Below are positions 1-64,000 of a stretch of DNA of 64,000 nt, one piece after another. The notes beneath the pieces are model-generated. The model was not told where the DNA came from. It made no database searches and saw nothing but the letters and a program-made list of their open reading frames with translations. The position numbers and the translations under genes were made by a program. Origin of the DNA: an uncultured Bacteroidota bacterium (GTDB taxonomy: Bacteria; Bacteroidota; Bacteroidia; JABEUT01); the NCBI GenBank assembly GCA_903901055.1, contig CAIUPO010000107.1, forward strand, positions 12,707 to 76,706, in the 5' to 3' direction. How positions within the stretch are numbered: position 1 is the first letter of the stretch; every line of letters starts with the position of its first letter.

Positions 1-908
1 ATAATACAGGGGGCTTTTTCTTTTGCCTGGCGGAATAAATCACGAACACGAGATGCACCAACTCCTACAAACATTTCCACAAAATCGGAACCTGAAAGCG
101 AGAAGAACGGAACTTTAGCTTCACCAGCAACGGCCTTTGCCAGCAAGGTTTTTCCGGTTCCGGGAGGGCCTACAAGCAACGCACCTTTCGGAATTTTTGC
201 ACCAAGTGCAACATATTTCTGAGGGGTTTTTAGGAATTCTACAATCTCTTTTATTTCAACTTTGGCTTCTTCCAAACCCGCCACATCGTTGAAGGTAATA
301 TTTACATTGGTGTCTTTATCAAAGAGGGTGGCTTTTGATTTGCCAATGCTAAAAATCTGGTTGCCGCCACCGCCGCCAACACGCCGCATAAAGAACATGA
401 CGAGGAGCAGGAGCAAGCCCAAAGGCAATAAATATTGTACCCAGTTTGTCCAATCGTTACGATTTTCGGTCTCCATGGAAATATCGTTATCCGGATAGGT
501 TATTTTCGCATCCTTCAACTGAGTTAAAAAAGTCTGTTCACTCTGATTTTTGATAACGTATTGAGGACCTTGGGGGGGCAAGCCTTTAAATTCCGCTCTC
601 TTTAAAGCGGAGTCTTTGAGATAAATCTCAGCCATTTCATTGTTTACAATTACAATTTTGCTGGCGCTGTGCGTTTTTAATATCTTTCTAGAAAATTCAT
701 CAAAGCTGATCTGTTTAACAGGACTATTGAGGTTACCAATTACTCCACTCAGAATAATACCGACAAGGATTACGCCCCATACCCAGTAAAAATTGAATTT
801 GGGTTTAAATGGTTTGCCCGGAAGAGGTTTTTTTAACTTCTTCAGCGGGTTGTTGCTATTGTCAGCTGGTGGTGGTGTAGGCTGAGGTTTTTGTTCGTTT
901 TCGCTCAT
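1..908 (-). CDS. ftsH: ATP-dependent zinc metalloprotease FtsH (N-terminal part; C-terminus lies beyond the window start)
   Basis: Reverse-strand translation from ATG at 908 reads [14 protein letters not shown]... with TM segments, then the AAA+ Walker A motif [19 protein letters not shown] and [17 protein letters not shown]. The frame is open to position 1. Confidence 0.85.
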
Positions 909-911
909 TGT

Positions 912-1304
912 TTACATTCGTTTGTATTCCTGTTCAATCATAACTTCTTCCAGTTCGGCATCGCCCCAAAGCCCTTCGAGATTATAAAAAATCCTCACAT
1001 CGGGCTGAAAAATGTGTACTACCACATCCACATAGTCCTGCAGAATCCATTCTGCATTTTTATGTCCTTCGCTATGGTAAGCATAGTTGCCCGTTAACTT
1101 ATAAACCGCCTCTTCCACTGCTTTCGCTATCGCATTTACCTGTACAGATGAAGTGCCGTCGCAAATAACAAAAAAATCACAAATACTGTTAGAAACCTTT
1201 TCCATGTTCAGGCATACAATGTTAGTACCTTTTGTATCTGCCATGCCGCGTATAACAGCATCTTTCAATTGAACAGGGGTTATTTTTTTACCCTTTTTGC
1301 GCAT
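912..1304 (-). CDS. rsfS: ribosomal silencing factor RsfS (Iojap family)
   Basis: 130-aa ORF. The translation ...VVVHIFQPDVRIFYNLEGLWGDAE... is typical of RsfS. It sits immediately upstream of ftsH on the same strand. Confidence 0.8.
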   Translation of the reverse strand: MRKKGKKITPVQLKDAVIRGMADTKGTNIVCLNMEKVSNSICDFFVICDGTSSVQVNAIAKAVEEAVYKLTGNYAYHSEGHKNAEWILQDYVDVVVHIFQPDVRIFYNLEGLWGDAELEEVMIEQEYKRM

Positions 1305-1396
1305 TCGTTCTCTCCGGTTCCGTTTGTGATTTTACCTTTGTTTTTTTATGACTATAGTATGATTCAACTGCAAAGTTATTAATTTTATCCTTCAAA

Positions 1397-2173
1397 ATGA
1401 GGCTACATACTTTATTCATAGGGCATCCAATCAAAATATTAGAACGGGTAAATTCTACCAGCAGTTTTGCTTTTGAGGTCATTAAAGAGTCTGCTCCGGC
1501 CGAAGGGTATGTGGTTTGGGCTAAGGAGCAGTTTGCCGGGCGCGGTCAACGGGGTACTGTGTGGAGCAGTGAACCTGCTGCCAATCTTACCTTTTCCGTA
1601 ATTCTGCGCCCACATTTCCTCCAAATAAGTGATCAGTTTCAGCTTACTAAAGCTATTGCGTTGGGTATTGCCGGGTTTGTTTCTCATTGTATTGATAATT
1701 ATGCTGACGTTAAAATTAAATGGCCAAATGATATTTATGTTAAAAATTGCAAAATCGCGGGTATCCTCATTGAAAACATACTGGAGCAATCTACCATCAA
1801 ATATTCGGTAGTGGGCATAGGGTTGAATGTTAGCCAATTGGTTTTCGATCCTTCTGTACCTAATCCCATATCCTTAAAAGCCATTACGGGCAAGGATTTT
1901 ACTCCGGAGGATTGTTTATTGCAACTTTGTTCTTTCATTGAGAAGAATTACCTGGAATTACGTTCAGGCAACCATGTGCAATTAGACGCAGCATACCATA
2001 ATTTACTTTACAGGCGTGGGGTTGAAGGCAACTATAGGTTGAACGGCGAACAGATTAATGGCGAAATAGAAGGTGTTAATGCTTCCGGGCATTTGATTTT
2101 GAAAAGGAAGGCAATTAACAATTCGTATGATATAATACAGGTTTCCGATATCAAGCAATTGGTATTTTTGTGA
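1397..2173 (+). CDS. birA: biotin--[acetyl-CoA-carboxylase] ligase (group I, no N-terminal HTH)
   Basis: 258 aa. GRGQRGTVWSS and KWPNDIY motifs of the BPL/LPL catalytic domain. No DNA-binding domain. Confidence 0.75.
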   Translation: MRLHTLFIGHPIKILERVNSTSSFAFEVIKESAPAEGYVVWAKEQFAGRGQRGTVWSSEPAANLTFSVILRPHFLQISDQFQLTKAIALGIAGFVSHCIDNYADVKIKWPNDIYVKNCKIAGILIENILEQSTIKYSVVGIGLNVSQLVFDPSVPNPISLKAITGKDFTPEDCLLQLCSFIEKNYLELRSGNHVQLDAAYHNLLYRRGVEGNYRLNGEQINGEIEGVNASGHLILKRKAINNSYDIIQVSDIKQLVFL

Positions 2174-2239
2174 CAAATTATACGGATATTTGCCCACTCT
2201 AAAAAAGTGTAGTATATTGCACGCTAATTACAGGCTCAA

Positions 2240-2590
2240 ATGACATTTAATTACAGCACATCACAGCAAGAAGGAATCACCATTTTTACTTTGGAAGGTG
2301 AGATTATTGATAAGAATCAGGCTACCGCACTTATGGAGCAAATTTCAAATTTGATTGCGAAGGGCAAGAATCATATTGTTTTAGAACTTTCGGGATTAAG
2401 ATATATGAACAGCAGCGGGCTGAACGTATTGGTGAACATACTTACCAAAGCACGCAATGCGGGCGGCGATGTAACGGTTTGCAGCCTTTCTAAAAAAGTG
2501 GAGGAGTTATTGGTGGTTACCAAACTTGATACCATTTTTAAAATTCTTCCTTCCGTAAAAGAAGCTGTTGAGAAGCTTAAAGTGAAATAA
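2240..2590 (+). CDS. STAS-domain anti-sigma-factor antagonist
   Basis: 116 aa. ELSGLRYMNSSGLNVLVN pattern of SpoIIAA-like STAS proteins. Confidence 0.7.
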   Translation: MTFNYSTSQQEGITIFTLEGEIIDKNQATALMEQISNLIAKGKNHIVLELSGLRYMNSSGLNVLVNILTKARNAGGDVTVCSLSKKVEELLVVTKLDTIFKILPSVKEAVEKLKVK

Positions 2591-2628
2591 GCATTTTTTA
2601 TTAAATCTGAGCAATATTTTTTTCAATT

Positions 2629-3903
2629 ATGAAAGTTGACATTTTATTGGGTTTGCAATGGGGCGATGAGGGCAAAGGCAAAGTAGTGGACGTGCTTGCA
2701 CCCAAATACGATATTGTTGCCCGTTTTCAGGGCGGACCCAATGCTGGGCATACGCTTGAAATAGGCACGGTTAAATACGTTCTTCATACAATACCTTCAG
2801 GGGTTTTTAATGAAAACATTCTGAATGTAATTGGCAATGGTGTGGTGATAGACCCTATTAGTTTCCTGGAAGAAGTAAGAGGGATTGAAGCACTTGGAAT
2901 TGAAATTTGCAAAAGGCTTGTAATCTCTACCCGCGCACATTTAATATTGCCTACCCACCGTTTACTTGATGCTTCATCCGAAGCTTCGAAGGGCAAGGAG
3001 AAAATCGGTTCTACGTTAAAAGGAATTGGCCCGGCATATATGGATAAAACAGGAAGAAACGGTTTACGCATCGGCGATATACTTGAACCCGACTTCAATA
3101 AACGATATGGATTTTTGGTGGAGAAACATAAACAGATTCTTGCTGCTGCAACAGGCTTTACTTATGACCATGCCAAACTTGCAGAAGATGAAAAGAAGTG
3201 GATGAACTGTATTGATTTTATCCGATCGCTTAAATGTACCGATACAGAATATTTACTCAATGATGCACTAAAAGCAGGCAAAAAAATTCTTGCTGAGGGT
3301 GCACAAGGCTCCTTGTTAGATATTGATTTCGGTTCTTATCCTTTTGTTACTTCTTCATCCACAACTTGTGCCGGAGCATGCATCGGGCTTGGTATAGCAC
3401 CTTCTACAATTGGTAGTGTAGTGGGAGTATTTAAAGCATACTGCACCCGGGTTGGTTCAGGCCCATTCCCAACAGAACAATTGAATGAGTTTGGAGATAA
3501 AATGTGTACCATTGGGCGCGAATTTGGCTCTACAACCGGAAGAAGAAGAAGATGCGGATGGCTGGATATTCCTACACTGAAGCGTGCAATTATATTAAAT
3601 GGGGTTACTTGCCTTAATATGATGAAAACCGATGTGCTGAATGATTTTGATGAGATACAAGTCTGCACACATTATGTAATTGGAGACAAGCAAACTGACC
3701 AGGTACCTTATGATTTGGGCTCAGCAAATATTAAGCCTATATACCGAACTTTTAAAGGCTGGGGCCAGATAAACGACATCAGTTCATGCGACAAATTACC
3801 TGAGGAACTTAAAACATATATTGCATTTATTGAAGAATCTGTAGGGGTGCCCATAAAACTTATTTCTATGGGTCCTGAGCGAAACCAGACGCTCACCAGG
3901 TGA
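2629..3903 (+). CDS. purA: adenylosuccinate synthetase
   Basis: 424 aa. N-terminal GDEGKGK P-loop, GGPNAGHT and GIGPAY motifs. Confidence 0.9.
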   Translation: MKVDILLGLQWGDEGKGKVVDVLAPKYDIVARFQGGPNAGHTLEIGTVKYVLHTIPSGVFNENILNVIGNGVVIDPISFLEEVRGIEALGIEICKRLVISTRAHLILPTHRLLDASSEASKGKEKIGSTLKGIGPAYMDKTGRNGLRIGDILEPDFNKRYGFLVEKHKQILAAATGFTYDHAKLAEDEKKWMNCIDFIRSLKCTDTEYLLNDALKAGKKILAEGAQGSLLDIDFGSYPFVTSSSTTCAGACIGLGIAPSTIGSVVGVFKAYCTRVGSGPFPTEQLNEFGDKMCTIGREFGSTTGRRRRCGWLDIPTLKRAIILNGVTCLNMMKTDVLNDFDEIQVCTHYVIGDKQTDQVPYDLGSANIKPIYRTFKGWGQINDISSCDKLPEELKTYIAFIEESVGVPIKLISMGPERNQTLTR

Positions 3904-3913
3904 TCTGCACCAG

Positions 3914-5650
3914 ATGAAAGCTGAAAATAAATCTATTGTTTTTAAAAGGAAGTGGGGATTTATCTCTTTGTTATTTTTATTCGCATGCCAAGTATTTGCA
4001 CAAAACAAAGTCGTTAAGGGAACTCAGGACAATCATTCGCAAGTTACCGTAGGTAAACACACTATTCAAATTGTTCATGCAAACAGTGGCGAGTATGATA
4101 AACGACTTGGAGAAGGTGCACAACGACTGATTGGCAATGTAGAGCTTGCAGACGACAGTACTTCATTATTTTCCGACAGTGCATATTCTTATCCCGATAA
4201 TTCATTCAGAGCATTCGGCCATGTACACATGAGCCGCAAAGACACAATGGATCTTTATGGGGATTCATTACACTATAATGGAGTCACACGCATTGCAGAA
4301 ATTTATGGCAAAGAAATTCGTTGCCTAAGGAAGAGAATGACATTAACAACTAAACACCTTAGATACGACATTGGCGTTCACATGGTAAACTATTGGGATG
4401 GCGGAACAATTGTTGACAGCAACAATACGCTTACAAGCATGCTGGGTATTTACAATACAAAACTGAAAATGTGTTTTTTTAAGGAGCATGTTGTTCTTGT
4501 CAATCCGAAGTATGTTATCCGCTGCGATACCATGATGTATGCGCCCGACAAGCGTACTGCTTTTTTTATTGGACCTACACGCATTACAAGCAAAGACAAT
4601 TTTATGTATTGTGAAAAAGGATATTACAATACAGCTAAGAATTATTGCCAGTTCTGGCAAAATCCGTATATCAAAAATAAGAAGGGCGACAGCCTGAGAG
4701 GGGAGCAGATATATTACAACAGGAACCTGGATTACGGGCAAATACTTGATAATGTTGCACTGGTGGATACTACTGATAATATTATCCTGAAGGGTGATTA
4801 TGCTGAATACGACGGTAAGTCTGAAACTATGCTTGCAACCTGTAAAGCTTTGTTGTTGCAGGTTTACAACAAAGATACCCTGCATCTGCATGGAGATACT
4901 TTATATGGGAAAAATATTTCGATGACTGACACCAATAAGAAAGGGAAGCCGAAACTCATGCTGGCTTTTCATCATGTAAAGTTTTTCAAAAAGGATTTGC
5001 AGGGTAAATGTGATTCACTAACATACGATGAACAAGATTCTATAATGCGGATGTTTTACAATCCTATTATTTGGTCGGATGTGAACCAGCTTACGGCAGA
5101 TACAATGCGCCTGCACATGCGGAACAAAAAGATGGATGTACTCGATATGCGTAACCATTCATTTATTGCATCAAAAGATACACTGGCAGGGAAAATTGTT
5201 GAAGAGGATTCGGCAATTACTGCTTCAACTAAAAAGGATTCACTGGCAAAGGACAGTTCTAAAACCCATCATGACTCTTTGTTGGTTCATAAAAATATTC
5301 ATGGTAGCGATACTATGCAATTCAACCAAATTAAGGGCCGCAATATGAAAGGATATTTTAAAGACAATAAGATTTACAAAGTACATGTGATGGGTAATGC
5401 TCAGACTATTTACTATGTTTATTCAGATAATAACACTAGTATAATTGGCGCTAACAGAGCCGATTGCAGCAACATGATTATTTACATAGTTGACAATAAA
5501 GTTAAAAGCCTTACATTTTTAGATAAGCCCGATGCTACTTTGTTCCCTATGAAAGAGGTGAAGCAGGCGGAATTTCTGCTTGGCGGATTTCAATGGCATG
5601 GTAAGGAAAGGCCGACAACCATTGCCGATATTTTCAGAATAGACAATTAA
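3914..5650 (+). CDS. OstA-like (LptA-fold) N-terminal domain protein, secreted
   Basis: 578 aa with a signal peptide and repeated G-D-x-hydrophobic beta-strand pattern, like Bacteroidota OstA-like_N proteins. Confidence 0.45.
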   Translation: MKAENKSIVFKRKWGFISLLFLFACQVFAQNKVVKGTQDNHSQVTVGKHTIQIVHANSGEYDKRLGEGAQRLIGNVELADDSTSLFSDSAYSYPDNSFRAFGHVHMSRKDTMDLYGDSLHYNGVTRIAEIYGKEIRCLRKRMTLTTKHLRYDIGVHMVNYWDGGTIVDSNNTLTSMLGIYNTKLKMCFFKEHVVLVNPKYVIRCDTMMYAPDKRTAFFIGPTRITSKDNFMYCEKGYYNTAKNYCQFWQNPYIKNKKGDSLRGEQIYYNRNLDYGQILDNVALVDTTDNIILKGDYAEYDGKSETMLATCKALLLQVYNKDTLHLHGDTLYGKNISMTDTNKKGKPKLMLAFHHVKFFKKDLQGKCDSLTYDEQDSIMRMFYNPIIWSDVNQLTADTMRLHMRNKKMDVLDMRNHSFIASKDTLAGKIVEEDSAITASTKKDSLAKDSSKTHHDSLLVHKNIHGSDTMQFNQIKGRNMKGYFKDNKIYKVHVMGNAQTIYYVYSDNNTSIIGANRADCSNMIIYIVDNKVKSLTFLDKPDATLFPMKEVKQAEFLLGGFQWHGKERPTTIADIFRIDN

Positions 5651-5857
5651 TTATTTCCGGCTCATTACAATGGAAAAGAGTACGGCAAATACAATTATTA
5701 TCCCGACAAATATTTTCCAGGTGCCTTTAAAATAAGCAGAATCACGCTTAAAATCCTGTTTGTAAAGGAATATCATTACAACTCCAAAAACGGCTGCGAA
5801 TATCAGGAAAAACAAAGCCTGTCCTTTTGTAATTAATTCCCCTTCCAGAAGTATCAT
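5651..5857 (-). CDS. small two-TM membrane protein (hypothetical)
   Basis: 68 aa with two hydrophobic helices. It abuts the stop of the upstream gene. Confidence 0.3.
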   Translation of the reverse strand: MILLEGELITKGQALFFLIFAAVFGVVMIFLYKQDFKRDSAYFKGTWKIFVGIIIVFAVLFSIVMSRK

Positions 5858-5930
5858 AATGTAGTTTTGAACTTCAAAGTTATATCTAAATAGATTAGGT
5901 CATACCCTTGCAGGTGAAAATTAATTTATC

Positions 5931-6485
5931 TTGTATCTTCGTAAAAAAATCCCAATGAAAATAAGGAAATACCAACCGCAACATTCAGCAATACAGGGTG
6001 AAGAAATTATTCTTGCTGGTTTTTGGCCAAGAGTGGGAGCTATAATGATAGATCTCGGAATTATAGGTATTCTACTTGATTGGGCAGTGCATTTGGTTAC
6101 CTATTTAGGGTTGAACCTTACACATGCATCCATGCACAATTTCCATGTGGTAGTTAAGGCGGAGGGAATGGACGAAAGCCTTCTAGACTTGATTGAATTG
6201 GGGTTCACACTAATTCCCATCTTATATTTTGCATTGTTCATGTATTTCACAAATGGCAAAACAATCGGGAAATATATTACACGCATCAGGGTTGTAGCAA
6301 TCTATCATCACCGGATTGGCCTCTGGCATTGTATCGAACGGGCACTGGGGTATGCCGCATCAACGCTCGAAGCCGGACTGGGCTTTCTTCAAATATTCTG
6401 GAACCCAAACCGCATGTGCCTGCACGACAGGATTGCGGAGACTATTGTGGTAAAGGAAAAAAAGAAGGAGAAAAAGAAAAATTAA
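5931..6485 (+). CDS. RDD-family membrane protein
   Basis: WPRVGAIMIDLGIIG ... LHDRIAETIVV matches the R...D...D pattern and topology of the RDD family. C-terminal Lys/Glu tail. Confidence 0.5.
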   Translation: MYLRKKIPMKIRKYQPQHSAIQGEEIILAGFWPRVGAIMIDLGIIGILLDWAVHLVTYLGLNLTHASMHNFHVVVKAEGMDESLLDLIELGFTLIPILYFALFMYFTNGKTIGKYITRIRVVAIYHHRIGLWHCIERALGYAASTLEAGLGFLQIFWNPNRMCLHDRIAETIVVKEKKKEKKKN

Positions 6486-6567
6486 CCCTCCTGTAACTTT
6501 TTGTAACCTTCCCCCGTCTTATGCAAAAGACCTAACTTAGATTTGATTCAGGACTATAAGAAACGGC

Positions 6568-7053
6568 ATGACTATTGAGGAATTTAATACTTGTGTAGAT
6601 ATGTATGCGGACAACCTTTATCGGTTCATCCTTAAAAACGTGAAGGATGTCGATAAGGCTAAGGATATTGTGCAGGATACGTATGAAAAGTTGTGGTTAA
6701 AAGTGAGCGATGTGCAAAGTACCAATGCAAAAAGCTACATGTTCACAACGGCCTACCGTACAATGATAGATAAATTCAGAAGTGAAAGCAAACAGGAAAG
6801 ATTGGAAGATTCGCATTTATATTCTCATAGCCATACAAGGCAGTATAGCGACCTGAAGGAAATATTGAATGAAGCGGTGAGTAAGTTGCCAGAGATACAA
6901 CGTTCTGTTATTATGTTGCGGGACTATGAAGGATATGATTACAGAGAGATTGGAGAAATAACCGGATTGCACGAATCGCAAGTGAAGGTATATATTTTCA
7001 GGGCAAGGAAATTTTTGAAAACGTACATAGGCTCAATGGAGGCTGTGGTATAA
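6568..7053 (+). CDS. ECF (sigma-70 family) RNA polymerase sigma factor
   Basis: 161 aa. Region 2 (DIVQDTYEKLW) and region 4 (YEGYDYREIGEITGLHESQVKVYIFRARKFLK) signatures. Confidence 0.8.
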   Translation: MTIEEFNTCVDMYADNLYRFILKNVKDVDKAKDIVQDTYEKLWLKVSDVQSTNAKSYMFTTAYRTMIDKFRSESKQERLEDSHLYSHSHTRQYSDLKEILNEAVSKLPEIQRSVIMLRDYEGYDYREIGEITGLHESQVKVYIFRARKFLKTYIGSMEAVV

Positions 7054-7061
7054 AAAGAAAC

Positions 7062-8141
7062 ATGAACATCAACTTAAATAACTACGAGGCATATTTTTTA
7101 GACTACCATGAAGGTAGCCTCTCTCCTGCTTTGGTAAAGGAGTTGATGGAGTTTGTAGCCCAGCATCCTGAATTGAAAGAAGAGTTGGAAAGCTTTGAAC
7201 CGATTATACTTAAAGACGCGGAAGGGATTGAATTTAATGGAAAAGAAGATCTGAAAAAAGATTTAAAAGGAATCAACGCAACCAATTTCGAGGAATCTGC
7301 AATAGATTACGTGGAAGGAAATTTAACCCCTGAACTGCAAAAAGAATTAAATACTTTCATCCTTCAAAACCCGCATTACAAAAGTGAACTGGAGTTATTT
7401 ACCAAAACGAAATTAATTGCTGATACCAATATTATTTTTGAAGATAAATTCCTTCTTAAGAAAGGCAGAAGGAAGCCTGAAGCATATTTTTATTGGTCGG
7501 CTGCGGCTTCCATTGCAATAATTATTGTTTCCTATTTTCTGCTTCATAAAAATCCAACTCCGGATGGAAATATCATTACAAAACAGAATCAGCAAAAAGA
7601 TAGTAATGTAGTTGTGAAGCATACGAATAAATTGATTGATACTGGAAATTCTACCCCGAAGGTATTACCAAATCACACTACTGATAATTCCGTGAAAGAT
7701 AATCAGGTGGCGGCCTCTAAGAATTCAGACAAGCATAAACATAGAAGTAACCCACTAAATAAAAATGGAAATTCAAGTTCGGTGGCTAGTAGAAATAGAA
7801 AGGCAAACAAACTACATAGTTTACCAGCCCCAACTCAAAAAGATATTCCTGCTGAACCGGAAAACGAACTTGTTGCTTTTAATGGAAATTTATATGACAC
7901 ATCTATGTTCATTACCAATACTCCCTCTGCAAAGGAATATATGATTATTGAGCCTGAACAAAAGGAAAAGAAGAAAAATAAATTCCTTGTAATGCTTGCC
8001 ACCATTACATGTAAAGGGCTACATACAATTACGGGGCAACATATTGAATTCGAGAAAAAATATGATTCCGACACTACCAATATTGTAGCCTACCAGCTTG
8101 ACCTTGGAAATAAAAAATATGAATTTCCGGTAAAAGAATAA
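7062..8141 (+). CDS. putative anti-sigma factor (single-pass membrane protein with internally duplicated N-terminal motif)
   Basis: The start is 9 nt after the sigma gene. The cytoplasmic N-terminus carries two copies of Y..(H/V)EG.L(S/T)P.L.KEL..F..Q.P....EL. One TM helix follows, then a low-complexity extracytoplasmic region. Confidence 0.5.
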   Translation: MNINLNNYEAYFLDYHEGSLSPALVKELMEFVAQHPELKEELESFEPIILKDAEGIEFNGKEDLKKDLKGINATNFEESAIDYVEGNLTPELQKELNTFILQNPHYKSELELFTKTKLIADTNIIFEDKFLLKKGRRKPEAYFYWSAAASIAIIIVSYFLLHKNPTPDGNIITKQNQQKDSNVVVKHTNKLIDTGNSTPKVLPNHTTDNSVKDNQVAASKNSDKHKHRSNPLNKNGNSSSVASRNRKANKLHSLPAPTQKDIPAEPENELVAFNGNLYDTSMFITNTPSAKEYMIIEPEQKEKKKNKFLVMLATITCKGLHTITGQHIEFEKKYDSDTTNIVAYQLDLGNKKYEFPVKE

Positions 8142-8207
8142 CAGGTACTGTAACATTTTAAAAAGGCAATGCGTCTTACTTCAAATTAAACAAAACTAAT
8201 TATCATC

Positions 8208-9533
8208 ATGAAAAGAATAATCTGTCTTGCCGCATCAGTAGCATTCATTGTGAATGTTGAAGCACAATATAAAATCAAAAAAAGCCAGCCCGATTTTACG
8301 GAAATAGAACTCAGTGGTGCTTCCAGGGTAACCATTATTCAGTCAGACAGTAATTATATTGTAACCCATTCAAAAGACTCTGCAGTTAAAAATTTTCATG
8401 CAAATGTTAAAGCCGGAGTGCTTTATATTACCTCGGGTTTCAATGGAGAGGTGCATGCCAGAAATCTTACTGCAATCAGCGTATCGGACGCTTCACGAGT
8501 AACATCAAAAGATACTTTGATATATGAAAAGTTGACTTTAAAAGCTTCAGATGCGGGAAGGATAGAAATTCTTGTCAGGAATAATACCCTGGTGGCACAT
8601 GCTTCCGATGCAGGCTGTATTATCGTTTCAGGTAGAACAGATTTGCTGGCCGCCAAAATTTCTGACGCGTCACGTTTAAAGGCGTTCGGGTTGAAAGCTT
8701 CAACCGTAAAGGCAATTGCCGCTGATGGTTCTTCTGCGGATGTGTGGGCTGTTAGCGCCATTGATGCAAATGCTTCGGATGGAAGCAATATTCACATAAA
8801 GGGAAATCCGTCTCAAAAGAATACCTCTGCTACTGACGGAAGCTCGATAACCATGGATGACTCGGGAGAAGAAACGACGCGTGAAAGCGGTAGGCATTCG
8901 ATGGGATCAACCATTGATATTGATACAATTTTTGGAAGGAGCAGTTATAACCCTTATATGGGTGATGCATTTATAGGATTCGGGTTTGTAACCGGAGGAA
9001 ATAAAGGAGCAGCTATAAATTATGGTGCCTCCCGCGAGTTTATTGTGGGCTTTGGTGGTGGACATAAATTCTGCCCATGGAATGGCCTGGGCTTTGATGT
9101 ATATTATAAATCCACCGGATTTTATCTTGCACAAAATGCTGGAAAAGTATTTCCTGATACGTTAAAACACGATGCTCAAAAAGTGAGTTTGCAAAATTTT
9201 GGCGGTTTACTTTATGACCGCTTCATCTTTAGTAATGGCTACCATGGCCAAATTGCATTGGATCTGGGTATATACGGCGATTGGACTTTTAATACACGTG
9301 AAGTTTCATGGGATAATAACAATGATATTAAAACTATAAATAGGAATCTTTCATTTTTTAATCATTATAATTATGGTGTAACAGCCAGATTCATTTTCTT
9401 ACGTCAGCTTTCAGTTTATTGTAACTACCGTCTTTCCAATGTTTTTAAATCAAGTGTAACTTCTGCTCAATATGGCCCAACTCTTCCCGCTTTAGTATTC
9501 GGAATCACCTTTGGGTTGGATGTAAATAAATAG
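8208..9533 (+). CDS. secreted protein: DUF2807/GIN-head-like repeat domain fused to a C-terminal outer-membrane beta-barrel-like domain
   Basis: Signal peptide. Repeated (A/I)SDAS/ASDAG strand motifs (DUF2807/DUF4097-type). The C-terminal half is rich in aromatics and Gly with alternating hydrophobic residues, ending ...FGITFGLDVNK. Confidence 0.45.
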   Translation: MKRIICLAASVAFIVNVEAQYKIKKSQPDFTEIELSGASRVTIIQSDSNYIVTHSKDSAVKNFHANVKAGVLYITSGFNGEVHARNLTAISVSDASRVTSKDTLIYEKLTLKASDAGRIEILVRNNTLVAHASDAGCIIVSGRTDLLAAKISDASRLKAFGLKASTVKAIAADGSSADVWAVSAIDANASDGSNIHIKGNPSQKNTSATDGSSITMDDSGEETTRESGRHSMGSTIDIDTIFGRSSYNPYMGDAFIGFGFVTGGNKGAAINYGASREFIVGFGGGHKFCPWNGLGFDVYYKSTGFYLAQNAGKVFPDTLKHDAQKVSLQNFGGLLYDRFIFSNGYHGQIALDLGIYGDWTFNTREVSWDNNNDIKTINRNLSFFNHYNYGVTARFIFLRQLSVYCNYRLSNVFKSSVTSAQYGPTLPALVFGITFGLDVNK

Positions 9534-9572
9534 ATACTCGTTGGAGGATAGTGTTTCCTGGTACACTGAATC

Positions 9573-9608
9573 GGCCTGCTTACAGCAATGTTGGCAGGCT
9601 TTTTAATT
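9573..9608. terminator. putative bidirectional terminator hairpin between convergent genes
   Basis: GGCCTGC ...14 nt... GCAGGC followed by TTTTTAATT. Confidence 0.35.
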
Positions 9609-10299
9609 AAGGTTTCTTTGCAATAATACCATCACCTTCAACAGTATAATATTCTGTGTGGAGGCTGTTACGCAGTGAAATATACTCGCGGTAAAGAGCG
9701 TTATAAGCAATACGCGCGTCCAATGTTTCATCATATCGTCCGGTAAGGCCAATGAGCATTTCCATTATTTCCCTCAGTGCATGATTGCTGCTATCGCAAG
9801 CCGTGAGATAATCCATTAATTGACGGTCTTCTGCATACTTTATCACCAATGGATTTGCAGGCCGTGAAATCATCATCCTCACTCCAACTTTTGCCGCAAC
9901 ATCTAAATCTAAAATATCGTCAAAAACAAAAAGTACTTCATCGGGTTGAAGGCTGTATTTCTTACATACATGCTCAAGAGCAGTGCTTTTATGTTTGATT
10001 TTATAATATACAAAATCCATGTGTTCCCTGTCGGAAAACGAGTGTGATGCGGAATTCCTTTCTCCGGTAATAATTCCGAAAATAGGCATCGAGCCCTTAC
10101 GCTGGTAGTGATTGAAGCGGAGCATATTTATGCCCATGGCATCAATCTCATTAAAGAGGCTGGTGTTGCGTTCGTCTTTTTGGCCGTTATTAAAAACTCC
10201 ATCCCAGTCGAAAATATAGGCTTTTACTTTGTCGAGTTTAGCCAGTATCTTCGCGGGCGGGATAAGGAATTTTCCTTTAAATAATTTTTCTATTTCCAT
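9607..10299 (-). CDS. HAD-superfamily phosphatase, KdsC (Kdo-8-phosphate phosphatase)-like
   Basis: DWDGV motif I and FDDILD motif of YrbI/KdsC-type HAD enzymes, with extra terminal extensions. It overlaps the upstream KdsD-like gene by one codon. Confidence 0.55.
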   Translation of the reverse strand: MEIEKLFKGKFLIPPAKILAKLDKVKAYIFDWDGVFNNGQKDERNTSLFNEIDAMGINMLRFNHYQRKGSMPIFGIITGERNSASHSFSDREHMDFVYYKIKHKSTALEHVCKKYSLQPDEVLFVFDDILDLDVAAKVGVRMMISRPANPLVIKYAEDRQLMDYLTACDSSNHALREIMEMLIGLTGRYDETLDARIAYNALYREYISLRNSLHTEYYTVEGDGIIAKKP

Positions 10300-11312
10300 T
10301 AGTCGTTTTTCAGGTCTTGTATATCCAACATACCAATAGGCTTGCCTCCATCAGTAACCATAATAGTATCTACATTTGATTTTTTGAATAAAGCAGCAGC
10401 CTCATTCAAAATAACGTTGGCATCAATACTTATAGGTGCTTTATATTCCAGTTCTTTCAGCTTTTTATTGAGGATGCTTTCTCCATCTTTTTGCAAATGC
10501 CTGCGTAAATCACCATCGGTAAATACTCCCATTACGCTGCCATCACCTTTGGTTACAATAACCGTACCGAAACCATATTCGGTCATTTTAACAATGGCAT
10601 CTTTAACGGTTGTTTCGCTGCTGACAATGGGATTGCCGGGGCGGATTGCTTCTTTCACCTTCACCATCATCATGCGTGTATCGCGGAAAAACTGCTCGGT
10701 TCCAACTTGAGTAAAATTATTTTCGGTGAGTGATTTCAATACTTTTAACGGAACTGTTATGGTATGCACTCCAATATTAATAGCATTGCGCACGTGTTCA
10801 TTATGGCGTACAGAGCTGAACATAATTTTGGTATCGTAATTGTAATAGTTAACCGCATCTACGCATTGTTCAATCAACGTGAGTGCATCATGCCCCTGGT
10901 CCTGCAAACGGCCAACCAACGGACAAACATAAGTTGCACCTGCATGCATTGCCATATAAGCTTGTTGCAGGGTGTATACCAAATGGACATTAACTAACAA
11001 GCCATCGTTGCGCAAAATCTTACATGCACGAACTCCTTCAAGTGATACCGGTATTTTGAAAACCGTTTTCTTTGGGTCCAGTCCTAACTCAAGCTGGCGG
11101 TAGGCTTCCCGTTTAATTTCATCGGCATTGGAACCAAGGGCTTCAATTTGAAGGACCGGCACTATTTTGCTAAGTTTTACAATAGTTCCGTCAATATCAG
11201 TAATACCTTCCTTTTGCATAAAGGTAGGCGTTGTAGTAAGGCCATCGAGGAATCCAAGTTTGAATCCTTCTTCAATTTCCTTCATGTTTGCAGAATCGAG
11301 ATATAGCTCCAT
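10299..11312 (-). CDS. fusion protein: fructose-6-phosphate aldolase/transaldolase (TalC/FSA) domain plus KdsD-type tandem CBS domains
   Basis: N-terminal MELYLDSANMKEIEE...GLTTTPTF, FKIPVS (catalytic Lys region) and YVCPLVGRLQDQG match FSA/TalC. C-terminal GVFTDGDLRR...IGMLDIQDL closely matches the CBS pair of E. coli KdsD (GIFTDGDLRR). Confidence 0.7.
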   Translation of the reverse strand: MELYLDSANMKEIEEGFKLGFLDGLTTTPTFMQKEGITDIDGTIVKLSKIVPVLQIEALGSNADEIKREAYRQLELGLDPKKTVFKIPVSLEGVRACKILRNDGLLVNVHLVYTLQQAYMAMHAGATYVCPLVGRLQDQGHDALTLIEQCVDAVNYYNYDTKIMFSSVRHNEHVRNAINIGVHTITVPLKVLKSLTENNFTQVGTEQFFRDTRMMMVKVKEAIRPGNPIVSSETTVKDAIVKMTEYGFGTVIVTKGDGSVMGVFTDGDLRRHLQKDGESILNKKLKELEYKAPISIDANVILNEAAALFKKSNVDTIMVTDGGKPIGMLDIQDLKND

Positions 11313-11533
11313 AGTGTTAGTTATTTGAGGTGGTAAAGGTAAGAAACCCTATGAAATGTAAAGCTGGTCTCAACTGGAAATAATGTTAAGCGTGAATGGT
11401 GTAAGTTTTCCATAAAGATATGTAACACTTAACGCGCCAAACGGGCTCACCTTTGTGCTATCTAAATCTAATCACAAGTAGTAAAAACAAAGGGAGAAGG
11501 AGTAAGACAAACCCTCTCTATAAACTAACTAAT

Positions 11534-11839
11534 ATGAACGAAAATCAAAAAAGCGAAGATGTTACAAAAACACCGAGCGAAAAAAATAACCCGGGAAATT
11601 CACAACCGAGCAGTTCAACTTCTCAAACTACATCTGTACCCGTTGAAGATGACGAAAAGCGGGAAGGGGATGAATTTATAAGGGAAGGCCACGGGCATGA
11701 TTATGGCACTCCGGTAGCCGGAGAAGATGGTGGAACTGAAGACCAGTCTTCAAATGAACCTAAAAATGAAAGTGAGGAAACAAATAGCAGCAAACCAACA
11801 GAACAAGGAAAAACGCAGGGTGAAAGTTCAACTATCTAA
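11534..11839 (+). CDS. small highly hydrophilic intrinsically disordered protein (copy 1), EGHGHDYGTPVA motif
   Basis: 101 aa rich in S/T/N/Q/E/K with no hydrophobic segment. It ends in STI. Likely start is 11534, parallel to copy 2, rather than the ORF-track start at 11453. Confidence 0.5.
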   Translation: MNENQKSEDVTKTPSEKNNPGNSQPSSSTSQTTSVPVEDDEKREGDEFIREGHGHDYGTPVAGEDGGTEDQSSNEPKNESEETNSSKPTEQGKTQGESSTI

Positions 11840-11865
11840 TATGGTATGTTGACTTCATTCTAATA

Positions 11866-11900
11866 AAAAGTGAGGGGCAGAACTCCTCACTTTATTTTAA
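11866..11900 (+). terminator. rho-independent terminator hairpin
   Basis: AAAAAGTGAGGGGcagaaCTCCTCACTTTATTTT: GC stem plus a T-tract. Confidence 0.55.
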
Positions 11901-11925
11901 TCATAAACAAATAAAAACAGACATT

Positions 11926-12081
11926 ATGGGTAATCTACTTTATTTAATCGCAATAATTTTAATCATAGGCTGGGCATTAGGATTTTTCTTTTTCAGCCTC
12001 GGGGCTTTTGTACACATACTTCTTGTTTTTGCTATAATAGCCATTCTTTTCAGGCTTATCAGGGGAGAGAAGGTTTTATAG
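11926..12081 (+). CDS. lmo0937-family-like 51-aa membrane protein (copy 1)
   Basis: MGNLLYLIAIILIIGWALGFFFFSLGAFVHILLVFAIIAILFRLIRGEKVL: two short hydrophobic helices, typical of this small-protein family. Not in the ORF track because it is under 60 aa. Confidence 0.5.
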   Translation: MGNLLYLIAIILIIGWALGFFFFSLGAFVHILLVFAIIAILFRLIRGEKVL

Positions 12082-12107
12082 GAATCAACGCCTTACTGGT
12101 GACGTAA

Positions 12108-12135
12108 CCACGAAATGAAATTTCGTGGGTTTCGT
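12108..12135 (+). terminator. terminator hairpin after small membrane protein gene
   Basis: CCACGAAAT-gaa-ATTTCGTGG perfect 9-bp stem followed by a T-rich run. Confidence 0.5.
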
Positions 12136-12337
12136 TGTGTATATAAACAACCATATAGAAGTTTAATGCAAAAACTAATTGAAAAAATAGTAAGTGTGAA
12201 GAATACAACATTAAACAAAGGATGTGTAATGGATTCCGGGATAAATGACCCCATTTTTGCAATGTTAGATTTTAGTAGAAATATATAAAAACAACCGGTG
12301 GGGGAGGATTATTCCACATCATAAAAACAACCAAAAA

Positions 12338-12640
12338 ATGAAAGAAAATCAAAAGAACGAACAGGTTTCAAATAACCCAAGTAACTCAAAAAGCCAAACC
12401 AGCCAAAATGGTCAGAGCAATTCTCAAAAGAACAGTTCCGGTTCATCTTCTGAAAAGAAAAATATGCCCCTAACTGCCGAAAAGGAAATTAAAGAAAAGG
12501 GTCATGAGCATGATTACAAAACACCAGTAGCAAGTTCGAACGGCAAAGTTGGAACCCAAACTGAAAAATCAAAAATGCCGGCGGAAAAAAGCCAAGGTTC
12601 AAGCCAGGGAAATACCAAGAATGAAAAATCAACTATCTAA
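12338..12640 (+). CDS. small hydrophilic intrinsically disordered protein (copy 2), KGHEHDYKTPVA motif
   Basis: 100 aa. Paralog of 11534..11839: same composition, the GH.HDY.TPVA motif and a C-terminal KSTI. Confidence 0.5.
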   Translation: MKENQKNEQVSNNPSNSKSQTSQNGQSNSQKNSSGSSSEKKNMPLTAEKEIKEKGHEHDYKTPVASSNGKVGTQTEKSKMPAEKSQGSSQGNTKNEKSTI

Positions 12641-12670
12641 TATGGTATGTTAGTTTCATTCTAATAAAAA

Positions 12671-12700
12671 GTGAGGGGTCATACCCTCACTTTATCTTAA
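12671..12700 (+). terminator. rho-independent terminator hairpin (copy 2)
   Basis: GTGAGGGGtcatACCCTCACTTTATCTT. Near-identical context to 11866..11900. Confidence 0.5.
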
Positions 12701-12725
12701 TCATAAACAAATAAAAACAAACATC

Positions 12726-12881
12726 ATGGGAAACTTACTTTATTTAATCGCCGTTATTTTAGTCATCAGTTGGGCTATAGGATTCTTCGCATATAGCGCT
12801 GGAGGCTTAATACACATACTGCTTATTGTTGCAATAATTGCCGTATTGTTCAGAGTTATTTCCGGAAGGAAAGCAGTTTAA
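12726..12881 (+). CDS. lmo0937-family-like 51-aa membrane protein (copy 2)
   Basis: MGNLLYLIAVILVISWAIGFFAYSAGGLIHILLIVAIIAVLFRVISGRKAV. Paralog of 11926..12081. Confidence 0.5.
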   Translation: MGNLLYLIAVILVISWAIGFFAYSAGGLIHILLIVAIIAVLFRVISGRKAV

Positions 12882-12946
12882 TTAGCAAAGGTTAAAAGGT
12901 TATTTGCGTGTGAGGTGCAACTTCGGGTAAAAGAGTTATTCTCAAG

Positions 12947-13309
12947 TTAAGCTATTATTGCCAATAGAATTGATAATAATACATAAAAGATTACGCAAAT
13001 AATCCCAATAATCTTATGTGTTTTAGTTTCGTTAATATATTTCAATTCAATAGTCTTGAATCTCTTTTTATATAAAAAATAGAACAAATTGAACCCAACA
13101 GCAGTGGAAAATGTACTAATCATAACTGTTAGTGATTTCCTGTAATCTGGAACAACAAAAATTCCAGTAAAAATCCAATAAACATTAGAAGCATTAAACA
13201 TTAAAGGAGTTCCATATAAGATACATGCATACCAAGCACTTTCATCTTCTTCATAAGACAGGTGCATTTGTTTGTACAACCGATAAAATGTATATTCGTA
13301 AGGATTCAT
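12947..13309 (-). CDS. hypothetical membrane protein
   Basis: 120 aa with several hydrophobic helices. No recognisable motif. Confidence 0.3.
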   Translation of the reverse strand: MNPYEYTFYRLYKQMHLSYEEDESAWYACILYGTPLMFNASNVYWIFTGIFVVPDYRKSLTVMISTFSTAVGFNLFYFLYKKRFKTIELKYINETKTHKIIGIICVIFYVLLSILLAIIA

Positions 13310-13324
13310 TAATTTGGTAAGCGC

Positions 13325-14161
13325 TTACCTCCCCCTATACTTCACCTCCGTATTATGTATCTCAATCAAGGGTTCTAAAAAAGCTTTCAGGTCATAAACA
13401 GATAGCTGGCTCGATGCATCGCACAAAGCTTTGGAGGGTTCGGGATGGGTTTCAATAAAAATGCCATCTACTCCTGAGGCCACGCCGGCGCGGCTTATAA
13501 CGGGCAGGAATTCTCTTGCTCCGCCTTTTGCATCGGCGCTGGGTATGCCATATTTGCGAATGGAGTGGGTAATATCAAACACTACCGGGTAGCCAATTTG
13601 GTTCAAATGGTAAAGGCTTCGAGGGTCAACTACTAAATCATTATATCCAAAAGTGTATCCTCTTTCTGTTAGGATGATGTTATCATTTCCGCTATCCACA
13701 CATTTTTTAACGGGGTGCTTCATATTTTCAGGTGCAAGGAATTGTCCGTGTTTAATATTAATAACACGCCCTGTTTTTGCCGCGGCAACCATCAAGCTGC
13801 TTTGCATGCATAGGTATGCAGGTATTTGCAATACATCACAAACTTCGGCTGCAGGTGCCGCCTGGTCAGGGTAATGAATATCCGTTAGAATTGAGAAACC
13901 GAATTCCTTTTTTACTTTAGCAAGCATTGCCAAGCCTTTTTCAAGTCCCGGTCCATCGTAATATTTCAGATCGCTGCGGTTATCTTTCAAAAACGAGGAC
14001 TTATATATGATAGGGATATTTAATTGTTCGCTTACTTCTTTCAGTTTTTCAGCGGTCCTGAACATGATGGATTCTTCTTCAATAACACAAGGGCCCGATA
14101 TTAGGAATAACTGGTCTGCGCCACATTCAATATTTCCGACTTTTATTTTCTTTTTGCTCAT
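13325..14161 (-). CDS. kdsA: 3-deoxy-8-phosphooctulonate (Kdo-8-P) synthase
   Basis: 278 aa. DAHC/KDO8P synthase family hallmarks (...GPCVIEEE..., KSSFLKDNRSDL, HSIRKYG). Confidence 0.85.
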   Translation of the reverse strand: MSKKKIKVGNIECGADQLFLISGPCVIEEESIMFRTAEKLKEVSEQLNIPIIYKSSFLKDNRSDLKYYDGPGLEKGLAMLAKVKKEFGFSILTDIHYPDQAAPAAEVCDVLQIPAYLCMQSSLMVAAAKTGRVINIKHGQFLAPENMKHPVKKCVDSGNDNIILTERGYTFGYNDLVVDPRSLYHLNQIGYPVVFDITHSIRKYGIPSADAKGGAREFLPVISRAGVASGVDGIFIETHPEPSKALCDASSQLSVYDLKAFLEPLIEIHNTEVKYRGR

Positions 14162-14203
14162 AGTATATTTTTTGCAAATTTACGAATAATGTTAGTCATA
14201 ATT

Positions 14204-14267
14204 GGCTCCAAACCCCTAAAGGAGCTTTGAATTGCGCTACTCAAAGCCCCTTTAAGGGTTTGGGGCT
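14204..14267. promoter_or_regulatory. 27-bp imperfect inverted repeat (23/27 complementary) with a 10-bp spacer in the kdsA / ECF-sigma divergent intergenic region
   Basis: GGCTCCAAACCCCTAAAGGAGCTTTGA ... TCAAAGCCCCTTTAAGGGTTTGGGGCT. Confidence 0.4.
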
Positions 14268-14356
14268 AAACAATAATAATGGAATTATCTTTATTGTATT
14301 ATCTTGGCAAAGGTTTTCCAATATAAAATCGTCAATACGCCTATACAATCAGCCAG

Positions 14357-14929
14357 TTGGAAGTAGACATACAGGAATTAAAAGCCGGAAATGAGCAGGC
14401 CTTTCGTTTGCTTATTGACGCGTACGGAAAGGCTATTTTCAATCTTTGCCTGGGCATGATTCCTAACAGGGATGATGCCGAGGAACTAACGCAGGACGTA
14501 TTTATTGAAGCTTATAAGCACATTGCTTCTTTCCGAGAGGGTTCCCATATAAAGACCTGGCTCTTCCGCATTGCCTTAAACAAATGCTACGACCACATAA
14601 AATTTAGTAAGCGGAAAAAGAGGTATGGTATTATGCAACCCTTATTAGATAAGGACGATAACCCGATAGAATTACCTTCCAATTTTCAGCATCCGGGCAT
14701 AACCCTTGAAAACAAAGACCATGCCAAAGCACTATATGGTGCCCTGAACGCTTTGCCCGAAAACCAGCACACGGCTTTTACTATGTATGAAATGCAGGGA
14801 ATGGATTATAAACAAATTGCAGATACTATGTCTGTAAGTGTTTCTGCTGTTGAGTCTTTACTATCCCGTGCAAGGGCAGGTTTACGTAAAAAGCTACAGG
14901 ATTACTATACACATAACGCAAGTTCTTAA
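14357..14929 (+). CDS. ECF sigma factor
   Basis: 190 aa. Sigma-70 r2 (ELTQDVFIEAYK) and r4 (MQGMDYKQIADTMSVSVSAVESLLSRAR). Confidence 0.8.
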   Translation: MEVDIQELKAGNEQAFRLLIDAYGKAIFNLCLGMIPNRDDAEELTQDVFIEAYKHIASFREGSHIKTWLFRIALNKCYDHIKFSKRKKRYGIMQPLLDKDDNPIELPSNFQHPGITLENKDHAKALYGALNALPENQHTAFTMYEMQGMDYKQIADTMSVSVSAVESLLSRARAGLRKKLQDYYTHNASS

Positions 14930-14955
14930 ATAATCAATCGTCTAAATAATCGAAT

Positions 14956-15312
14956 ATGGACAGGAAACAGGATATAGAAGACAATATAAATGCGGCTTTG
15001 CAGGCTGCAGGCAAAATTCAACCTTCGGAATTGCCTAATGGTTTTTCTGAGCGGGTTGCAAACAAGTTACATGCTCAAAATAAGGTAAGGATGCTATATA
15101 ACATAGCGCCCCTTTTGCGTGTGGCTGCGGTATTTGTTCTAATCATTATTAATGTTTTCACCTTGCGCCTTTTTACCGAAGGGCAACCAAAACAAGCAAC
15201 AGCCCAATACGTTACTATAAAAGATTTTGTGAATGAATACCAGATTAATGATGGCAGTGAAGATTTGTTAACTACTAATACATCACCTTATGAACAGCCC
15301 AAAACTCACTAA
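14956..15312 (+). CDS. putative anti-sigma factor / membrane protein
   Basis: 118 aa with one TM helix. It lies directly downstream of the ECF sigma gene. Confidence 0.4.
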   Translation: MDRKQDIEDNINAALQAAGKIQPSELPNGFSERVANKLHAQNKVRMLYNIAPLLRVAAVFVLIIINVFTLRLFTEGQPKQATAQYVTIKDFVNEYQINDGSEDLLTTNTSPYEQPKTH

Positions 15313-15550
15313 TGTTCTATTAATAGCATTAATTGCAATTAATGGCCTTTTCATTGCCGGATGGGCATTTTCGTCCATGCACCACAGGCACGAGCGGGCA
15401 TTTGCCATGCATTACAGATTTCATGGAAGGTTTCATGACAGCAGATCCTTCCATCATTGTTTCGGAGCGTGCTGTGGTAACCATGGCGGATACCGCAGCG
15501 GCTTCCGGAATTATCATCATTCAGGGATGAACCAAAGTAATATCAATTAA
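15290..15550 (+). CDS. small membrane-anchored histidine/cysteine-rich protein
   Basis: 86 aa. N-terminal TM helix, then HHRHERAFAMHYRFHGRFHDSRSFHHCFGACCGNHGGYRSGFRNYHH. The N-terminus resembles that of the next gene. Confidence 0.4.
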   Translation: MNSPKLTNVLLIALIAINGLFIAGWAFSSMHHRHERAFAMHYRFHGRFHDSRSFHHCFGACCGNHGGYRSGFRNYHHSGMNQSNIN

Positions 15551-15631
15551 TATTCCATTTATAAGACATTCTTAATTTTGCCTGAATTTTAGATAGGCTA
15601 CACCTAAAAAAATGTTTTCTGACCATTAATT

Positions 15632-16153
15632 ATGAATACTAAGATAACAAACATTTTGCTCATTATTTTGCTCGTTTTCAACGTGGCATTTATTGGCAAA
15701 TGGTGGATGGGCCACCGAAATGTCCATCATCCTAAAACAGAAGCGCCTGCCGAAACCACTACTATTTTGCACGACAAGGACAAGGGAGAAATGTACCTTG
15801 TTAAAACACTTGGGTTTGATACCGCCCAGCAAAAAAAACTGGACAAAATATTGCAGACACATTTTACGTTTCTGGATAAAACAATGAATGTATATATACG
15901 GAACCAGAATAATCTTTTTAATGCCGTTAAAGAAGGTAAAGACAGTACTTATGCGTCACAGTGTTCAGATTCACTGGGTGTATTAAAGGTTGCTATGGAG
16001 AAGGAATTATATATGCACTTCAATAGTATTAAGGGCATTTGCAATAGTTCGCAATTAAAGCAATTTGACGAACTGATTGATAACATGGAAAAGGAGTTTG
16101 TGCTACATCATAATTTCCACCATAGTGCAAACGCGAATAAAGATTCTATTTAA
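15632..16153 (+). CDS. periplasmic Spy/CpxP-like (LTxxQ-type) helical protein
   Basis: 173 aa. N-terminal TM/signal, then DTAQQKKLDKILQTHF-type helical repeats. Confidence 0.4.
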   Translation: MNTKITNILLIILLVFNVAFIGKWWMGHRNVHHPKTEAPAETTTILHDKDKGEMYLVKTLGFDTAQQKKLDKILQTHFTFLDKTMNVYIRNQNNLFNAVKEGKDSTYASQCSDSLGVLKVAMEKELYMHFNSIKGICNSSQLKQFDELIDNMEKEFVLHHNFHHSANANKDSI

Positions 16154-16169
16154 ATAAAGATAATTTAAG

Positions 16170-18878
16170 ATGTTAAAGAAATTTTCCCCAATCATTATTT
16201 TATTGTGTATAGTACAAACCACTTTTGCCCAAATGTGGGGCGGAGGTGGAATGGGTGGTGGCATGAAAGGCGCCAAAGCAAAAGTAGGGCATTTTTATGG
16301 CAAGGTGGTTGATAGTTTAACCGGCAAATCAGTACCGTTTGCACCTGTTCAGTTGTCGGGCCAGCAATGGGATTCTGTTTCAAAAGCCATGAAAACAGTG
16401 GTTATTCAAGGATTGCTTACCGGAGATAACGGCGAATTCAGTTTTGAAAAACTGGCGGTGATGGGTACCTATACCATTGAAATTAACGCAATGGGATATA
16501 AACCTAAATCAGTTGTGACTTTTTTTGATATGAGTAAACTGATGAAAGCCGGACAAAAAATGCAATCGCAAAGCAGTGGTGATATGCCTAACATGTCGAA
16601 TGTGGAAAGTTTGCTGAACGCAATTGATAAGGATTTGGGAAATATTAAAGTGTCGTCCATAGCAAACCAGTTAAAGGATGTTACCGTGAATGGCAGTTCC
16701 CCGCCAATGGAACTTAAACTTGACAAACGTGTTTTTGATGTAAGTAAAAGCCTTACCACAGAGGGCGGTACAGCCGAAGATGTATTGAAAACGATCCCTT
16801 CGGTAAATGTGGATATTGATGGGAATGTTAAAATGCGCAATGCTTCGCCGACTATATATGTTGATGGGATGCCGACAACTTTAACCATTGACCAGATTCC
16901 GGCAGGGCAGATAGATAAGATAGAAGTGATTACTAATCCTTCAGCAAAGTATGATGCGTCTGCGGGCACGGGAGGTATCATCAATATTATTCTGAAACAT
17001 AAAAACACATTGGGTTATAATGGCTCACTGCGTTTGGGTGCCGATGAATATGGAAAAGTAAATGGCGGTTTTGATTTTAACGTTAGGCAAGGAAAAATAA
17101 ATGTGTTTCTCGATTTGCATGTACACCAGATAAAGCATAAAATGTATGGAAGTGAATATAAAGACACTGTTGCAAATCAGTCAAGCACTTCTCCTAAAAT
17201 TATCGACTACCAGAACGATACCAATACCATGGAGGGCTATTTTGCTTTTGCCAGATTGGGTTTCGACTACTTTATAGATAACCGCAATACATTAACTGTT
17301 TCCGGAATGCTAGTACGCGGAGATTTTAACTCAACCGATTTATTGCACACAAATAATGTTTATACTGATACACTTTCTTTGCCCAAGTTTATAAATGAGA
17401 ACTCTGCCTCCAGCAGGGTTTTTACGAGCCCCGGAGTTTCATTACTATACAAACACCTATTCCCGAAGGAAGATGAAAATATTACTGCAAGTGTAACCGC
17501 TAACCAAGGCTCTTCATCGGGAACCGGAAATTTTGACTTCCTGAATTACGACTTTAATAATGTGCTTTTATCATCGATAAACCAGATGCAGCAAAGCGGT
17601 GGCACAAACAAGTACTATGTGGGGAAACTGGATTATACCGACCCTTTATCTAAAAAAATAAAACTGGAAGCTGGTGTACAGTATACCTACAGCCAGGTAA
17701 ATTCGTACAGCAATTTCTATCTGAACGATATTTTCTTTAACGATGAAAGCAATACATACCTGTTCAATCAGTATGTGTATGCGGGTTATTTTACCTTCAG
17801 CGAAGACCTGAACAGCCGCTTAAGTTATCAGATAGCACTGCGTATGGAGCAATCAGTATATAACGGTACTGAAACCTCCGGTAGCACTTCAACGCCTTTG
17901 AACAATCAAAATTTGTTGAAACCTTTTCCGGGTGCATTTGTTACCTATCACCTTACCGAGAAAAGCGATTTGCAATTCAGTTACACTACCCATATTACAC
18001 GCCCTTCGTTCGCACAGTTGGTTGTGAAAAATAATTCGAACCCTGAGAATATTCAGGTGCCCAACCCTAACCTGAAACCCGCGTATCAGAACTCTTTCGA
18101 GTTTAATTATATGAATACGTTTAACAAACGTAATTCATTATTGCTGTCAGCATATTACAAAATCACGTACGATATTATTTCTACCCAAACAATCTCTTCG
18201 CAATACGATCCGATTTTAAAATTGCAGATTGACAGCACCACGTATGCTAATGCTAACTATGGCTACCAGGAAGGTGCAGAGGCAACCCTGCAAAACTCTA
18301 TTGGTAACTGGCTCGACATTACAACCAACTTTAATCTCTTTGAATCGGGTGTAAATGCTACCAACCTGAATATTCCAGATACTGCAAAAAAGTTCCTGAG
18401 CTATTTTGCCAAACTGAATCTAACTTTCAAACTACCTAAGAATTTCACTATACAGTTGAACGGAAGTTATCTTTCCAAGTCAAAAATTTCACCTGAAAGT
18501 GGCGGCGGTGGTGGCGGACGATGGGGTGGTGGCGGAGGCTATGGTGGAGGAATTTCTCCTTCTACCAGCGGATATATAGACCCAAATTATTCGTTGGATG
18601 TAGCTATTAAAAAAGAATTTTTCAAAAACAAAGCTTCAGTTACCTTGAATTGCAGGGATATTTTTGCAACTGCAAAAAATGGCTCTGAAGTTGTTGCAAC
18701 CTCGCTCGAAGGAGCTCCACTCTATTTCCAAACTACCAGCCGCACAAGGGATGTAAGGTTCTTCTCAATCAATCTTAGCTACCGCTTCGGACAAATGGAT
18801 GTTTCTATTTTCAAACATAAAAATAATAATATAGACGCCGGACCTGATATGGGTGGCGGTGGCGATAGCGGCAACTAG
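16170..18878 (+). CDS. outer-membrane beta-barrel family protein with N-terminal carboxypeptidase-regulatory-like domain (TonB-dependent-receptor-like)
   Basis: 902 aa. Signal peptide, GKVVDSLTGKSVPFAPVQL (CarbopepD_reg-like), and a long C-terminal region with beta-barrel character ending ...LSYRF. Unusual poly-Gly inserts (GGGGMGGGM; GGGGGGRWGGGGGYGGG; GGGGDSGN). Confidence 0.6.
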   Translation: MLKKFSPIIILLCIVQTTFAQMWGGGGMGGGMKGAKAKVGHFYGKVVDSLTGKSVPFAPVQLSGQQWDSVSKAMKTVVIQGLLTGDNGEFSFEKLAVMGTYTIEINAMGYKPKSVVTFFDMSKLMKAGQKMQSQSSGDMPNMSNVESLLNAIDKDLGNIKVSSIANQLKDVTVNGSSPPMELKLDKRVFDVSKSLTTEGGTAEDVLKTIPSVNVDIDGNVKMRNASPTIYVDGMPTTLTIDQIPAGQIDKIEVITNPSAKYDASAGTGGIINIILKHKNTLGYNGSLRLGADEYGKVNGGFDFNVRQGKINVFLDLHVHQIKHKMYGSEYKDTVANQSSTSPKIIDYQNDTNTMEGYFAFARLGFDYFIDNRNTLTVSGMLVRGDFNSTDLLHTNNVYTDTLSLPKFINENSASSRVFTSPGVSLLYKHLFPKEDENITASVTANQGSSSGTGNFDFLNYDFNNVLLSSINQMQQSGGTNKYYVGKLDYTDPLSKKIKLEAGVQYTYSQVNSYSNFYLNDIFFNDESNTYLFNQYVYAGYFTFSEDLNSRLSYQIALRMEQSVYNGTETSGSTSTPLNNQNLLKPFPGAFVTYHLTEKSDLQFSYTTHITRPSFAQLVVKNNSNPENIQVPNPNLKPAYQNSFEFNYMNTFNKRNSLLLSAYYKITYDIISTQTISSQYDPILKLQIDSTTYANANYGYQEGAEATLQNSIGNWLDITTNFNLFESGVNATNLNIPDTAKKFLSYFAKLNLTFKLPKNFTIQLNGSYLSKSKISPESGGGGGGRWGGGGGYGGGISPSTSGYIDPNYSLDVAIKKEFFKNKASVTLNCRDIFATAKNGSEVVATSLEGAPLYFQTTSRTRDVRFFSINLSYRFGQMDVSIFKHKNNNIDAGPDMGGGGDSGN

Positions 18879-18911
18879 TCGGGGCCCGACCGGCAGTCCG
18901 AGCCGGACGGG
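18873..18911. repeat. GC-rich palindromic element, family AACTAGTCGG...CCCGAC, copy A
   Basis: AACTAGTCGGGGCCCGACCGGCAGTCCGAGCCGGACGGG. The TAG inside it is the stop codon of the preceding gene. Confidence 0.5.
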
Positions 18912-18969
18912 CACTTCCGTCATTGCGAGGCTTTGCGAAGCAATCTTACTCAATTGCTAAAAACTTTTA

Positions 18970-19086
18970 CCACTAAGTCCACTAAGATTTCACTAAGCCT
19001 CACTAAGTTTTCTGAGTGTATCTTAGTGTGAATTTTCTTAGTGCACTTAGTGGTGAGAAATAATCAACCATTAAGTTTCACTAAGG
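18970..19086. repeat. block of four direct CACTAAG repeats followed by three inverted CTTAGTG repeats (long imperfect palindrome), copy A
   Basis: CCACTAAGTCCACTAAGATTTCACTAAGCCTCACTAAGTTTTCTGAGTG...CTTAGTGTG...CTTAGTGCACTTAGTGG. A homologous block lies at 54975..55057. Confidence 0.55.
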
Positions 19087-19120
19087 TTCAACCGCTTTTT
19101 ATACTTAAAAACCGCCTAAA

Positions 19121-19260
19121 ATAACAGGAACGTATCAGGAGCCATAACAGGAGCATAACAGGGAAAGAACAGGAACCATAACAGGAAAGTGTGTTTTTAA
19201 TGCTACTTGAATATGAATGAGTTACAAAATCTCCATCTGTTAATAACAGGCCGGAACAGG
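19121..19260. promoter_or_regulatory. array of six A/TAACAGG direct repeats at about 11-12 bp phasing, plus the conserved core TAATAACAGGCCGGAACAGG
   Basis: AACAGG/TCAGG starts at 19123, 19135, 19146, 19157, 19168 and 19180, with two more at 19245 and 19255. A homologous array lies at 54639..54773. Confidence 0.5.
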
Positions 19261-19517
19261 AAATGTGTTTCCAGATTTTTTCTAAAAAAGTCAGCAGGAT
19301 TATAGTTATTTTTGTTTTCATAACACAAAGGTAATTCATCAAATATGCTTTTTGAAAAAGTCATTGACCGGGTGTCCAATTATTTTTGAACAGTGCTTTT
19401 CAAAATAAAATTCCTTTTGTTAGGAATTAAATTAACAGAGATAAAAGAGAGCAAAAAGACACGTATTAGTGGCATTTTGAAAAAGAAGATGTTTAATAAC
19501 TTTTGTTATCTTTGTTT

Positions 19518-21168
19518 AATGAAAAGATTTGTTCTTCTTATATTCATTTTTAGTTTTTCACTTTGTGAGGGGCAGAGTTGGGTGTGGGGGAGGGATTGTT
19601 CTGCAGGATATGATCCGATTTCATGCAACATTGCGGGAGATACGAAAGGAAATGGATTTTTATTTGGATCATTTGATTCAGTAGTATCATTCGGAACCTA
19701 CAAATTGACAGGACCTCCTACAAGAAGGAACGATTATTTAGTAAAATATGATACCCTTGGTAGTATACTTTGGATTAAGCAAATCTATGGTAACCCGGGT
19801 TATATTATTGGCAATACAGATTATTCTGATAACATGTATATTTCGGGCGGATACATTGATTCTGTGCGATTTGATAGTCTTACTTTTGCAAGTATGGCTT
19901 CTCCAGCCTATTTAGTGAAATATTCTCCAAGCGGGAAACTTAATTGGGGCATTCAGTTCACAGGGAACTATATTGCCGCCTCTTCAATTGCATTTGATGA
20001 TTCATCGAATGTCTTCCTGTCAGGATTCACCAAAGGCAGTATGCAATTTGGAACTCTGAATTATACGGGGCCTACCACGAATGAATTCTTTATTGTGAAA
20101 TATAATTCAGCGGGTGTTCCACAATGGGCGCGCTATCCTACTAGTATTGCTTCCGGTAACTCAAATAGTTCTTCTATATTTTGTGATAGACAGGGGAATG
20201 CCTATGTAACTGGCGTATTTCATGACTCCATTATTGTTGGGAGTACCACGTTAAAGAGTAAAGGATCTTCTGATATCTTTCTTGTAAAATTTGATGGAAA
20301 CGGAAATGTGTTATGGGCAAAACAATCGTTTGCACAAACCCGATTTGATGCTATATTATCGAATGGAATGATAACTGATGATGCGAATAATATCTATTTA
20401 GCCGGGCAAATAGAAGGCGTAGTCACTATTGGCAGCACAAACTTGAATATTCCAGGGTTTCCCCCTTCTGTTTACTTGGCTAAATTTGATGAAAATGGGA
20501 ATTCTCTTTGGGTTAAAGTTTCGCAGCCTAGCTTAGCAAATGCCTATAGCCTCACCAGGGATATTTGTGATAACATTTATATGGCTGTAGGTGAAAGCGA
20601 TTCCAGCGAATTTATTATTTCTACAGATACGGTAATAACAAACCCCGGTAATGGTTTATATATAGCGTTTGATACTTCGGGTCATGTTATTTCTTCCGCC
20701 AATCTTTATTCAGTAGGTGACGATTATGATTGTATCGCCTCTAACCCGCGAGGTAATTCTGTTTTTGCAGGAGGTGATATATTAAGCACAATTGTTGTCG
20801 GTAGTGATACATTAACTCCAGTTGGAGAACTCCCTTTTATTGCCCGTTGGAATAATCCAGGGTGCAAAGATGTTAGCAATATTTCATCTGTTTCTTCACT
20901 GCACCAATCTATAATGCTTTTCCCCAACCCCAATACCGGCAAATTCACAATTCAGTTGTCGGGGGTTAGTGGTAATCCCGATGGCTATCAGGAGTCAGTT
21001 GAAATTTATAATGTGCTTGGAGAGAAAGTCACTATTGCGACCCTGAAACAAGTTCAGGGTGACTACAAAATTGACTTAACCAATCAACCCAATGGAATTT
21101 ATCTTTACCGCGTTATTTCGGAAGAAGGAAATTTGGTGGGAGAAGGGAAGTTTGTGATTACTCACTAA
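19518..21168 (+). CDS. T9SS C-terminal-sorting-domain cargo protein with beta-propeller (SBBP-like) repeats, paralog 1
   Basis: Signal peptide MKRFVLLIFIFSFSLCEGQSW. Repeated ...YD..GN..W.KQ... blades. C-terminal FPNPNTGKFTIQLSG...IYLYRVISEEGNLVGEGKFVITH is a Por_Secre_tail-type T9SS CTD. Start taken at the ATG at 19518; the ORF-track start at 19393 lies in the conserved upstream regulatory region. Confidence 0.7.
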
Positions 21169-21173
21169 TACGG

Positions 21174-21296
21174 TTAACCGCAAAGAGCGCAAAGATTTAC
21201 GCCCGCCTGAACGGAACGGGCAGGCAAAGGTCGCTACGCTTTTACACTTGGCGAACTTTGCGGGCTGTTTCTTTGCGGACTTTGCGTGAAATTGTT
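21174..21296. repeat. palindromic GCAAAGTCCGCAAAG / CTTTGCGGACTTTGC element immediately 3' of T9SS paralog 1
   Basis: TTAACCGCAAAGAGCGCAAAG ... CGCAAAGGTCGCTACGCTTTTACACTTGGCGAACTTTGCGGGC ... CTTTGCGGACTTTGCG. Confidence 0.45.
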
Positions 21297-21340
21297 CTTG
21301 ACTAAAATTTCTCTTATCTTTACTTTCTCTAAATCAGGTT

Positions 21341-23074
21341 ATGAAAAAAATAATTTTACTTTTTTTACTATTCATTTTTAGTTTTTCATTTTGTGAAGGA
21401 CAAAAGTGGTTATGGGGAACCCAAGGGACTGTTGCAAGTGGCAACTCATCGGGAGAAGGTTGCGATATAACAACAGATAGATATGGCAACGTTTTTGTGG
21501 GTGGGAATGTATATGGCAATGTGCATGTTGGAATTTATTCTTTAAGTAGTTCCATTAATTATACATCTGCATATTTAATAAAATATAAATCAGATGGAAC
21601 CGTTTTATGGGCAAAACAGTCAATGAATTTTAGCCCAAATGGACAAGGTTTTGAACATAGTATAAGTGCTGATATCTCCGGAAATATATACGCGGCAGGG
21701 GCGGCTTCAAATATTATAACTTTTGGAGTGGATACGGTACATGGAAATTCAAACTTGGGTTATACCAATAGCTTTTTGACTAAATACGATTCTAATGGAA
21801 ATGTTATCTGGGTTCAGCAGTCAAAAGGGAACGCCAGTAATTGTTCGGCTACAGGCTATGGTGCTTGCATTGATAATAATAAAAATATATATTTGACTGG
21901 TGGGTTCGATCAGATAGAATATTTCGACACTCAATTGCTTTCTAATCCCGTTCCAACGGCATTTCTTGTAAAGTATGATTCTTCCGGAAATGTAATTTGG
22001 GCCAAACAATCAAAAAGTTCTCCGGGTACGTCTACAGGAGTAGGTAGCAAAGTGGTTACAGATTCAAGGGGTAATATTTATGTTGCTGGTGGATTTTCAG
22101 ATAGTATACGCTTTGAAAATGATTCACTTTCAACCGTATGTGGTATATCAGGAGGAGATATTTTTTTGGCAAAATATAATTCTACTGGAAATGTTTTGTG
22201 GGTAACACAAGCTAACGTATATACCCCTTCTGCATTTGCGTCAATATACGGCTTTGCGATTGACAAAAATTCGAATACTTATATCACAGGACAATTTATG
22301 GATAGCGTTAGCTTCGGGCCAATTAAATTAATTTCTACAAGCGCTTCTCCTTATGATATTTTTATTGTTAAATATGATTCCAATGGAAATCCAATATGGG
22401 CCAAAACAGCCCAAACGTATTATGGCGCATTCTGGAGTTGTTACTCTATTGCTCCGGATACCAATGGGAATATTTATGTTTCTCTTGGCGGTGGCGGTGC
22501 AGGACCTAACTATGCAATTAAATATGGAACAAGAGTCTTTAGTGTGCCCGGAGTAGTATACGATGGTGCTTCTGTAATAATGAAACTCGATACATCAGGT
22601 AAATTATTATGCGGAAACATAGTTGGAGGTGGAGGTGATGATTGGAATGGCGTAGCGTGCAATCTAGCAGGGAATTGCGTTTATTTTGGTGGTGATTTTT
22701 GGGCTAATGCGGTATTTGGAAAAGATACTCTCAGCCTGCTAGCAAGTGAGGTTCCTTTTTTAGCTAAATGGTTGCCCTGTGGTGAAGTAATTACATCAGA
22801 TAATACCAATCAAAATGTAGATTTACCTTCCCTCTCCATTTTCCCCAACCCATCCTCCGGCAAATTCACAATTCAGTTATCGGGGGTTAGTGGTAAGTCT
22901 TCAGTTGAAATTTATAATGTAATGGGGCAGAGAGTCACTATTGCGACCCTGAAACAAGTTCAGGGTGACTACAAAATTGACTTAACAAGTCAACCCAACG
23001 GAATTTATCTGTACCGCGTTATTTCTGAAGAAGGAAATTTGTTGGGAGACGGGAAGTTTGTGATTACGCACTAA
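21341..23074 (+). CDS. T9SS C-terminal-sorting-domain cargo protein with beta-propeller repeats, paralog 2
   Basis: MKKIILLFLLFIFSFSFCEGQKWLWG signal peptide. The last ~70 codons are nearly identical at the nucleotide level to paralog 1. Confidence 0.7.
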   Translation: MKKIILLFLLFIFSFSFCEGQKWLWGTQGTVASGNSSGEGCDITTDRYGNVFVGGNVYGNVHVGIYSLSSSINYTSAYLIKYKSDGTVLWAKQSMNFSPNGQGFEHSISADISGNIYAAGAASNIITFGVDTVHGNSNLGYTNSFLTKYDSNGNVIWVQQSKGNASNCSATGYGACIDNNKNIYLTGGFDQIEYFDTQLLSNPVPTAFLVKYDSSGNVIWAKQSKSSPGTSTGVGSKVVTDSRGNIYVAGGFSDSIRFENDSLSTVCGISGGDIFLAKYNSTGNVLWVTQANVYTPSAFASIYGFAIDKNSNTYITGQFMDSVSFGPIKLISTSASPYDIFIVKYDSNGNPIWAKTAQTYYGAFWSCYSIAPDTNGNIYVSLGGGGAGPNYAIKYGTRVFSVPGVVYDGASVIMKLDTSGKLLCGNIVGGGGDDWNGVACNLAGNCVYFGGDFWANAVFGKDTLSLLASEVPFLAKWLPCGEVITSDNTNQNVDLPSLSIFPNPSSGKFTIQLSGVSGKSSVEIYNVMGQRVTIATLKQVQGDYKIDLTSQPNGIYLYRVISEEGNLLGDGKFVITH

Positions 23075-23079
23075 TACTC

Positions 23080-23163
23080 TTAACTGCAAAGTCCGCAAAG
23101 GTCGCTACGCTTTTACACTTGGCGAACTTTGCGGGCTGTTTCTTTGGGGACTTTGCGGTTAAC
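23080..23163. repeat. shorter copy of the GCAAAGTCCGCAAAG palindromic element 3' of T9SS paralog 2
   Basis: TTAACTGCAAAGTCCGCAAAGGTCGCTACGCTTTTACACTTGGCGAACTTTGCGGGCTGTTTCTTTGGGGACTTTGCGGTTAA. Confidence 0.45.
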
Positions 23164-23177
23164 GTATTTAAAGGAAA

Positions 23178-24915
23178 TTAATTCGCGGTCTTTGGCGGCC
23201 AGGTTTTCATAGCTGGATTGTGGAAGGGGCGTGTGGCAGGCGCAATGGTTTTAATAATGGAATCGTAGCGTATGGCATCATTCAGGATTGCAATGCCTTT
23301 TTCAGTTTCCTTATCGTTTTTCAAACCCACTTGTATGCGGCCTTGATCGTAAAAGAAACGGGATGCAATCTCTTCTTCCAGAAATACTTTTATCTCGTCC
23401 TTATTTTTAATCAGGTCGTTCTTTTTAGCCTCGTCCACATCATCTGCAATTTTTGCATAGGCATCTTTCAGGTCGTCGTAATAATTTTCAGTCTGGGTGC
23501 TTTCTTTCAATTGTTTCAACAACTGGTCGGTTTTCGTTATGTATTTAAAATTGCGGCTTCTTACGTATTGAACAAAATCGTTGTACTCGGCATCGGTAAG
23601 CGAAAAGGCAGAAGCTTCTGTTAAAGCAGGATGTTTCTGCACATAAATTGTTGCATAGTTAAAAATTAAATACTGTGTTTGCAGGTTGATAGCAATGGCG
23701 CTGTATTTATGCGGGTCCATTTTAATATCGGGTTCAACACCGCCGCCATCATATACCACCCTGCCGTGTTTGGTGCGGAATGCAGACTTTAATGAATCGG
23801 GCACTTTGCTAACGCTTCCATCGGCATTACGGTGGGTATAATCGAGCACCTGTATGCATCGTCCGCTGGGGATATAATATTTTGCAATGGTAAATTTAAG
23901 TTGGGCATCGTAACTCAATGGTCTTGTAAGCTGCACCAATCCTTTACCGTAGGTGCGTGTACCAATAACAATACCTCTGTCTAAATCCTGGATAGTTCCG
24001 CACACAATCTCGGAAGCCGAAGCAGAGCCGCTGTTTACAAGCACTACCACATGTATGCTGATATCAACAGGATCCAGGGTTGTTAAATCCATGTGATTCC
24101 ATTCTTTCATTCTGCCGCGTGTGTTCACCACCAATTGGTTTTTTGGTTCAAATACATTCACCACATCAATAGCCTCATTCAGTAGGCCACCGGGGTTTCC
24201 GCGCAAATCTAAAATCACTCCTTTCAGGTTCTCATTTTTTTTCAATTCCACCAACGCATTGCGAACATTTTTTCCGGCATCTTCTGTAAATTCCGACAGG
24301 CGTATATATCCGATATTATCAGCCACCTTGCCATAATAGGGCACATTACTAACTCTAATTGCTTCCCGTGTTAACACCTTTTCTACTGGAGCAGTGCTAC
24401 CCGGAGATAGAACCATCATTTTGAGTTGTGTGCCGGGTTGTCCTTTTAAAAGTTTACCTACATCATCAGTTGATTTTCCGGCCAATGCAATACCATCCAC
24501 ACTGATGATTTGGTCGCCGGCTTTAAGTCCCGCTTTCGCAGCAGGTGAACCTTCATAAGGCTCGGCAACTTCAATCTTGGTACTGTCTTTCTGGATGAGC
24601 GCTCCAATGCCACCATATTCACCGGTAGTCATAAAACGGAAGTCTTCAATCTCAGATTCCGGGATATAATCGGTGTATGGGTCAAGTGATTCGAGCATGG
24701 CATCAATTCCGGTTTTCATAAGTTCTCCTGGCTTAATGGTATCTACATAATGCAGGTCGAGTTCCCTCAACATAGTAGTCATGATGTCGAGGTTTTTGGA
24801 TATTTCAAAATAGTTGTCTGTGAAACTATAAGACAGGAAAGCATAGCCACCTATGGCAAGCATAGCTATTACTGCGCGTAGTTTTTTTAATTTTTGAAAA
24901 AGGCTTTTCATCATG
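23178..24915 (-). CDS. C-terminal processing (tail-specific) peptidase, family S41, with PDZ domain
   Basis: PDZ (GLKAGDQIISVDG) and S41 core (VLVNSGSASASEIV, DLRGNPGGLL). The probable start MMKSLFQKLKK... at 24915 gives a signal/TM; the ORF-track start at 25040 is likely too far upstream. Confidence 0.75.
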
Positions 24916-25129
24916 GTTGTAGAGTTATGGAACAGGATCGTAACCCGTGTGCTTATTAAATGGGTTGCAGGACAGAATTCTTTTTGCTGCAAGCCACGAA
25001 CCTTTAAATGGCCCGTGTTTTTGAATGGCTTGTTTGCCATATTCCGAGCAAGTAGGGGTGAAGCGGCAAGTAGGGGGCAGCCACGGTGAGATCATCTTTT
25101 GGTAGATCTTTATTAACCCAATAAGAAAT

Positions 25130-25519
25130 TTACTTAACAGCGGTCGCAGTTTTAAAGTGTTGTAAAGTTAGCACAATTTTAGATTCTATTTCCTGATAAG
25201 TGTTAATTTTATGAGCATTATACAGGAATATCAGCGAACAGGTTACATCCAATCCCGTTTCGTGAATCTTATTCTTGCGGTAAGCCTCGCGCATCCTTCT
25301 TTTTAAAAGGTTGCGGGTAACAGCTTTTTTAAACAATCTTTTAGGAACACTGAACGCAACTTTAACGGCTACATCACTTTTGGTATTTTCTTTTAACCAC
25401 AACAGTTTTACCGGAGGCTTGTAAATACTGTTTCCCTTCTGAAAAACGGCCTCCATAGCCATCTTTTCATACAAACGTTCCTGTTTTCGCAAGGTTTGTC
25501 TGCGGGGTATTTCAGTCAT
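25130..25519 (-). CDS. rnpA: ribonuclease P protein component
   Basis: 129 aa, basic, with [15 protein letters not shown] typical of RnpA. Confidence 0.75.
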
Positions 25520-25540
25520 GGCAAAATAAAAAATGGAAAC

Positions 25541-26683
25541 TTACTTTTTACCTTTCCCGGCTTTTTTAACAACCTTTTTAGGTGCTGGTTTCTTTTTAGC
25601 CGGAGCAGGCTTGCTCTTTTTAACAACAGGTTTCTTTTTTACAGGAACCGGTTTGCTTTTTTTGGCAGCAGGCTTACTTTTTTTGGCAGCAGGTTTCTTT
25701 TTAGCCGGAACTGGTATAGGTTTTTTAACAACCGGTTGTACTTTCTTTGCCACAGGCTTAGGTGCCGATGCAACTGGCTTTACTTCCGGTTTTTTAGGAG
25801 CAGGTTTAGCTACAGCAATAGGTTTAGCTACAGGTTTTTCCTCTGCTTTAGGTGCTACAATTACTTTTGGAGCAGCCGGTTTCGGAGCTTTTTTAGGTTT
25901 TGGGGCCTTACCAATATCTGCAAATGGATTATCTGAAAGTATGTACTCGCCACGTAAATAAAGGTCCATAGCCGATGCCATAGATGGTGAGTTAGGTTGA
26001 GGGGCAACTACATGAAGTTTTAACCCTGCGCCTGTAACCGCTTTGGCAGTCTGTTCGCCAAAAGCAGCAATTACAGTTTCGTTTTGCTTGTATTCAGGAA
26101 AGCTATTGTAAATGGAGTTAATACCTGCAGAACTAAATAGAACAAGCATATCGTACTCACCGAAATTAATGTCCTTGATATCGGAAAAAACAGCCCTGTA
26201 AAGAGGTGCTTTTACATATTTTATTCCATCCCTGTCAAGAAGGCTGGTATACTCTTCATTCGGAGCATCAGACATTGGCAGAATGTACTTGTCGTCTTTG
26301 TGCTTTTTGCGGATGATATCTACCAAATCAGCATAAGAGTGGTTGCTGAAAAATATTTTACGCTTGCGAAACTGGATATACTTCTGAAGGTAATAGGCAG
26401 TAGTTTCTGAAATGCAGAAATACTTCATTGTTTCAGGAACAATAATGCGCATTTCATTGCATACCCTGAAAAAGTGGTCGACCGCATTTTTGCTGGTCAT
26501 GATAACTGCCGTGTACGACAGGATATCAACGCGGTGCTTGCGGAATTCTTTTGCCGGGATTCCTTCCACTTGTACAAAGGGTCGGAATTCAATTTCTACT
26601 CCAAAATTTTTGGCGATTTCAAAATAGGGAGACCGTTCGAGTTCCGGTTTTGGCTGTGAAATCAGTATTTTTTTAATCTTCAT
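25541..26683 (-). CDS. uroporphyrinogen-III synthase (HemD)-like domain protein with a C-terminal ~150-aa Lys/Pro/Ala-rich histone-H1-like tail
   Basis: N-terminal ILISQPKPE...VEGIPAKEFRK...ILSYTAVIMTSKNAVDHFFRV resembles Bacteroidota HemD-like proteins. The C-terminus is made of KKPAPKK / AKKSKP repeats. Confidence 0.6.
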   Translation of the reverse strand: MKIKKILISQPKPELERSPYFEIAKNFGVEIEFRPFVQVEGIPAKEFRKHRVDILSYTAVIMTSKNAVDHFFRVCNEMRIIVPETMKYFCISETTAYYLQKYIQFRKRKIFFSNHSYADLVDIIRKKHKDDKYILPMSDAPNEEYTSLLDRDGIKYVKAPLYRAVFSDIKDINFGEYDMLVLFSSAGINSIYNSFPEYKQNETVIAAFGEQTAKAVTGAGLKLHVVAPQPNSPSMASAMDLYLRGEYILSDNPFADIGKAPKPKKAPKPAAPKVIVAPKAEEKPVAKPIAVAKPAPKKPEVKPVASAPKPVAKKVQPVVKKPIPVPAKKKPAAKKSKPAAKKSKPVPVKKKPVVKKSKPAPAKKKPAPKKVVKKAGKGKK

Positions 26684-26722
26684 TAACTGTGAACTTCCTT
26701 ACCAGTGATTGTTTGTAACAGA

Positions 26723-27379
26723 CTAGAAATTAAAACCCTTACTACATTCATACAAAAGCACAAGGGGAATAATTTCAAGGGCACAAAGATACAAAAATAA
26801 ATACATCACACTTAAACCCCTGTTCATCATAAGAATAAACATTTTTATCGTTCTGTAAGCCATGAATAAGGCTACAAGGGCCAAAATAATCTTTTCGAAC
26901 AGGGCTTCATTGATGTTTCCGGCGTAGGAAGCAACAATTAAAGCCGGAAACAGGCCTAACGCAGCCAGATGGGAAGTGGCGTAAATTTCATTTATATAGT
27001 CACGTGCCTCAACCTGCACCTGAAAAACGGCTCCGCAAATCAAAAGTGCAATGGTTTTCAGGAGGTAGTAAACGAGTAAGGCAAGGCTAAAAAGTAAAAA
27101 TTCTTCAATATGGTTAAAGCGTGATTGAAGCCCATGAAAATGAAAAGCCCTGAGTCCTAGCAGAGAAGTGGAACAGATAAAAATGAAAAACAGCGCTATC
27201 GAATCCAGTGTAATAGTTTTTTCCTCGGTTGTGCCTCCTGTGAAAAAACCTGTAACTAAAGAAGGTAATTTTTTGGGGTTGCTGATACGTACCCAGGCAA
27301 AAAGCAATAGACAGAATGCTAATAATAGTGTTACCCAAACTTCATGACTGGAGACCCGCAAAGTTGGAACAATGGACAT
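26723..27379 (-). CDS. DUF4271-like polytopic membrane protein
   Basis: 218 aa with about 6 TM helices. The pairing of HemD-like with this membrane protein is conserved in Bacteroidota. Confidence 0.45.
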   Translation of the reverse strand: MSIVPTLRVSSHEVWVTLLLAFCLLLFAWVRISNPKKLPSLVTGFFTGGTTEEKTITLDSIALFFIFICSTSLLGLRAFHFHGLQSRFNHIEEFLLFSLALLVYYLLKTIALLICGAVFQVQVEARDYINEIYATSHLAALGLFPALIVASYAGNINEALFEKIILALVALFMAYRTIKMFILMMNRGLSVMYLFLYLCALEIIPLVLLYECSKGFNF

Positions 27380-27467
27380 GAAATTGATTTAGAATGCAAA
27401 ATTAGGAATAAAATAATCGCCACAGATTCACAGATTAAGATAATCAGTGAATCTATGGCTCATTCCA

Positions 27468-28709
27468 TTAAAAAGTCACTTGCAATGTAACCTCCTTGCC
27501 ATCACGAATTACAATAACGTTCGTGGTTTCGTCCTTTTTGAATTTCCCTAAGGCATTCATATAATCCATCATGGTGCCGATTTTGTTGTCGCCAAGTTGA
27601 ATTACTATGTCACCCTTTTGCACCCCTGCTTTAAATGCGGGTTTGCCTTCGGTAACACCATCAACGCGCATACCTTTTCCTTCAAAAGTATAGTCGGGCA
27701 TAACGCCCATTGTGATCTTTCTTCCGCCATGCCTGCCCATTTCAGGGTTTTTGGTGGTTAGGAATTTCAATTTAGGTTTTCCGTCAATTACGTTTAGTAC
27801 CTTGATAATATATTCCAACACCATTTTTTCACCGTCGTAATTTATTTTGCTTGCAACATCGGTTGGCTTGTGGTAGTCGGCATGCTGACCAGTGAAGAAG
27901 AAAATAACCGGAACATTTTTAAGGTAAAAAGATGTTTGGTCGGACGGGCCAATTCCTGCTGAGTCCTTTTTAATAGAGAATTTAGTAGGAATAGAATCAA
28001 TTATATGAACAAGGTCCGGTGCGGTGCCAACACCATATACAATAAGTTTTTTAGTAGAATCATTCAACCTTCCAATCATATCCATATTAAGCATGATGTC
28101 CACTTTCGATAAATCAATGGTCGGGTTTTCGCAATATTTTTTAGAACCGAATAACCCTAATTCTTCACCGGAAAAACAGATGAACAAATAATTGTAATGA
28201 AGTTTTTGTTTGGTGGTTGTGTAATACCGGGCAAGCTCCAACACGCCTGCCACACCGGATGCATTATCATCTGCACCGGGATGTATTTTTCCTTCCGGGT
28301 TTGCATCCAATGAATTTTTATCGTAACCCAATCCAAGATGGTCGAGGTGAGCGCCAATTACAATGGTATTTTCAGCACCGTTATCAAGGTAACCTACTAC
28401 ATCTAATCCTGTCCTGTCGGTTCCATGCCCGGGAATAGTATCCGTTTTATCTGAATTATATTTATTATGAAAATGATAATAATATGAACCGGAGGTATCT
28501 CCTTTTGGAGCAAGTTTATATTCCTTAAATTTTTTTGCAATGTAATCGGCAGCCATCTTTTCACCGGGTGAAGAAGTGCCTCTGCCCTGCAATTTTTCAT
28601 CGGCGAGATAATAGATGGTGGCTTTGATATTAGCGGTACTGATTACTTGTCCTTTTACCAAAAAGGATATGAAAAGGAAAGAAGCAAAGAAAAGATAGTT
28701 GCGTTTCAT
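27468..28709 (-). CDS. M28-family zinc peptidase with C-terminal PDZ domain
   Basis: Signal peptide. M28 metal ligands (GAHLDHLG, GADDNASGVAGVLELAR, EELGLFGS, NMDMIGR). C-terminal GVQKGDIVIQLGDNKI PDZ. Confidence 0.7.
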   Translation of the reverse strand: MKRNYLFFASFLFISFLVKGQVISTANIKATIYYLADEKLQGRGTSSPGEKMAADYIAKKFKEYKLAPKGDTSGSYYYHFHNKYNSDKTDTIPGHGTDRTGLDVVGYLDNGAENTIVIGAHLDHLGLGYDKNSLDANPEGKIHPGADDNASGVAGVLELARYYTTTKQKLHYNYLFICFSGEELGLFGSKKYCENPTIDLSKVDIMLNMDMIGRLNDSTKKLIVYGVGTAPDLVHIIDSIPTKFSIKKDSAGIGPSDQTSFYLKNVPVIFFFTGQHADYHKPTDVASKINYDGEKMVLEYIIKVLNVIDGKPKLKFLTTKNPEMGRHGGRKITMGVMPDYTFEGKGMRVDGVTEGKPAFKAGVQKGDIVIQLGDNKIGTMMDYMNALGKFKKDETTNVIVIRDGKEVTLQVTF

Positions 28710-28818
28710 ACTAAGGGGAATTATTTGGTCGCAAAGATAGATTTATGAAAACACTTCAGATATGATTTTTCTCATTCAATGAATAAATGATAATTGTTCT
28801 TCTGAAAAAAAAGTATCC

Positions 28819-29364
28819 TCAAAATGGTATTTTGGAAAAGGAGCCCCAAAAAGGACCGGGAACCATATGGATACCCGTAAAATGTCCCGATATTTTTGAA
28901 GCAGCAGAATCATAAGAAGTAATATATAATGTAGCAGTATCAAAAGAAGTCGATATCGAACTCCATGGGACTGTAGATTTAAATGCGGTAAAATTTACAA
29001 GTAAATAATTCCCTGTCGAATAATCACCTAGTAGATATTTCCCCGCCTTTTTATGCGTTGTACTTATTATAACATTATAATATCCTGAACTACCATAAAT
29101 TTGCAATATAGAATCAGTTAAGTATCCATATCCTGGAAAATATCCAGCATAATTAAAGTACATTGAATCATGATAAATTGTTTTAACTGGGGTAGGCGGT
29201 ATGTTACGAAGTTGCATATTGATAGATAGATTTGGTGGTGCAATAGGTGATTTTTGCTCTGGTTGAATTTGCTTCTTTTCACAGCCACCTAATAAAACAA
29301 GACAAATTACGTATATGCCCTTGAATAAACTCCCAAATAAAAGAGTAATAGTCCCCTTTTTCAC
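28819..29364 (-). CDS. hypothetical lipoprotein
   Basis: Lipobox LLGGC. 181 aa with no recognisable domain. Confidence 0.35.
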   Translation of the reverse strand: MKKGTITLLFGSLFKGIYVICLVLLGGCEKKQIQPEQKSPIAPPNLSINMQLRNIPPTPVKTIYHDSMYFNYAGYFPGYGYLTDSILQIYGSSGYYNVIISTTHKKAGKYLLGDYSTGNYLLVNFTAFKSTVPWSSISTSFDTATLYITSYDSAASKISGHFTGIHMVPGPFWGSFSKIPF

Positions 29365-29426
29365 TTTCTAAATATTAGTACAAATATAGTAAAATAAAAA
29401 TGTTGAGTGTGTATATATGGGCTTAC

Positions 29427-32400
29427 TCAAAATTCAAACTTCGGTTCTTTTAAATCTATTTCAGGGAGTCCATCTGTCTTCAATCTTTTATTCAACGTTT
29501 TTAATTCAGCTATTAATACTCTCCAGCTTTTCCAAATTTTTTCAAACCTGTCATTAGCTGAAATGGCCTGTTCAATACATTGTGTTGTGGGCTCCATATC
29601 TGTAGTTTGTAACAAACCGAGGCATGTTTTTAATTGGTCATTAAGGGAGGCTCGGCCTTCCGGTATTCCATCCGTCAGCAAATGTTTTATCCACCCCAAT
29701 TTAAAGTAGCAAGTGTCGATATTGTTACGGAGGCTGTCCGGATTTTTTCCATTTAATTTATCGGGAAGTCCCTTTAACTGGGCTTGCCAGGTGTTTGCAT
29801 TTTGCAATATTTCAATAATTTTTTGTGCATCGTGATAACAGAGGACAGAATAATCATGTTGTTTTTCTAGTCCTGAAAAAGATGTTTTTACTCTTGGGTC
29901 CATTTTTACCGTGAGTGTTTGCATATATACTTTTCCATTCACCGTTAGTCGGACAGAATAATTGCCCGGCATTACCCAAGGGGAATTGGGTGCTGGTGCG
30001 GTTTCTCCAACCATGGCTGAAATAGGGTAGGAGGGTGGTAAATTCAATGGTGTATAATGCATGTCCCACAAAAAACGGTGCGAGCCTGAATCAGTGGAAA
30101 GTATTTGTTGAGGACGAACCCAATACAATGGAATATTTACATCAGGAATTTTATAAAGGCTATCGGTGCTGCTGTATTTCCGCATCATAACTCCGTTGGA
30201 ATCCATTATCGCCAAAGTAACTTCACCTGTGCTTTTCCCATGGATATAATAATCTATAATGGCACCATCCGGAGGATTTTTTCCGGCGGGTTCATCAGCA
30301 GGGAGAGGAGTGTCCGACCACATATCCCAACGTACTCTATAAGCATCTTCCGGTTTATAGAGAGTGGCTTTTTCTTTATAAATAGTTTTATCAATTTGCC
30401 TTAAAGATGTAATATCATCCAAAATCCAAAATGAACGGCCATGTGTTGCAACCACAAGGTCATTATCTTTAATTGTCAAATCACGAATAGATGTTGCAGG
30501 CATATTCAACCGCAATGATTGCCAATGGTCTCCATCATCAAATGAAACATATACGGCCCGTTCAGTTCCGGCAAACAACAAGCCTTTGCGGATAGGGTCT
30601 TCTTTCACAGAATTGATTGGTGCATCAGGTAAGCCGTTTACAATTTCCTTCCATGTTTTGCCTCCATCTTTTGTTCTGTAAATATGTGGGTGCTCATCAT
30701 TCAAGCGAATACAATTAACCGCGGCATATGCTTCATAAAGGTCTGTATGGCTTGCTTCGAGCATAGAAATTTTATTCCAGCTTTTTATTTCCGGGGGAGT
30801 AACATTATCCCATGAAGCGCCACCATTATATGTTCTATGAATTAAACCATCATCGGTCCCTGCCCAAATCCAATTTGAGTTGCCCGGACAAATGGCCAGT
30901 GAATAGATTACTCCCCGCCTTTTCATCGTTTTCATGGAATCATTAGTGTATATTCCTACCGAAGCAGGTATAACATATTCTTCTCGGGTGAGGTCAGGAG
31001 AAATAACATCCCAGGAACTACCCCCATCCTCAGATTTAAAAACTACATTTCCCGCGAAGTAAAGCGTATTAATATATTGCGTGGAAAATACAATTGGCGC
31101 AGTTCGAAGAAATCTATATTTTCCATTATGACAATCCGGAGTAATGTCTTGTGACTGTCCTGTGCGCTTGTCATACTTAGAAATTTTTCCACCGTAAATA
31201 ATATTAGGGTCTGATGGGTCGGCAACTACATATCCCCATTCTTCAGCAGCAACAGGATGCCAGTCGTGAAATGTTATTTGCCCGTCATTACTTCGTGATG
31301 CAACACCTGCGGAGCCGCTTTCTTGTTGAGCTCCCAACACATTATACGGAAAAGCATTATCAGTACTTACATGGTAAAACTGCGCTGTTGGCTGATTGTA
31401 CCACGAACTCCAAGTCCTGCCACCATTCACAGTAACTGCTGCACCCTGATCTCCGGCTAATAAAATTACGTCGGAATTTTCCGGATTAATCCACAAACGA
31501 TGATAATCATCCCCACCCGGCGCACCTTTCCAGCCATTCCATGTTTTACCACCATCCAAAGATTTCCATGTAACAACGTTTACGTCATACACAATATCAG
31601 CATTTTTCGGGTCCGCTTTTATTTCCGCAAAATCATCACCACGGTCCCAATAACGAATATCATTACTCATCAAGGTCCAAGATTCACCTGCATCATCGCT
31701 GCGATAAATCCCCCCTTGTTTTTGGGAACTTACAACAGAGTACATACGGTTGGTGTTTGATGGCGCAATGCAAAAACCAATTCTGCCCAGACCTTCATTT
31801 TTTCCCGGTAATCCTTTTTCCAATTTCTTCCATGTTGAGCCACCATCAATGGATTTGAAGAGTCCGCTATTCGGGCCTGTAAACTCGCCATTCTCCCAAG
31901 GCCCCTGACGTGCTTCAAAAATATCAGCATAAATAATATCTGAATTTTTCGGGTCAATGGTAACTTGAATTGCTCCGGAATTTTCGTCTATATAAAAAAC
32001 CTTTGTCCAAGTTATACCTCCATCAATACTGCGGTAAACGCCGCGCTCTGTGTTAGGTCCGTACGGATGCCCTAATACAGCAGCAAAAACCCGATTTTCA
32101 TTTTTCGGATCAATGGCAAGGCCGCCAATCTGGTATCCATCTGCAAGTCCGAGGTGCTTCCATGTTTTGCCTCCATCAATGGATTTGTACATACCATCGC
32201 CAACGGATAAATCAGGACGCTGAACACCTTCGCCGCTGCCTACATAAATTACATTCGGGTTAGATTGTGAGACTGCTACATCACCAATTGACCCTGTAGG
32301 CATACTGTCAAAAATGGGTTGCCATGTTCTGCCATAATCATCACTTTTCCAAACACCACCATCATTAACGCCCATGTAAAACATATTCGGATGACCGATT

Positions 32401-32567
32401 ACACCGGTTGCACCAATGGTCCGCCCACCGCGGAAAGGGCCGATGCAACGCCACTTCATACAATTGAAAAGGGAAGGATTGTATGGCTGCGCCGAAAGAG
32501 TAGAAAGGGAAAAGTAGAAAGTAGAAAGGAAAGGCAGAACAAAATATTTTTTTAATCGCGAATGCAT
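29427..32567 (-). CDS. BNR/Asp-box repeat (sortilin/VPS10-like, GH74-like fold) secreted protein
   Basis: 1046 aa with a signal peptide and at least 10 S.DGG.TW Asp-box motifs (SIDGGKTWKHL, SIDGGITWTKV, SLDGGKTWNG, TKDGGKTWKE ...). Confidence 0.6.
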   Translation of the reverse strand: MHSRLKKYFVLPFLSTFYFSLSTLSAQPYNPSLFNCMKWRCIGPFRGGRTIGATGVIGHPNMFYMGVNDGGVWKSDDYGRTWQPIFDSMPTGSIGDVAVSQSNPNVIYVGSGEGVQRPDLSVGDGMYKSIDGGKTWKHLGLADGYQIGGLAIDPKNENRVFAAVLGHPYGPNTERGVYRSIDGGITWTKVFYIDENSGAIQVTIDPKNSDIIYADIFEARQGPWENGEFTGPNSGLFKSIDGGSTWKKLEKGLPGKNEGLGRIGFCIAPSNTNRMYSVVSSQKQGGIYRSDDAGESWTLMSNDIRYWDRGDDFAEIKADPKNADIVYDVNVVTWKSLDGGKTWNGWKGAPGGDDYHRLWINPENSDVILLAGDQGAAVTVNGGRTWSSWYNQPTAQFYHVSTDNAFPYNVLGAQQESGSAGVASRSNDGQITFHDWHPVAAEEWGYVVADPSDPNIIYGGKISKYDKRTGQSQDITPDCHNGKYRFLRTAPIVFSTQYINTLYFAGNVVFKSEDGGSSWDVISPDLTREEYVIPASVGIYTNDSMKTMKRRGVIYSLAICPGNSNWIWAGTDDGLIHRTYNGGASWDNVTPPEIKSWNKISMLEASHTDLYEAYAAVNCIRLNDEHPHIYRTKDGGKTWKEIVNGLPDAPINSVKEDPIRKGLLFAGTERAVYVSFDDGDHWQSLRLNMPATSIRDLTIKDNDLVVATHGRSFWILDDITSLRQIDKTIYKEKATLYKPEDAYRVRWDMWSDTPLPADEPAGKNPPDGAIIDYYIHGKSTGEVTLAIMDSNGVMMRKYSSTDSLYKIPDVNIPLYWVRPQQILSTDSGSHRFLWDMHYTPLNLPPSYPISAMVGETAPAPNSPWVMPGNYSVRLTVNGKVYMQTLTVKMDPRVKTSFSGLEKQHDYSVLCYHDAQKIIEILQNANTWQAQLKGLPDKLNGKNPDSLRNNIDTCYFKLGWIKHLLTDGIPEGRASLNDQLKTCLGLLQTTDMEPTTQCIEQAISANDRFEKIWKSWRVLIAELKTLNKRLKTDGLPEIDLKEPKFEF

Positions 32568-32654
32568 AAGGTAGATTTTAAATTCAAAGGTATTATTTTC
32601 TCTTTTGAATATGTATAAAGAGTAGCTTTGTCGAATAACCCCAAATCATAATCT

Positions 32655-33185
32655 ATGAAAACCTCAATCAGATTTTTGCAATTATTGGCCATTATTTGTG
32701 TAGCAATCTCATGTACACACTTGTCCAACGATGATATGTTGGGCAGCTATAAAGGATTGTCGAAAGGTATGTTATTTTGGTCTAAAACAAATGTTGGCAT
32801 ACCTGATGCTTCCATTGATTCTAAAGAGGAACGGGTGCTGAATTTCAAAAAAAATGAAAAGGGAGAATTCTATTTTGAAAATAAAAACGGAGTCGTTATC
32901 AAGGTGACAAATGCTACTTCTATTGCTGATGGGATAACATTTAATATTCCGAAGCAAATGGTGAGGGGTACTGGAGAGGATTCGACCACCAGAAGTGAAT
33001 TAGCCGGTTTGATGGAATATACACTTGGAGGAACAAAATGCGATGGCTATTTCGACCGCAAGAATAATACTGTATCACTATCGTTTGCAGGTACATTAAT
33101 TGTAAAAGTAGACACTGCCATTTTAAGTGTGCCTTTTAATACCTCGTATCCCGCATTTCCAAGGGTGAAAGAGGGAGGCAAATAA
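32655..33185 (+). CDS. hypothetical lipoprotein
   Basis: Signal peptide with Cys (AISCTH). 176 aa. Confidence 0.35.
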   Translation: MKTSIRFLQLLAIICVAISCTHLSNDDMLGSYKGLSKGMLFWSKTNVGIPDASIDSKEERVLNFKKNEKGEFYFENKNGVVIKVTNATSIADGITFNIPKQMVRGTGEDSTTRSELAGLMEYTLGGTKCDGYFDRKNNTVSLSFAGTLIVKVDTAILSVPFNTSYPAFPRVKEGGK

Positions 33186-33208
33186 TTCGCTTTTGCAAAG
33201 CAAAGCGA

Positions 33209-33910
33209 CTATTTCCTGACAGATAGTCTAAATCCAACACTATGAATGTTTTCAATCTGAACCGTTGCGTCTTTCTGCAAAAATTTCCGCAACCTTGAAA
33301 TGAATACATCCAGGCTTCTTCCCATAAAGTAATCGTCATCACCCCACACAGACCGCAGTATTTCTTCCCGTTTAAGTATTTTGTCTTTGTTCATGCAGAA
33401 ATACCTGAGTAATTCTGCTTCTTTCATAGTTAAAATAGTTTTTTGTTTTCCAGAAATCAAAGATAAATTGTTAAAGCTAAACGTATAACTGCCTATTTCA
33501 AAAATAGTTTCAGTTTTTCCGGTTGATTCTGCTTTTCTGCTTCGTTTCAGGAAAACTTCAATGCGCAAAATCAATTCTTCAATGCTGAAAGGTTTGGTGA
33601 TGTAATCATCTGCTCCGGTTTGAAAACCTGTAATCTTATCTTCCTTCATAGTCTTTGCTGTGAGAAAGATAATGGGGATGTCATTATTTATTTTCCGAAT
33701 CTCTTTTGCAAGGGTGAATCCATCCATTTCAGGCATCATAATATCAAGTATACACAAATCAAATTTTCCTTTTTTGAAATTTTCCAAACCCTTTTTACCA
33801 TCTTCGCAAAAAGTGGTGGAATACCCATTCAAATTAAGATTGTCGGTTGTGACGAATCCAAGATTCACATCGTCCTCTACATAAAGTATACTAGCTTTTG
33901 AATCTTTCAT
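33209..33910 (-). CDS. OmpR/PhoB-family DNA-binding response regulator
   Basis: Receiver (ILYVEDD...LDIMMPEMDG) plus winged-helix C-terminus (LSVRK). Confidence 0.8.
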   Translation of the reverse strand: MKDSKASILYVEDDVNLGFVTTDNLNLNGYSTTFCEDGKKGLENFKKGKFDLCILDIMMPEMDGFTLAKEIRKINNDIPIIFLTAKTMKEDKITGFQTGADDYITKPFSIEELILRIEVFLKRSRKAESTGKTETIFEIGSYTFSFNNLSLISGKQKTILTMKEAELLRYFCMNKDKILKREEILRSVWGDDDYFMGRSLDVFISRLRKFLQKDATVQIENIHSVGFRLSVRK

Positions 33911-33911
33911 G

Positions 33912-35174
33912 CTATACAGGTATTACCAGTGTAAAGGTACTCCCTTTGCCGAATTCACTATCCACTTTTATTTTCCAGTGATGAAGTTTTGCAATACTCT
34001 TTACATAACTCAAACCAAGTCCAAATCCTTTTACGTTATGGATATTTCCGGAGGGCACACGGAAAAATTTGTCAAATATTTTCTTAAGATATTCCTTCTT
34101 TATACCAATACCGTTATCGGCAACTGACAATAAAAGTTTGTTCCCTTCATTAATTGTCGATACAGTCACTGCAGGTGATTGAGTTGAATATTTAACCGCA
34201 TTATCCAGCAGATTGAAAATTACATTCGTGAGGTGGTGTTTGTCTGCAAGGATGTGAAAGTTGGACGCCGAAAGGTTTAATTCTATTTCACCCTTATTGT
34301 TTTTTGCATTCACATTAAAACTATCCGCGATGGATTTTATAAGGTCATGAAGATCTATGTTTTCTTTGTTCAACTGGAATTCCCTTCTTTCAGCTTTAAC
34401 CGTCTGTAGTACCCGTTCCACCTGCATATTCAGGCGTGCAGCTTCGTCATGAATTATTCCGGAATAGGTGAAAAGTCGTTCAGGGGTATTGATTATATCG
34501 GGATGGGAAATTGTTTCAGATGCAATAGCAATTGTAGAAATGGGCGTTTTAAATTCGTGTGTCATATTATTAATAAAATCACGCTGGACCTCGGAAAGCC
34601 TTCGCTGGCGAAGGATAATGAATAATGCATAGGAGAGAAAAATAATTACAAAAAGTAAAATTAGGGAGGTAAAAATCCAGTTATCCATTTTACTTGTAAT
34701 GTAGGAAGAACGCTCAGGGAAATAAATAACAAAATAGTAAGTAAGTTTATCCATCTTGGGTAAAGCCTTAATGGGCTTATTCTCCACCACACCTTTTGAA
34801 CTCACATAATTTCCATACACCATTTTATCGCTGCTGCAATCATAAATCCCATATTCGAAATCGGTGTTGATTCCCATTTTTTGAAACTCGCTGATAAGGT
34901 AATATTGTAGCGTTTTAGCATCAATGGTGTTATTCAGATTTACGGCGTAATAGTCCGTAGAGATTTGATTGATGAGGTCCGTTGATGGCAATGAAAATTG
35001 TCCGTAATCAGCCATCTTTTCCGCTACGTTTCGTAATGCAATCTGAATGGTTTGATTGAATTGCTTTTCTTTCAAGTCAAATGCTTTGCGCACCCAATAA
35101 ATCTGAATAAGAATAATACCGGCTATGGAAATAGCGCCAAGAAGTACAATATATCGGATTGTATTTTTTCTCAC
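33912..35174 (-). CDS. sensor histidine kinase
   Basis: Two TM helices, H-box NMTHEFKTPIS, and HATPase_c motifs (DNGIGI, GFGLGLSYV). Confidence 0.8.
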   Translation of the reverse strand: MRKNTIRYIVLLGAISIAGIILIQIYWVRKAFDLKEKQFNQTIQIALRNVAEKMADYGQFSLPSTDLINQISTDYYAVNLNNTIDAKTLQYYLISEFQKMGINTDFEYGIYDCSSDKMVYGNYVSSKGVVENKPIKALPKMDKLTYYFVIYFPERSSYITSKMDNWIFTSLILLFVIIFLSYALFIILRQRRLSEVQRDFINNMTHEFKTPISTIAIASETISHPDIINTPERLFTYSGIIHDEAARLNMQVERVLQTVKAERREFQLNKENIDLHDLIKSIADSFNVNAKNNKGEIELNLSASNFHILADKHHLTNVIFNLLDNAVKYSTQSPAVTVSTINEGNKLLLSVADNGIGIKKEYLKKIFDKFFRVPSGNIHNVKGFGLGLSYVKSIAKLHHWKIKVDSEFGKGSTFTLVIPV

Positions 35175-35210
35175 AGTGCTAATTTAGCCTGATTTCCGCA
35201 TCTACGTGTT

Positions 35211-35256
35211 TTCATTAACAGTTCATTAACAAATATTGGCAACTCATTAACAGGGG
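35211..35256. promoter_or_regulatory. three TTCATTAACA direct repeats (starts 35211, 35222, 35244) plus TAACAGGGG in the divergent HK / DUF1573 promoter region
   Basis: TTCATTAACAgTTCATTAACAaatattggcaacTCATTAACAGGGG. A partial copy (ACATTAACA..TTCATTAATA..CTAACAGGGG) lies upstream of the second DUF1573 gene at 35843..35880. Confidence 0.45.
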
Positions 35257-35307
35257 ATGCTTGTATGGTGAACTAAGTTTGCCTCAACAAATTAAAAACA
35301 AAACGTT

Positions 35308-35772
35308 ATGAAAAAATTAATCTTACCAATCGCGATGTTCCTAAGCATAGCATTTGCCGGAAACATGAAAGCGCAAGAAATTGCAGCTGACCCTAATGCA
35401 CCTATAATTACCTTTCAAGTGGATACCATTGATTATGGTACTATTCCGCACAATGCTGATGGATACCGCTCATTTAAATTTACCAATACAGGTAAAGAGC
35501 CGTTGATGATTAAAGAGACCCATGGTTCATGCGGATGCACTGTGCCTACTGCACCCAAAGAGCCAATTCAACCGGGACAAAGTGGAGAAATTAAAGTTCA
35601 CTACGCTACCGACAGAATAGGTCAATTCTTCAAGAATGTAACAGTAACAAGTAATGCATCAAATTTTTCAAAAATTGTTTATATAAAAGGGAATGTATTG
35701 CCAGATCCTGCAACTGCGCAGGGCACTCCAAATACTCCTCCAAAGCCGACAGTTCCAGCGGCAGGCCACTAA
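35308..35772 (+). CDS. DUF1573-domain secreted protein, paralog 1
   Basis: Signal peptide. DYGTIPHNADGYRSFKFTNTGKEPLMIKETHGSCGCTVP...GQSGEIKVHY matches the DUF1573 signature (..SCGCT..). Confidence 0.6.
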   Translation: MKKLILPIAMFLSIAFAGNMKAQEIAADPNAPIITFQVDTIDYGTIPHNADGYRSFKFTNTGKEPLMIKETHGSCGCTVPTAPKEPIQPGQSGEIKVHYATDRIGQFFKNVTVTSNASNFSKIVYIKGNVLPDPATAQGTPNTPPKPTVPAAGH

Positions 35773-35943
35773 ATTTGCTTTTCATGACAGGCGGGGGCAG
35801 CTATTAAATTAGCTACTCCCGTTTTTTATTTTATAACGTTTTACATTAACATTTCATTAATAAATATTGGCTAACAGGGGAAACTTGTATTGAACAGTAT
35901 GTTTGCCTCATCAACTAATTATTAATCTTTAAATTTTAACGTT

Positions 35944-36399
35944 ATGAAAAAATTAATCTTACTCACCGCTGTTAGCTTTCAGCTATTGACTATCAGCTTT
36001 CAAAGCAAAGCACAAGATGTTGCGACAGACCCGAATGCACCTGTTATTAAATTTGTACAGGACACTATTGACTATGGAACCATTCCGCACAATGCAGATG
36101 GAAACCGCACTTTTAAATTTACAAATGCAGGGAAAGAGCCACTACTGATTAAGGATGTTAAGACTGTATGCGGTTGTACAGTTCCAAAATCATGGCCGAA
36201 AGAGCCAATTCAGCCAGGAGGTTCGGGTGAGATAGTGGTTCACTATGCTACCGACAGGATTGGTGCACTTCTGAAAAACATTACTGTTCTGAGCAATTCT
36301 TCCAATGCAAATAAAGTTCTAACGATAAAAGGAAATGTGCTGCCCGATGCAACTGCGAAAGCTTTTCCGCCTGATTCTCCTGCTCCGGCTGCCAAGTAA
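35944..36399 (+). CDS. DUF1573-domain secreted protein, paralog 2
   Basis: Same motif set (VCGCTVPKSWPKEPIQPGGSGEIVVHY) and a near-identical 5' UTR and start region. Confidence 0.6.
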   Translation: MKKLILLTAVSFQLLTISFQSKAQDVATDPNAPVIKFVQDTIDYGTIPHNADGNRTFKFTNAGKEPLLIKDVKTVCGCTVPKSWPKEPIQPGGSGEIVVHYATDRIGALLKNITVLSNSSNANKVLTIKGNVLPDATAKAFPPDSPAPAAK

Positions 36400-36419
36400 A
36401 TTAGATTACAACATAAAGA

Positions 36420-36455
36420 GGGGTAGCTAATTAATTAGCTGCCCTTCCTTATTTT
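36420..36455. terminator. palindromic terminator GGGGTAGCTAATTAATTAGCTGCCC plus T-tract
   Basis: Perfect 12-bp arms around AATT, then TTCCTTATTTT. A weaker homolog lies at 35793..35828. Confidence 0.45.
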
Positions 36456-37747
36456 CAATATATCGAATAGTAATAAATATCGTCATCAATAATAACTGCC
36501 AATTTTGTTGATGAAAATGGAATAACGTTAGTGGAGGTGATACTTTTGTTTTTTCGCAATTTTGTTTTCAGCGTTTTCTTTCCGTTGGAAACAAGCAAAT
36601 AATAGGCTGATTTGCTTTGGTCGCTCGGAGAATAGCAATTGATAATTGAAGTTTCCCACTTTCCACCAGGTAATATTGTTGCCCGCATTGGGAGATAAAC
36701 CGGCCATGTTGTAGTAGCAGCAAACTCAGGAATTTCATCTTTCATATTAATACCATTTTCATACTCGCCATCTGAAAGAGAATAAAATTTTGTTTTACTT
36801 ACCCCCTGAACATTGTAAAAACTACAAACATATTTATGCAAGCTATTCATAATGCTTACATCATCGGTGTAATCAGGTAACTCATGCTTCCAGTAATTTT
36901 TGCCGCTATAATTCATGGCATAAATCCAGGTAGCACGTTCACTATACATTTGCGCATAAACCAGAAACATAGTATCATTCACGTTTGCTGTTCCAATACC
37001 CCATGAGCTTGTTTCAGCAGGCATATCTACTATGGTTTCGAATAGTTTGCCCTTACTTAGTGAATATTTTTGGACAGTCAGAATAGATGATTGCTTAGTC
37101 CAGTTTACAATAAATACCTTGTCATCATCAATAAATGAAATATCCGATTCACTGTGTGGTTCACGGATTGTGGCAATTTTCTTCAACGTGCTGTCATAAA
37201 AATTAATGTACAGGCTATCTCCTTTTTTCAACGTTTGAGTAAGATGGAATATTCCTTTTTCCGATGTATGGCAAGATGTAGATGAGCCCATTTTACGGGA
37301 AGGAAAAATAATTGAATCGGTGCAGTGCAAACCTTTTGTTGTAACAGAATAAATTCTGAAAATACTATCACCTTCATCTTCCGTAATAATTTTTTTCCGG
37401 CTCAAAAATTCGCAAAACTCACCGGGCCCAAGATTGAAAGAATTTTTCATTCCCAGAATTTGAAGTGCATACTTCACTTCAGCTGGTGGTGGCGGAGGAG
37501 GAACGTATTTAGTTGTATCCCTCGGTTCATCATTTCCTGCTGCAATTTCATATACTATATTTTCTTTCGGCTGAAGTTTATAAATGTAAACAGAAGGCAC
37601 ATAAGGAGTTTTTTTAGAGAACTCTATGTCGGTAATATGTTTGCCGTAATTAAGTGTTTGGGTAAGATGCAGAGCTTGGGAATTACAAATAAAGGGCCCA
37701 ATTAGAGCAACTAATATAATTAGTTTTTTTCCGATTTCCGATTTCAT
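36455..37747 (-). CDS. hypothetical secreted protein
   Basis: 430 aa with a signal peptide and a PPPPPPAE run. No motif recognised. Confidence 0.35.
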   Translation of the reverse strand: MKSEIGKKLIILVALIGPFICNSQALHLTQTLNYGKHITDIEFSKKTPYVPSVYIYKLQPKENIVYEIAAGNDEPRDTTKYVPPPPPPAEVKYALQILGMKNSFNLGPGEFCEFLSRKKIITEDEGDSIFRIYSVTTKGLHCTDSIIFPSRKMGSSTSCHTSEKGIFHLTQTLKKGDSLYINFYDSTLKKIATIREPHSESDISFIDDDKVFIVNWTKQSSILTVQKYSLSKGKLFETIVDMPAETSSWGIGTANVNDTMFLVYAQMYSERATWIYAMNYSGKNYWKHELPDYTDDVSIMNSLHKYVCSFYNVQGVSKTKFYSLSDGEYENGINMKDEIPEFAATTTWPVYLPMRATILPGGKWETSIINCYSPSDQSKSAYYLLVSNGKKTLKTKLRKNKSITSTNVIPFSSTKLAVIIDDDIYYYSIY

Positions 37748-37768
37748 GTTCTGTATAAAGGCTTATGC

Positions 37769-38578
37769 TTAGTAATATACTATTGTCCGCTCGGTCAGGG
37801 TATTTTCCACCAAAGGCATATTAATCATAGTGGTATATTTTTTAATCCAATTGCCATGCGTGTCGAATTCATATTTAAATGTCCAGTGGGTATGAGTATT
37901 ATCAACCGGGCTACTCTCATCAGCCTCAATGGGGTTGCCATTTTCGTCATATTTAAAAATCTTTTTTCCCAGCAGATTGTCCCCTTTATCACTTCGGGTT
38001 TCATCTTCCAGAATATTTCCTTTTCCATCGGTTTTAATATTCTGTTTGTAACTAAGGTCTTTGAACCCATATACGTCAATACTAATCAAGTTTCCTTTTT
38101 CATCGTAATTGGAAATTTCTTTACCGGTCATGGTAAGCTTTGATTCCTTTTCAGGCCGTAGAATGTCCTTTTCTATTATCACGCCATTATCAAGGCATAG
38201 ATAAATATTTCTTTCTGTAGTTGTGCTTTGGTCACCTGTATAAAAATTATCTTCCTTATTACCTTGTTCATTTATATTGGCTTCGGAACGTGAACTGGCA
38301 ATATCATCCGGTGTATACACAGCTCCTTTTAATTTCCGCCCGGCGGTATCGAATTCAAAGTATTCATTCCCTGTTACATCTTTTGACAATTTTCGCAATT
38401 GCCCAAAAAGTGAATCTACCTTATACGTATTGTCGCGTATAGATTTCACGTTGCCTTTAAGGTTCATTTCTGAGCGTGTTAACAGCTTTTTATAAGCGGC
38501 ACTCCATTCTGATTTTTTGCCTTTGCAGGAAATCAATAAAATAAAAAGTGCGAGAGGTAGTAATAATTTATATTTCAT
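37769..38578 (-). CDS. hypothetical lipoprotein with YD-like (Y/F-D-x-x-G-N) short repeats
   Basis: LLISCKGK lipobox. Repeats YDEKGNLISID, DGKGNILEDE, YDENGNPIEAD, FDTHGNWIKKY. Confidence 0.35.
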   Translation of the reverse strand: MKYKLLLPLALFILLISCKGKKSEWSAAYKKLLTRSEMNLKGNVKSIRDNTYKVDSLFGQLRKLSKDVTGNEYFEFDTAGRKLKGAVYTPDDIASSRSEANINEQGNKEDNFYTGDQSTTTERNIYLCLDNGVIIEKDILRPEKESKLTMTGKEISNYDEKGNLISIDVYGFKDLSYKQNIKTDGKGNILEDETRSDKGDNLLGKKIFKYDENGNPIEADESSPVDNTHTHWTFKYEFDTHGNWIKKYTTMINMPLVENTLTERTIVYY

Positions 38579-38665
38579 CGGCTTTAGAATTACTCATTGT
38601 ATAAAACAGCGTAAAGGTAATAACTATAGCGGATTCTCATTAATACCGATAACCAAGATAATCTC

Positions 38666-39214
38666 TCACTTAGAACTCACAAAATCAATCCACAAATAAT
38701 CATTCACTGTCGGGTCGACAAAATATTTTTCTCCTGTTTTTTTATTTTCAATCACATTAAAATCGTGGTCTTTGAAGAATGCAGAATGCAAATGTTTGTT
38801 GATGTTCGCCCCAAATAATTGCTGCTGTCCAACTAATGACAAGCTATTCCAATCATATTCATATTCTGTGAGGAGATAATTACATGTTGAATTAAAAAAT
38901 GCAGAGTACCCAATGCAGTTTGTTTTTTGTGAATGAATAAGGCTATTTGGATTGTATTCACATTTTGAGGTGGTGAAACTCAACTCATCGGAAGTTATTT
39001 TCAAGGAGAGTTTAATAATATCTTCAACGGAATTAATTTTTGTATCCTTTTTTTTGCTGTCAACAAAATCCCTGAATGCCTTGTCCGGCGTATAAGATTG
39101 ACGATAGTCAAGAATAGTGTAATTAACACAATGTCTGTAGAGCCATCCCCTGAAAATGACAATAATTGCAAGGGAACAGACGAGTACTAGAAAAATACGT
39201 TTTACGTTTTTCAA
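38666..39214 (-). CDS. membrane-anchored transglutaminase-like (Cys-His-Asp) superfamily protein
   Basis: N-terminal TM. NCIGYSAFFNSTCNYL (Cys core), HLHSAFFKDHD and GEKYFVDPT resemble the TGase-like motifs C..[FY][AS]..F / H.W / DPT. Confidence 0.45.
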   Translation of the reverse strand: MKNVKRIFLVLVCSLAIIVIFRGWLYRHCVNYTILDYRQSYTPDKAFRDFVDSKKKDTKINSVEDIIKLSLKITSDELSFTTSKCEYNPNSLIHSQKTNCIGYSAFFNSTCNYLLTEYEYDWNSLSLVGQQQLFGANINKHLHSAFFKDHDFNVIENKKTGEKYFVDPTVNDYLWIDFVSSK

Positions 39215-39810
39215 CTTTTTGAAAGAGTAGTGCGATTAAAAAGAAAGTAAGATATAAGGTCAACTATAAACTTTGCCCCGACCAGAATAAAAGCATAAAA
39301 ATCCTCGACAGGCATCATTTTTTTCTTAAAGCAGACAGTAGAAAATACCAGAGCAGCAAGAATCATAATTCTCCCGTAAGGAGCGAAAAAGAAATCATCG
39401 GGTTTTGTTGTATGGTAAATTCCAGTCATAATATAGCTGGAGTAAAAGTTTGCAAGGCAGGCAATCATAAGCGAAATGAATGCAAGTTTGAAATCAAAAT
39501 TCCAGAAATCGAGTTTATGAATATCTATCACAAAACTTAAGGTTACGATGCTGAGAATAAAGATAAACGCAAAATAATGCAGGCAGAAAAAGAGAATGAT
39601 TTTTGTTTTAGTGGTTGAGGTAGGAACGCCGATGCTGTCTGATTTTTTCTCTGCCAGTGCCATTTTCAGCACATTAAAAAAACCAACCATGAAACATTCC
39701 ATTAAAAAGACCAGGATTATCTGGTAGATGTTCCATCCTAAAAAGCATACACCAATAATGGTTATGGAATTAATAAGAAACAACGTTAAAATTGGAGCAA
39801 GTTTCTTCAT
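39211..39810 (-). CDS. polytopic membrane protein (hypothetical)
   Basis: 199 aa with about 6 TM helices. 4-nt overlap (ATGA) with the downstream gene, so likely an operon. Confidence 0.4.
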   Translation of the reverse strand: MKKLAPILTLFLINSITIIGVCFLGWNIYQIILVFLMECFMVGFFNVLKMALAEKKSDSIGVPTSTTKTKIILFFCLHYFAFIFILSIVTLSFVIDIHKLDFWNFDFKLAFISLMIACLANFYSSYIMTGIYHTTKPDDFFFAPYGRIMILAALVFSTVCFKKKMMPVEDFYAFILVGAKFIVDLISYFLFNRTTLSKS

Positions 39811-39814
39811 TTAT

Positions 39815-40972
39815 TTATTCCTTTTTAAACGTCCATGTGTAAATATCAAAAAGCTTTGCGTCCGGATTTTCATCTACAGCTTTTTGAAATATTGCATCGC
39901 AGTCATCTGTTGTGCAATCGAAAAACAAGGGTTGATCTTGCCAAAAGTCACTACCTCTGTCACCTTTTAATACCGGGTTCCATATCTTACTATATGCCCG
40001 CTCCTGCACTTGGTCCATAGTCATATCCGGGTCCGCTATAATAATCCAACGATGCAATTCTAAAGTTGGCATGGATGTAGTGTCCTGGTCAACAATTTGC
40101 CCTTTTGAAACTCTTCTCACTAAATAAATATATTTCTTATGGTCAGGTGCACGAGCAAATTCTTTTGTAGCAACATCGCCTGTTCCACATAAATTCAGGT
40201 CGGTTTTAAATTCTGTATGACGATCATCAAGTACGCCATAAACCTCTAATAAATCATTCTTGTTTGGAATACATTTAATGGTATTATCATTAAAATACAA
40301 TATACGCAAGGAGGATGGTATATGTGGAATCGCAGTTAGATTATTGCCTAATACATTCAGTGAAGAAAGCCCTTCAGGCAAATCGGGCAGGGAAGTCAAA
40401 TTACACCAGTTGGCATTGATACTTATGATTGATGAAGGGAGCGCCGGAAGTGATGCAAGCGGGTTGGAACTGCAATTTAATATCTGCAAGCCGGAAGGGA
40501 GAGAAGGCAAAGTCTTTAATTCGTCATCGTTGCACCAAAGCTCCGTAAGCCCTGAAGGCAATTCCGGCAACTCCTCGATATTACAATGGGTGCAATAAAG
40601 CTTAATAAGAGAAGATGGCAATGGCGGTAATTTAGGTCCCCAGTTATATTCAATGGTCAGATATTGCAAGGATGTAAACCCTTCAATACCTTCCAGGTTA
40701 TGGTTCTCAATTAAATTTCCCCCAACAACCAAAGTGCTGAGTTTAGCTGCAGGAGGCAAAAGGTTTCCCGCAGTATCAATACATTCCGGACATTGTTGCA
40801 CGATTGCTTTATAAAAATACGGATCCTTGACGGGTATGGGTTTTGCAGGGGGAGCTGGCGGTTGTGCCTTATGAAGGCTGCTAACAGATTTTTTTGAACG
40901 TTGCTGTGCGCATAGTGTAAGAGAAATGAAGAATGAGAAAAAAAGAATGAATGGGGATTTCATAAAACTCAT
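39815..40972 (-). CDS. secreted leucine-rich-repeat protein (bacterial LPxLPxxL-type LRR) with unknown C-terminal domain
   Basis: Signal peptide. At least 6 repeats of about 20 aa, LP.LPSGL..L.C..N.L(T/A)SLP, as in IpaH/YopM/SspH-type LRRs. The C-terminal ~170 aa are unassigned. Confidence 0.6.
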   Translation of the reverse strand: MSFMKSPFILFFSFFISLTLCAQQRSKKSVSSLHKAQPPAPPAKPIPVKDPYFYKAIVQQCPECIDTAGNLLPPAAKLSTLVVGGNLIENHNLEGIEGFTSLQYLTIEYNWGPKLPPLPSSLIKLYCTHCNIEELPELPSGLTELWCNDDELKTLPSLPSGLQILNCSSNPLASLPALPSSIISINANWCNLTSLPDLPEGLSSLNVLGNNLTAIPHIPSSLRILYFNDNTIKCIPNKNDLLEVYGVLDDRHTEFKTDLNLCGTGDVATKEFARAPDHKKYIYLVRRVSKGQIVDQDTTSMPTLELHRWIIIADPDMTMDQVQERAYSKIWNPVLKGDRGSDFWQDQPLFFDCTTDDCDAIFQKAVDENPDAKLFDIYTWTFKKE

Positions 40973-41157
40973 GGCGATTTTTGAATCAAAAATAATAAAT
41001 TAAATGCTTTGATTTTAGAATTGAACATATTGCATTGTAATGTTAAAGATAGTTAAAACGTGTCAGTACTCGCATAAAAGGCAACCATACACAATTTACA
41101 GCCTATAATTTCCGTTAATATTGCATTATAGAAGTTATCATATTTCCGTACCACAAA

Positions 41158-44100
41158 ATGAAAAAACTATTCCTCCTTATCGCATTTCTGCTTTCAATTT
41201 TCAACTTTCAATTTTCAACATCTCTTTCAGCGCAAGATGATCCTTTCTATAAAGAAGATTGGAAGAAAGTGGAAGCATATACTAAGAAAAACCTGATGCG
41301 CTCTGCCATTGCCAAAACCGATAGTATTTACCGGAAAGCAAGAAAAGCAAATAACACAGCAGAGGTTGTGAAATCTATCATTTTCCGGATGAATTATGAG
41401 TATGGTGTAGATGATTCTGCTACCGAAAAATGGATTTATAAATTGAAAGGAGACATAAAAGCAGCACACTGTCCCGAGAAGCAATTACTCTCCTCGCTGC
41501 TCGCCGAAATGTATTGGAGCTATTATGAAAAAAACCGTTACCGTTTTTATTACCGCACGGAAACAATCAACTTTAAGGATGACGATATAAGTACATGGGA
41601 TATTACAAAAATTGTAAAAGAAGCTTTGGCCTGTTATAAGGCTTCGCTTGAAAATTCTGATAGTTTGAAAATGATTGACATTGATAAATTTGATGTGATA
41701 TTAAATAAAGGAAACGCCACAGAACTGCGCCCTAAACTGTATGATTTTCTTGCCCATCGCGCCCTAACATTTTATGAAAGCAGCGAACCGGAAATAAGCA
41801 GACCTGCTGTTCAATTTAGTTTGAATGATGCAATATATTTAACGGATTATACTAAATTAACTAAATTAACAATAACAACAGATGACTCACTCTCGCTGAA
41901 ATTTTATGCTTTGCAAACCTTGCAACAATTATTAGCTTTCCATTCTACAAATAATGCTAAGGATATTGCCCCGCTTATTGATGTGGATCTGGAACGCCTT
42001 CATTTCGTCCTGCAGCAGGCTGCCAATATGGAAAACAAAGACAGCTCATTCGTAAGTGCCTTACGAAACCTGAGAGATAGATTTAAGTCAGACCCGGCAT
42101 CTACCGAAGTAGATTATCAACTGGCTATGTTTTATTATTCGAATGCTACTTATAAGCCGGCAACGCCTGACAATACAAGGTGGTTCAGGAAAAAAGCTTT
42201 AATAATTTGTGAAGCCTCCGTAAAGCGTTTTCCTGAATCGTATGGTGCTGAAATGTGTAAGGATCTTGAAGTCTCTATAAAGCAAAAATCTACTTCTTTT
42301 TCTCTTCCTCAAGTTAATATTCCAGGGAAACCATTTCCTCTTGTGCTCCAGTTTCAGAATATGGACAAGGCTTACATCCGGATAATAAAAGTAAGTCCGG
42401 AAAAGTATGAGGAGGAATATGGTTATGAATACTATAACAAGCTTCCTAAGGAGTGGTCAACTATTGTTCCTGTCAAGGAATGGACAGTTGATTTACCAAA
42501 GGAAACCGATTACCAAACGCATTCAACAGAAGTGGAGATGCCAGCACTTGCACCGGGGTTTTATATGGTGCTCGTTTCACCGAACAATAAGTTTACATGT
42601 AACAAAAACCTGGTGGCTTACAAAGGTTGCTGGTCAAGTAATTTAAGTTATGTTGTGCGTACACAAAATGACGGCACAAAAGAATTTACTGTGCTTGACA
42701 GAACTACCGGAGTGTCTTTGAAGGGAGTACATGCACAGGTTTTGTATAATAGCGAATATGATTATTCTACACGTCATTACAAATCAACAAAAGGGCCTTT
42801 GCTTATTACAGATGCAGACGGACATTGCATATTGCATCCGCGCAAAGACCACTATGACAATATGAAACTTGACGTTACCAATGGCAAAGACCGCTTTCTG
42901 GATTTTGAGTCGACATACATGTATGATTATAGCTATAACGCCAAGAAAGAATGGCGTCCTGTTTCCTGTTTCTTTACTGACAGGGCTATTTACCGCCCCG
43001 GGCAGACGGTTTATTTCAAAGGTATTTTATTAAAAACAGATGGAGATAAAAGTTATCTTGACTCAAATACGGCTACCGAAGTTGTCTTATATGATGTGAA
43101 TTATCAGAAGGTGACAAGCCTAAATTTGGTTTCAGATGCGTATGGTTCGGTTAGCGGAACATTCGTGCTTCCTATGGGATTGTTGAATGGTACCATGCGA
43201 ATTTATGACGGGCGGGGAACAAAATATATACAGGTGGAAGATTACAAACGCCCGAAATTTTATGTGAGTTTAGATACGGTGAAAGGCAATTTCAGGTTAG
43301 GTGAAACGGTTAACATTACTGGCACTGCAAAGGGATACAATGGTGCAAGTATTGATGGTGCAACTGTAAAATACCGTGTTGAACGGAGAGAAAATATTCC
43401 ATGGTGGTACAGTTTTTACTGGGGACGATATAATTCCTCGGGCTCAACTCCAACAGAAATTACAAATGGAACAATTACCTCCAACGACACAGGTGGAATA
43501 GCATTTAATTTTAAGGCGCTGCCTGATATAAATGAATCGAAAATATATAACCCATCATTTGTATTTACAATTTATGTTGATGTAACCGATGCTAATGGCG
43601 AAACACACAGCACACAAACCGATGTACAGGTTGGATATACTGCCATTTCGCTGGATGTTCAGCTTCCGCAAAGGCTTGATAAAACCGGAACTGATACTTT
43701 CAAAATTGAAACAACAAATATGCAGGGGAGTAAAGTTTTTGCTTCTGGAAATATTGTAATCTATAGGTTACAGGAGCCCAAAACCATTTATCGTAGCCGT
43801 CTTTGGAGTATGCCTGATACATTTATTTACAATAAGCAGCAATGGGATACAGCTTTTCCCGGCGACGCTTACCGGAATGAAGATGAAGTTATAAATTATC
43901 CCAAAGGAGAAAAAGTGCTGGAGCAAAGTTTCAATACCGGAGATAAGAGGATGTTTATTATTCCTTCTGTTTCGGGCTGGCAGCAAGGAACCTATGTAAT
44001 GGAAGCTCATACAAAAGATGCCTACGGACAGGATGTAAGAGACTTGAAATATTTTACAGTTTATTCTCCTGTAGATAAAAATATCCCTACAAATACACCG

Positions 44101-47100
44101 GACGATTTCAGTGTAATTAAGAACTATTGCGAGCCCGGAGAAAAGGCAAAATTCCTGATTGGTTCAGCGTATGATAATGTGACCGTGATGTATGAAATAG
44201 AAAAGAAAAATAAGATTGTTCATCACGAATGGCTTACCTTAAACCATGAACAACGTATGATTGAAATACCTGTCGAAGACAGCGACCGGGGCGGATTCGG
44301 AGTGCATTTTGTATTTGTGAAAAACAATCGCGTATATACCCACGATGGTAATGTGAATGTAAGCTGGGCCAATAAAAACCTGACATTGAAATTTGAATCA
44401 TTCCGCAATAAATTATTGCCAGGGCAAAAAGAAGAATGGAAAATAAAAGTGAAAGACTACAAAGGGCAAAAAGCGAATGCACAAATGATGGCGACCTTGT
44501 ATGACGCTTCATTGGATGAGTTTGCAACAAATGGCTGGTCGTTGGATATATATCCCTATTATGGGGCAAGTTTATACTGGTCGGACCCCCGTATTTTCGG
44601 TTCATTTGATGCATGGGCATGTGCTGACGATTGGTACAGCTATAGTAAGCGAACATTTTATCGTTCTTATGATCAATTAATTTCCGCCGGATATTATTAT
44701 ACAGCATACACCAATGCTTATACCTGGTCATGGGATTACGGCGGGAGCGCAGGATACAGGGAAAGGATGGTTACAAGAGGGGGCTCATACAAGTCATTAG
44801 AATTGCAAGATGAAGTTGTAAACGCAAAAATGGACAATAAGATTGCAGCAGGCAATATTACTACGATTGCTACCGGAAGTACAACTGCAGCAGCTACCCC
44901 TGCAGCGCAGAGTCAACCTGATGAAGCCCGATATTTAATAGTTAAAGGAGAGAAAAAATCAGGAGGTAAGCATGAGGATTTCAGGGGGGGCGATGGTGAA
45001 GATGATAAAGATGTTGAAGGAGGAAAAGAAGGCAAGGATCTTTCTAATGTTGCAGCCCGTGCGAATTTTAATGAGACTGCATTTTTCTATCCAACATTGA
45101 ATACCGATGACAGTGGAAATGTGGTGATTCAATTTACTGTGCCGGAGGCTACAACCAAATGGAAAATGATGGGTATGGCACATTCAAAAGATTTGAAAAT
45201 CGGGTATATTCAAAATCAACTTATTACGCAAAAAGATTTAATGGTTACTCCAAATGCTCCACGTTTTTTACGGGAAAGTGATACTATTAACTTTACATCC
45301 AAAATAACAGATTTAGCTGATAAAGATTTAACAGGAGCTGTGCAATTATATCTGTATGATGCACTTGATATGTCCCAAATGGATCCCTCGGGAAAAGATA
45401 TCACAACTCAATTTTTATCAAAGCAGACGCAGCAAACGTTCTCTGTAAAGAAAGGCCAGAGCACTGTTGTTACATGGCAATTGATTATTCCAAAAGGCGT
45501 TGATGCTGTCACATATAAAGTAGTTGCACAAGCCGGAAATTATAGTGACGGAGAACAAAATACTTTGCCAATACTCACCAACAGTATGCTCGTTACTGAA
45601 TCCATTCCGCTATCAGTAAGAGGAAAACAAAAACGCACTTTCACATTTAATAAATTGCTCAATCAGAACAATCATTCCACTACGTTGAGAAATCAGAAAG
45701 TGACGTTGGAATTTACGGCTAATCCGGCATGGTATGCTATACAGGCATTGCCTTATATTATGGAGTATCCATATGAATGTGCCGAGCAAACTTTCGACCG
45801 TTTTTATGCTAACAGTATTGCTTCGAACATTGCAAATTCATCACCGAAAATAAAAGCAGTTTTCGAAAGTTGGAAGAACCGTTCACCTGATGCATTTTTA
45901 TCGAACCTTGAAAAAAATCAGGAGTTGAAATCGCTTATGCTGGAAGAAACTCCTTGGGTGCTTGAAGCAAAAGATGAATCGGAAAGGAAGAAAAGAGTGG
46001 GCTTGTTATTCGACCTGAATAAAATGAGCAATGAATTAGCCGCTGCACTTAATAAGTTAGAAAAGAAACAACTCTATAACGGAGGCTGGTCGTGGTTTCC
46101 GGGTATGCCTGCTGACAGATATATGACGCAATATACCATCACAGGTTTTGGTCATTTGGATCATCTTGGAATAAAAAATGTACGGGGTGATAACCGGGTT
46201 TGGAACATGGTTTATAAAGGAGTTCAATTTATGGATGAGCGGATTAAAGATGATTACAACTGGATATTAAAATACGATCCGAAAAATGTTGATAAGAACC
46301 ATCTGGATTATGAAGCGATACAGTATCTCTACACCAGAAGCTATTTCAAAGACATTCCTGTAAGTTCCTCTAACCAGGCAGCATTTGATTATTATAAAGG
46401 ACAGGCACAAAAGTACTGGGCCAAGGAAAATAGTAATTACATGGAAGGCATGATTGCACTTGCGTTATGCCGTTATGGGGATAAGAAAACAGCATCAGAT
46501 ATTATGGCTTCATTAAAAGAAAATGCTACTAACCGCGAAGAGATGGGAATGTATTGGGCAGGCGACGAAGAAGGATATAACTGGTACAACTCAAACATAG
46601 AAGAACACGCTTTAATGATTGAAGCATTCGATGAAGTTAGTAACGACCAAAAATCAGTTGAGGCATTGAAAGTATGGTTGCTGCGTAGCAAGCAAACACA
46701 GGATTGGGGAACTACTAAAGCTACCGCTGAGGCTTGCTATTCCTTGCTGTTGAAGGGTAGTGATATTTTGGCAAGGGAGCCACGCATCGATATTAACGTT
46801 GGAGATAAAAAAATAAAACTGGCTCCTTCGGGAGATTCTGTTGAGCATGGAGAAGCAGGCACAGGCTACTTCAAAACATCATGGACAGGCAGCGACATAA
46901 AACCTGAAATGGGAAATATTACAGTCTCGAAAAGTGATTCAGGATTGAGTTATGGGGCAGTGTACTGGCAGTATTTTGAGCAGTTGGATAAAATTACTCC
47001 GCATAAAACTCCGTTGAGTATTGATAAGAAATTGTTTGTGGAAAGAGTAACTCCATCAGGATTAGTAATGGAACCAATCACATCATCCACACATTTGAAA

Positions 47101-47430
47101 GTGGGTGATAAAGTGAAAGTGCGGATAGAATTGCGTGTTGACCGCGACATGGATTATGTGCAGATGAAAGACATGCGGGGCTCGTGCATGGAGCCAATTG
47201 ATGTAATCTCCGATTACAGATACCAGGATGGATTAGGCTATTACCAAAGCACCCGCGATGCCGCGACTAACTTCTTCTTCGACCATGTACATAAAGGCAC
47301 TTATGTTTTTGAATATGCTATGTTTGTTACCAATAAAGGCAATTTCTCCAACGGAATTACAACCATACAATGTATGTATGCACCGGAATACAATAGCCAT
47401 TCGGAGGGAGTGAGGGTTAAAGTCGAGTAA
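41158..47430 (+). CDS. alpha-2-macroglobulin family protein (bacterial A2M-like, large)
   Basis: 2090 aa with a signal peptide and a long array of beta-sandwich-like segments. EYPYECAEQTFDRF resembles the thioester motif C-x-E-Q followed by the A2M receptor-binding-type C-terminus. Confidence 0.7.
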   Translation: MKKLFLLIAFLLSIFNFQFSTSLSAQDDPFYKEDWKKVEAYTKKNLMRSAIAKTDSIYRKARKANNTAEVVKSIIFRMNYEYGVDDSATEKWIYKLKGDIKAAHCPEKQLLSSLLAEMYWSYYEKNRYRFYYRTETINFKDDDISTWDITKIVKEALACYKASLENSDSLKMIDIDKFDVILNKGNATELRPKLYDFLAHRALTFYESSEPEISRPAVQFSLNDAIYLTDYTKLTKLTITTDDSLSLKFYALQTLQQLLAFHSTNNAKDIAPLIDVDLERLHFVLQQAANMENKDSSFVSALRNLRDRFKSDPASTEVDYQLAMFYYSNATYKPATPDNTRWFRKKALIICEASVKRFPESYGAEMCKDLEVSIKQKSTSFSLPQVNIPGKPFPLVLQFQNMDKAYIRIIKVSPEKYEEEYGYEYYNKLPKEWSTIVPVKEWTVDLPKETDYQTHSTEVEMPALAPGFYMVLVSPNNKFTCNKNLVAYKGCWSSNLSYVVRTQNDGTKEFTVLDRTTGVSLKGVHAQVLYNSEYDYSTRHYKSTKGPLLITDADGHCILHPRKDHYDNMKLDVTNGKDRFLDFESTYMYDYSYNAKKEWRPVSCFFTDRAIYRPGQTVYFKGILLKTDGDKSYLDSNTATEVVLYDVNYQKVTSLNLVSDAYGSVSGTFVLPMGLLNGTMRIYDGRGTKYIQVEDYKRPKFYVSLDTVKGNFRLGETVNITGTAKGYNGASIDGATVKYRVERRENIPWWYSFYWGRYNSSGSTPTEITNGTITSNDTGGIAFNFKALPDINESKIYNPSFVFTIYVDVTDANGETHSTQTDVQVGYTAISLDVQLPQRLDKTGTDTFKIETTNMQGSKVFASGNIVIYRLQEPKTIYRSRLWSMPDTFIYNKQQWDTAFPGDAYRNEDEVINYPKGEKVLEQSFNTGDKRMFIIPSVSGWQQGTYVMEAHTKDAYGQDVRDLKYFTVYSPVDKNIPTNTPDDFSVIKNYCEPGEKAKFLIGSAYDNVTVMYEIEKKNKIVHHEWLTLNHEQRMIEIPVEDSDRGGFGVHFVFVKNNRVYTHDGNVNVSWANKNLTLKFESFRNKLLPGQKEEWKIKVKDYKGQKANAQMMATLYDASLDEFATNGWSLDIYPYYGASLYWSDPRIFGSFDAWACADDWYSYSKRTFYRSYDQLISAGYYYTAYTNAYTWSWDYGGSAGYRERMVTRGGSYKSLELQDEVVNAKMDNKIAAGNITTIATGSTTAAATPAAQSQPDEARYLIVKGEKKSGGKHEDFRGGDGEDDKDVEGGKEGKDLSNVAARANFNETAFFYPTLNTDDSGNVVIQFTVPEATTKWKMMGMAHSKDLKIGYIQNQLITQKDLMVTPNAPRFLRESDTINFTSKITDLADKDLTGAVQLYLYDALDMSQMDPSGKDITTQFLSKQTQQTFSVKKGQSTVVTWQLIIPKGVDAVTYKVVAQAGNYSDGEQNTLPILTNSMLVTESIPLSVRGKQKRTFTFNKLLNQNNHSTTLRNQKVTLEFTANPAWYAIQALPYIMEYPYECAEQTFDRFYANSIASNIANSSPKIKAVFESWKNRSPDAFLSNLEKNQELKSLMLEETPWVLEAKDESERKKRVGLLFDLNKMSNELAAALNKLEKKQLYNGGWSWFPGMPADRYMTQYTITGFGHLDHLGIKNVRGDNRVWNMVYKGVQFMDERIKDDYNWILKYDPKNVDKNHLDYEAIQYLYTRSYFKDIPVSSSNQAAFDYYKGQAQKYWAKENSNYMEGMIALALCRYGDKKTASDIMASLKENATNREEMGMYWAGDEEGYNWYNSNIEEHALMIEAFDEVSNDQKSVEALKVWLLRSKQTQDWGTTKATAEACYSLLLKGSDILAREPRIDINVGDKKIKLAPSGDSVEHGEAGTGYFKTSWTGSDIKPEMGNITVSKSDSGLSYGAVYWQYFEQLDKITPHKTPLSIDKKLFVERVTPSGLVMEPITSSTHLKVGDKVKVRIELRVDRDMDYVQMKDMRGSCMEPIDVISDYRYQDGLGYYQSTRDAATNFFFDHVHKGTYVFEYAMFVTNKGNFSNGITTIQCMYAPEYNSHSEGVRVKVE

Positions 47431-47481
47431 CGATGGAACGCAGATGACGCGGATTGCTTATGATTAATTAAGATAAAATAA

Positions 47482-48003
47482 ATGAAAAAGTTTTTAAAAA
47501 TAATAGCGGCTGTTATTTTTATTGGTTCGGTAACCGCATTTGTAAGAATTGGAGGAAAAGAAAAATCTGTTTTGGATGTTAAGGCGGAACTAGAATGGAT
47601 ACAAACTAAAGACAGTGTTTATTATTTATCTGCGAAAGTATCTCTGATAAATAATTCACCCGACACAATTTATTATGAAAGTATGAGCTGTTCCTGGCGG
47701 GATAGATATACAATTAATACAGACACAATGAGCATATTTGGAAGTTTCTGCAAAAAAAATGGGCCGCGTAATGTTGCAATTCTCCCATATGGTACTGATG
47801 CCAGAGGTATTACTTTAGATAATGCCAAACGCAATTTTGTCGGCCTAAAATTTAAGATGGGGTTTCATTTTATCAGGCTAAAGGATGAAAAGGGGAATCC
47901 ATACGGTAGTTTATACAAGGATACCTTGATTTGGAGCAATGAAGTTGAAATAACCAAGGATATCCCAGTAAAGTATGATGCTAAATTTAATCCTTGGTGG
48001 TAA
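47482..48003 (+). CDS. hypothetical secreted protein, tandem paralog A
   Basis: 173 aa. Signal peptide KIIAAVIFIGSVTAFVRIGG. Motifs SLINNSPDTIYY, FVGLKFKMGFHFIRL, DTLIWSNEVEITKDIPV. Confidence 0.45.
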   Translation: MKKFLKIIAAVIFIGSVTAFVRIGGKEKSVLDVKAELEWIQTKDSVYYLSAKVSLINNSPDTIYYESMSCSWRDRYTINTDTMSIFGSFCKKNGPRNVAILPYGTDARGITLDNAKRNFVGLKFKMGFHFIRLKDEKGNPYGSLYKDTLIWSNEVEITKDIPVKYDAKFNPWW

Positions 48004-48008
48004 ATAAA

Positions 48009-48578
48009 ATGAAAACGGTTTTAAAAATAATAGCGGCTGTTATTTTTATTGGTTCGGTAACCGCATTTGTAAGAATTGGAGGAAATGAAAAGCCTGTGCC
48101 GACAGTTAAAGCGGAACTTATAGGATGGGTAAAAATTAATAATTCATATCATTTAAAAACTAAAATAAGTCTTATCAATAATTCCCCGGATACAATTTAT
48201 TGCGGCTTCTTTCTTCATTCGGGTGAATACAAAACAAATACTGTTAAACTATATTTACCTGATATGGGAGGAGATACTGATGGGTTTTATATTAAAACTA
48301 TTCCTCCGATGAATAGGATAGTAGATTCAATTAATCTTTGGGCATCTATAGTTTCAGATAACCCTGAAGCAAGTAAAATTGAAAAAGAAAAATTCATTGG
48401 ATTGAAATTTAGGGTTGGACTTGTTTTTATTAGAGCTAGTCGAATTTTGCCATTCAATCCTGCTTATCATCCAATAGATAATCCTACGTATTATCCGGTA
48501 AATTATAGAAAAGATACCATACTTTGGAGCAATGAACTTGAGATAGCAAAAGACCTGCCTATCACTTTAGCCAAATAA
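48009..48578 (+). CDS. hypothetical secreted protein, tandem paralog B
   Basis: Same motif set (SLINNSPDTIYC, FIGLKFRVGLVFIRA, DTILWSNELEIAKDLPI). The first ~75 nt of coding sequence are nearly identical to paralog A. Start taken at MKTVLK. Confidence 0.45.
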   Translation: MKTVLKIIAAVIFIGSVTAFVRIGGNEKPVPTVKAELIGWVKINNSYHLKTKISLINNSPDTIYCGFFLHSGEYKTNTVKLYLPDMGGDTDGFYIKTIPPMNRIVDSINLWASIVSDNPEASKIEKEKFIGLKFRVGLVFIRASRILPFNPAYHPIDNPTYYPVNYRKDTILWSNELEIAKDLPITLAK

Positions 48579-48591
48579 ATAAGGACTAATT

Positions 48592-49029
48592 ATGAATTTT
48601 CTTTTCCGTACACTTTTCAGAATTATTCCCAGTGATTACTTCGCTAAGAAATATCCTGTTTCGGTTAAAGGGATTATTTATATCAACGATAAAATTCTGC
48701 TCCTGAAAAATGAGCGAAATGAGTGGGAACTTCCTGGCGGGAAATTGGAAGCCAATGAATCACCAGAGCAATGCGTGGTGCGGGAAATAAAAGAAGAACT
48801 TAATGTAGATAGTGAAATTATTTCACTGGTAGATTCATGGATATACAAAGTAGGAGGCAAAGTGAATGTGCTTATTCTTACCTATTCATGCAAACTTTTA
48901 CCCGAGCAGGAAAGCAAGTTGAAACTGAATTTCGAGCACGAAGAATATGGGTTGTTCATACCTGATGAGGTGCAGGCATTAAATATGCCCCAGGGGTATA
49001 AGAATTCTATACGAAAATCAATTTGCTAG
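48592..49029 (+). CDS. NUDIX hydrolase
   Basis: Nudix box GGKLEANESPEQCVVREIKEELNV. Confidence 0.75.
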   Translation: MNFLFRTLFRIIPSDYFAKKYPVSVKGIIYINDKILLLKNERNEWELPGGKLEANESPEQCVVREIKEELNVDSEIISLVDSWIYKVGGKVNVLILTYSCKLLPEQESKLKLNFEHEEYGLFIPDEVQALNMPQGYKNSIRKSIC

Positions 49030-49031
49030 TT

Positions 49032-49086
49032 GTTTCAGCATCCCAAACAATAAGTTGTTCTTACCGAATTATTGGGATGCTGAAAC
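49032..49086. terminator. perfect 15-bp inverted repeat (GTTTCAGCATCCCAA / TTGGGATGCTGAAAC) with 25-nt loop between convergent NUDIX and hpf genes
   Basis: The loop itself contains AACAA-taag-TTGTT. Likely a bidirectional terminator or RNA structure. Confidence 0.4.
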
Positions 49087-49120
49087 AAGTTCAGCATGAC
49101 CATGAGTTACTAATAATTGC

Positions 49121-49146
49121 CAGTCGGGCTCCGACCGACTAGTTCC
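49121..49146. repeat. GC-rich palindromic element, family AACTAGTCGG...GCCCGACTGG, copy C (reverse orientation), overlapping hpf stop codon
   Basis: The reverse complement reads GGAACTAGTCGGTCGGAGCCCGACTGG. The TAG within it is the hpf stop (..RGN*). Confidence 0.5.
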
Positions 49147-49438
49147 CTCTTACTTTTTCTTTGTGTTTTTTAACCTGCATCGAAAGTGCTAAGGCGCTTT
49201 CGCTAACAGCTTCTTCAAATGTTTTGCATTGGCGTTTGGCGAATAATTCCCCGGTACGGGTTTGAAGTTTTATTTCGGCTATTTTATTTTGAGTGTCGTG
49301 TGCTTTTTCAAGGCGGAGAAACACTTCACCTCCCATGATACCATCATAAAATTGTCCCAGTTTATCTATTTTCTTTTGAATAAATTCGAGCAGGTTTTTG
49401 TCTGCGTCGAAATGAATGGACTGAATTTTGATTTGCAT
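49139..49438 (-). CDS. hpf: ribosome hibernation promoting factor / RaiA family
   Basis: 99 aa. MQIKIQSIHFDADKNLLEFIQKKIDKLGQFYDGIMGGEVFLRLEK is typical HPF. Confidence 0.8.
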   Translation of the reverse strand: MQIKIQSIHFDADKNLLEFIQKKIDKLGQFYDGIMGGEVFLRLEKAHDTQNKIAEIKLQTRTGELFAKRQCKTFEEAVSESALALSMQVKKHKEKVRGN

Positions 49439-49474
49439 ATATTCTGGTTTAAATTAGTATTAGTTTCTGATTTT

Positions 49475-50350
49475 TTATCCTCTTGGATGCGCCTGCTTGT
49501 AAACGTTCTTTAATTTTTCCAACGAGTTGTGCGTGTACACCTGAGTTGCTGAAAGATTTGCATGGCCAAGAAGTTCTTTTACTGAATTAATGTCGGCACC
49601 GTTATCAAGAAGATGAGTGGCAAATGTGTGCCGGAGTACATGGGGACTTTTTTTATGGACCGTTGTTACCATCCCTAAATAGTTATGTACTATCAAATAT
49701 ACCTTTTTTTCATATAACTCACCACCTTTTTCATCTACAAAAAAATATTCTCCTTTCAATCCCAGGGAGTCCCTTTCATTACGGTAAAGGGTAATATATT
49801 CCTTAATAATACCGGGAATAGGGATAATCCGTTCCTTTGCTCTTTTGCCAAATACCTTGATTGTGAGGTTAAAAATGTTCACATTGGCATCTTTCATGGT
49901 TATCAGTTCAGATAGACGAATGCCGGTAGCATAAAACATTTCCATAATTAGTCGGTCACGAATGCCGACAAAAGTTTTTGGAAACTCTATCTCTCTGAAT
50001 AACACACCAATATCACCTTGGGTAACAAAAACGGGTAGCCTTGACGGCATCTTAGGCGCTGATATTTTAACCATTGGATCCAACGTGATAACTCCCACTT
50101 TTAAAAGGAAATGATAAAAGGTTCTTAAGGCTGATGCCTTGCGAATTACACTACGTGCCGATATTTTCTCCTGCATCATTTCCGCCATCCAGGAACGTAT
50201 CATGGATGTGGTTGCTTCTTCCTGTTTTTCAATCTCGTAGGTCCTTTTCAGGAAGGCCGTAAACTGCTCCAAATCATTTCTATATGATATAATGGTGTGT
50301 TTTGAAAAATTTCTTTCAAAACGTAGATAATCAAGAAATTTTTCCAGCAT
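49475..50350 (-). CDS. tyrosine site-specific recombinase (XerC/XerD-like)
   Basis: 291 aa. C-terminal [38 protein letters not shown] (R-H-R-Y catalytic signature). Confidence 0.75.
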
Positions 50351-50653
50351 AATCTTCCTTACTTATATATTCTAACGGAAACCAAACCAAAAGGTTTTAT
50401 TAGAATCAGCAGAAATAAAAAGTTATCATGCAAGTACAGAATAATTTTATCGGTCCGGTTGGATGTATAAAAAATATTTTTAAGTTTGTAAAGGGAGCAC
50501 ATAAGCGGGAGGAGGCAATTCCGTGCTATAGGTTGGTGATTTTGGTTTAATGTATCAGAGGTAATATATTTATAGCAGCATTGAATTAATTAGCTGAATG
50601 TATTCTTAAATAAAAGTATAGATAGATAACAGGAAAATAAAGACTACACGGAT

Positions 50654-51472
50654 ATGGAAACAAAAACATCAAGAGTTAGGATAGTACCAATGTTCAAGCC
50701 CGATGAAGAACTTGTACAGTCCGATATAGAAAAAGCCGCTGAAAACCCTGATATATATTCGGGCTCATCACATGCCCCGCCAAAGAACGCGCACCTAATT
50801 TACGGAGGCGGACCATTAATTGAGAATGTAGAAGTGTATGCAGTTTTCTGGGGTGAAAACTGGACTGAGATGACGGAAATGAAAACGTTATTGAGTGAAA
50901 TAACTAAATTTTTTAAAGACATTTTAGTAAGCCCTTTAATGGATCAGTTGGGTGAATATAGTGTGCCCGGAAAATATACAATAGGCCGTGGAGAATTCAC
51001 CGGACATAAAGTTATAACTGCTTCAGCCCCGATAACAGGCAGTGCAATAGATGATGCTGTAATCCGAACTAATCTGTTGGAATGGATTAAAGCAGGTAAA
51101 GTTCCGGCCAGGAACCCGAATATCTTGTACTTTATTTACCTCGATAAAGGCGTAGTTGTTACTGCCGAAGGCGATAGCTCCTGTGCTAAATTCTGCGGAT
51201 ATCACGATGCTATAGACAAATCAATTTTTTATGCGGTAATGCCTTATCCTAATTGTTACGGGTGTTTGGGTGGCAGAACAGTTAAAGATGCTGTAACCGC
51301 CACAAGTTCGCACGAACTATGTGAAGCAATTACTGACCCTGTTTCTCCTAGCGGCTGGTATGATACGCCAAACGATATGGAGATAGGAGATTTATGTGCG
51401 TGGCATTTTAAAAAAGTGAATGTATACAATGTTCAGGTGGAATGGAGTAATGAAAAAAATAAATGTGTTTAG
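50654..51472 (+). CDS. hypothetical protein (Cys-rich, possible secreted/enzymatic, no match recognised)
   Basis: 272 aa. CAKFCGYHD and NCYGCLGG...SSHELCEAITDP motifs. It is preceded by a 300-bp non-coding region. Confidence 0.3.
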   Translation: METKTSRVRIVPMFKPDEELVQSDIEKAAENPDIYSGSSHAPPKNAHLIYGGGPLIENVEVYAVFWGENWTEMTEMKTLLSEITKFFKDILVSPLMDQLGEYSVPGKYTIGRGEFTGHKVITASAPITGSAIDDAVIRTNLLEWIKAGKVPARNPNILYFIYLDKGVVVTAEGDSSCAKFCGYHDAIDKSIFYAVMPYPNCYGCLGGRTVKDAVTATSSHELCEAITDPVSPSGWYDTPNDMEIGDLCAWHFKKVNVYNVQVEWSNEKNKCV

Positions 51473-51565
51473 TTGAAAAGGGAAGCCGAAAACCAATAAA
51501 GTAATAAGAATTCAAGGTTATAGTTGAGTCCCCTTCACCCGCTCTTCATCTAAATAATCTTATTT

Positions 51566-51597
51566 AACCCTCTTCAATTTTTGGAGAGGGTTTTTTA
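51566..51597 (+). terminator. rho-independent terminator
   Basis: AACCCTCT-tcaatttttgg-AGAGGGTT followed by TTTTTT. Confidence 0.55.
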
Positions 51598-51625
51598 ATT
51601 TAGCAATGCTAAGGGCTTTTGTTAT

Positions 51626-52174
51626 ATGGCGGATGAGATAAGTGATAGTGATTTATTGGAAATGTTCCGGATTGAATCCTCACGGAACCATGCCTTTCAT
51701 ATCCTTGTTACCAAGTATCAAAAACGGGTTTACTGGCAGGTGCGCCGTATAATAATCGACCATGATGATGCTAATGACGTGGTTCAGAATGTATTTATAA
51801 AGGTCTGGAAAAACCTTGGCACTTTCAAGGAAGCCTCCAGCCTGTATACATGGATGTACCGCATTGCAACTAACGAGTCCCTTACTTTCCTTAAGCAAAA
51901 GAGGGCAAATATGTATGTGCCTTTCGATAGTGTTTCCAGGTCCCTTTCTCACAAATTGGACGACAACTACTTCAGTGGAGATGCTATACAGAAGAAACTG
52001 CAAATGGCTATCCTAACATTACCCGATAAACAACGTATAGTGTTCAATATGAAGTATTATGATAATATTAAATATGAACAGATGTCGGAGATGCTGGATA
52101 CCTCGGTGGGGGCGTTGAAAGCGTCTTATCACCATGCAGTAAAGAAAATAGAAGCATTTTTGAAGAATAATTAA
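51626..52174 (+). CDS. ECF sigma factor
   Basis: 182 aa. r2 (ANDVVQNVFIKVWK) and r4 (YDNIKYEQMSEMLDTSVGALKASYHHAVKKI). Confidence 0.8.
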   Translation: MADEISDSDLLEMFRIESSRNHAFHILVTKYQKRVYWQVRRIIIDHDDANDVVQNVFIKVWKNLGTFKEASSLYTWMYRIATNESLTFLKQKRANMYVPFDSVSRSLSHKLDDNYFSGDAIQKKLQMAILTLPDKQRIVFNMKYYDNIKYEQMSEMLDTSVGALKASYHHAVKKIEAFLKNN

Positions 52175-52207
52175 ACTTACCTACTTTAGAGGCGTCAAAA
52201 GACCGAT

Positions 52208-52726
52208 ATGAGCAACAAAACAGACATATTTGATGAAGAAGAATCCTTAAAAAGGGATTTTCCATTGTTGCATTCCATTCCGAAGGATAATCCATTTTCT
52301 GTGCCCGAAAGTTATTTTGACAGTCTTCCTTCTGAAATAATGGAAAAATGCAGGACTGAAAACAAATCTACAAAATGGGGAGAGGAAGTATTGCTCACTT
52401 TATTCGCCTATAAATGGCGAATTTTATCCATCACGGGTTGCCTTATCATAATTTGTTTTTTTGCACTTAGGATAAATAATCGCCCTGTTTCTTATGAAGC
52501 TATGGCTAAAACTATTCCCGATAGTTTAATAGTTGCACACCTTGATAAAAATATCTATTCCATTAGTGAATCGAGCTTAGAGGAACTAACCGAGGGACTT
52601 CCTTTGGACCAGGAAAATGGTTCGCCATCGGTTAAAATGAAGTCCGATTCCGCTAATGCTGACCAGGAAATTATCACCTATTTAGTAGATAACAACGTTA
52701 GTATTTCAGATATTGAAAATGAATAA
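52208..52726 (+). CDS. putative anti-sigma factor (single TM)
   Basis: 172 aa with one TM helix (ILSITGCLIIICFFAL). It follows the sigma gene. Confidence 0.4.
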   Translation: MSNKTDIFDEEESLKRDFPLLHSIPKDNPFSVPESYFDSLPSEIMEKCRTENKSTKWGEEVLLTLFAYKWRILSITGCLIIICFFALRINNRPVSYEAMAKTIPDSLIVAHLDKNIYSISESSLEELTEGLPLDQENGSPSVKMKSDSANADQEIITYLVDNNVSISDIENE

Positions 52727-53255
52727 TATAACCATGTTTCAAAAGAATGCCTTCGGAAAATCAAAGAGTTTATTCCGGTTTTTAATGCCATGTCTTTTAA
52801 TGTTTCCAGTTGCTTTGTTTGCGCAGGATAAACAACAGGATAAAAAAGACAAAGTTGAAACAATGCATATTGCCTATATCTCACAGAAGCTGGATTTAAC
52901 CACAGACGAAGCCGAAAAATTCTGGCCCGTTTATAATCAGTATAAAGCAGACATAGATGTGCTAAGGAAACAGCGTATGGACAATGTTGAAACAGTTAAA
53001 AAGGCCGGTGGAATTGATAATATGAGTGAAGCGGATGTTCAAAAACTGATTATAGCTGAAACCGATATTGAAAGCCGCCAGTTGGAGTTGCGTAAGCAGT
53101 ATGTGACAAAATTTCAGGCGGTAATCCCAATCCGTAAGGTGGCAAAATTCTTTGTGGCCGAAGACGGATTCAAGCGCTACCTTCTCAACCAGCTAAGCAA
53201 ACGCAGGGAGCGTGGCGGAAGAGAACGGGATGATGACGGACCCGGTCCGCAATAA
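52713..53255 (+). CDS. periplasmic Spy/CpxP-like helical protein
   Basis: Signal peptide. LTTDEAEKFWPVYNQY ... helical repeats, Arg/Glu-rich C-terminus. Analogous to 15632..16153. Confidence 0.4.
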   Translation: MKMNNITMFQKNAFGKSKSLFRFLMPCLLMFPVALFAQDKQQDKKDKVETMHIAYISQKLDLTTDEAEKFWPVYNQYKADIDVLRKQRMDNVETVKKAGGIDNMSEADVQKLIIAETDIESRQLELRKQYVTKFQAVIPIRKVAKFFVAEDGFKRYLLNQLSKRRERGGRERDDDGPGPQ

Positions 53256-53280
53256 TTGCAGTGTCTAAAAGACATTATAT

Positions 53281-54558
53281 TTGCAGGGAACAAATCGCTG
53301 CATAATGCCCGGGCTATTTAGAGTTAGTATTGGAATTGCACTTTCCTCCATCAGGGGGCAGTTGCTTCGTACTATCCTTACCATTATGATTATTGCCATC
53401 GGCATTACAGCATTAGTTGGTATCCTTACACTTATTGATGCTATGAAGTCGGCTATTAACAGCAACTTTACCCAAATGGGTGCTAACACGTTTGCCATAC
53501 GCAATCAGGATGCGAACATACGCATAGGAAGAAAAGGCAAAAAACCTAAGATTTATAGAAATATAACCTTCGATGAAGCTGAGGCATTTGCCCAGCAATA
53601 TACTTTCCCGGCTGAAGTTTCTGTAACCAATGATGCTTCGGACATTGCCACCGTGAAATTTGAAAAGGAAAAAACCGACCCGAATGTTGAAGTAGATGGA
53701 ACGGACCAGAATTTTATCGTCACTTCAGGATATACATTAAGTCAGGGTAGAAATTTTTCTCCGGAAGAAATTAAAGACGGCCGGCGCGTAATCATCATCG
53801 GGCAGGATATTGCCAAAAGCCTTTTTAAAAAGCACGAAGACCCTATTAATAAAGTGGTAAGTATTGGAGTAGGGGGCGAGTATAAAATAATTGGCGTTCT
53901 CAAATCGAAAGGTAACAGTTTTGGTTTTGGAGGTGATCGTATTGCTTTACTGCCAATTCCTGTGGTCCGTTCATTCTCGCATTTAATGGATGTCGGCGAC
54001 CTGACCTTCACCATAAGCGTGTTGGTGCATAACCCTGCCCTTATGGATGCAGCTATCAGCGAGGCGAAAGGCACCTTTCGAACCATACGGCGAGATAAGA
54101 TTGGTGAAGAAGAAGATTTCGGAATTATTAAAAGTGATGACCTTTCGAATGTATTGATTAGCCAACTATCAAAAATGTCGATAGGTGCTATTGTTATTGG
54201 CATCATTACGCTCTTTGGCGCGGCTATCGGGTTAATGAACATTATGCTGGTTTCGGTTACCGAACGCACTACGGAAATAGGCATTCGCAAATCACTTGGC
54301 GCCACCCGCCGGATTATACGAAACCAGTTTTTAATAGAAGCAATTGTCATTTCTCAATTGGGTGGTTTGCTTGGAATAATTCTGGGATTAATAGCCGGCG
54401 TATTAATTTCTTTCCTGTTCATGATTGATTTTGTTGTCCCCTGGACATGGATTGGCCTGGCAATAACTATATGCTTTATTGTAGGTGTAATTTCGGGCAT
54501 ATATCCTGCCATAAAAGCCGCCAAGCTTGACCCAATTGAGGCGTTGCGATACGAATAA
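53281..54558 (+). CDS. ABC-transporter permease, FtsX/MacB-like, with periplasmic MacB_PCD-like domain
   Basis: 425 aa with 4 TM helices and a large loop between TM1 and TM2. Conserved C-terminal GIRKSLGATRR..I..QFLIEA motif. Confidence 0.7.
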   Translation: MQGTNRCIMPGLFRVSIGIALSSIRGQLLRTILTIMIIAIGITALVGILTLIDAMKSAINSNFTQMGANTFAIRNQDANIRIGRKGKKPKIYRNITFDEAEAFAQQYTFPAEVSVTNDASDIATVKFEKEKTDPNVEVDGTDQNFIVTSGYTLSQGRNFSPEEIKDGRRVIIIGQDIAKSLFKKHEDPINKVVSIGVGGEYKIIGVLKSKGNSFGFGGDRIALLPIPVVRSFSHLMDVGDLTFTISVLVHNPALMDAAISEAKGTFRTIRRDKIGEEEDFGIIKSDDLSNVLISQLSKMSIGAIVIGIITLFGAAIGLMNIMLVSVTERTTEIGIRKSLGATRRIIRNQFLIEAIVISQLGGLLGIILGLIAGVLISFLFMIDFVVPWTWIGLAITICFIVGVISGIYPAIKAAKLDPIEALRYE

Positions 54559-54638
54559 TAATAGTTCGTTATTGCCGGCTGACTGAAATATTTTAAAGCG
54601 AAACATTTTATTTTCGTTATAGAATGAAATTTACAATT

Positions 54639-54773
54639 AACAGGGATGTAACAGGAAGGGGAACAGAAAACATCTGGAAAAATAACAGGAGTTAAACTGA
54701 GAAAGGGAAAACTTAATTCATTGAAAATCATGTTTGTGATTTTTCGTTTTCCTGTTATTAACAGGCCGGAACA
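54639..54773. promoter_or_regulatory. A/TAACAGG repeat array plus palindrome CCTGTTATTAACAGG plus conserved core TTATTAACAGGCCGGAACAG (copy B)
   Basis: AACAGG at 54639 and 54650, AACAGA at 54662, AACAGG at 54684. The palindrome is at 54751..54765. Homologous to 19121..19260. Confidence 0.45.
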
Positions 54774-54974
54774 GAAAATTATTTTATATATAAGAACGCA
54801 CATTATAATATTCGATATAAGTATTATTGGGCATTTTTGTGATATGTGGTTCATCATTTCCATTTATCTTGAAGGGTACTTGTTCTCCTTAAAAACAAAT
54901 ATACTGCATGGAAAAGTGTTTTTTGAAAAAGTCATTGACTTTTGAAAAGTAAAACATTTTACCGCTAAATTTAC

Positions 54975-55057
54975 CACTAAGTTCACAAAGAAAAGGCACA
55001 CTAAGTTTCACTAAGTTTTCTGAGTGAGGCTTAGTGAAATCTTAGTGCACTTAGTGG
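54975..55057. repeat. CACTAAG xN / CTTAGTG xN palindromic block, copy B
   Basis: CCACTAAGTTCAC...CACACTAAGTTTCACTAAGTTTTCTGAGTGAGGCTTAGTGAAATCTTAGTGCACTTAGTGG. Shares the centre CACTAAGTTTTCTGAGTG with copy A. TTTTGAAAAAGTCATTGAC is at 54925..54943. Confidence 0.5.
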
Positions 55058-55101
55058 TAAAAAAATCAAATTAACAGGGATAAGAGTGAACAAAAGACAC
55101 T

Positions 55102-55139
55102 AACTAGTGGGACCGAATTAGGTCGGAAGCCCGACTGGC
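55102..55139. repeat. GC-rich palindromic element family, copy B
   Basis: AACTAGTGGGACCGAATTAGGTCGGAAGCCCGACTGG. Confidence 0.45.
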
Positions 55140-55231
55140 AATTATCTGAAAATATTTTCACACTACTCTTCCATATCAAGCTCTTGCGTATCAGTAAGAA
55201 ATAATTGTATATTTACTTTATCATAAGGAAC

Positions 55232-56992
55232 ATGAAAAAAATAATTCTCCTTATTTCATTATTCATTTTTAGTTTTTCACTTTGTGAGGGGCAGAGTTGG
55301 TTGTGGGAAAGGTCTACTCTGGGGATTGCCTGTAATGTTTCTGTAGCAAGCGATGATAATGGAAATTGCTTTCAGGCTGGTTTCATGATTAGAGATACAG
55401 TATCATTTGGAACGGATACATTGAGAGATAATTCGAATAACTACGATGCTTTCATCGTGAAATACTCACCGGCCGGAAATGTGATATGGGCGAAACAATC
55501 AGAACAAAAAGGCAATCGTATTTATTCTAATGGATATACCATAACTACCGACAAGGATGGTAATGCTTACTTAATGGCAAATTTAATGGATACACTTATT
55601 TTTGATTCAGATACCTTAAAAACACAGGGAAGCGGATTCCCAGATACATACCTTGTAAAATTTGATGCAAATGGAACTGAGAAATGGGCAAGGGAATCAT
55701 CAGTGCCTTCTCCCACTTCTTTTCCTGCTGGCAATTATTCCTCTACTGATGCAAACGGTAATACTTACATCACTGGCTTTTTTATGGACACTGTGAGTTT
55801 TGGCAACGATACTTTGAAGTGTTTAATAGATTCTGCCGGTGATACTTTTTTAACCAAGTATGATGTAAATGGAAATGAAAAGTGGGCTAGGCAATCTGCT
55901 GGGTTTAGCCCATATGGTTCTGAAGCGCGCTTTGTAGCGGCAAATAATAGCGGTAAAGTTTTTATTGCGGGCGTATTTTCGGATAGCGTAACATTCGGTA
56001 ATTATAAACTCACTACTGTAGATGCATATAATTATGATATGTTCGTAGTAAGTTATGATACCAACGGTAAGGTTTTGTGGGGCAGACAAGCGGTTATTCC
56101 TTCTTCGGCAAGTGGAGTATGGTGTTATGGAATAACTGTAGATAATGCAGGAAATGTTTATGTTAGTGGTTCATTTATAGATACTGTGGTTTTTGGTACT
56201 GACACACTTATCAATAATGCCTCCAATTATGCATGGTATGCTTTACCTTATATGGAGACTGAGTGTCCATTTATCGTAAAGTACAATGCTTTGGGTGAAG
56301 TGGTATGGACCTTTCAACCTAAAATCCTTGACCATAATCGATGGTTTTCCACTTCATTGTCTTCCGATTGTCATGGTAATATTTATTATATAGGTGATGG
56401 AGGATTGCCAGACAGTTTATGCAAAATAGCTTTTCAATCCGATATTTTATCTCTAATCGATACATCATATTTCGATGTTCCTCTTTATATGATTAAAATG
56501 GATACATCAGGGAACGTGAACTGCGCAACGATTATAAGATGTGGCGGAACTAGCTACAGCAATATGGTCTCGTCAGATACATCAGGCAATTATGTTTATT
56601 TAGGTGCAAATGGAGGGACAGTTCAAATTTTTGGCTCGGACACACTAAACCCATTCAAAAAAAACTCAATGGATGCTTCTTTTGTAGCGAGATGGAACGG
56701 GTGTGATAACCCACTTTACGTTAATAACATTATATTAGATGAAATCAAAATAATTGCCTTCCCCAACCCCTCCAACGGCACGTTCACACTCCAAACTTCC
56801 GGCGCACAAAATTTTTCATCCGCAACTATTGAAATTTATAATGTGCTTGGGGAGAGAGTTAAGAGCGAAGAACTAAGAGCTAAGAGTGAAGAAATAGATT
56901 TAACAGGCCAACCCAACGGAATTTATCTCTATAGGGTTTTAAACGAAGATGGTACTTTATTAGGTCAGGGGAAAATAGTTGTAGAAAAATAA
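55232..56992 (+). CDS. T9SS C-terminal-sorting-domain cargo protein with beta-propeller repeats, paralog 3
   Basis: MKKIILLISLFIFSFSLCEGQSWLWE signal. C-terminal FPNPSNGTFTLQTSG...IYLYRVLNEDGTLLGQGKIVVEK is a T9SS CTD. Confidence 0.7.
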   Translation: MKKIILLISLFIFSFSLCEGQSWLWERSTLGIACNVSVASDDNGNCFQAGFMIRDTVSFGTDTLRDNSNNYDAFIVKYSPAGNVIWAKQSEQKGNRIYSNGYTITTDKDGNAYLMANLMDTLIFDSDTLKTQGSGFPDTYLVKFDANGTEKWARESSVPSPTSFPAGNYSSTDANGNTYITGFFMDTVSFGNDTLKCLIDSAGDTFLTKYDVNGNEKWARQSAGFSPYGSEARFVAANNSGKVFIAGVFSDSVTFGNYKLTTVDAYNYDMFVVSYDTNGKVLWGRQAVIPSSASGVWCYGITVDNAGNVYVSGSFIDTVVFGTDTLINNASNYAWYALPYMETECPFIVKYNALGEVVWTFQPKILDHNRWFSTSLSSDCHGNIYYIGDGGLPDSLCKIAFQSDILSLIDTSYFDVPLYMIKMDTSGNVNCATIIRCGGTSYSNMVSSDTSGNYVYLGANGGTVQIFGSDTLNPFKKNSMDASFVARWNGCDNPLYVNNIILDEIKIIAFPNPSNGTFTLQTSGAQNFSSATIEIYNVLGERVKSEELRAKSEEIDLTGQPNGIYLYRVLNEDGTLLGQGKIVVEK

Positions 56993-57014
56993 GACTTCAC
57001 CCTACCCTCTCCTG

Positions 57015-57093
57015 CGAGGAGAGGGAAAGTTCAGTAATAGGAAAAAGATACGCTCTCCCCTCTTGGGGAGGGGACGGAGAGAGGTAAGTTATA
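57015..57093. terminator. two adjacent GC-rich hairpins after T9SS paralog 3
   Basis: CCCTCTCCtgcgAGGAGAGGG and CTCTCCCCTCttggGGAGGGGAcgGAGAGAG. Confidence 0.4.
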
Positions 57094-57142
57094 AGATGCA
57101 TTTTGTTTAAAATATTTTTTTTCTGTATCTTTTAGCTACCTA

Positions 57143-58924
57143 TTGCATTATAACTTTGTGCTAATGTTATCTTCCACAATTATGCTCAAACGATTTTTGT
57201 TTTTTTGTTTTATACTATTAAGCCTCTCTTCCTTCTCCCAGCCTGTTATAGAGTATTGGGACAGTGCTGCCGGAATCAAAAAAAGCGAGATGAATTTTCG
57301 CGATGGTATGCAACATGGTTCGTTCAAACTATGGTATAAAAACGGACAACTCGACCAATGGGGGTTTTTCCATAAAGGAGATAAAGACAGCATCTGGAAA
57401 AACTATTACGAAAACGGAACTCTGCGCTCTATAAGGCATTATCACAGGGGAAGGGCTAACGGTACATTTGTATTTTTCTTTTCGAATGGAGATACTGATA
57501 TGGTGAACTCCTTTTCTGAAAATTTACGGGATGGCACATGGAAATCATGGGATACGAATGGGGCATTAACAAGTGTTACGCACTATATAAAAGATAAAAA
57601 AGAAGGTACATGGACCTATTATTATCTGAATGGGAAAATGAAAAACCAGGGGACCTTTGTAAAGAATAAAAAGGAAGGACATTTCACATCTTGGTATGAT
57701 AATGGAAACAAAGAAAGCGAAGGAGATTTTCAGAATGACAAAGAAACCGGTGAATGGCAGGAGTGGTATGAGAATGGCAAACCAAAAGATATTGTGAACC
57801 ATGCCGACAGCCTTATCTATATGAAGGAGTACTATGATGTAAAAGGCAAAAAAATTGTTTCGAATGGAAACGGCACTATTACGTTGTATTATCCCGGAGG
57901 AGTTACGCAGGCGACAGGCAAATATGTGAATGGGCTAAAGGAAGGTGTATGGAAATATTATTATTCCGATGGGGGCGAAGACAATGAAGCAACATATTCA
58001 GGAGGCAGGCAGAATGGCCCTTATACTTCATGGTTCAGGGGAAGTGCATTGAAAACAAAGGGAAGTTTTACCAATGGGGAAAAGGAAGGCCACTGGAACT
58101 GGTATTATGAAACAGGCAAAATAAAAATAAGCGGTGATTTACATAATAAAAAAAGAAACGGATTTTGGATATATTTCGAAACCACCGGCGACACCACTGA
58201 AAAAGGTTTTTTTAAAGACAATGAACGCGACAGTGTTTGGACATTTTACTACGACAGCAGCAGTGTAAAACTTAAAGAATGCCGCTATAAAAATGATATG
58301 CGCAATGGACTTTGCACTATTTGGTATAAAAATGGACAGATGAACGAACAAGGAAATTATCTGGATGATAAGGAAGAAGGCCTTTGGAAATCGTGGTACA
58401 GTAATGGGCAGGAAGAAGATGAAGGTTCTTACAAAGCGGCAAGCATGGAAGGCAATTGGCAGGGTTGGTATGAAAACGGAAAATTGAAATATGAAGGCAC
58501 ACGCACCAATAATTTAAAAGAGGGCCACTGGAAATATTATTACGAAAAAGGTGCTTTGCAGCGGGAAGGCAACTTCCATAAGGATTTACAAGACGGGCAT
58601 TGGGTGTTTTTGCAACCTACAGGCATAAAAATTCAGGAAGGCGATTATAAAGATGACAAACTGAGCGGACACTGGAAATTTTATTACGAAACAGGCGTAC
58701 TTATGCAGGAACAGACTATTAATGATGGGCTTCCTGCAGGCAAATGCACATCCTATTTCCCCGATGGAAAAGTTTCCAATACATCAGATTATTCCCTTGT
58801 GAAAGAAAAGAAAGGAACCCTACGCAGTGTTCCTGTGGGCGAATGGTTGTTCTATGATAAAAATGGAAACGTACAACGGAAAGTTAAGTACGTGAACGGT
58901 GTTCCGATTACGGAGCACAGATAA
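57143..58924 (+). CDS. MORN-repeat-variant (YwqK-like) repeat protein, secreted
   Basis: More than 15 tandem copies of G.W..(W/Y)YENGK.K.EG.(Y/F) (MORN_2 type). The likely signal-peptide start is near 57182. Confidence 0.65.
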   Translation: MHYNFVLMLSSTIMLKRFLFFCFILLSLSSFSQPVIEYWDSAAGIKKSEMNFRDGMQHGSFKLWYKNGQLDQWGFFHKGDKDSIWKNYYENGTLRSIRHYHRGRANGTFVFFFSNGDTDMVNSFSENLRDGTWKSWDTNGALTSVTHYIKDKKEGTWTYYYLNGKMKNQGTFVKNKKEGHFTSWYDNGNKESEGDFQNDKETGEWQEWYENGKPKDIVNHADSLIYMKEYYDVKGKKIVSNGNGTITLYYPGGVTQATGKYVNGLKEGVWKYYYSDGGEDNEATYSGGRQNGPYTSWFRGSALKTKGSFTNGEKEGHWNWYYETGKIKISGDLHNKKRNGFWIYFETTGDTTEKGFFKDNERDSVWTFYYDSSSVKLKECRYKNDMRNGLCTIWYKNGQMNEQGNYLDDKEEGLWKSWYSNGQEEDEGSYKAASMEGNWQGWYENGKLKYEGTRTNNLKEGHWKYYYEKGALQREGNFHKDLQDGHWVFLQPTGIKIQEGDYKDDKLSGHWKFYYETGVLMQEQTINDGLPAGKCTSYFPDGKVSNTSDYSLVKEKKGTLRSVPVGEWLFYDKNGNVQRKVKYVNGVPITEHR

Positions 58925-58927
58925 TTT

Positions 58928-60064
58928 CTACTGGTTAGTATGCTTAGCAGCTTCCTGCAAGGTGGTTCTTTTTCCTTTGTAGTAAGGAACAATAAATCCG
59001 CCTGTTAAACCCTTAGCCCTTAAAGCATCCATGCGGGTTTTAGCTGAACTTAAATTGGGGTAATTGCCAATCATTACTCTCGTAGCATTTCCAGCGGCTT
59101 CCAAAATAGGTTCCTCGGTAATGCCATAAGGTTTTAATACTTCGCTTGCTTTTGATTTATCACCAACTGCAGCAATTTGAATGTGGTAAACCAGGTCTCC
59201 GGTTGATTGGGTAGTGGATGGTGCAGGAGTAGCTACCGGGGCAGGTGCTGTTTTTGCCGGTGGAGTTGCTACAACAGCAGGCGCGGTAGTTTGAGGTGTG
59301 GAAGTTGTTGCTACAGGAGCCGGGGCCATTTTTGGTTCTTCTTTCACAACCGGTTGTTGCTGAACCACTGCAGGAGCAGCTTCAGCCTTTTTAGGGGCTG
59401 GAGCTACACTTGCTGTTGTAGTTGTAGAAGTTGTTTTTACTGATGATGTTTTAACAGGAGGAGCGGGAGTGTAAGACTCATCTGAACCTCCGCCCGGATA
59501 TTCACCCATGATTATATAATACAAATCTTCCAGGGTGTTTTTTGGTCCGCTATCGCCGGATGATTGGCTTGTCTGGGTTGGTTTGTAGGTGCCCTGAGCA
59601 GTTACTTTACCTGAGAATTTAATACTAAATGAGGATGACTCAATTGTGTAAGGATGGTTACTGTAGGTAAATGATCCTGTAATGGTCTGGCTTTCGGCAG
59701 TAGCTTTTGTAGGCCTTAGTGAATAGGAAACAACTATTTCCCTGTCTTCGCTCATGTTAGCCCAGGTGAAGGTAGCTTTGCCGTCTTTACTGCTGAATGA
59801 AGCACCGCTTGTTTTCATAGAAGAAGCCATTAAATCGCTTGAAAAGGTTTCCTCAACTTTGCCGGGGCCTTTAAATGCGTCTTTATTTATGGTTATGGTT
59901 ACAACCACAAATTCATTTCCATCCGAAGCAGTCTGCACTGCAGAAACACTTCGTGTGGCACTTGTGTTGGATTTTGCTTTTTTAGCTTGTGCATAGGCCG
60001 AAGTGAATACACTGCAAAAAAGCAAACCCAATGCAATTGGAAGGAGTGTAATTTTCTTTTTCAT
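58928..60064 (-). CDS. secreted protein with Pro/Ala/Thr-rich linker and C-terminal SPOR (peptidoglycan-binding) domain
   Basis: Signal peptide, PAPVATP/TAPA low-complexity linker, and C-terminal YHIQIAAVGDKSKASEVLKP...RVMIGNYPNLSSAKTRMDALRAKGL matching the SPOR fold pattern. Confidence 0.6.
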   Translation of the reverse strand: MKKKITLLPIALGLLFCSVFTSAYAQAKKAKSNTSATRSVSAVQTASDGNEFVVVTITINKDAFKGPGKVEETFSSDLMASSMKTSGASFSSKDGKATFTWANMSEDREIVVSYSLRPTKATAESQTITGSFTYSNHPYTIESSSFSIKFSGKVTAQGTYKPTQTSQSSGDSGPKNTLEDLYYIIMGEYPGGGSDESYTPAPPVKTSSVKTTSTTTTASVAPAPKKAEAAPAVVQQQPVVKEEPKMAPAPVATTSTPQTTAPAVVATPPAKTAPAPVATPAPSTTQSTGDLVYHIQIAAVGDKSKASEVLKPYGITEEPILEAAGNATRVMIGNYPNLSSAKTRMDALRAKGLTGGFIVPYYKGKRTTLQEAAKHTNQ

Positions 60065-60458
60065 TGGTTTTATGTTATTTGGAGGGCAAAAATAGGATTT
60101 TTTTCGAAAAAATGATAAATTCTTTTTGGGAGCGTAGGGGCTGATGTAATAGCTTTTGGTAAGCGATGATATGAGTTAAATCATGCTCAAACCTAACAGT
60201 TCTCACAAAATTACCCTTGCTTCGACCCTAGTTTTGTATTGTATAAAACCTACATTTTATGAAAGAAAACATGGGATTAGCAGACAAAATTATCAGGATA
60301 CTGGTTGCAGTTATTATTGCAACACTTTATTCAATGCACTTATCCCTACCTCAAACAGGTCAAATTTCTCCGCAGGAAAAAGGTATGGAATAACGGTTAC
60401 ATCAGGCACTAAAGGGCATTATATGAGCATAAATTTTGGAGTTATGCCCATATAGTTT

Positions 60459-61196
60459 TCATGCTGCGTTTGCCAAAGTTTTTTTTCTCATTGATTCCCC
60501 TTTAAGCTCCATTCGGTGCGACTGATGGATTAACCTATCCATTATGGCATCCGCCACTGTTTGCTCCCCGATAATATCATACCACTTACTCACAGGAACC
60601 TGAGATGTTATAAGGGTCGAGCCTTTCCCATGCCTGTCCTCAATTATTTCCATTAATATGGAACGGCTTTGCGCATCAAATGGTTGCAATCCGAAATCAT
60701 CAAGTATCAAAAGGTTCTGTCTCTCTATTTTAGCTATCTCCCTCGCATAAGAACTCTCACCCTTAATCATTTTAAGCTTCCCCATAAGTTTGGCTGTATT
60801 ATGGTAGATAACTTTATGTCCGAGGCTGCAAGCTTGATGACCGATAGCCGAAGCAACATAACTTTTACCTATGCCAGTGCTACCTGTAATGAGGATATTT
60901 TCATGTTTATCAATGAAATTGCAATCACCAAAACGCATGAGTTGGTTCTTATCAAGATTCCGGTCATTGCTGTAATTAAGTTCTTCCAATGAAGCCTTGT
61001 AGCGAAACTTGGCGTTTTTAATTAGCCTATCTATGCTGCGATTGTGCCTGTCGTCCCACTCTGATTCGATAAGGGTGGACACCATTTCATCAGTGGTGTA
61101 ATCTTCCATTTTACCGGATTCTATGCTCGTTTTAAAAGCTCTGTGCATACCGATGAGCTTCATTTTTTTCATTTTTTCTAACGTTTTTTCATTCAT
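60459..61196 (-). CDS. istB: IS21-family transposition helper ATPase IstB
   Basis: Walker A GSTGIGKS, LILDDFGL, and IstB-type C-terminus. Confidence 0.8.
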   Translation of the reverse strand: MNEKTLEKMKKMKLIGMHRAFKTSIESGKMEDYTTDEMVSTLIESEWDDRHNRSIDRLIKNAKFRYKASLEELNYSNDRNLDKNQLMRFGDCNFIDKHENILITGSTGIGKSYVASAIGHQACSLGHKVIYHNTAKLMGKLKMIKGESSYAREIAKIERQNLLILDDFGLQPFDAQSRSILMEIIEDRHGKGSTLITSQVPVSKWYDIIGEQTVADAIMDRLIHQSHRMELKGESMRKKTLANAA

Positions 61197-61227
61197 GATT
61201 TATTGATTTTTAAGAACATTGATACTT

Positions 61228-61650
61228 TCATTTATAATAGTCTTTGCCACGTATATTGGGATGTTCAGGCATCTTGGGATGCTCGCTTTCATCGTCAAGC
61301 ATATCTAATCCTTGCTCCAATATCTTTTTTATAATTCTATAACTATGGATGCTGCAACTTGCAGCAAGCTGACACGCTTTGGTGAGGCGTTCATTACCTA
61401 CCTTTTTAGCGAACCCAAGAACCCCTGCACATATTCTGTACGCTTGGTCAGGGTGGCGTTGGCTCTTAAGTATTTCACCGATGTACGCATTTACATCCGG
61501 GTGAATCTCTTCAGCGAGCGACAAAAAGCGGTCTGAAGCCAACTCAATAGTATAGCGATGGGCGGGAAATAAATGCTCAGTAACTGTTGTATATGTAAAT
61601 TGAACTCTGTCTCGCTTATGAAAAGCAATGCATTCGTAATGATAAAACAT
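61228..61650 (-). pseudogene. istA: C-terminal fragment (about 140 aa) of IS21-family transposase IstA; N-terminal HTH/DDE portion missing
   Basis: Matches the region of IstA just upstream of istB (typical 30-nt spacing to istB) but lacks the catalytic N-terminal two-thirds. Confidence 0.6.
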
Positions 61651-62394
61651 TTCAATTCACTTTGCTTAGGTGCTTTTTTTGGGGTGCTTCGTAGTAAAAT
61701 ATTTGCTACAAGAACTAAAACAGGTCTTCATTATTTCTTTTATGGATTTTCAATAATAGTTTTTCTTGCATCAATAACCTCTGGCTTTATCTATTGGAGC
61801 GATTTCAGCTTATTTGGCATTATTGGCTCAGTACTTGCCATTTTTTCAAGCATTGCGTTGTTCATCTTTACAAAGAGATATTTGCTTGTAAAAGATGTTT
61901 ATCATACTTCAGAGTTAGACCACATCGTAAATAGTTTTACTGCCAATGGTGATAAAAACGAAATAAAAATGTTTGGCGGGGATTTGAATTTTTTTGGGAA
62001 TACTCCTTCAGATATGGATAATAATGCTCAGTATCATTATTTACGTTCCCTTGAATTCAATAAGATTTCGATATTATGCGAAGAACCCAATGATAATACC
62101 AAGAAAATTAGATATGGGAAAATCTTACATGATATGCCTGAAACTGAGTTGCGGTTTTACAATCCGAAAGAAGCCGATTTGAAGGTAAGGGGAAGAATGA
62201 TAAAAGTTCAAGGTTCGGATAAATTATTAATGTATACAAGAGTAAAATCAAAACATTATCAGGCATTAGAAACTGATACAGGGAATTCAGGCGGTGCATT
62301 ATATAATAATATCTGGAATTTAGTATGGTCGTTGGCAGTTAAGCCAACTCCTCCACAACTTCAAGATTATAAAAACCTATTCTCAAATAGATAA
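61573..62394 (+). CDS. hypothetical membrane-anchored protein with HtrA-like GNSGGAL serine-protease-type motif near C-terminus
   Basis: The true start is probably downstream of 61650 (GTG near 61684), since the first ~26 codons overlap the IS remnant. Two TM helices, then a soluble domain containing TDTGNSGGALYNN. Confidence 0.35.
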   Translation: MLSNCCICKLNSVSLMKSNAFVMIKHFNSLCLGAFFGVLRSKIFATRTKTGLHYFFYGFSIIVFLASITSGFIYWSDFSLFGIIGSVLAIFSSIALFIFTKRYLLVKDVYHTSELDHIVNSFTANGDKNEIKMFGGDLNFFGNTPSDMDNNAQYHYLRSLEFNKISILCEEPNDNTKKIRYGKILHDMPETELRFYNPKEADLKVRGRMIKVQGSDKLLMYTRVKSKHYQALETDTGNSGGALYNNIWNLVWSLAVKPTPPQLQDYKNLFSNR

Positions 62395-62399
62395 TACGT

Positions 62400-62759
62400 A
62401 TGAAAACATTGGTCATAAATTCACCGCTCTTCCGGTATAAGAATCCTCTCTACGATGAAGATTCACTCACTCCCATTGGTTTGGGGCTGATTGCCACAGC
62501 TTTAAAGGCTAATAATATTAACGTTTCACTTTTAGATGCAGTTGCTTGTAATACTCCGTTACAGGAGCTCATCTCTATGGTCTGTGCAGAAATGCCTGAC
62601 TTTATCTGCATAAATGTTTTTACTACAAACCTTGAATTGGTAAAAGAATTTGTTGAGTCTATAAATTATAGTACTCATTTTATAGTTATTACAAGCCATA
62701 TAACAACTTGGGCTCATTTGCACCCAAATCCCAGTAATACTATCGTTTGCATATCCTAA
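62400..62759 (+). pseudogene. N-terminal fragment of a B12-binding-domain (class B) radical-SAM-type enzyme, truncated after about 110 codons
   Basis: MKTLVINSPLF...DSLTPIGLGLIATALKANNINVSLLDA resembles the MK.LLINPP...PPLGLAYLAA.L...G.EV..D start of B12-binding radical SAM proteins. The frame ends where the convergent gene 62740.. begins. Confidence 0.35.
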
Positions 62760-64000
62760 AGATGTGCTGTGGCTCGTCATGATAACAGTATTTTTCACAC
62801 AAATCTGTTGCTTTTCTTCTATCTTTCTTGATACTATTAATTGCAAAGTCAATCCAATTGTTAAGTCGAACAATTAGTCCATTGATGTTTTCTAGAAGTA
62901 GAAACGGATTCTTTGCAACTTTTTTTTCCTCAATGAATTTTTGCTTATTAATTTCCGATTCAATTAATACTTTTAATTTGCGTGAATAGGAATCAAGAAA
63001 ATAGCCTATATCCTTCAATTCATGGGTAAATGTTGAAATAGTCATCCCTAAACTTGCCAAAACCCTTAACATTCTTATTTCATCTTCCTTTTGCTCTATT
63101 TCATCGATAAATCCTTTAGTTGCTTTGGCATAAGTAGTTTTCCTTTTGCTGGCTTTTGATTTTGATTTCTTTTTAGATTGCTTTTTTAGGTCTTCCTCCG
63201 CTTGCTTCTCTGCTTCCTCTTTTGCTAAAGCAATGTCATATTCCCTATCATACACTACTTTCATAGGGCTTGATATATAGTGCCTATCTTTTTCAATTAA
63301 ATTAATCAGAAGCAGGAGTAATTCCTTAAATGCACGAAATGTTCTATTATCTACAAGGCCTTCACGGTTGGTCGTGTCTTTTAATTCGGGATTATCAAGC
63401 CTTGAAATCGTTACATATCCATATATCTGATTCGGGCCAACTCTCCAACCTAAACCCTCAGGTTGTCCAGAACCAAAAGTACTTGCCGACGCTCTTGAAC
63501 CTAAATCTAACCAATCCCATGTTGTGCTATTAAATTCTCCATAAGGTCTAACCCTAAAATCGTCCCTAAAGATTTTGACGCCTCCAAAGCGATCAAGCCA
63601 TTCCCTTCTTTTACTTGAATCGAACGCCCTGTAAGAGTAAGTTTTTGAATCGGTTTCTTTTACACTTCGTTTTAAGAAATAAAAATTAAAACTAAAAGCT
63701 CCAATACTATCAATCACTTCTTTTGTTAATTGATCTTTAATTCCTGGCCATATTTCTTCAATGGAAGTTCTTAAAATAAAATCTCCCTTTTTTAATGTTG
63801 CCAAATCATACGGTGCTTTAGACATATCTTTAGGCTTTCGCTCCTTAAAAACGTCCGGATTAATGGATTTCCAGTTAAACTCCCTACGGTCAATTTTTAT
63901 TTCTACAGCACCATTATGTTCAATATTTGCTTGTAGTTTATAATCATAATCATCCCAGAATAAAGACTGTATTTTACCAAATCGTTGTTCGTATGAAGTA
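62740..64000 (-). CDS. hypothetical protein, C-terminal part (ORF continues past the window end)
   Basis: The frame upstream of the listed ATG (63825) stays open to position 64000 (...QRFGKIQSLFWDDYDYKLQANIEHNGAVEIKIDRREFNWK...). It contains GGVKIFRDDFRVRPYGE and an H-box-like ISTFTHELKD. Confidence 0.4.
   Translation of the reverse strand, partial: TSYEQRFGKIQSLFWDDYDYKLQANIEHNGAVEIKIDRREFNWKSINPDVFKERKPKDMSKAPYDLATLKKGDFILRTSIEEIWPGIKDQLTKEVIDSIGAFSFNFYFLKRSVKETDSKTYSYRAFDSSKRREWLDRFGGVKIFRDDFRVRPYGEFNSTTWDWLDLGSRASASTFGSGQPEGLGWRVGPNQIYGYVTISRLDNPELKDTTNREGLVDNRTFRAFKELLLLLINLIEKDRHYISSPMKVVYDREYDIALAKEEAEKQAEEDLKKQSKKKSKSKASKRKTTYAKATKGFIDEIEQKEDEIRMLRVLASLGMTISTFTHELKDIGYFLDSYSRKLKVLIESEINKQKFIEEKKVAKNPFLLLENINGLIVRLNNWIDFAINSIKKDRRKATDLCEKYCYHDEPQHIFRICKR

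What the first reader, a model, noticed from the sequence alone, without database searches (positions are those of the whole stretch)
19121..19370. Helically phased A/TAACAGG repeat arrays and a shared 20-nt core upstream of T9SS-cargo paralogs (also present at 54639..54943)
Upstream of T9SS-cargo paralog 1, six direct repeats of ATAACAGGA (or the variant ATCAGGA) occur with 11-12 bp spacing, one helical turn apart, plus two more about 120 bp downstream. The core TAATAACAGGCCGGAACAGG and the box TTTTGAAAAAGTCATTGAC are almost exactly repeated upstream of paralog 3, at 54751..54775 and 54925..54943. There the array additionally forms the palindrome CCTGTTATTAACAGG. TAACAGGG also recurs at both DUF1573 promoters (35250, 35872) and at 55071. 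The phasing and conservation suggest a multimerising DNA-binding regulator, for example a response regulator or AraC/LytTR-type protein, that controls secreted T9SS substrates. No adjacent regulator gene is obvious.
Basis: seen in the sequence. Interest (0 to 1): 0.65.

Follow-up and report, generated by a model that had tools for sequence, protein, structure and literature searches.

The report
Phased TAACAGG sites before secreted-protein genes
Upstream of several secreted (type IX) protein genes in a few uncultured freshwater Bacteroidota lies a conserved ~330-bp non-coding module with 8-10 copies of TAACAGG at fixed 11-12-bp steps; it is most likely a docking platform for one still unidentified DNA-binding regulator.

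Summary
The array at 19121-19187 (six units, period 11) and the one at 54638-54689 belong to an ordered module: array, non-conserved spacer, TTGAW, palindromic core CCTGTTA-W-TAACAGG, variable AT-rich stretch, then a unit holding a leftward Bacteroidetes -7 box (TAnnTTTG) and the palindrome GTCAWTGAC.

I found six full copies in at least three species, probably four, and one partial copy. All four copies whose downstream gene is known precede T9SS cargo genes. Every array unit keeps its distance to the core (+-1-2 bp), although the spacer sequence has drifted to random. The core-to-promoter distance varies from 70 to 137 bp. Units have 7 conserved and about 4 free bases, as in OmpR/PhoB-type direct-repeat operators. 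In one species nearly all sites, including the inverted one, changed CAGG to CAGT together.

A related genome has an empty site with neither module nor cargo. I found no RNA family, conserved RNA fold, conserved ORF, flanking inverted repeats or copy-number variation.

Best reading: a multi-site platform for one sequence-specific, probably winged-helix, DNA-binding protein that controls these cargo genes. The binder and the regulatory outcome are inferred, not shown. Phage replication-origin iterons share the same heptamer and period, which gives a weaker rival.

The parts
19121..19187 (+). Array W1: six direct units (T)AACAGG / TATCAGG spaced 11-12 bp, at offsets -122 to -65 from the core site
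   Evidence: The orthologous arrays in L073 and L076 keep the same unit positions, and the second unit is TATCAGG in W1, K1 and R73.
19207..19211 (+). TTGAA element inside the otherwise unconserved spacer, 37 bp before the core site, preceded by a T-tract
   Evidence: TTGAW sits at -38/-37 in all six copies. The rest of the spacer is 22-37% identical between most copies, against 31% expected at random.
19237..19260 (+). Core W1: inverted half-site CTGTTA, one base, TAACAGG, then CCGG and AACAGG (one inverted plus two direct sites)
   Evidence: Pairwise identity is 88-96% among the four copies compared. The palindrome is kept in R73 and R76, and the third site is lost in R73.
19326..19333 (-). 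CAAAGGTA, which reads TACCTTTG on the minus strand: a leftward Bacteroidetes-type -7 box (TAnnTTTG), 34 bp from the GTCATTGAC palindrome
   Evidence: TAnnTTTG with free 'nn' is found at the equivalent place in the seven sub-module-2 copies (six full modules plus L072), 33-35 bp from the palindrome where that is intact. Promoter function is inferred from the published consensus (own knowledge) and is not shown.
19349..19368 (.). Box TTTTTGAAAAAGTCATTGAC, containing the palindrome GTCATTGAC (19360-19368)
   Evidence: 20/20 identical to 54920-54939. GTCAWTGAC is present in W1, W2, K1, K2 and L072, has one mismatch in R76 and is degenerate in R73.
19428..19472 (+). 45-nt conserved block AAATTAACAGAGATAAAAGAG..GACAC..AGTGG between the box and the start codon of paralog 1
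   Evidence: Shared with 55066-55110 and with L073 around 7672-7720, read directly from the sequences. Its role is unknown (distal 5' leader or a further site).
54638..54689 (+). Array W2: five units at offsets -121, -110, -98, -87 (degenerate) and -76
   Evidence: The closest counterpart is K2 in L005.
54721..54725 (+). TTGAA element of copy W2, 38 bp before the core site
54751..54774 (+). Core W2: CCTGTTA-T-TAACAGG, then CCGG and AACAG
54896..54903 (-). CAAATATA, which reads TATATTTG on the minus strand: leftward -7 box of copy W2, 35 bp from the palindrome
54920..54939 (.). Box of copy W2. Here the palindrome extends to AAAAGTCATTGACTTTT
55066..55110 (+). 45-nt conserved block of copy W2 (includes TAACAGG at 55072). 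It is separated from the box by an inserted ~95-bp hairpin element
19519..21168 (+). T9SS cargo paralog 1 (SBBP repeats plus Por_Secre_tail), the gene downstream of module W1
55232..56992 (+). T9SS cargo paralog 3, downstream of module W2. A proximal promoter-like TTG-N21-TATATTTA lies at 55185-55216
   Evidence: The proximal region is conserved upstream of homologue P0012 in L013.

Best explanation
The AACAGG arrays and the core form one multi-site DNA platform of about 150 bp. A single sequence-specific DNA-binding protein reads the heptad TAACAGG. Molecules stack head-to-tail every 11-12 bp on the 5-7 array units. A further two or three molecules occupy the core, which has one inverted and one or two direct sites, 6-7 helical turns away. 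The intervening spacer carries a T/A-tract and a fixed TTGAW. It lets the two clusters act as one bent or looped nucleoprotein complex.

This complex sits 70-137 bp from a second conserved unit. That unit holds a leftward promoter-like -7 box and a palindromic GTCAWTGAC site. Together they control expression of the T9SS cargo gene(s) that travel with the module.

The closest mechanistic model is cooperative tandem binding of OmpR/PhoB-type winged-helix response regulators to 11-nt direct-repeat units.

Shown: the architecture, its conservation, the invariant register, the concerted motif change and the association with cargo genes. Inferred: that a protein binds, which protein, the looping, and whether the effect is activation or repression.
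For: 1. The array is far beyond chance and is intergenic.

2. There are six full copies in at least three species, probably four: W1 and W2 (window), K1 and K2 (MAG KR3_bin-0479), R73 (L073) and R76 (L076). R73 and R76 lie at the orthologous position downstream of the OMP orthologue (78% and 68% identity).

3. Blocks are conserved and spacers are not. The core is 88-96% identical. The spacer is 22-37% identical in five of six pairs (61% for W2-K2), with 31% expected at random.

4. Array units keep their offsets to the core (-133, -122, -110, -99, -88, -76, -65, +-1-2 bp) in all six copies, so there is no net indel. In the same modules the core-to-promoter distance varies between 70, 82, 101, 113 and 137 bp.

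5. A matrix of 29 units shows seven informative positions (TAACAGG, 1.2-1.8 bits), then R-R, then 2-3 free positions. This is the layout reported for PhoP 11-nt direct-repeat units, with up to six to eight per operator (PMC2275107), and for ArcA sites with 2-5 repeats 11 bp apart (PMC3798270).

6. In R76, 8 of 9 direct sites of array and core read CAGT instead of CAGG. The inverted half-site changed in the complementary way, CCTGTTA to ACTGTTA. One reader therefore sees all sites.

7. The variant unit TATCAGG is the second unit in W1, K1 and R73. Three independent assemblies are identical. The array is therefore stable and is not a slippage tract.

8. The downstream genes are T9SS cargo in W1, W2, K2 and R73. 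In L074 the OMP gene abuts the S41 peptidase gene, with neither module nor cargo between them.

9. In the same window a conserved operator lies beside an RprY-like OmpR-family two-component system. It has three TCATTAACA repeats 11 bp apart, and the third repeat is TAACAGG exactly 19 nt before TAnGTTTG. This lineage therefore uses such operators.
Against: - No binding protein is identified and none is encoded next to any copy. The nearest OmpR-type regulator is 14 kb away. Its likely own sites conserve TCATTAACA rather than TAACAGG.
- No array or core site has the class-II position, 19 nt before a -7 box. The distance to the cargo start codon ranges from about 60 to about 600 bp, and the cargo genes have their own proximal promoter-like boxes. 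Any control must act at a distance or through a distal promoter.
- The only conserved promoter-like element in the module points away from the cargo gene.
- The mean period of 11.4-11.5 bp is longer than one B-DNA turn.
- Homologous cargo genes in other relatives (L013 partly, L014, L016, L072) lack the array. The element is therefore not a general feature of T9SS cargo regulation.
- Only six or seven copies are known, several of them related by descent.
Confidence: 0.55

Rival explanations
1. The array is an iteron-type site derived from, or mimicking, a replication origin. It would be a set of TAACAGG iterons read by a phage- or plasmid-type initiator with a winged-helix N-terminal domain (O-like or DnaD-like). 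An AT-rich stretch and a promoter firing towards the iterons would complete the origin. The element would serve replication, or would titrate an initiator, rather than control transcription.
For: - The pattern TAACAGG-N4-TAACAGG-N5-AACAGG occurs in 45 viral contigs (about 18 sequence families). Two composition-matched control heptamers give 6 and 2.
- In at least six families the array lies inside a gene for a DnaD-like or O-like replication initiator and is followed by AT-rich repeats.
- Other arrays sit between primase and DNA polymerase genes (L037) or beside four DnaA boxes (L058). Several combine direct and inverted copies, as the core does.
- Direct iterons plus an inverted copy of the same motif is the classical iteron/operator arrangement (own knowledge).
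- The concerted CAGG->CAGT shift resembles initiator-iteron co-evolution.
Against: - No initiator, helicase loader or any mobile-element gene lies next to any copy.
- No homologue of the viral initiator N-domain is found in six-frame translations of the window and the bacterial loci.
- The copy at the OMP locus is kept at a syntenic chromosomal position among housekeeping genes in three species. There are at least two copies per chromosome.
- The shared feature is only a heptamer and a period, which winged-helix proteins in general favour.
- The viral hosts appear different, because the initiators are of the DnaD/DnaB_2 type.
Confidence: 0.1
2. The module is a small RNA gene or antisense transcription unit. 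The conserved leftward -7 box drives an RNA of about 250-300 nt that runs through the core and array. The RNA would carry CCUGUUAU repeats that act at the RNA level, as a protein sponge or by pairing with UAACAGG-containing leaders.
For: - TAnnTTTG with free central bases is found at the same place in the seven sub-module-2 copies, 33-35 bp from the palindrome where that is intact. The unit also exists alone in L072.
- TAACAGR is present in the leaders of the cargo genes (19433, 55072) and at the DUF1573 genes.
- The change in R76 is compensatory between the inverted and direct copies, which RNA pairing would also require.
Against: - No Rfam family matches at the gathering threshold or at E<1, apart from sub-threshold miRNA-model hits on an unrelated hairpin.
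- RNAalifold finds no consensus structure beyond the palindrome and no covariation.
- No terminator-like site is found.
- The transcribed 70-137 nt before the core is neither conserved in sequence nor in length.
- An invariant register between array and core with a random spacer, and a 7+4 unit layout, have no obvious meaning in RNA.
- The palindrome has a one-base centre and cannot form a hairpin.
Confidence: 0.12
3. The module is the boundary or landing pad of a mobile T9SS cargo cassette. It would be a recombination or insertion site whose repeats bind a recombinase or transposase, which would explain why module and cargo appear and disappear together and why cargo genes are exchanged.
For: - There is an empty site in L074, where OMP directly abuts the S41 peptidase gene.
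- Different cargo genes follow the same OMP gene and a ~800-bp intergenic region of near-identical length in strains of one species: a 539-aa protein, or a 455-aa protein plus an S74 peptidase.
- Cargo genes also differ in the window and in L013.
- The same module subtypes lie next to unrelated genes in KR3_bin-0479, namely asparaginase and malate dehydrogenase.
- Multiple subterminal binding sites are typical of some transposon ends (own knowledge).
Against: - There is no second end, no terminal inverted repeats and no target duplication.
- No recombinase is adjacent. An XerC-like gene at 49475-50350 lies 4.3 kb from W2 only.
- Copies are conserved only in short blocks, not along their length, so they are old and not recently transposed.
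- Cargo turnover can be explained by homologous recombination in the conserved flanks.
Confidence: 0.08
4. The array is neutral repetitive DNA: a decaying 11-bp minisatellite, or duplicated upstream DNA carried along with paralogous genes, without function.
For: - The downstream genes of W1 and W2 are paralogs (32% identity).
- The genome is rich in small repeat and hairpin elements.
Against: - The blocks are 88-100% identical, while the coding regions are 32-37% identical and the spacers are random.
- Unit positions and even a variant unit are conserved across species.
- There is no copy-number variation between assemblies.
- One species shows a concerted motif change.
- The module also precedes non-paralogous cargo genes (K2 and the R73 variants).
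Confidence: 0.03

Closest known systems
Multi-repeat operators of OmpR/PhoB-family response regulators. Examples are Streptomyces PhoP 11-nt direct-repeat units with up to 6-8 per operator, E. coli ArcA sites with 2-5 repeats 11 bp apart, and pho boxes.
   Same: - Direct repeats lie 11 bp centre to centre.
- Each unit has about 7 informative bases followed by about 4 free bases.
- Well-conserved and degenerate units are mixed in one array, which implies cooperative extension.
- The heptad contains (T/A)TAACA, close to the B. subtilis PhoP TT(A/T/C)ACA (own knowledge).
   Different: - No repeat overlaps a -35/-33 position of a promoter.
- A second cluster with an inverted half-site lies at a fixed distance of 6-7 turns.
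- No cognate regulator gene is adjacent.
- The mean period is 11.4-11.5 bp.
- The binder is unknown, so family membership of the protein is untested.
The operator at the DUF1573 genes of this same window (35211-35254 and 35838-35878), beside an RprY-like two-component system
   Same: - The period is 11 bp and the orientation is the same.
- The third repeat is literally TAACAGG.
- It is conserved in two related genomes.
   Different: - The conserved unit is TCATTAACA, not TAACAGG(A).
- There are three units only.
- It has class-II geometry, 19 nt before TAnGTTTG.
- It is widespread in relatives that lack the module.
Phage replication-origin iterons inside O-like or DnaD-like initiator genes (lambda-type ori)
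   Same: - The heptamer is TAACAGG repeated every 11 bp, in 4-8 units.
- AT-rich DNA follows.
- Some arrays combine direct and inverted copies.
   Different: - The viral arrays are coding, forming the linker of the initiator gene, or lie within replication modules.
- The bacterial module has no initiator or replication gene and sits at a stable chromosomal locus before secreted-protein genes.
Type II plasmid partition centromeres, such as parC of plasmid R1 with ten 11-bp repeats bound by ParR (own knowledge)
   Same: Phased 11-bp direct repeats in two clusters are bound cooperatively into one nucleoprotein structure that flanks a promoter.
   Different: - There is no parM/parR-like gene.
- The location is chromosomal and multi-copy.
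- The repeat clusters are unequal and include an inverted site.
Intergenic TAACTGA heptamer direct repeats of Beggiatoaceae, Cyanobacteria and some Bacteroidetes (PMC4679880)
   Same: A similar heptamer (TAAC...) forms unexplained intergenic direct repeats upstream of genes.
   Different: Those are described as heptamer repeat sets (2-6 copies per set, arrays of up to 43 copies). [quoted passage not shown] Here the units are 11-12 bp, lie far upstream and are in register with a palindrome.

Membership tests
OmpR/PhoB-type direct-repeat operator | Direct repeats with about 10-11 bp centre-to-centre spacing | tested here: met
   TRF gives period 11. Unit offsets are 11-12 bp apart in six copies.
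OmpR/PhoB-type direct-repeat operator | Each unit has about 6-7 conserved bases followed by about 4 variable bases | tested here: met
   Matrix of 29 units, compared with the PhoP direct-repeat-unit logo description.
OmpR/PhoB-type direct-repeat operator | Repeats adjoin or replace the -35/-33 element of the regulated promoter | tested here: not met
   By inspection of the sequences, no TAnnTTTG lies about 19 nt downstream of any array or core site. The DUF1573 promoters do meet this feature.
OmpR/PhoB-type direct-repeat operator | Bound by a winged-helix response regulator, often encoded nearby | not testable with these tools
   The nearest such gene is 33209-33910, 14 kb away. Binding cannot be assayed here.
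Iteron-type replication origin | Phased direct repeats (iterons) | tested here: met
   Viral arrays share the same heptamer and period.
Iteron-type replication origin | The initiator gene encloses or adjoins the iterons | tested here: not met
   Pfam, NCBIfam and PHROG annotation of neighbours. An HMM of the viral initiator N-domain finds nothing.
Iteron-type replication origin | Resides on a phage, plasmid or island | tested here: not met
   The locus is syntenic (ECF-...-OMP-[module+cargo]-S41-RNase P) in the window, L073 and the gene maps. The exact core 16-mer is absent from IMG/VR.
Iteron-type replication origin | Adjacent AT-rich unwinding element | tested here: inconclusive
   The stretch after the core is AT-rich (74% A+T in the pooled spacer and post-core stretches), but all intergenic DNA here looks AT-rich.
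Csr/Rsm-type sponge RNA or other described ncRNA | Match to a curated RNA family | tested here: not met
   Rfam at the gathering threshold found no hits. E-value scans found only sub-threshold noise.
Csr/Rsm-type sponge RNA or other described ncRNA | GGA motifs presented in conserved hairpin loops, or a conserved secondary structure | tested here: not met
   RNAalifold finds 8 pairs, all within the palindrome, with a covariation term of 0.
Bacteroides-type invertible promoter (phase-variation switch) | Inverted repeats flank a promoter-bearing segment | tested here: not met
   No flanking inverted repeats are shared by the copies.
Bacteroides-type invertible promoter (phase-variation switch) | Both orientations are present in populations, with a recombinase nearby | tested here: not met
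   Three assemblies are identical and in one orientation. All six copies have the same internal order. Only an XerC-like gene lies 4.3 kb from W2.
MITE / REP-type mobile repeat | Terminal inverted repeats or a hairpin, with copies similar along their whole length | tested here: not met
   only blocks are conserved. The neighbouring CACTAAG elements do fit this family.
Slipped-strand contingency tract | Repeat number varies between strains or assemblies | tested here: not met
   Assemblies are identical. A position-specific variant unit is conserved across species.

The most novel reading that the evidence does not exclude
A portable expression platform for interchangeable T9SS cargo genes. A dedicated DNA-binding protein co-evolves with its sites, shown by CAGG changing to CAGT throughout one species' module. 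It would build a phased filament-and-loop complex on a ~330-bp module that is gained, lost and kept together with variable secreted-protein genes at fixed chromosomal 'cargo islands'. This would be a lineage-specific control system for secreted-protein repertoires. It might be derived from phage iteron/initiator machinery, and it has no described counterpart in Bacteroidota.
Probability: 0.15. Interest if true: 0.7.

Novelty: new variant of a known kind. Interest (0 to 1): 0.5.

Why it matters
Almost nothing is known about how Bacteroidota decide which of their many T9SS cargo proteins to express. The known PorXY-SigP regulators act on the secretion machinery, and their DNA recognition is disputed (PMC9757075).

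This module is a concrete, sequence-defined candidate control element for cargo genes. Its geometry makes testable predictions: register-breaking insertions should matter, and the CAGT species should have an altered recognition helix in the binder. It also marks small chromosomal islands where cargo genes are exchanged between strains.

The limits are real. It is known only from a few uncultured freshwater lineages, the binder is unknown, and the general principle of phased direct-repeat operators is well established.

Tried and rejected
1. **Coding.** Minus-strand ORFs cover both modules (19088-19342 and 54354-54863). The core is read in different frames in W1/W2 and K1/K2. The peptides are unrelated, and an 11-bp unit cannot hold a reading frame.

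2. **ECF promoter.** GGAAC in the core could be an ECF-sigma -35 element. No conserved -10 follows it, and R73 and R76 lack it (sequences). ECF operons lie upstream of W1 and W2, but not of K1 or K2. The same ECF-OMP operon also exists without the module in L074.

3. **Sigma-70 promoters and terminators.** The promoter and terminator scans gave nothing above the shuffled expectation.

4. **Invertible promoter, MITE, slippage tract.** All were rejected.

5. **Public-database searches with the 20-mer.** The genome scan found only KR3_bin-0479 plus chance coding hits. The metagenome scan found only chance coding hits. The exact pattern missed R73 and R76, which were found later through the OMP orthologue.

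6. **Homologues of the cargo proteins.** The closest are 47% identical or less. Their loci (L013, L014, L016, L072) lack the array.

7. **Contig look-up of P3 (P0002).** It returned no DNA.

8. **First alignment.** It suggested a 15-nt deletion in W1 before the box. A near-gapless realignment showed that this was an artefact.

9. **TAACTGA heptamer repeats (PMC4679880).** These have a different, heptamer-based organisation and a different position relative to genes.

10. **PorX/SigP.** No matching recognition sequence has been described.
Full report
**1. The observation**

The region 19121-19187 is a tandem array of period 11 with 5.9 copies and consensus ATAACAGGAAC. The units start at 19122, 19133 (TATCAGG), 19145, 19156, 19167 (GAACAGG) and 19179. 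A second array has units at 54638, 54649, 54661, 54672 (degenerate) and 54683.

The heptamer TAACAGG occurs 26 times in the window against 6.85 +- 2.5 expected. In 300 first-order Markov simulations the longest phased chain was 2 units, against 6 observed. Its density is 2.29 per kb in intergenic DNA and 0.19 per kb in coding DNA.

The core (19237-19260 and 54751-54774) and the 20-mer box (19349-19368 and 54920-54939) are the best non-trivial self-matches of the region. Two independent assemblies of the same population (L070, L071) are 100% identical to the window over 18860-19530. The downstream genes are SBBP beta-propeller proteins with a T9SS sorting domain. They share only 32-37% amino-acid identity.

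**2. The feature is an ordered module**

Both intergenic regions (18879-19518 and 54559-55231) contain the same parts in the same order:
- the array;
- a spacer;
- TTGAA;
- the core, made of an inverted half-site, one base, TAACAGG, CCGG and AACAGG;
- a variable AT-rich stretch;
- CAAAnnTA;
- about 27 nt;
- the palindrome GTCAWTGAC;
- a 45-nt conserved block (19428-19472 and 55066-55110);
- the start codon.

A ~95-bp perfect hairpin element made of CACTAAG/CTTAGTG repeats is a separate entity. It lies before the array in locus 1 and between the box and the 45-nt block in locus 2.

**3. Copies elsewhere**

An exact-match scan of 185,579 species genomes with the core 20-mer found the module twice in one MAG, the uncultured Bacteroidetes bacterium KR3_bin-0479. 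These are K1 (L003 1880-2210) and K2 (L005 7580-7278, minus strand). The remaining hits were chance hits in coding DNA. The metagenome scan gave only chance coding hits.

Two further copies came from following the OMP gene that precedes locus 1:
- R73 lies in L073, where the OMP orthologue is 78% identical, in a syntenic locus.
- R76 lies in L076, where the OMP orthologue is 68% identical.

The exact 20-mer had missed both. R73 has lost the third core site, and R76 has changed its heptad.

In L074 (OMP 70% identical) the OMP gene is followed after 56 nt by the S41 peptidase gene, with neither module nor cargo gene between them. Module and cargo are therefore present or absent together.

In the L073 species, different strains carry different cargo genes behind the same OMP gene and a ~800-bp intergenic region of near-identical length.

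The downstream gene is a Por_Secre_tail protein for W1, W2, K2 and R73. It is unknown for K1 and R76, because both contigs end.

Homologous cargo genes in other relatives have short upstream regions without the array (L014, L016, L072). L013's contig begins only 144 nt upstream of its cargo gene, so it is uninformative further upstream. L072 carries only the promoter/box unit, in front of a SprB/DUF7948 gene.

**4. Internal geometry**

I anchored every copy on the core TAACAGG. The array units then sit at -133, -122, -110, -99, -88, -76 and -65 (+-1-2 bp) in all six copies. Copies differ only in which lattice positions hold a good site. TTGAW is always at -38/-37 and is preceded by a T/A-tract.

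The 50-bp spacer is nevertheless 22-37% identical between most copies, where 31% is expected at random. The core is 88-96% identical.

In the same modules the distance from the core to the CAAAnnTA element is 82, 137, 113, 101 and 70 bp (W1, W2, K1, K2, R73) and is not phased. This within-element contrast argues for a spatial constraint between array and core. Such a constraint makes sense for proteins bound to double-stranded DNA.

A matrix of 29 units has seven informative positions (T-A-A-C-A-G-G, 1.2-1.8 bits), two purines, and two or three free positions. The second unit is the variant TATCAGG in W1, K1 and R73, so individual units are conserved as such.

In R76, 8 of 9 direct sites of array and core read CAGT. 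The inverted half-site changed from CCTGTTA to ACTGTTA. A coordinated change at about ten sites spread over 140 bp shows that all of them are read by the same factor. It also hints that this factor is dedicated enough to co-evolve with its sites.

**5. The second unit**

A near-gapless alignment of W1, W2, K1, K2 and L072 shows CAAAnnTA, then 25-27 nt (CATGGAAAAgTG..TTTT..GAAAA), then GTCAWTGAC. R73 and R76 fit the same pattern. The palindrome is degenerate in R73 and has one mismatch in R76.

On the minus strand this reads GTCAWTGAC-TTTT(T)C-N20-23-TAnnTTTG. TA and TTTG are invariant and the two central bases are free (TACC, TATA, TATC, TATC, TAGT, TAAC, TAAC). That is the pattern of the Bacteroidetes primary-sigma -7 element (own knowledge of the published consensus). 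The only conserved promoter-like element of the module therefore points leftwards, towards the core and array.

The cargo genes have their own proximal promoter-like boxes close to the start codon. An example is TTG-N21-TATATTTA before paralog 3, which is conserved in L013.

**6. Tests of other readings**

- RNA: no Rfam family matches. There is no consensus structure or covariation, and no terminator-like site.
- Coding: the minus-strand ORFs are not conserved in frame or in sequence.
- Invertible switch: there are no shared flanking inverted repeats and only one orientation is seen everywhere.
- Slippage tract: there is no copy-number variation.
- Mobile repeat: only blocks are conserved, not whole copies.

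**7. The phage lead**

The phased pattern TAACAGG-N4-TAACAGG-N5-AACAGG is found in 45 IMG/VR contigs, about 18 sequence families. Two composition-matched control heptamers give 6 and 2.

In at least six families the array lies inside the gene of a DnaD-like or O-like replication initiator and is followed by AT-rich repeats. This is the lambda-type arrangement of origin iterons. Other arrays lie between primase and polymerase genes or beside DnaA boxes.

No homologue of the initiator N-domain is encoded in the window or in the bacterial loci. No replication gene adjoins any module. I treat this as convergence on a geometry that winged-helix proteins favour, and I keep an origin-like function as a minor rival.

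**8. Candidate binders**

The window encodes an OmpR-family regulator (33209-33910) and kinase (33912-35174). The regulator's best NCBIfam match is RprY at 270 bits, below the 370-bit cut-off.

Their divergent intergenic region, and the promoter of the second DUF1573 gene, carry three TCATTAACA repeats 11 bp apart. The third repeat is TAACAGG exactly 19 nt before TAnGTTTG. This arrangement is conserved in L011 and L012. It is a classical class-II operator and is probably this regulator's own site.

The operator shares TAACA(GG) with the module units, but it conserves different flanking bases. The regulator is 82-91% identical in relatives that lack the module. It is therefore a testable candidate rather than the likely binder. 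The concerted change in R76 argues for a more specialised protein.

**9. Comparison with what is known**

Eleven-nucleotide direct-repeat units are documented for Streptomyces PhoP, with seven conserved positions, cooperative extension and up to 6-8 units (PMC2275107). Arrays of 2-5 repeats 11 bp apart are documented for ArcA (PMC3798270).

The module matches these in unit design and period. It differs in four ways:
- it has a remote inverted-plus-direct trio at a fixed distance;
- no site overlaps a promoter;
- it has an associated leftward promoter/palindrome unit;
- it is linked to exchangeable T9SS cargo genes.

The known T9SS regulators (PorXY, SigP) act on machinery genes and have no such recognition sequence (PMC9757075).

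**10. Verdict**

This is a real, conserved, lineage-restricted composite cis-element.

The most likely mechanism (about 0.55) is a cooperative multi-site platform for one sequence-specific, probably winged-helix, DNA-binding protein that controls the cargo genes it accompanies.

The sequence architecture and its evolution are shown. Protein binding, the identity of the binder, looping and the direction of control are inferred.

Novelty: a new variant of a known kind. Interest is moderate (0.5).

Noticed in passing
window 18965-19054 and 54970-55061; partial copy in L076 around 4640-4690: A ~95-bp perfect hairpin element built from CACTAAG repeats on one arm and CTTAGTG on the other. It folds at -43 kcal/mol (z = -8.3 and -8.8). 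It sits at different places relative to the module in the two loci, so it looks like an independently inserted REP/MITE-like element. It hits only miRNA models below threshold in Rfam.
   Followed up: partly
window 21175-21290 (upstream of paralog 2): A second hairpin element of the same design but with a different word (CGCAAAG ... CTTTGCG). It folds at -54 kcal/mol (z = -4.8). Paralog 2 has no AACAGG module.
   Followed up: partly
window 18919-18946; L005 7610-7697; L013 1-28; L076 4563-4590: Short elements of the type GTCATTGCGAGGC..GCGAAGCAATC. In L005 they form a 31-nt inverted pair, and a variant is GTCATGCCGAAC..TTCGGCATC. They recur at intergenic borders and at contig ends and are probably a dispersed repeat family.
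   Followed up: no
window 18876-18900 and 55113-55141; L073 7107-7135 and 7570-7592: A small GC-rich element (TAGGTCGGAGCCCGACTGGCAAT-like). It recurs right after the OMP stop codon and inside the modules. In L073 it occupies the place of the GTCAWTGAC palindrome.
   Followed up: no
window 35195-35307 and 35830-35943; L011 1192-1338; L012 2551-2730: A conserved operator before both DUF1573 genes. It has three TCATTAACA direct repeats 11 bp apart, and the last is TAACAGG exactly 19 nt before TAnGTTTG. It is divergent from an RprY-like OmpR-family regulator/kinase pair (33209-35174). It is probably that regulator's own class-II site.
   Followed up: yes
window 16170-25040 compared with L073, L013, L074 and the gene maps: The interval between the OMP gene and the S41 peptidase gene is a variable 'cargo island'. 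It holds two SBBP cargo genes here and other T9SS cargo genes in relatives and in strains of one species. It is empty in L074.
   Followed up: yes
viral loci L017-L061 (for example L019 1289-2362, L017 3583-4392, L028 7818-8618): Arrays of TAACAGG every 11 bp lie inside genes for DnaD-like or O-like phage replication initiators and are followed by AT-rich repeats. They appear to be in-gene origin iterons. The heptamer is 7-20 times more frequent in such arrays than in two control heptamers.
   Followed up: partly
window 6568-7053, 14357-14929 and 51626-52174: There are three ECF sigma factor genes in 64 kb, each followed by small membrane-protein genes. Two of these operons lie upstream of the two modules, but the link does not hold in KR3_bin-0479 or in L074.
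   Followed up: partly
window 50627-50633: A single TAACAGG lies 27 nt before the start codon of a 272-aa protein with no family match (50654-51472). All five intergenic TAACAGG copies outside the modules are on the + strand, upstream of + strand genes.
   Followed up: no
window 25587-25726: Repeats of 21, 42 and 63 bp containing AACAGG lie within the coordinates of the HemD-family ORF (25541-26683, minus strand). They are probably a repetitive coding segment.
   Followed up: no
window 41158-47430: A 2090-aa ORF has no NCBIfam match. It was not examined further.
   Followed up: no

Follow-up and report, generated by a model that had tools for sequence, protein, structure and literature searches.

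Three adjacent genes on the minus strand of the window (the whole 64,000-nucleotide stretch of DNA that was analysed) encode an exported LRR protein, a DUF6498 membrane protein and a TM-anchored transglutaminase-like (TGase-like) protein. An earlier note on this DNA had read them as a three-gene system. In our analysis, the LRR/DUF6498/TGase-like trio is not a conserved system, and elsewhere the three families occur separately, in differing gene neighbourhoods. We favour, with a probability of about 0.7, a lineage-specific, tightly packed string of unlinked envelope genes rather than a dedicated three-component system.

The three co-directional ORFs are located at 39815-40972 (LRR protein, 385 aa), 39211-39810 (DUF6498 protein, 199 aa) and 38666-39214 (TGase-like protein, 182 aa, TTG start). 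A 4-nt gap separates the LRR gene from the DUF6498 gene, and the DUF6498 gene overlaps the TGase-like gene at a 4-nt TTGA start/stop junction. The genes hence abut or overlap on the same strand, as the earlier note had described. It had also correctly placed the LRR gene divergent from an A2M-like gene (41158-47430, plus strand; 2090 aa, with MG2, A2M and bMG10 domains in the precomputed Pfam matches), the two being separated by a 185-bp intergenic region (40973-41157). The exact trio is present on all the strain-level contigs that could be read. A 4-nt gap followed by a TTGA overlap is expected of functionally linked, translationally coupled genes, and this packing counts against reading the three genes as independent.

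A candidate -7 box, TATTTTTG, is positioned on the minus strand at 40987-40994, 15 nt ahead of the start codon (ATG) of the LRR gene. The box matches TAnnTTTG, which we take to be the Bacteroidetes -7 promoter motif, and is the sole minus-strand match between 41157 and 36833. Since TAnnTTTG is not enriched window-wide, the box is weak evidence of a promoter. Two more co-directional genes, p269 and p430, follow the trio on the minus strand (36455-38578; ORFs and Pfam). The first (37769-38578) encodes a lipoprotein with YD/RHS-like repeats and the second (36455-37747) an exported product. The gaps are 87 nt between the TGase-like gene and p269 and 21 nt between p269 and p430, and the only convincing hairpin with a T-run is found at 36418-36447. 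The trio is probably co-transcribed, and p269 and p430 probably share its transcript.

Co-conservation was surveyed from two anchors, the TGase-like family (80 genomic loci) and the DUF6498 family (83 loci, 435 kb). Around the TGase-like genes, LRR and A2M relatives were sought by tblastn and DUF6498 by HMM, within 10 kb. None of them was found in any of the 80 genomes, which cover many Bacteroidota lineages. The DUF6498 loci were scanned with a 6-sequence alignment, a 40-sequence one being too divergent, and 0/83 had a TGase-like or similar LRR neighbour. The trio was thus found in no other genome among those examined, which argues against the three-gene system proposed earlier. The immediate neighbours of the TGase-like genes are spread over 145 different Pfam families, the commonest being YkuD (3/130), and no neighbour cluster occurs in more than 7 loci. 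The neighbours of DUF6498 are lineage-specific housekeeping-type genes.

Two other ideas on context were considered and rejected. That the A2M gene and the TGase-like gene are functionally linked was set aside, as none of the 80 homologues has an A2M relative nearby. A Flavobacterium procerum locus (Imm17, DUF4262, Ank) had suggested that the TGase-like family might generally sit in "immunity islands", but the neighbours include no recurrent immunity families. Separately, on the P0003 contig, which belongs to a third lineage, a co-directional gene overlaps the TGase-like start and may encode a DUF6498 protein, which would count against the gene-string reading.

A direct view of the locus without two of its genes is given by the sister contig L086, which shows 78-80% nucleotide identity to the window over more than 10 kb. 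L086 joins the A2M-side intergenic DNA straight to the TGase-like start codon: in blastn, its positions 1-123 correspond to window positions 41156-41034 and its positions 133-678 to window positions 39213-38674. The block absent from L086 measures about 1.8 kb (39214-41033, from blastn and the junction alignment) and spans the DUF6498 gene and the LRR gene together with its leader, with the block's right breakpoint at the TGase-like start codon. Since L086 lacks both genes at the same locus, LRR and DUF6498 constitute a 1.8-kb indel, accessory to the locus, as seen in this one Logan contig, which ends 2 nt short of the A2M start-codon position. The TGase-like gene is kept in L086 and thus forms the syntenic core of the locus; the A2M-proximal ~125 bp of the intergenic region are also conserved. 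A second block, 35832-38673, which includes p269 and p430, is missing from L086 as well. In the gene-string reading, the 1.8-kb block, with its LRR binding protein and DUF6498 protein, separates the TGase-like gene from its upstream region, so that one promoter ahead of the LRR gene would now read the trio and probably p269 and p430 too.

All three products are envelope proteins, exported or membrane-bound, and they could instead form a genuine, newly assembled and lineage-restricted module. The LRR protein would recruit a periplasmic target, the DUF6498 protein would anchor or transport, and the TGase-like protein would cleave or cross-link. Consistent with such a module are the tight packing with its translational-coupling geometry, the presence of just one promoter-like -7 box, which precedes the LRR gene, and the occurrence of the exact trio on every readable strain-level contig. 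However, the trio is absent from the 80 TGase-like and 83 DUF6498 loci, the surroundings of one family bear no relation to those of another, and in the sister genome the TGase-like gene stands without LRR and DUF6498. We therefore consider this module unlikely, though less so than the alternatives below.

The LRR protein begins with a hydrophobic Sec-type signal (residues 3-21) accompanied by an A|QQ motif of the cleavage type; the signal peptide covers residues ~1-22 (nt 40907-40972) and is followed by a Pro-rich linker. This is in line with the secreted protein of the earlier note. The LRR domain (residues 78-241, nt 40250-40741; PDB and NCBIfam matches, repeats) consists of a longer first repeat and seven exact 20-residue units at 102-241, with the consensus L..L.c..N.L..LP.LP.. 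of the "LPX" subtype. The IpaH/YopM type proposed for these ~20-aa repeats is borne out by a PDB sequence search, with E=4.5e-44 for YopM (PDB 4ow2) and E=1.8e-34 for SspH2. The SspH1 and IpaH LRR domains are also matched (IpaH/SspH range E=1e-14 to 1e-34). The NCBIfam SspH2 and SlrP models match solely in their LRR parts, SspH2 over model positions 242-382 of 788 and with a score of 86.5 bits, below the model's cut-off of 1243.

The rest of the protein differs from YopM, IpaH, SspH and SlrP. Where those proteins carry a T3SS signal and a helical cap, this one has a Sec signal peptide followed by a Pro-rich linker, and the host, judged by where its homologues belong, is an environmental Bacteroidota, a phylum in which no T3SS use is known. 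Unlike the IpaH, SspH and SlrP effectors, the protein has no NEL domain: the SspH2 match corresponds to the LRR part, and the C-terminal 151 aa have no Pfam or PDB match even at E<=10. The C-terminus is an unrelated orphan region of ~145 aa (residues 242-385, nt 39818-40249), without relatives among 5.8e9 proteins or in JGI metagenomes, which agrees with the unassigned domain noted earlier, then put at ~170 aa. Structure prediction, proposed as a check of this domain, was run and gave a low-confidence AF2 single-sequence model (pLDDT 31-51). No T9SS C-terminal domain was found with Pfam or NCBIfam, and PADLOC and PHROGs returned nothing beyond LRR matches. For the whole protein, a viral-contig scan and plasmid tblastn found nothing, and no relatives outside its own species were retrieved. 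As judged from its sequence, the classical Sec signal argues against T3SS delivery; with this signal and with neither a NEL nor a T9SS C-terminal domain, the label of effector-type LRR protein is not retained.

The DUF6498 gene product shows six hydrophobic segments, in keeping with the polytopic 6-TM protein of the earlier note. Its match to PF20108 is full-length (residues 5-186, model positions 10-192 of 207) and strong (E=7.7e-27, 94.4 bits versus a gathering threshold of 23.7). A word-indexed search returned the protein itself alone. An exhaustive HMMER search, used instead, gave 966 representatives, the nearest at 40% identity. The family-conserved residues E38, N46, F74, F75, H78, P144, Y145, R147, K180 and D184 are kept, whereas several His residues found in most members are missing. 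These features clearly point to a divergent member of DUF6498, a family with no known function that was not mentioned in the literature searched.

The earlier note had called the local sequence notably AT-rich and had seen in this a hint of horizontal acquisition. The trio region has a GC content of 0.373 versus a window mean of 0.386, which ranks at the 21st percentile when windows of equal length are compared; its GC3 is similar to that of the neighbouring genes. The 1.8-kb block (GC 0.379) is at the 31st percentile. AT-richness was therefore rejected as evidence of horizontal transfer. In addition, the search for mobile-element flanks gave only short chance matches as repeats around the indel and no tRNAs near the region.

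These results bear on a second alternative, in which the 1.8-kb block would be a toxin/immunity-like or effector/partner cassette made of a signal peptide, an LRR scaffold, an orphan C-terminal payload and a DUF6498 partner, with the TGase-like protein as a bystander. The gene order is polymorphic-toxin-like, in that a gene with a variable orphan C-terminus has a small membrane-protein gene only 4 nt behind it. Relative to the sister genome the block is an indel, the LRR C-terminal domain has no relatives in the searches, and the DUF6498 protein is divergent. On the other hand, neither a toxin, a trafficking (Rhs, PAAR, T9SS CTD) nor an immunity domain was detected with Pfam, NCBIfam or PADLOC. 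DUF6498 is a broad, multi-lineage family located near housekeeping genes, not toxins, and 0/83 of its loci have an LRR neighbour; flanking repeats or tRNAs as mobile-element signatures are lacking. Overall, such a cassette appears quite unlikely. Its more specific form, a mobile two-gene cassette that pairs an LPX-LRR protein bearing a novel ~145-aa effector or toxin domain with a dedicated DUF6498 membrane partner (immunity or receptor), is more speculative still; if true, it would for the first time link DUF6498 to a function and would show the IpaH/YopM scaffold put to use outside T3SS in Bacteroidota. Finally, that some ORFs are not genes, for instance that the ORFan C-terminal 145 aa of the LRR protein, with its low-confidence model, is a frameshift artefact or a decaying remnant, is highly improbable, as 15 contigs drawn from several samples encode the identical 385-aa protein, the reading frame is uninterrupted, and family membership is strongly supported for the LRR, DUF6498 and TGase-like parts alike.

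Returning to the string of unlinked envelope genes, its TGase-like member has one N-terminal TM helix and 229 homologues of ~186 aa in Bacteroidota. C100, H150, D151 and D167 are invariant across an alignment of 38 homologues, which has a mean column identity of 62% and 24 invariant columns. The AF2 model (pLDDT 93.2, pTM 0.87) confidently predicts a transglutaminase/papain-like core fold. In this model, residues 100-117 form a helix and residues 150-157 and 163-166 form strands. Cys100 (codon at 38915-38917) is placed where the helix starts, and His150 (38765-38767) and Asp167 (38714-38716, all on the minus strand) are on the strands after it; together they make up a candidate Cys-His-Asp triad. 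The top Foldseek matches in the PDB are all TGase-like enzymes, with probabilities of 0.9-1.0, namely TglA, TGase 4xz7, 3isr, LapG, TgpA, PNGase and PeiP. The invariant triad, the predicted fold and the single helix thus uphold the earlier description of a TM-anchored Cys/His/Asp TGase-like protein. Of the checks on this assignment, structure prediction and Foldseek were positive, whereas the Pfam Transglut_core profile (PF01841) stayed below threshold. The profile does not match the window protein; it matches 29/38 relatives at E<=1 (best 1.3e-4), all below the Pfam threshold. Ten relatives scanned singly reached 12-15 bits where the cut-off is 23, and in each case the match fell on the Cys-helix region.

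The protein shares its predicted fold with LapG, TgpA, 3isr, TglA, PeiP and PeiW, including a Cys that begins a helix and a His and an Asp carried by the next two strands. In contrast, it is only 8-13% identical to them and much smaller (a ~150-aa domain), with a single N-terminal anchor helix. Whereas LapG is paired with LapD, no partner gene is conserved beside the TGase-like gene. Both LapG (Legionella/Pseudomonas) and the domain of TgpA (P. aeruginosa) matched by Foldseek are described as periplasmic; 3isr is a putative cysteine protease of Cytophaga hutchinsonii, TglA is from S. pyogenes, and PeiP and PeiW are pseudomurein endoisopeptidases. We infer that the TGase-like protein would act without partners, tethered to the membrane and most likely facing the periplasm, as a cysteine peptidase, isopeptidase or amidase. 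By analogy with LapG, TgpA or the Pei endoisopeptidases, it may act on an envelope substrate. The strong conservation of the family fits a self-sufficient, conserved TGase-like function.

Each of the three genes is a fresh instance of a known family or scaffold, namely LPX-LRR, DUF6498 and the TGase-like fold. As a probable chance juxtaposition made by an indel, the trio does not qualify as a new multi-gene system. The LPX repeat scaffold is carried here, in an environmental bacterium, by a Sec-exported protein whose C-terminal domain is an ORFan, which shows that repeats of this type do not by themselves identify a T3SS effector. The TGase-like family, for its part, is Bacteroidota-wide and strongly conserved and has neither a Pfam nor an NCBIfam model, which makes it an easy target for curation and biochemistry.

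The three minus-strand open reading frames that the earlier note had described were recovered exactly in our ORF call: an LRR protein of 385 residues (39815-40972), a DUF6498 membrane protein of 199 residues (39211-39810) and a transglutaminase-like (TGase-like) protein of 182 residues with a TTG start (38666-39214). A 4-nt gap separates the first two genes, while DUF6498 and the TGase-like gene overlap by 4 nt (start/stop TTGA). The TTG start is credible since the N-terminus MKNVKR... lines up with the family consensus MKxIKR. Two co-directional genes follow: p269, a lipoprotein weakly resembling RHS/YD repeats, after 87 nt, and p430, exported and without family, after a further 21 nt. The sole convincing hairpin-plus-T-run is located 3' of p430 (36418-36447). 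On the minus strand from 41157 to 36833, the only match to the Bacteroidetes -7 motif TAnnTTTG, a weak motif, precedes the ATG of the LRR gene by 15 nt and is a putative promoter. A single transcript over three to five genes is thus plausible. TAnnTTTG is also observed 15-40 nt upstream of many other starts (for instance, on the minus strand, 28732-28739, 32585-32592 and 60087-60094; plus strand, 35274-35281 and 35898-35905), a placement that would fit Bacteroidetes-type promoters; over the whole window it is not enriched (78 found, 84 expected).

In the sister contig L086 (78-80% nucleotide identity), gene order agrees with the window over more than 10 kb, including DUF1573, histidine kinase, response regulator, BNR/Sortilin and M28 peptidase genes. 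L086 positions 1-123 correspond to window 41156-41034, the intergenic part proximal to the alpha-2-macroglobulin-like (A2M) gene, and positions 133-678 to the TGase-like gene (39213-38674), beyond which L086 continues straight into window 35831 and below. From these junctions, the window therefore holds two extra blocks missing from L086, one with the LRR leader, LRR and DUF6498 (41033-39214), the other with p269, p430 and a duplicated DUF1573 (38673-35832). On its right side, the first block breaks at the TGase-like start codon itself; L086 has GTG there and the window TTG, which overlaps the stop codon of DUF6498. Hence, because L086 keeps only the TGase-like gene at this junction, that gene belongs to the syntenic core, and LRR plus DUF6498 form an accessory indel, either an insertion or a deletion. 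In a third lineage (orthologue P0003, 72% identical), a co-directional gene also overlaps the TGase-like start.

Several other differences were observed in this region. In a related ENA contig of sample ERZ1426852, the p269 orthologue (P0274) is 92% identical to that of the window and the adjacent P0003 only 72%; this identity step between p269 (37769-38578) and the TGase-like gene suggests a recombination breakpoint or an allelic replacement. DUF1573 genes at 35308-35772 and 35944-36399 are apparent tandem duplicates (~71% nucleotide identity), and behind each copy stands a similar palindromic hairpin of terminator type (35795-35824 and 36415-36444); L086 has a single copy. The BNR/Sortilin-like gene encodes 1046 residues in the window (29427-32567) and is split into two ORFs (388 and 636 residues) in L086 (3924-7064), where it may be frameshifted or a pseudogene.

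The block is judged accessory from the indel and not from its composition. The region had been described as notably AT-rich and possibly horizontally acquired, but its GC content of 0.373 lies at the 21st percentile among stretches of equal length, the mean over the whole window being 0.386. The LRR-DUF6498 block stands at 0.379 (31st percentile), with GC3 similar to that of neighbouring genes. No tRNA was found in the window, and the two sides of the indel share no meaningful repeats.

Co-occurrence was surveyed at 80 genomic loci with a TGase-like gene, from different species, each taken with flanks of at most 10 kb. Neither tblastn with the window LRR, LRR C-terminus, DUF6498 and A2M proteins nor an HMM of 80 representative DUF6498 sequences gave any match at these loci. 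Immediate neighbours comprise 130 proteins and 145 Pfam families, the commonest, YkuD, occurring three times, and all-against-all clustering placed no family in more than 7 loci. Contexts range from an Imm17/DUF4262/Ank array in Flavobacterium procerum to a stand-alone gene in Hymenobacter sediminis. The F. procerum homologue (loci L004/L026; ~8001-8561 of L004) lies inside a long run of small genes on one strand, including Imm17, DUF4262 and ankyrin-repeat proteins, which resembles an immunity island and is not general across the 80 loci. In Tenacibaculum ovolyticum (L067), a segment resembling p269 (37% identical across 113 residues) is found ~4 kb from the homologue. Two of the 80 record titles name no phylum, and a single one names a non-Bacteroidota taxon, a Bacteriovoracaceae MAG; as this contig (L028) is only 3 kb long, it was probably binned there by contamination and does not reflect a genuine presence beyond Bacteroidota. 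Conversely, none of 83 DUF6498 loci (435 kb) contained a member of the TGase-like family or a similar LRR protein. The genes that recur beside DUF6498 are lineage-specific and, as read from sequence, resemble an HtrA-like protease, a TonB-dependent receptor and PurK/PurE.

No evidence thus supports the proposed three-gene system as a conserved unit, with co-occurrence absent from both surveys and L086 devoid of LRR and DUF6498. Tight packing of these two genes with the TGase-like gene would best be explained by a compact insertion or deletion amid a run of envelope genes (probability about 0.7). A genuine functional module restricted to this lineage, with which the close spacing and the plausible shared transcript would agree and which L086 does not share, is unlikely.

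The LRR protein begins with a hydrophobic signal (residues 3-21, ending ...LTLCA|QQ) and a Pro-rich linker, followed by one repeat of 24 residues and seven exact 20-residue units (residues 102-241). Its PDB matches are YopM (4ow2, E=4.5e-44), SspH2, SspH1 and many IpaH LRR domains, which bears out the IpaH/YopM-type (LPX) assignment; the domain is homologous to this scaffold and works alike. The NEL ligase domain is absent, since similarity to the NCBIfam SspH2/SlrP models covers the LRR segment only (86 bits versus a cut-off of 1243). Lacking NEL and carrying a Sec signal, the protein falls outside the NEL effector family. No T9SS sorting domain was detected by Pfam scan, and viral contigs and plasmids gave no match. 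The C-terminal ~145 residues have no relative in Pfam, the PDB, a 5.8-billion-protein collection or JGI metagenomes, and their single-sequence AF2 model is unusable (pLDDT 31-51). The protein would be a Sec-exported binding scaffold carrying an orphan C-terminal module. An effector/partner or toxin/immunity-like cassette of LRR and DUF6498, to which the joint indel and an orphan C-terminus followed by a small membrane protein might point and the lack of similar LRR proteins at the 83 DUF6498 loci does not, is less likely still.

The DUF6498 protein, rightly called polytopic, has six hydrophobic segments and is a clear family member (94.4 bits versus a cut-off of 23.7); artefactual ORFs, for which the orphan C-terminus of the LRR protein might speak and this score does not, are very improbable. 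The family is large, and this copy is divergent: among 966 representatives (E<=1e-3), its nearest relative is 40% identical. It lacks several family-typical histidines (the 'VHG' and 'SH' motifs and a C-terminal HxxxH) and keeps E38, N46, H78, R147 and D184. No mention of DUF6498 was found in the literature searched, and this membrane protein has no assigned function.

The TGase-like protein itself matches nothing in Pfam or NCBIfam. Its 229 homologues define a family of ~186-residue proteins in Flavobacteriia, Cytophagia, Chitinophagia, Saprospiria, Sphingobacteriia and Bacteroidia, with 62% mean column identity and 24 invariant columns, including C100, H150, D151 and D167. In the AF2 model built on this alignment (pLDDT 93.2, pTM 0.87), Cys100 opens helix 100-117, His150 opens strand 150-157 and Asp167 lies just after strand 163-166. 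Against the PDB, Foldseek ranked only transglutaminase-like cysteine peptidases at the top (TglA, TGase 4xz7, the putative Cytophaga protease 3isr, LapG, TgpA, PNGase and PeiP/PeiW). Hence, the Cys/His/Asp transglutaminase-like call stands on predicted fold and motif but not at the Pfam sequence threshold; sub-threshold Transglut_core matches occur in 29 of 38 members, always around the Cys helix. By sequence and predicted fold, the protein represents a family of the transglutaminase-like superfamily that is new and uncurated. Most likely, it is a cysteine peptidase, isopeptidase or amidase that is tethered to the membrane and sufficient by itself. Its single helix, preceded by a short N-tail of positive charge, looks like a signal anchor, so that the catalytic domain may face the periplasm; charges flank the helix on both sides, which makes this orientation uncertain. 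As for LapG, TgpA and the Pei enzymes, the substrate would probably be a conserved envelope component.

None of the LRR protein, the DUF6498 member and the TGase-like family is categorically new. What value the locus retains comes from two of its parts, the TGase-like family, which is uncharacterised, and the ORFan domain at the C-terminus of the LRR protein.

What the first reader, a model, noticed from the sequence alone, without database searches (positions are those of the whole stretch)
60200..64000. Scarred accessory junction: IS21 remnant, membrane protein with HtrA-like GNSGGAL motif, truncated B12-radical-SAM gene fragment and a large unknown gene running off the window
Only the last ~140 codons of istA survive, together with an intact istB, so the IS is no longer mobile. 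Immediately beyond the break an AT-rich gene encodes a 2-TM protein whose C-terminal domain carries TDTGNSGGALYNN, the catalytic-serine motif style of HtrA/S1C proteases. This arrangement recalls membrane-tethered protease effectors of abortive-infection or defence modules. Next comes about 110 codons of a B12-binding radical-SAM N-terminus that stops exactly where a convergent gene of more than 420 codons ends. That convergent gene has a GHKL/H-box-like segment and a Lys-rich coiled region, and continues past position 64000. The mosaic of broken genes and unknown proteins is typical of a defence or accessory island border and is the part of the window most likely to hide an uncharacterised system. 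It is incomplete here.
Basis: partly seen in the sequence, partly recalled or inferred. Interest (0 to 1): 0.6.

Follow-up and report, generated by a model that had tools for sequence, protein, structure and literature searches.

The report
Wreck of two defence gene cassettes
This stretch is the broken cargo of a small mobile island beside a tRNA-Gln gene: pieces of an insertion sequence and of two multi-gene, probably anti-phage, cassettes (one resembling the recently described Ambrosia system, one undescribed); it contains no protease and no complete system.

Summary
A metagenome contig identical to the window bar one base extends it by 8.7 kb. The "large unknown gene" is 643 codons and is followed by a 99-codon gene, a tyrosine integrase and tRNA-Gln, so this is a tRNA-integrated island. 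Four of the five genes at the junction are damaged.

- **istA** keeps only codons 366-509, with a sharp break at 61655/61656.
- **The membrane protein** is native only from codon 14. Its start is IS-derived.
- **The B12 radical-SAM gene** keeps 96 of about 460 codons.
- **The 643-codon gene** is a GHKL/H-box histidine-kinase-like protein cut at residue 624 of about 780.

Intact relatives show two conserved cassettes:

- **Cassette A:** RmrA-like HTH-peptidase, DUF3368, this membrane protein, B12 radical SAM, family-4-like UDG. I found it described in none of the libraries or papers searched.
- **Cassette B:** kinase, receiver-like protein, HNH, DNA methylase, the same parts as Ambrosia.

The HtrA idea fails. 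The serine is 83% conserved, no histidine is conserved, and the confident model resembles PLD-fold domains. The locus is a wreck. Its main value is as a pointer to cassette A.

The parts
60259..60393 (+). 44-codon YgaP-like/DUF2892 small membrane ORF on the chromosomal or left flank, about 60 bp from the IS end
   Evidence: Weak precomputed PF11127 hit. ORF listed. Not studied further.
60452..61655 (-). IS21-family remnant of about 1.2 kb: right end, intact istB, and the last 144 codons of istA. The left 1.1 kb, with the DDE domain and left inverted repeat, is missing.
   Evidence: 95% identity over 1177 bp to L036 1350-2526, ending sharply at 61655. The right end at about 60452 is inferred from where the two copies diverge just after the istB stop. 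Terminal repeats were not identified.
60459..61196 (-). istB, intact helper ATPase (245 aa)
   Evidence: Pfam IstB_IS21, E 2.2e-64, profile 2-234/238.
61228..61656 (-). istA 3' fragment, corresponding to residues 366-509 of a 509-aa IstA
   Evidence: tblastn of Mucilaginibacter IstA: 48% identity, query 366-509 on window 61656-61231. Plasmid hits are annotated as IS21 family transposase.
61655..61657 (.). Breakpoint 1: IS-derived DNA abuts cassette-A DNA
   Evidence: IS similarity ends at 61655. Homology to the cassette-A membrane protein begins at 61657, reference residue 15. Genome relatives match from query residue 14.
61618..62394 (+). Membrane protein with a C-terminal PLD-like domain, third gene of cassette A. 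The ORF is chimeric: codons 1-13 are IS-derived and the native sequence starts at 61657.
   Evidence: 126 homologue clusters of 255-266 aa with no Pfam domain. AF2 model pLDDT 91. Foldseek best hits are TrmBL2, Tdp1 and PPK, all at weak E-values. All invariant family residues are retained.
62272..62310 (+). TDTGNSGGALYNN motif. The family consensus is TDTANSNGALYNN, a loop at the N-terminus of helix 224-239.
   Evidence: Column counts in 120 sequences: Ser 83%, G222 10%, G225 4%, G226 100%. Secondary structure.
62400..62687 (+). First 96 codons of the cassette-A B12-binding radical-SAM gene. The ORF reads on to 62759 through unrelated sequence.
   Evidence: 68% identity to residues 1-96 of the 466-aa L010 protein. 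Relatives continue ...THFIVGGLST, whereas the window continues ...THFIVITSHI.
62688..62799 (.). Breakpoint 2: 112 bp of filler with no detectable relation to either cassette
   Evidence: blastn and tblastx against all fetched loci match only its edges, 62669-62687 (rSAM) and 62800-62829 (kinase).
62740..64000 (-). 3'-truncated AbrB-like GHKL/histidine-kinase-like gene. The ORF has 643 codons and starts at window-equivalent 64671. Residues 1-624 are homologous to relatives of about 780 aa. The last 19 codons (62743-62799) are junction read-through.
   Evidence: L002 extension. HATPase_c_3, E 4e-18, at residues 25-131. 58% identity to P0002 (778 aa), ending at residue 624. Nearly all of the 120 listed relatives carry an extra C-terminal HATPase_c domain.
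63010..63036 (-). H-box (STFTHELKD) of the dimerisation/phosphotransfer helix
   Evidence: Coordinates. Weak NCBIfam histidine-kinase hit on residues 524-554. Conserved in P0002.
63139..63186 (-). Lys-rich linker (KKQSKKKSKSKASKRK) preceding the H-box helix

Best explanation
Window 60.4-64.0 kb, continuing to about 66.5 kb, is the decayed cargo of a small island integrated beside tRNA-Gln.

The island carries a Bacteroidota-type tyrosine integrase, a 99-codon gene of unknown function, and the remains of two different multi-gene conflict cassettes lying tail to tail, followed by a dead IS21.

Cassette B, transcribed away from the integrase, was an Ambrosia-like module that combines a two-component system with restriction-modification parts: GHKL/histidine-kinase-like protein, receiver-like protein, HNH nuclease, DNA methyltransferase. 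Only kinase residues 1-624 remain.

Cassette A, convergent to B, was a five-gene module: RmrA-like HTH/M78 peptidase, DUF3368 PIN-like protein, membrane PLD-like protein, B12 radical-SAM enzyme, family-4-like UDG. What remains is the membrane protein, with a new IS-derived 5' end, and 96 codons of the radical-SAM gene.

Two rearrangements explain the layout. The first removed everything between radical-SAM codon 96 and kinase codon 624, leaving 112 bp of filler. The second joined the middle of istA to codon 14 of the membrane-protein gene and removed the two upstream cassette-A genes and the left half of the IS.

Shown: the homologies, the breakpoints, the conserved gene orders elsewhere, and the absence of the missing genes from 72.8 kb around the site. 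Inferred: that both cassettes were once complete here, the order of events, and that neither remnant still works as its parent system did.
For: Extension and island. L002 equals the window with 1 mismatch in 3777 bp. It carries the integrase (Arm-DNA-bind_5, SAM_5, Phage_integrase) and tRNA-Gln, followed by yggS, IF2 and NusA.

Kinase truncation. Homologues are mostly 770-860 aa with HATPase_c_3 and a C-terminal HATPase_c. The alignment to P0002 stops at residue 624.

Cassette B order. Kinase, then a roughly 210-aa protein with sub-threshold Response_reg hits (E 3e-5 to 3e-2), then HNH, then methyltransferase. This is seen in L005-L009, on a Bacteroides finegoldii plasmid beside an integrase, and on a Salipiger plasmid. 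The same components make up Ambrosia, which was validated experimentally.

Cassette A order. Conserved in L010-L015 and complete, in order, in 12 of the 14 closely related genome loci long enough to show it. The first gene hits PADLOC RmrA at 1e-60. The last hits UDG family 4.

Breakpoints.

Missing genes. No M78, DUF3368, UDG, receiver-like, HNH or methyltransferase gene is found anywhere in the window plus L002.

Reality of the scar. Four fetched contigs from different samples are identical to it, bar one base, and a fifth place shows the same gene order.
Against: No intact ancestor or empty site of this particular locus was recovered, so the history is reconstructed from distant relatives (50-68% identity).

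No direct repeat of the tRNA 3' end marks the far island border.

The remnants show no frameshifts or internal stops. The membrane protein keeps every invariant family residue. The truncations are therefore either recent or the pieces are still under selection.

Natural kinase-like proteins without the C-terminal HATPase_c exist in the related HEF_HK family (11 of 222; PMC8011034).

The 112-bp filler is unexplained.

The link to Ambrosia rests on domain composition only. No Ambrosia sequence was available to compare, and no XRE gene was seen next to the relatives.
Confidence: 0.8

Rival explanations
1. One reading: the membrane protein is a membrane-tethered HtrA/S1C-like serine protease, acting as effector of an abortive-infection or defence module.
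For: The string GNSGGAL is identical to the DegP/HtrA active-site motif (my own knowledge of DegP). It is present at 62272-62310.
Against: Only 12 of 120 homologues have G at the first position and 5 of 120 at the fourth. Ser is replaced in 17%. No conserved His exists. A profile search of the PDB sequences finds nothing at E <= 10. The confident model is an alpha/beta domain whose best matches are PLD-fold proteins, and only about 30 residues follow the 'Ser'. Pfam, NCBIfam and PADLOC give no hit.
Confidence: 0.02
2. The surviving genes still work. The membrane PLD-like protein, expressed from an IS-derived start, and/or the kinase-like protein without its C-terminal ATPase, have been retained as orphan effector or sensor proteins, possibly together with the 99-aa protein.
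For: Both ORFs are intact, without frameshifts. The membrane protein retains all invariant residues. In-frame ATGs are supplied at 61618 and 61639. HEF_HK proteins lacking the C-terminal HATPase_c occur naturally. The 99-aa gene overlaps the kinase start by 20 bp.
Against: The partners that are syntenic in nearly all relatives are absent from 72.8 kb. The 643-aa form is a singleton cluster. The 99-aa family never sits beside a kinase, receiver, HNH or methyltransferase gene in 34 other loci. No Bacteroidota-type -7 promoter motif lies upstream of the membrane-protein gene. The first 13 residues of the N-terminal helix are replaced.
Confidence: 0.12
3. Cassette A is not a conflict system but an ordinary biosynthetic or repair operon, for example membrane-lipid or cofactor methylation by the B12 radical-SAM enzyme, or DNA repair by radical SAM plus UDG. 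On this view the window merely holds a broken metabolic gene.
For: The best NCBIfam neighbours of the full-length enzyme are HpnJ, BchE, PhpK and ladderane-lipid radical-SAM proteins, all far below their cut-offs. A membrane protein is encoded next to it. Pairing of UDG-like proteins with radical-SAM proteins is known from putative DNA-repair pairs (TIGR03914/TIGR03916; my own knowledge).
Against: The cassette is headed by an RmrA-like HTH/M78 protein and a PIN-like DUF3368 protein. It sits beside CBASS genes, Fic genes, transposases and integrases. It is patchily distributed: only 19 loci among 185,579 species genomes, found with one peptide pattern. Here it lies on an integrase island. No second copy is present in the window.
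Confidence: 0.15
4. The junctions are assembly chimeras that join unrelated contigs.
For: Metagenome assemblies can break or mis-join at IS elements. Some contigs that carry yggS end about 430 bp downstream of it.
Against: L001, L003 and L004 (Logan and MEGAHIT assemblies of different runs) are 100% identical across 61456-64000, and L002 spans 60224 onward with one mismatch. A further place (ERZ1426622, no DNA held) lists the same genes in the same order.
Confidence: 0.02

Closest known systems
Ambrosia anti-phage system (AbrR XRE, AbrA N6-methylase, AbrB histidine kinase/HSP90-like ATPase, AbrC receiver, AbrD HNH; bioRxiv 10.1101/2025.09.30.679545)
   Same: Relatives of the window's 643-aa gene sit in a cassette of kinase/HATPase, receiver-like protein, HNH nuclease and N6 or N4/N6 DNA methylase, which is the same set of enzymatic parts.
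   Different: Ambrosia is reported from Gammaproteobacteria with an XRE regulator and the methylase upstream. Here the order is kinase, receiver-like, HNH, methylase, in Bacteroidota, Bacillota and Alphaproteobacteria, and no XRE gene was seen. The receiver is only a sub-threshold Pfam match. Sequence relatedness to AbrB was not testable. In the window only the kinase N-terminal 624 residues survive.
HEF_HK / Response_reg_2 two-component-like pairs linked to R-M systems and paraMORC ATPases (Bellieny-Rabelo et al. 2021, PMC8011034)
   Same: Same predominant architecture of HATPase_c_3, DHp with H-box, then HATPase_c. Soluble protein, adjacent divergent receiver, and R-M neighbours including HNH and N6/N4 methylases.
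   Different: Neither PF19191 nor PF19192 is matched by the window protein, its relatives or their partners. This is therefore a separate sequence family or a branch too divergent for those models.
RosmerTA (RmrT/RmrA) and CapH/CapP-type HTH plus M78 regulators of defence operons
   Same: The first gene of intact cassette A matches PADLOC RmrA models (E 1e-60), and CapP and CapH more weakly. RmrA is the Zn-peptidase antitoxin of RosmerTA.
   Different: No RmrT model matches. The gene heads a five-gene operon rather than a pair. It is absent from the window.
PLD-superfamily domains without catalytic HKD motifs (e.g. the C-terminal domain of TrmB-family proteins, TrmBL2 5bpd), and Tdp1
   Same: Best structural matches of the soluble domain. 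The GNSGG loop occupies what looks like the position of the 'GSxN' part of an HKD motif (my inference).
   Different: The matches are weak (best E 3.6e-3, TM 0.3-0.4). HxK is replaced by the invariant R191-G-R193. The protein is membrane-anchored and has no sequence-level relative in Pfam or the PDB.
HtrA/DegP (S1C) serine proteases
   Same: Only the heptapeptide GNSGGAL.
   Different: Fold, length, lack of the catalytic triad, and lack of motif conservation.
IS21-family insertion sequences (istA and istB)
   Same: Intact IstB. The IstA C-terminal 144 residues are 48% identical to annotated IstA. 95% DNA identity to another copy.
   Different: The HTH and DDE catalytic part of IstA and the left end are deleted, so it cannot transpose on its own.
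tRNA-integrated genomic islands with Bacteroidota-type tyrosine integrases (Arm-DNA-bind_5 / Phage_int_SAM_5 class)
   Same: The integrase lies directly beside the 3' end of tRNA-Gln, the cargo is accessory, and housekeeping genes lie beyond.
   Different: No flanking direct repeat of the tRNA end was found. The far border is probably lost.

Membership tests
HtrA/S1C serine protease | Catalytic Ser in a conserved GNSGG-type motif | tested here: not met
   Ser 83%, first Gly 10%, fourth-position Gly 4% among 120 homologues.
HtrA/S1C serine protease | Conserved His and Asp upstream of the Ser (catalytic triad) | tested here: not met
   No His column above 54%.
HtrA/S1C serine protease | Trypsin-like double beta-barrel fold, or sequence similarity to solved proteases | tested here: not met
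   The model is an alpha/beta domain with PLD-fold matches. The family profile finds 0 PDB sequences at E <= 10.
IS21 insertion sequence (functional element) | Full-length IstA transposase with HTH and DDE domain | tested here: not met
   Only residues 366-509 of about 509 are present.
IS21 insertion sequence (functional element) | IstB helper ATPase | tested here: met
   PF01695, E 2e-64, near full length.
IS21 insertion sequence (functional element) | Two terminal inverted repeats | tested here: inconclusive
   The left end is deleted at 61655. The right end is placed only approximately, by divergence from L036.
Ambrosia-like two-component / R-M defence cassette | Histidine kinase / HSP90-like ATPase component | tested here: inconclusive
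   The N-terminal HATPase_c_3 and the H-box are present. The C-terminal kinase ATPase domain is deleted.
Ambrosia-like two-component / R-M defence cassette | Adjacent receiver (REC) protein | tested here: not met
   Absent from the window plus L002. Present in relatives as a roughly 210-aa protein with sub-threshold PF00072 hits.
Ambrosia-like two-component / R-M defence cassette | HNH nuclease and N6 DNA methyltransferase in the same cluster | tested here: not met
   Absent here. Present in relatives L005-L009, L072 and L073.
Ambrosia-like two-component / R-M defence cassette | Sequence homology to AbrB-AbrD, and the XRE regulator AbrR | not testable with these tools
   No Ambrosia sequences were available. 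No XRE gene was seen adjacent in the relatives examined.
Pfam HEF_HK (PF19191) / Response_reg_2 (PF19192) | Match to the Pfam models | tested here: not met
   No hit at E <= 0.1 to 1 for the window protein, a full-length relative or four partner proteins. Neither family appears among the precomputed Pfam domains of the 120 listed relatives.
B12-binding (class B) radical-SAM enzyme | N-terminal B12-binding domain | tested here: inconclusive
   PF02310 scores 31.8 bits against a cut-off of 32.1, on residues 23-88. The fragment is clearly homologous (68%) to the N-terminus of full-length members.
B12-binding (class B) radical-SAM enzyme | Radical-SAM core domain | tested here: not met
   The gene ends after codon 96 of about 460. 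The Radical_SAM domain of relatives lies at residues 189-355.
PLD superfamily | PLD fold | tested here: inconclusive
PLD superfamily | HxK(x)4D catalytic motif | tested here: not met
   No conserved His. The invariant R191-G-R193 stands in its place.
tRNA-integrated genomic island | Tyrosine integrase adjacent to a tRNA gene | tested here: met
   Integrase at L002 4823-6007 and tRNA-Gln at 6175-6249, with the tRNA 3' end facing the integrase.
tRNA-integrated genomic island | Direct repeat of the tRNA 3' end at the distal border | tested here: not met
   No match of 14 nt or more anywhere in the window.

The most novel reading that the evidence does not exclude
The intact relatives of the membrane-protein and radical-SAM remnant define an unrecognised conflict system, cassette A. 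It consists of an RmrA-like HTH/M78 switch, a PIN-like DUF3368 protein, a membrane-anchored non-catalytic PLD-like protein, a B12-dependent radical-SAM enzyme and a family-4/5-like UDG.

The most novel reading is that the radical-SAM enzyme and the glycosylase act on DNA or nucleotides (a modification-and-excision logic, or production of a modified nucleotide). The membrane PLD-like protein would then be the ligand-sensing effector.

A linked possibility is that the window's copy survives as a domesticated orphan, expressed from the IS-derived start.
Probability: 0.25. Interest if true: 0.65.

Novelty: new member of a known kind. Interest (0 to 1): 0.33.

Why it matters
For this genome the result is a correction to annotation. 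The locus holds pseudogene remnants on a tRNA-Gln island. It does not hold a protease-based defence module, and the 'unknown large gene' belongs to the kinase family of Ambrosia-like cassettes that combine a two-component system with restriction-modification parts.

It also shows how such islands decay. The nuclease and the methylase were lost together, and an IS fragment supplied a new start codon to a neighbouring gene.

The wider value is indirect. The wreck led to a tightly syntenic five-gene cassette in Bacteroidota and Ignavibacteria. Its membrane PLD-like protein has no Pfam, NCBIfam or PADLOC model. More distant homologues of that protein in Bacillota again sit near radical-SAM genes. 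A B12-dependent radical-SAM enzyme paired with a UDG in a mobile, regulator-headed operon would be worth testing for defence, but an intact copy must be used, not this one.

Tried and rejected
- **HtrA-like protease.** Rejected.
- **Direct repeats of the tRNA-Gln region as att sites.** None found in the window. Repeats within L002 were only short chance-level matches.
- **Empty site or intact ancestor via exact look-ups of yggS and IstB.** Only the same scarred locus, or short contigs without DNA, were returned.
- **Origin of the 112-bp filler.** No match to either cassette or to the window.
- **The 99-aa gene.**
  - No Pfam, NCBIfam or PADLOC hit.
  - It belongs to a small conserved family of 43 clusters.
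  - The AF2 model has pLDDT 75 and no informative fold match.
  - None was found in viral contigs.
  - In 34 metagenome loci the neighbours vary and never include cassette B genes.
  - It is unrelated to the genes upstream of the kinase in L005 and L072.
- **PADLOC on full-length members.** Only RmrA, a PtuB-like HNH and type II methyltransferase models hit strongly. PDC-M51A hits the radical-SAM protein at 4e-15. Nothing hits the membrane protein, the UDG, the receiver-like protein or the kinase core.
- **Literature searches for cassette A.** Four term sets found nothing relevant.
- **Rfam.** Only the tRNA.
- **Sigma-70 promoter and terminator scan.** At chance level. No Bacteroidota -7 motif lies upstream of the membrane-protein gene.

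Full report
**What is in the window.**

- istB (60459-61196, minus strand) is a full-length IstB_IS21 protein, E 2e-64.
- The 140-codon ORF upstream of it has no Pfam or NCBIfam match.
  - It is 48% identical to residues 366-509 of a 509-aa annotated IS21 transposase.
  - The whole remnant is 95% identical over 1177 bp to another copy, L036. That similarity stops abruptly at window 61655.
- The ORF at 61573-62394 carries TDTGNSGGALYNN and has two strongly hydrophobic segments.
- The 119-codon ORF at 62400-62759 has a B12-binding N-terminus.
- A convergent ORF overlaps it by 20 bp and runs off the window.

**Extending the sequence.**

An exact-protein look-up returned contigs from several samples with the same arrangement. 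L002 matches window 60224-64000 with one mismatch and continues for 8.7 kb. Beyond position 64000 lie, in order:

- the rest of the large gene, which has 643 codons in all;
- a 99-codon gene that overlaps its start;
- a tyrosine integrase (Arm-DNA-bind_5, Phage_int_SAM_5, Phage_integrase);
- tRNA-Gln, with its 3' end facing the integrase;
- the housekeeping genes yggS, infB and nusA.

This is therefore the cargo of a small tRNA-integrated island. No repeat of the tRNA end was found in the window, so the far border is probably lost.

**The large gene is itself a fragment.**

Its N-terminus is a HATPase_c_3 (GHKL) domain, E 4e-18. That domain lies outside the window. The H-box STFTHELKD (63010-63036) and the Lys-rich linker (63139-63186) lie inside it.

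Among 4148 homologues, nearly all of the 120 best listed are 770-860 aa long. They carry a second, C-terminal HATPase_c or HATPase_c_5 domain, which is the catalytic domain of a histidine kinase. The alignment to the closest full-length relative (58% identity) ends at residue 624. The last 19 codons of the window ORF are junction read-through.

In relatives the gene heads a conserved cassette:

- kinase;
- a protein of about 210 aa with sub-threshold receiver-domain hits;
- a PtuB-like HNH nuclease;
- an N6 or N4/N6 DNA methyltransferase.

The cassette is seen in Bacteroidota and Orenia metagenome and genome contigs. It is also on a Bacteroides finegoldii plasmid, where it sits beside an integrase, and on a Salipiger plasmid.

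This composition matches two published descriptions.

- The first is the HEF_HK/Response_reg_2 pairs linked to R-M systems (PMC8011034). However, the Pfam models PF19191 and PF19192 are not matched here.
- The second is the experimentally validated Ambrosia system of Pseudomonas, made of XRE, methylase, kinase/HSP90-like ATPase, receiver and HNH.

None of the partner genes is present in the 72.8 kb available around this locus.

**The membrane protein and the radical-SAM fragment belong to a second cassette.**

The membrane protein has about 126 homologue clusters of 255-266 aa. All are unannotated and have no Pfam domain. A profile search of 1.84 billion cluster representatives finds only 116.

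In every informative context it is the third gene of a five-gene operon:

| Position | Gene | Evidence |
|---|---|---|
| 1 | HTH_3 + Peptidase_M78 protein | PADLOC RmrA, E 1e-60 |
| 2 | DUF3368/PIN-like protein | precomputed PF11848 on record; own scan of the L010 copy only E 0.02 |
| 3 | membrane protein | no model in Pfam, NCBIfam or PADLOC |
| 4 | B12-binding radical-SAM enzyme, about 460 aa | PF02310 and PF04055 |
| 5 | UDG-superfamily protein, about 190 aa | nearest family 4; motifs GLSA and HHPSY |

Of the 15 closely related genome loci from Bacteroidota and Ignavibacteria, one ends inside the membrane-protein gene. Twelve of the other 14 hold all five genes in this order. One of the remaining two lacks the first two genes and one is rearranged.

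Neighbours include CBASS genes, Fic genes, transposases and integrases. More distant homologues of the soluble domain in Bacillota again lie near radical-SAM genes of another class.

In the window, homology to the membrane protein starts exactly at 61657, one base after the IS similarity ends. The first 13 codons and the start codon are therefore IS-derived. The radical-SAM homology (68% identity) ends after codon 96, at 62687. Relatives continue with ...THFIVGGLST, whereas the window continues with ...THFIVITSHI.

Between 62688 and 62799 lie 112 bp that match nothing.

**The protease idea.**

In 120 homologues the family consensus is TDTANSNGALYNN.

- The Ser is 83% conserved.
- The two glycines that make the string look like HtrA are 10% and 4% conserved.
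- No histidine column exceeds 54%.
- A family profile finds no PDB sequence even at E <= 10.

The AlphaFold model is confident (pLDDT 91, pTM 0.79). It shows three N-terminal helices followed by an alpha/beta domain. Its best PDB matches are TrmBL2, Tdp1 and a polyphosphate kinase, which are all PLD-fold proteins, although the scores are weak.

I read the domain as a non-catalytic PLD-like module. The invariant R191-G-R193 stands where HxK would be, and the 'GNSGG' loop corresponds to the GSxN part of an HKD motif. This last step is inference.

**How the locus most likely arose.**

An integrase island at tRNA-Gln carried cassette B, transcribed away from the integrase, and cassette A, convergent to it. 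An IS21 copy lay at or near the head of cassette A.

One rearrangement removed everything from radical-SAM codon 97 to kinase codon 625. This took out the UDG gene, the methyltransferase, the HNH nuclease and the receiver-like gene together.

Another rearrangement joined istA codon 366 to membrane-protein codon 14. This removed the RmrA-like and DUF3368 genes and the left half of the IS.

The breakpoints and the missing genes are shown. The original completeness and the order of events are inferred.

The scar is identical, bar one base, in four fetched contigs from different samples, and a fifth place has the same gene order. It is therefore real and fixed in this population.

The remnants have no internal stops, and the membrane protein keeps all invariant residues. 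Either the damage is recent or some residual function is retained. I give the latter about 0.12.

**Comparison with known systems and novelty.**

The junction itself is ordinary island decay. Cassette B is a member, or a close analogue, of a kind already described in silico in 2021 and validated in 2025.

I did not find cassette A in Pfam, NCBIfam, PADLOC 2.0 or the searchable literature. Its individual parts belong to known superfamilies, but the combination appears undescribed.

Because the window holds only one chimeric gene and a 96-codon stub of it, I score the finding low to moderate. The cassette itself is a lead to pursue with an intact copy.

**What remains unexplained.**

- The 112-bp filler.
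- The function of the conserved 99-aa protein.
- The exact right end of the IS.
- The far border of the island.
- Whether the kinase family is truly homologous to AbrB.

Noticed in passing
L010 5404-9716; L012 5411-9735; L014 5390-9190; L017-L031: A tightly syntenic five-gene cassette: RmrA-like HTH/M78, DUF3368, membrane PLD-like protein, B12 radical SAM, family-4-like UDG. It occurs in Bacteroidota and Ignavibacteria MAGs. In L014 it lies directly downstream of a patatin, a DncV-like cyclase (CBASS) and a further gene. It appears undescribed.
   Followed up: partly
L033 5144-8855; L035 7698-11296: Bacillota homologues of the PLD-like domain, 22-24% identical and with a Cys-rich insert, also lie near radical-SAM genes of another type. 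I read these as SPASM-like, and two neighbouring L035 ORFs as thymidylate-kinase-like and EEP-nuclease-like, from their sequences alone, not from a domain scan. In L033 a putative transposase ORF separates the two genes.
   Followed up: partly
L017-L030, UDG genes (e.g. L017 10111-10674): The cassette-A UDG proteins keep the N-terminal CxxC and the HHPSY motif of family 4. They have G-L-S-A where family 4 has GE(A/G)PG, which is closer to the family 5 pattern.
   Followed up: partly
L002 4429-4728 (window-equivalent 64652-64951): A conserved 99-aa protein family (43 clusters, 54-82% identity, invariant motifs such as RHDRNEWN and GYPVVRGG). It has no domain or fold match and its genomic neighbours vary. 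Here it overlaps the kinase start by 20 bp.
   Followed up: yes
L002 6331-6431 (window-equivalent 66554-66654): A 25-nt inverted repeat, 96% complementary with a 51-nt spacer, lies between tRNA-Gln and yggS. Its role is unknown; it could be a terminator or a REP-like element.
   Followed up: no
L036 788-2635: The closest other copy of this IS21 (95% identity) abuts a type I R-M hsdM gene. Its IstA is called at only 329 aa, so that copy may be damaged as well.
   Followed up: no
window 60259-60393: A 44-codon YgaP-like/DUF2892 ORF, shorter than I would expect for that family, with a terminator-like hairpin inside it at 60304-60323. It sits about 60 bp from the IS end.
   Followed up: no
window 57143-60064: A 593-aa MORN-repeat protein (10 repeats) is followed by a convergent 378-aa SPOR-domain protein with a long Ala/Pro/Thr-rich low-complexity linker. 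These look like ordinary chromosomal flank genes.
   Followed up: no
contigs 0cdBoDBb and pZfGQB_O (no DNA held): Several contigs carrying the identical yggS end 350-430 bp downstream of it, about where the integrase gene begins. This may reflect strain heterogeneity at the island.
   Followed up: no
L072 2637-10103 (Bacteroides finegoldii plasmid NZ_OY725905.1): An intact cassette B (kinase, 209-aa protein, HNH, N-6 methylase) sits next to a distantly related integrase (24% identity) and a SocA/MqsR toxin-antitoxin pair. This layout parallels the presumed ancestral state of the window's island.
   Followed up: partly
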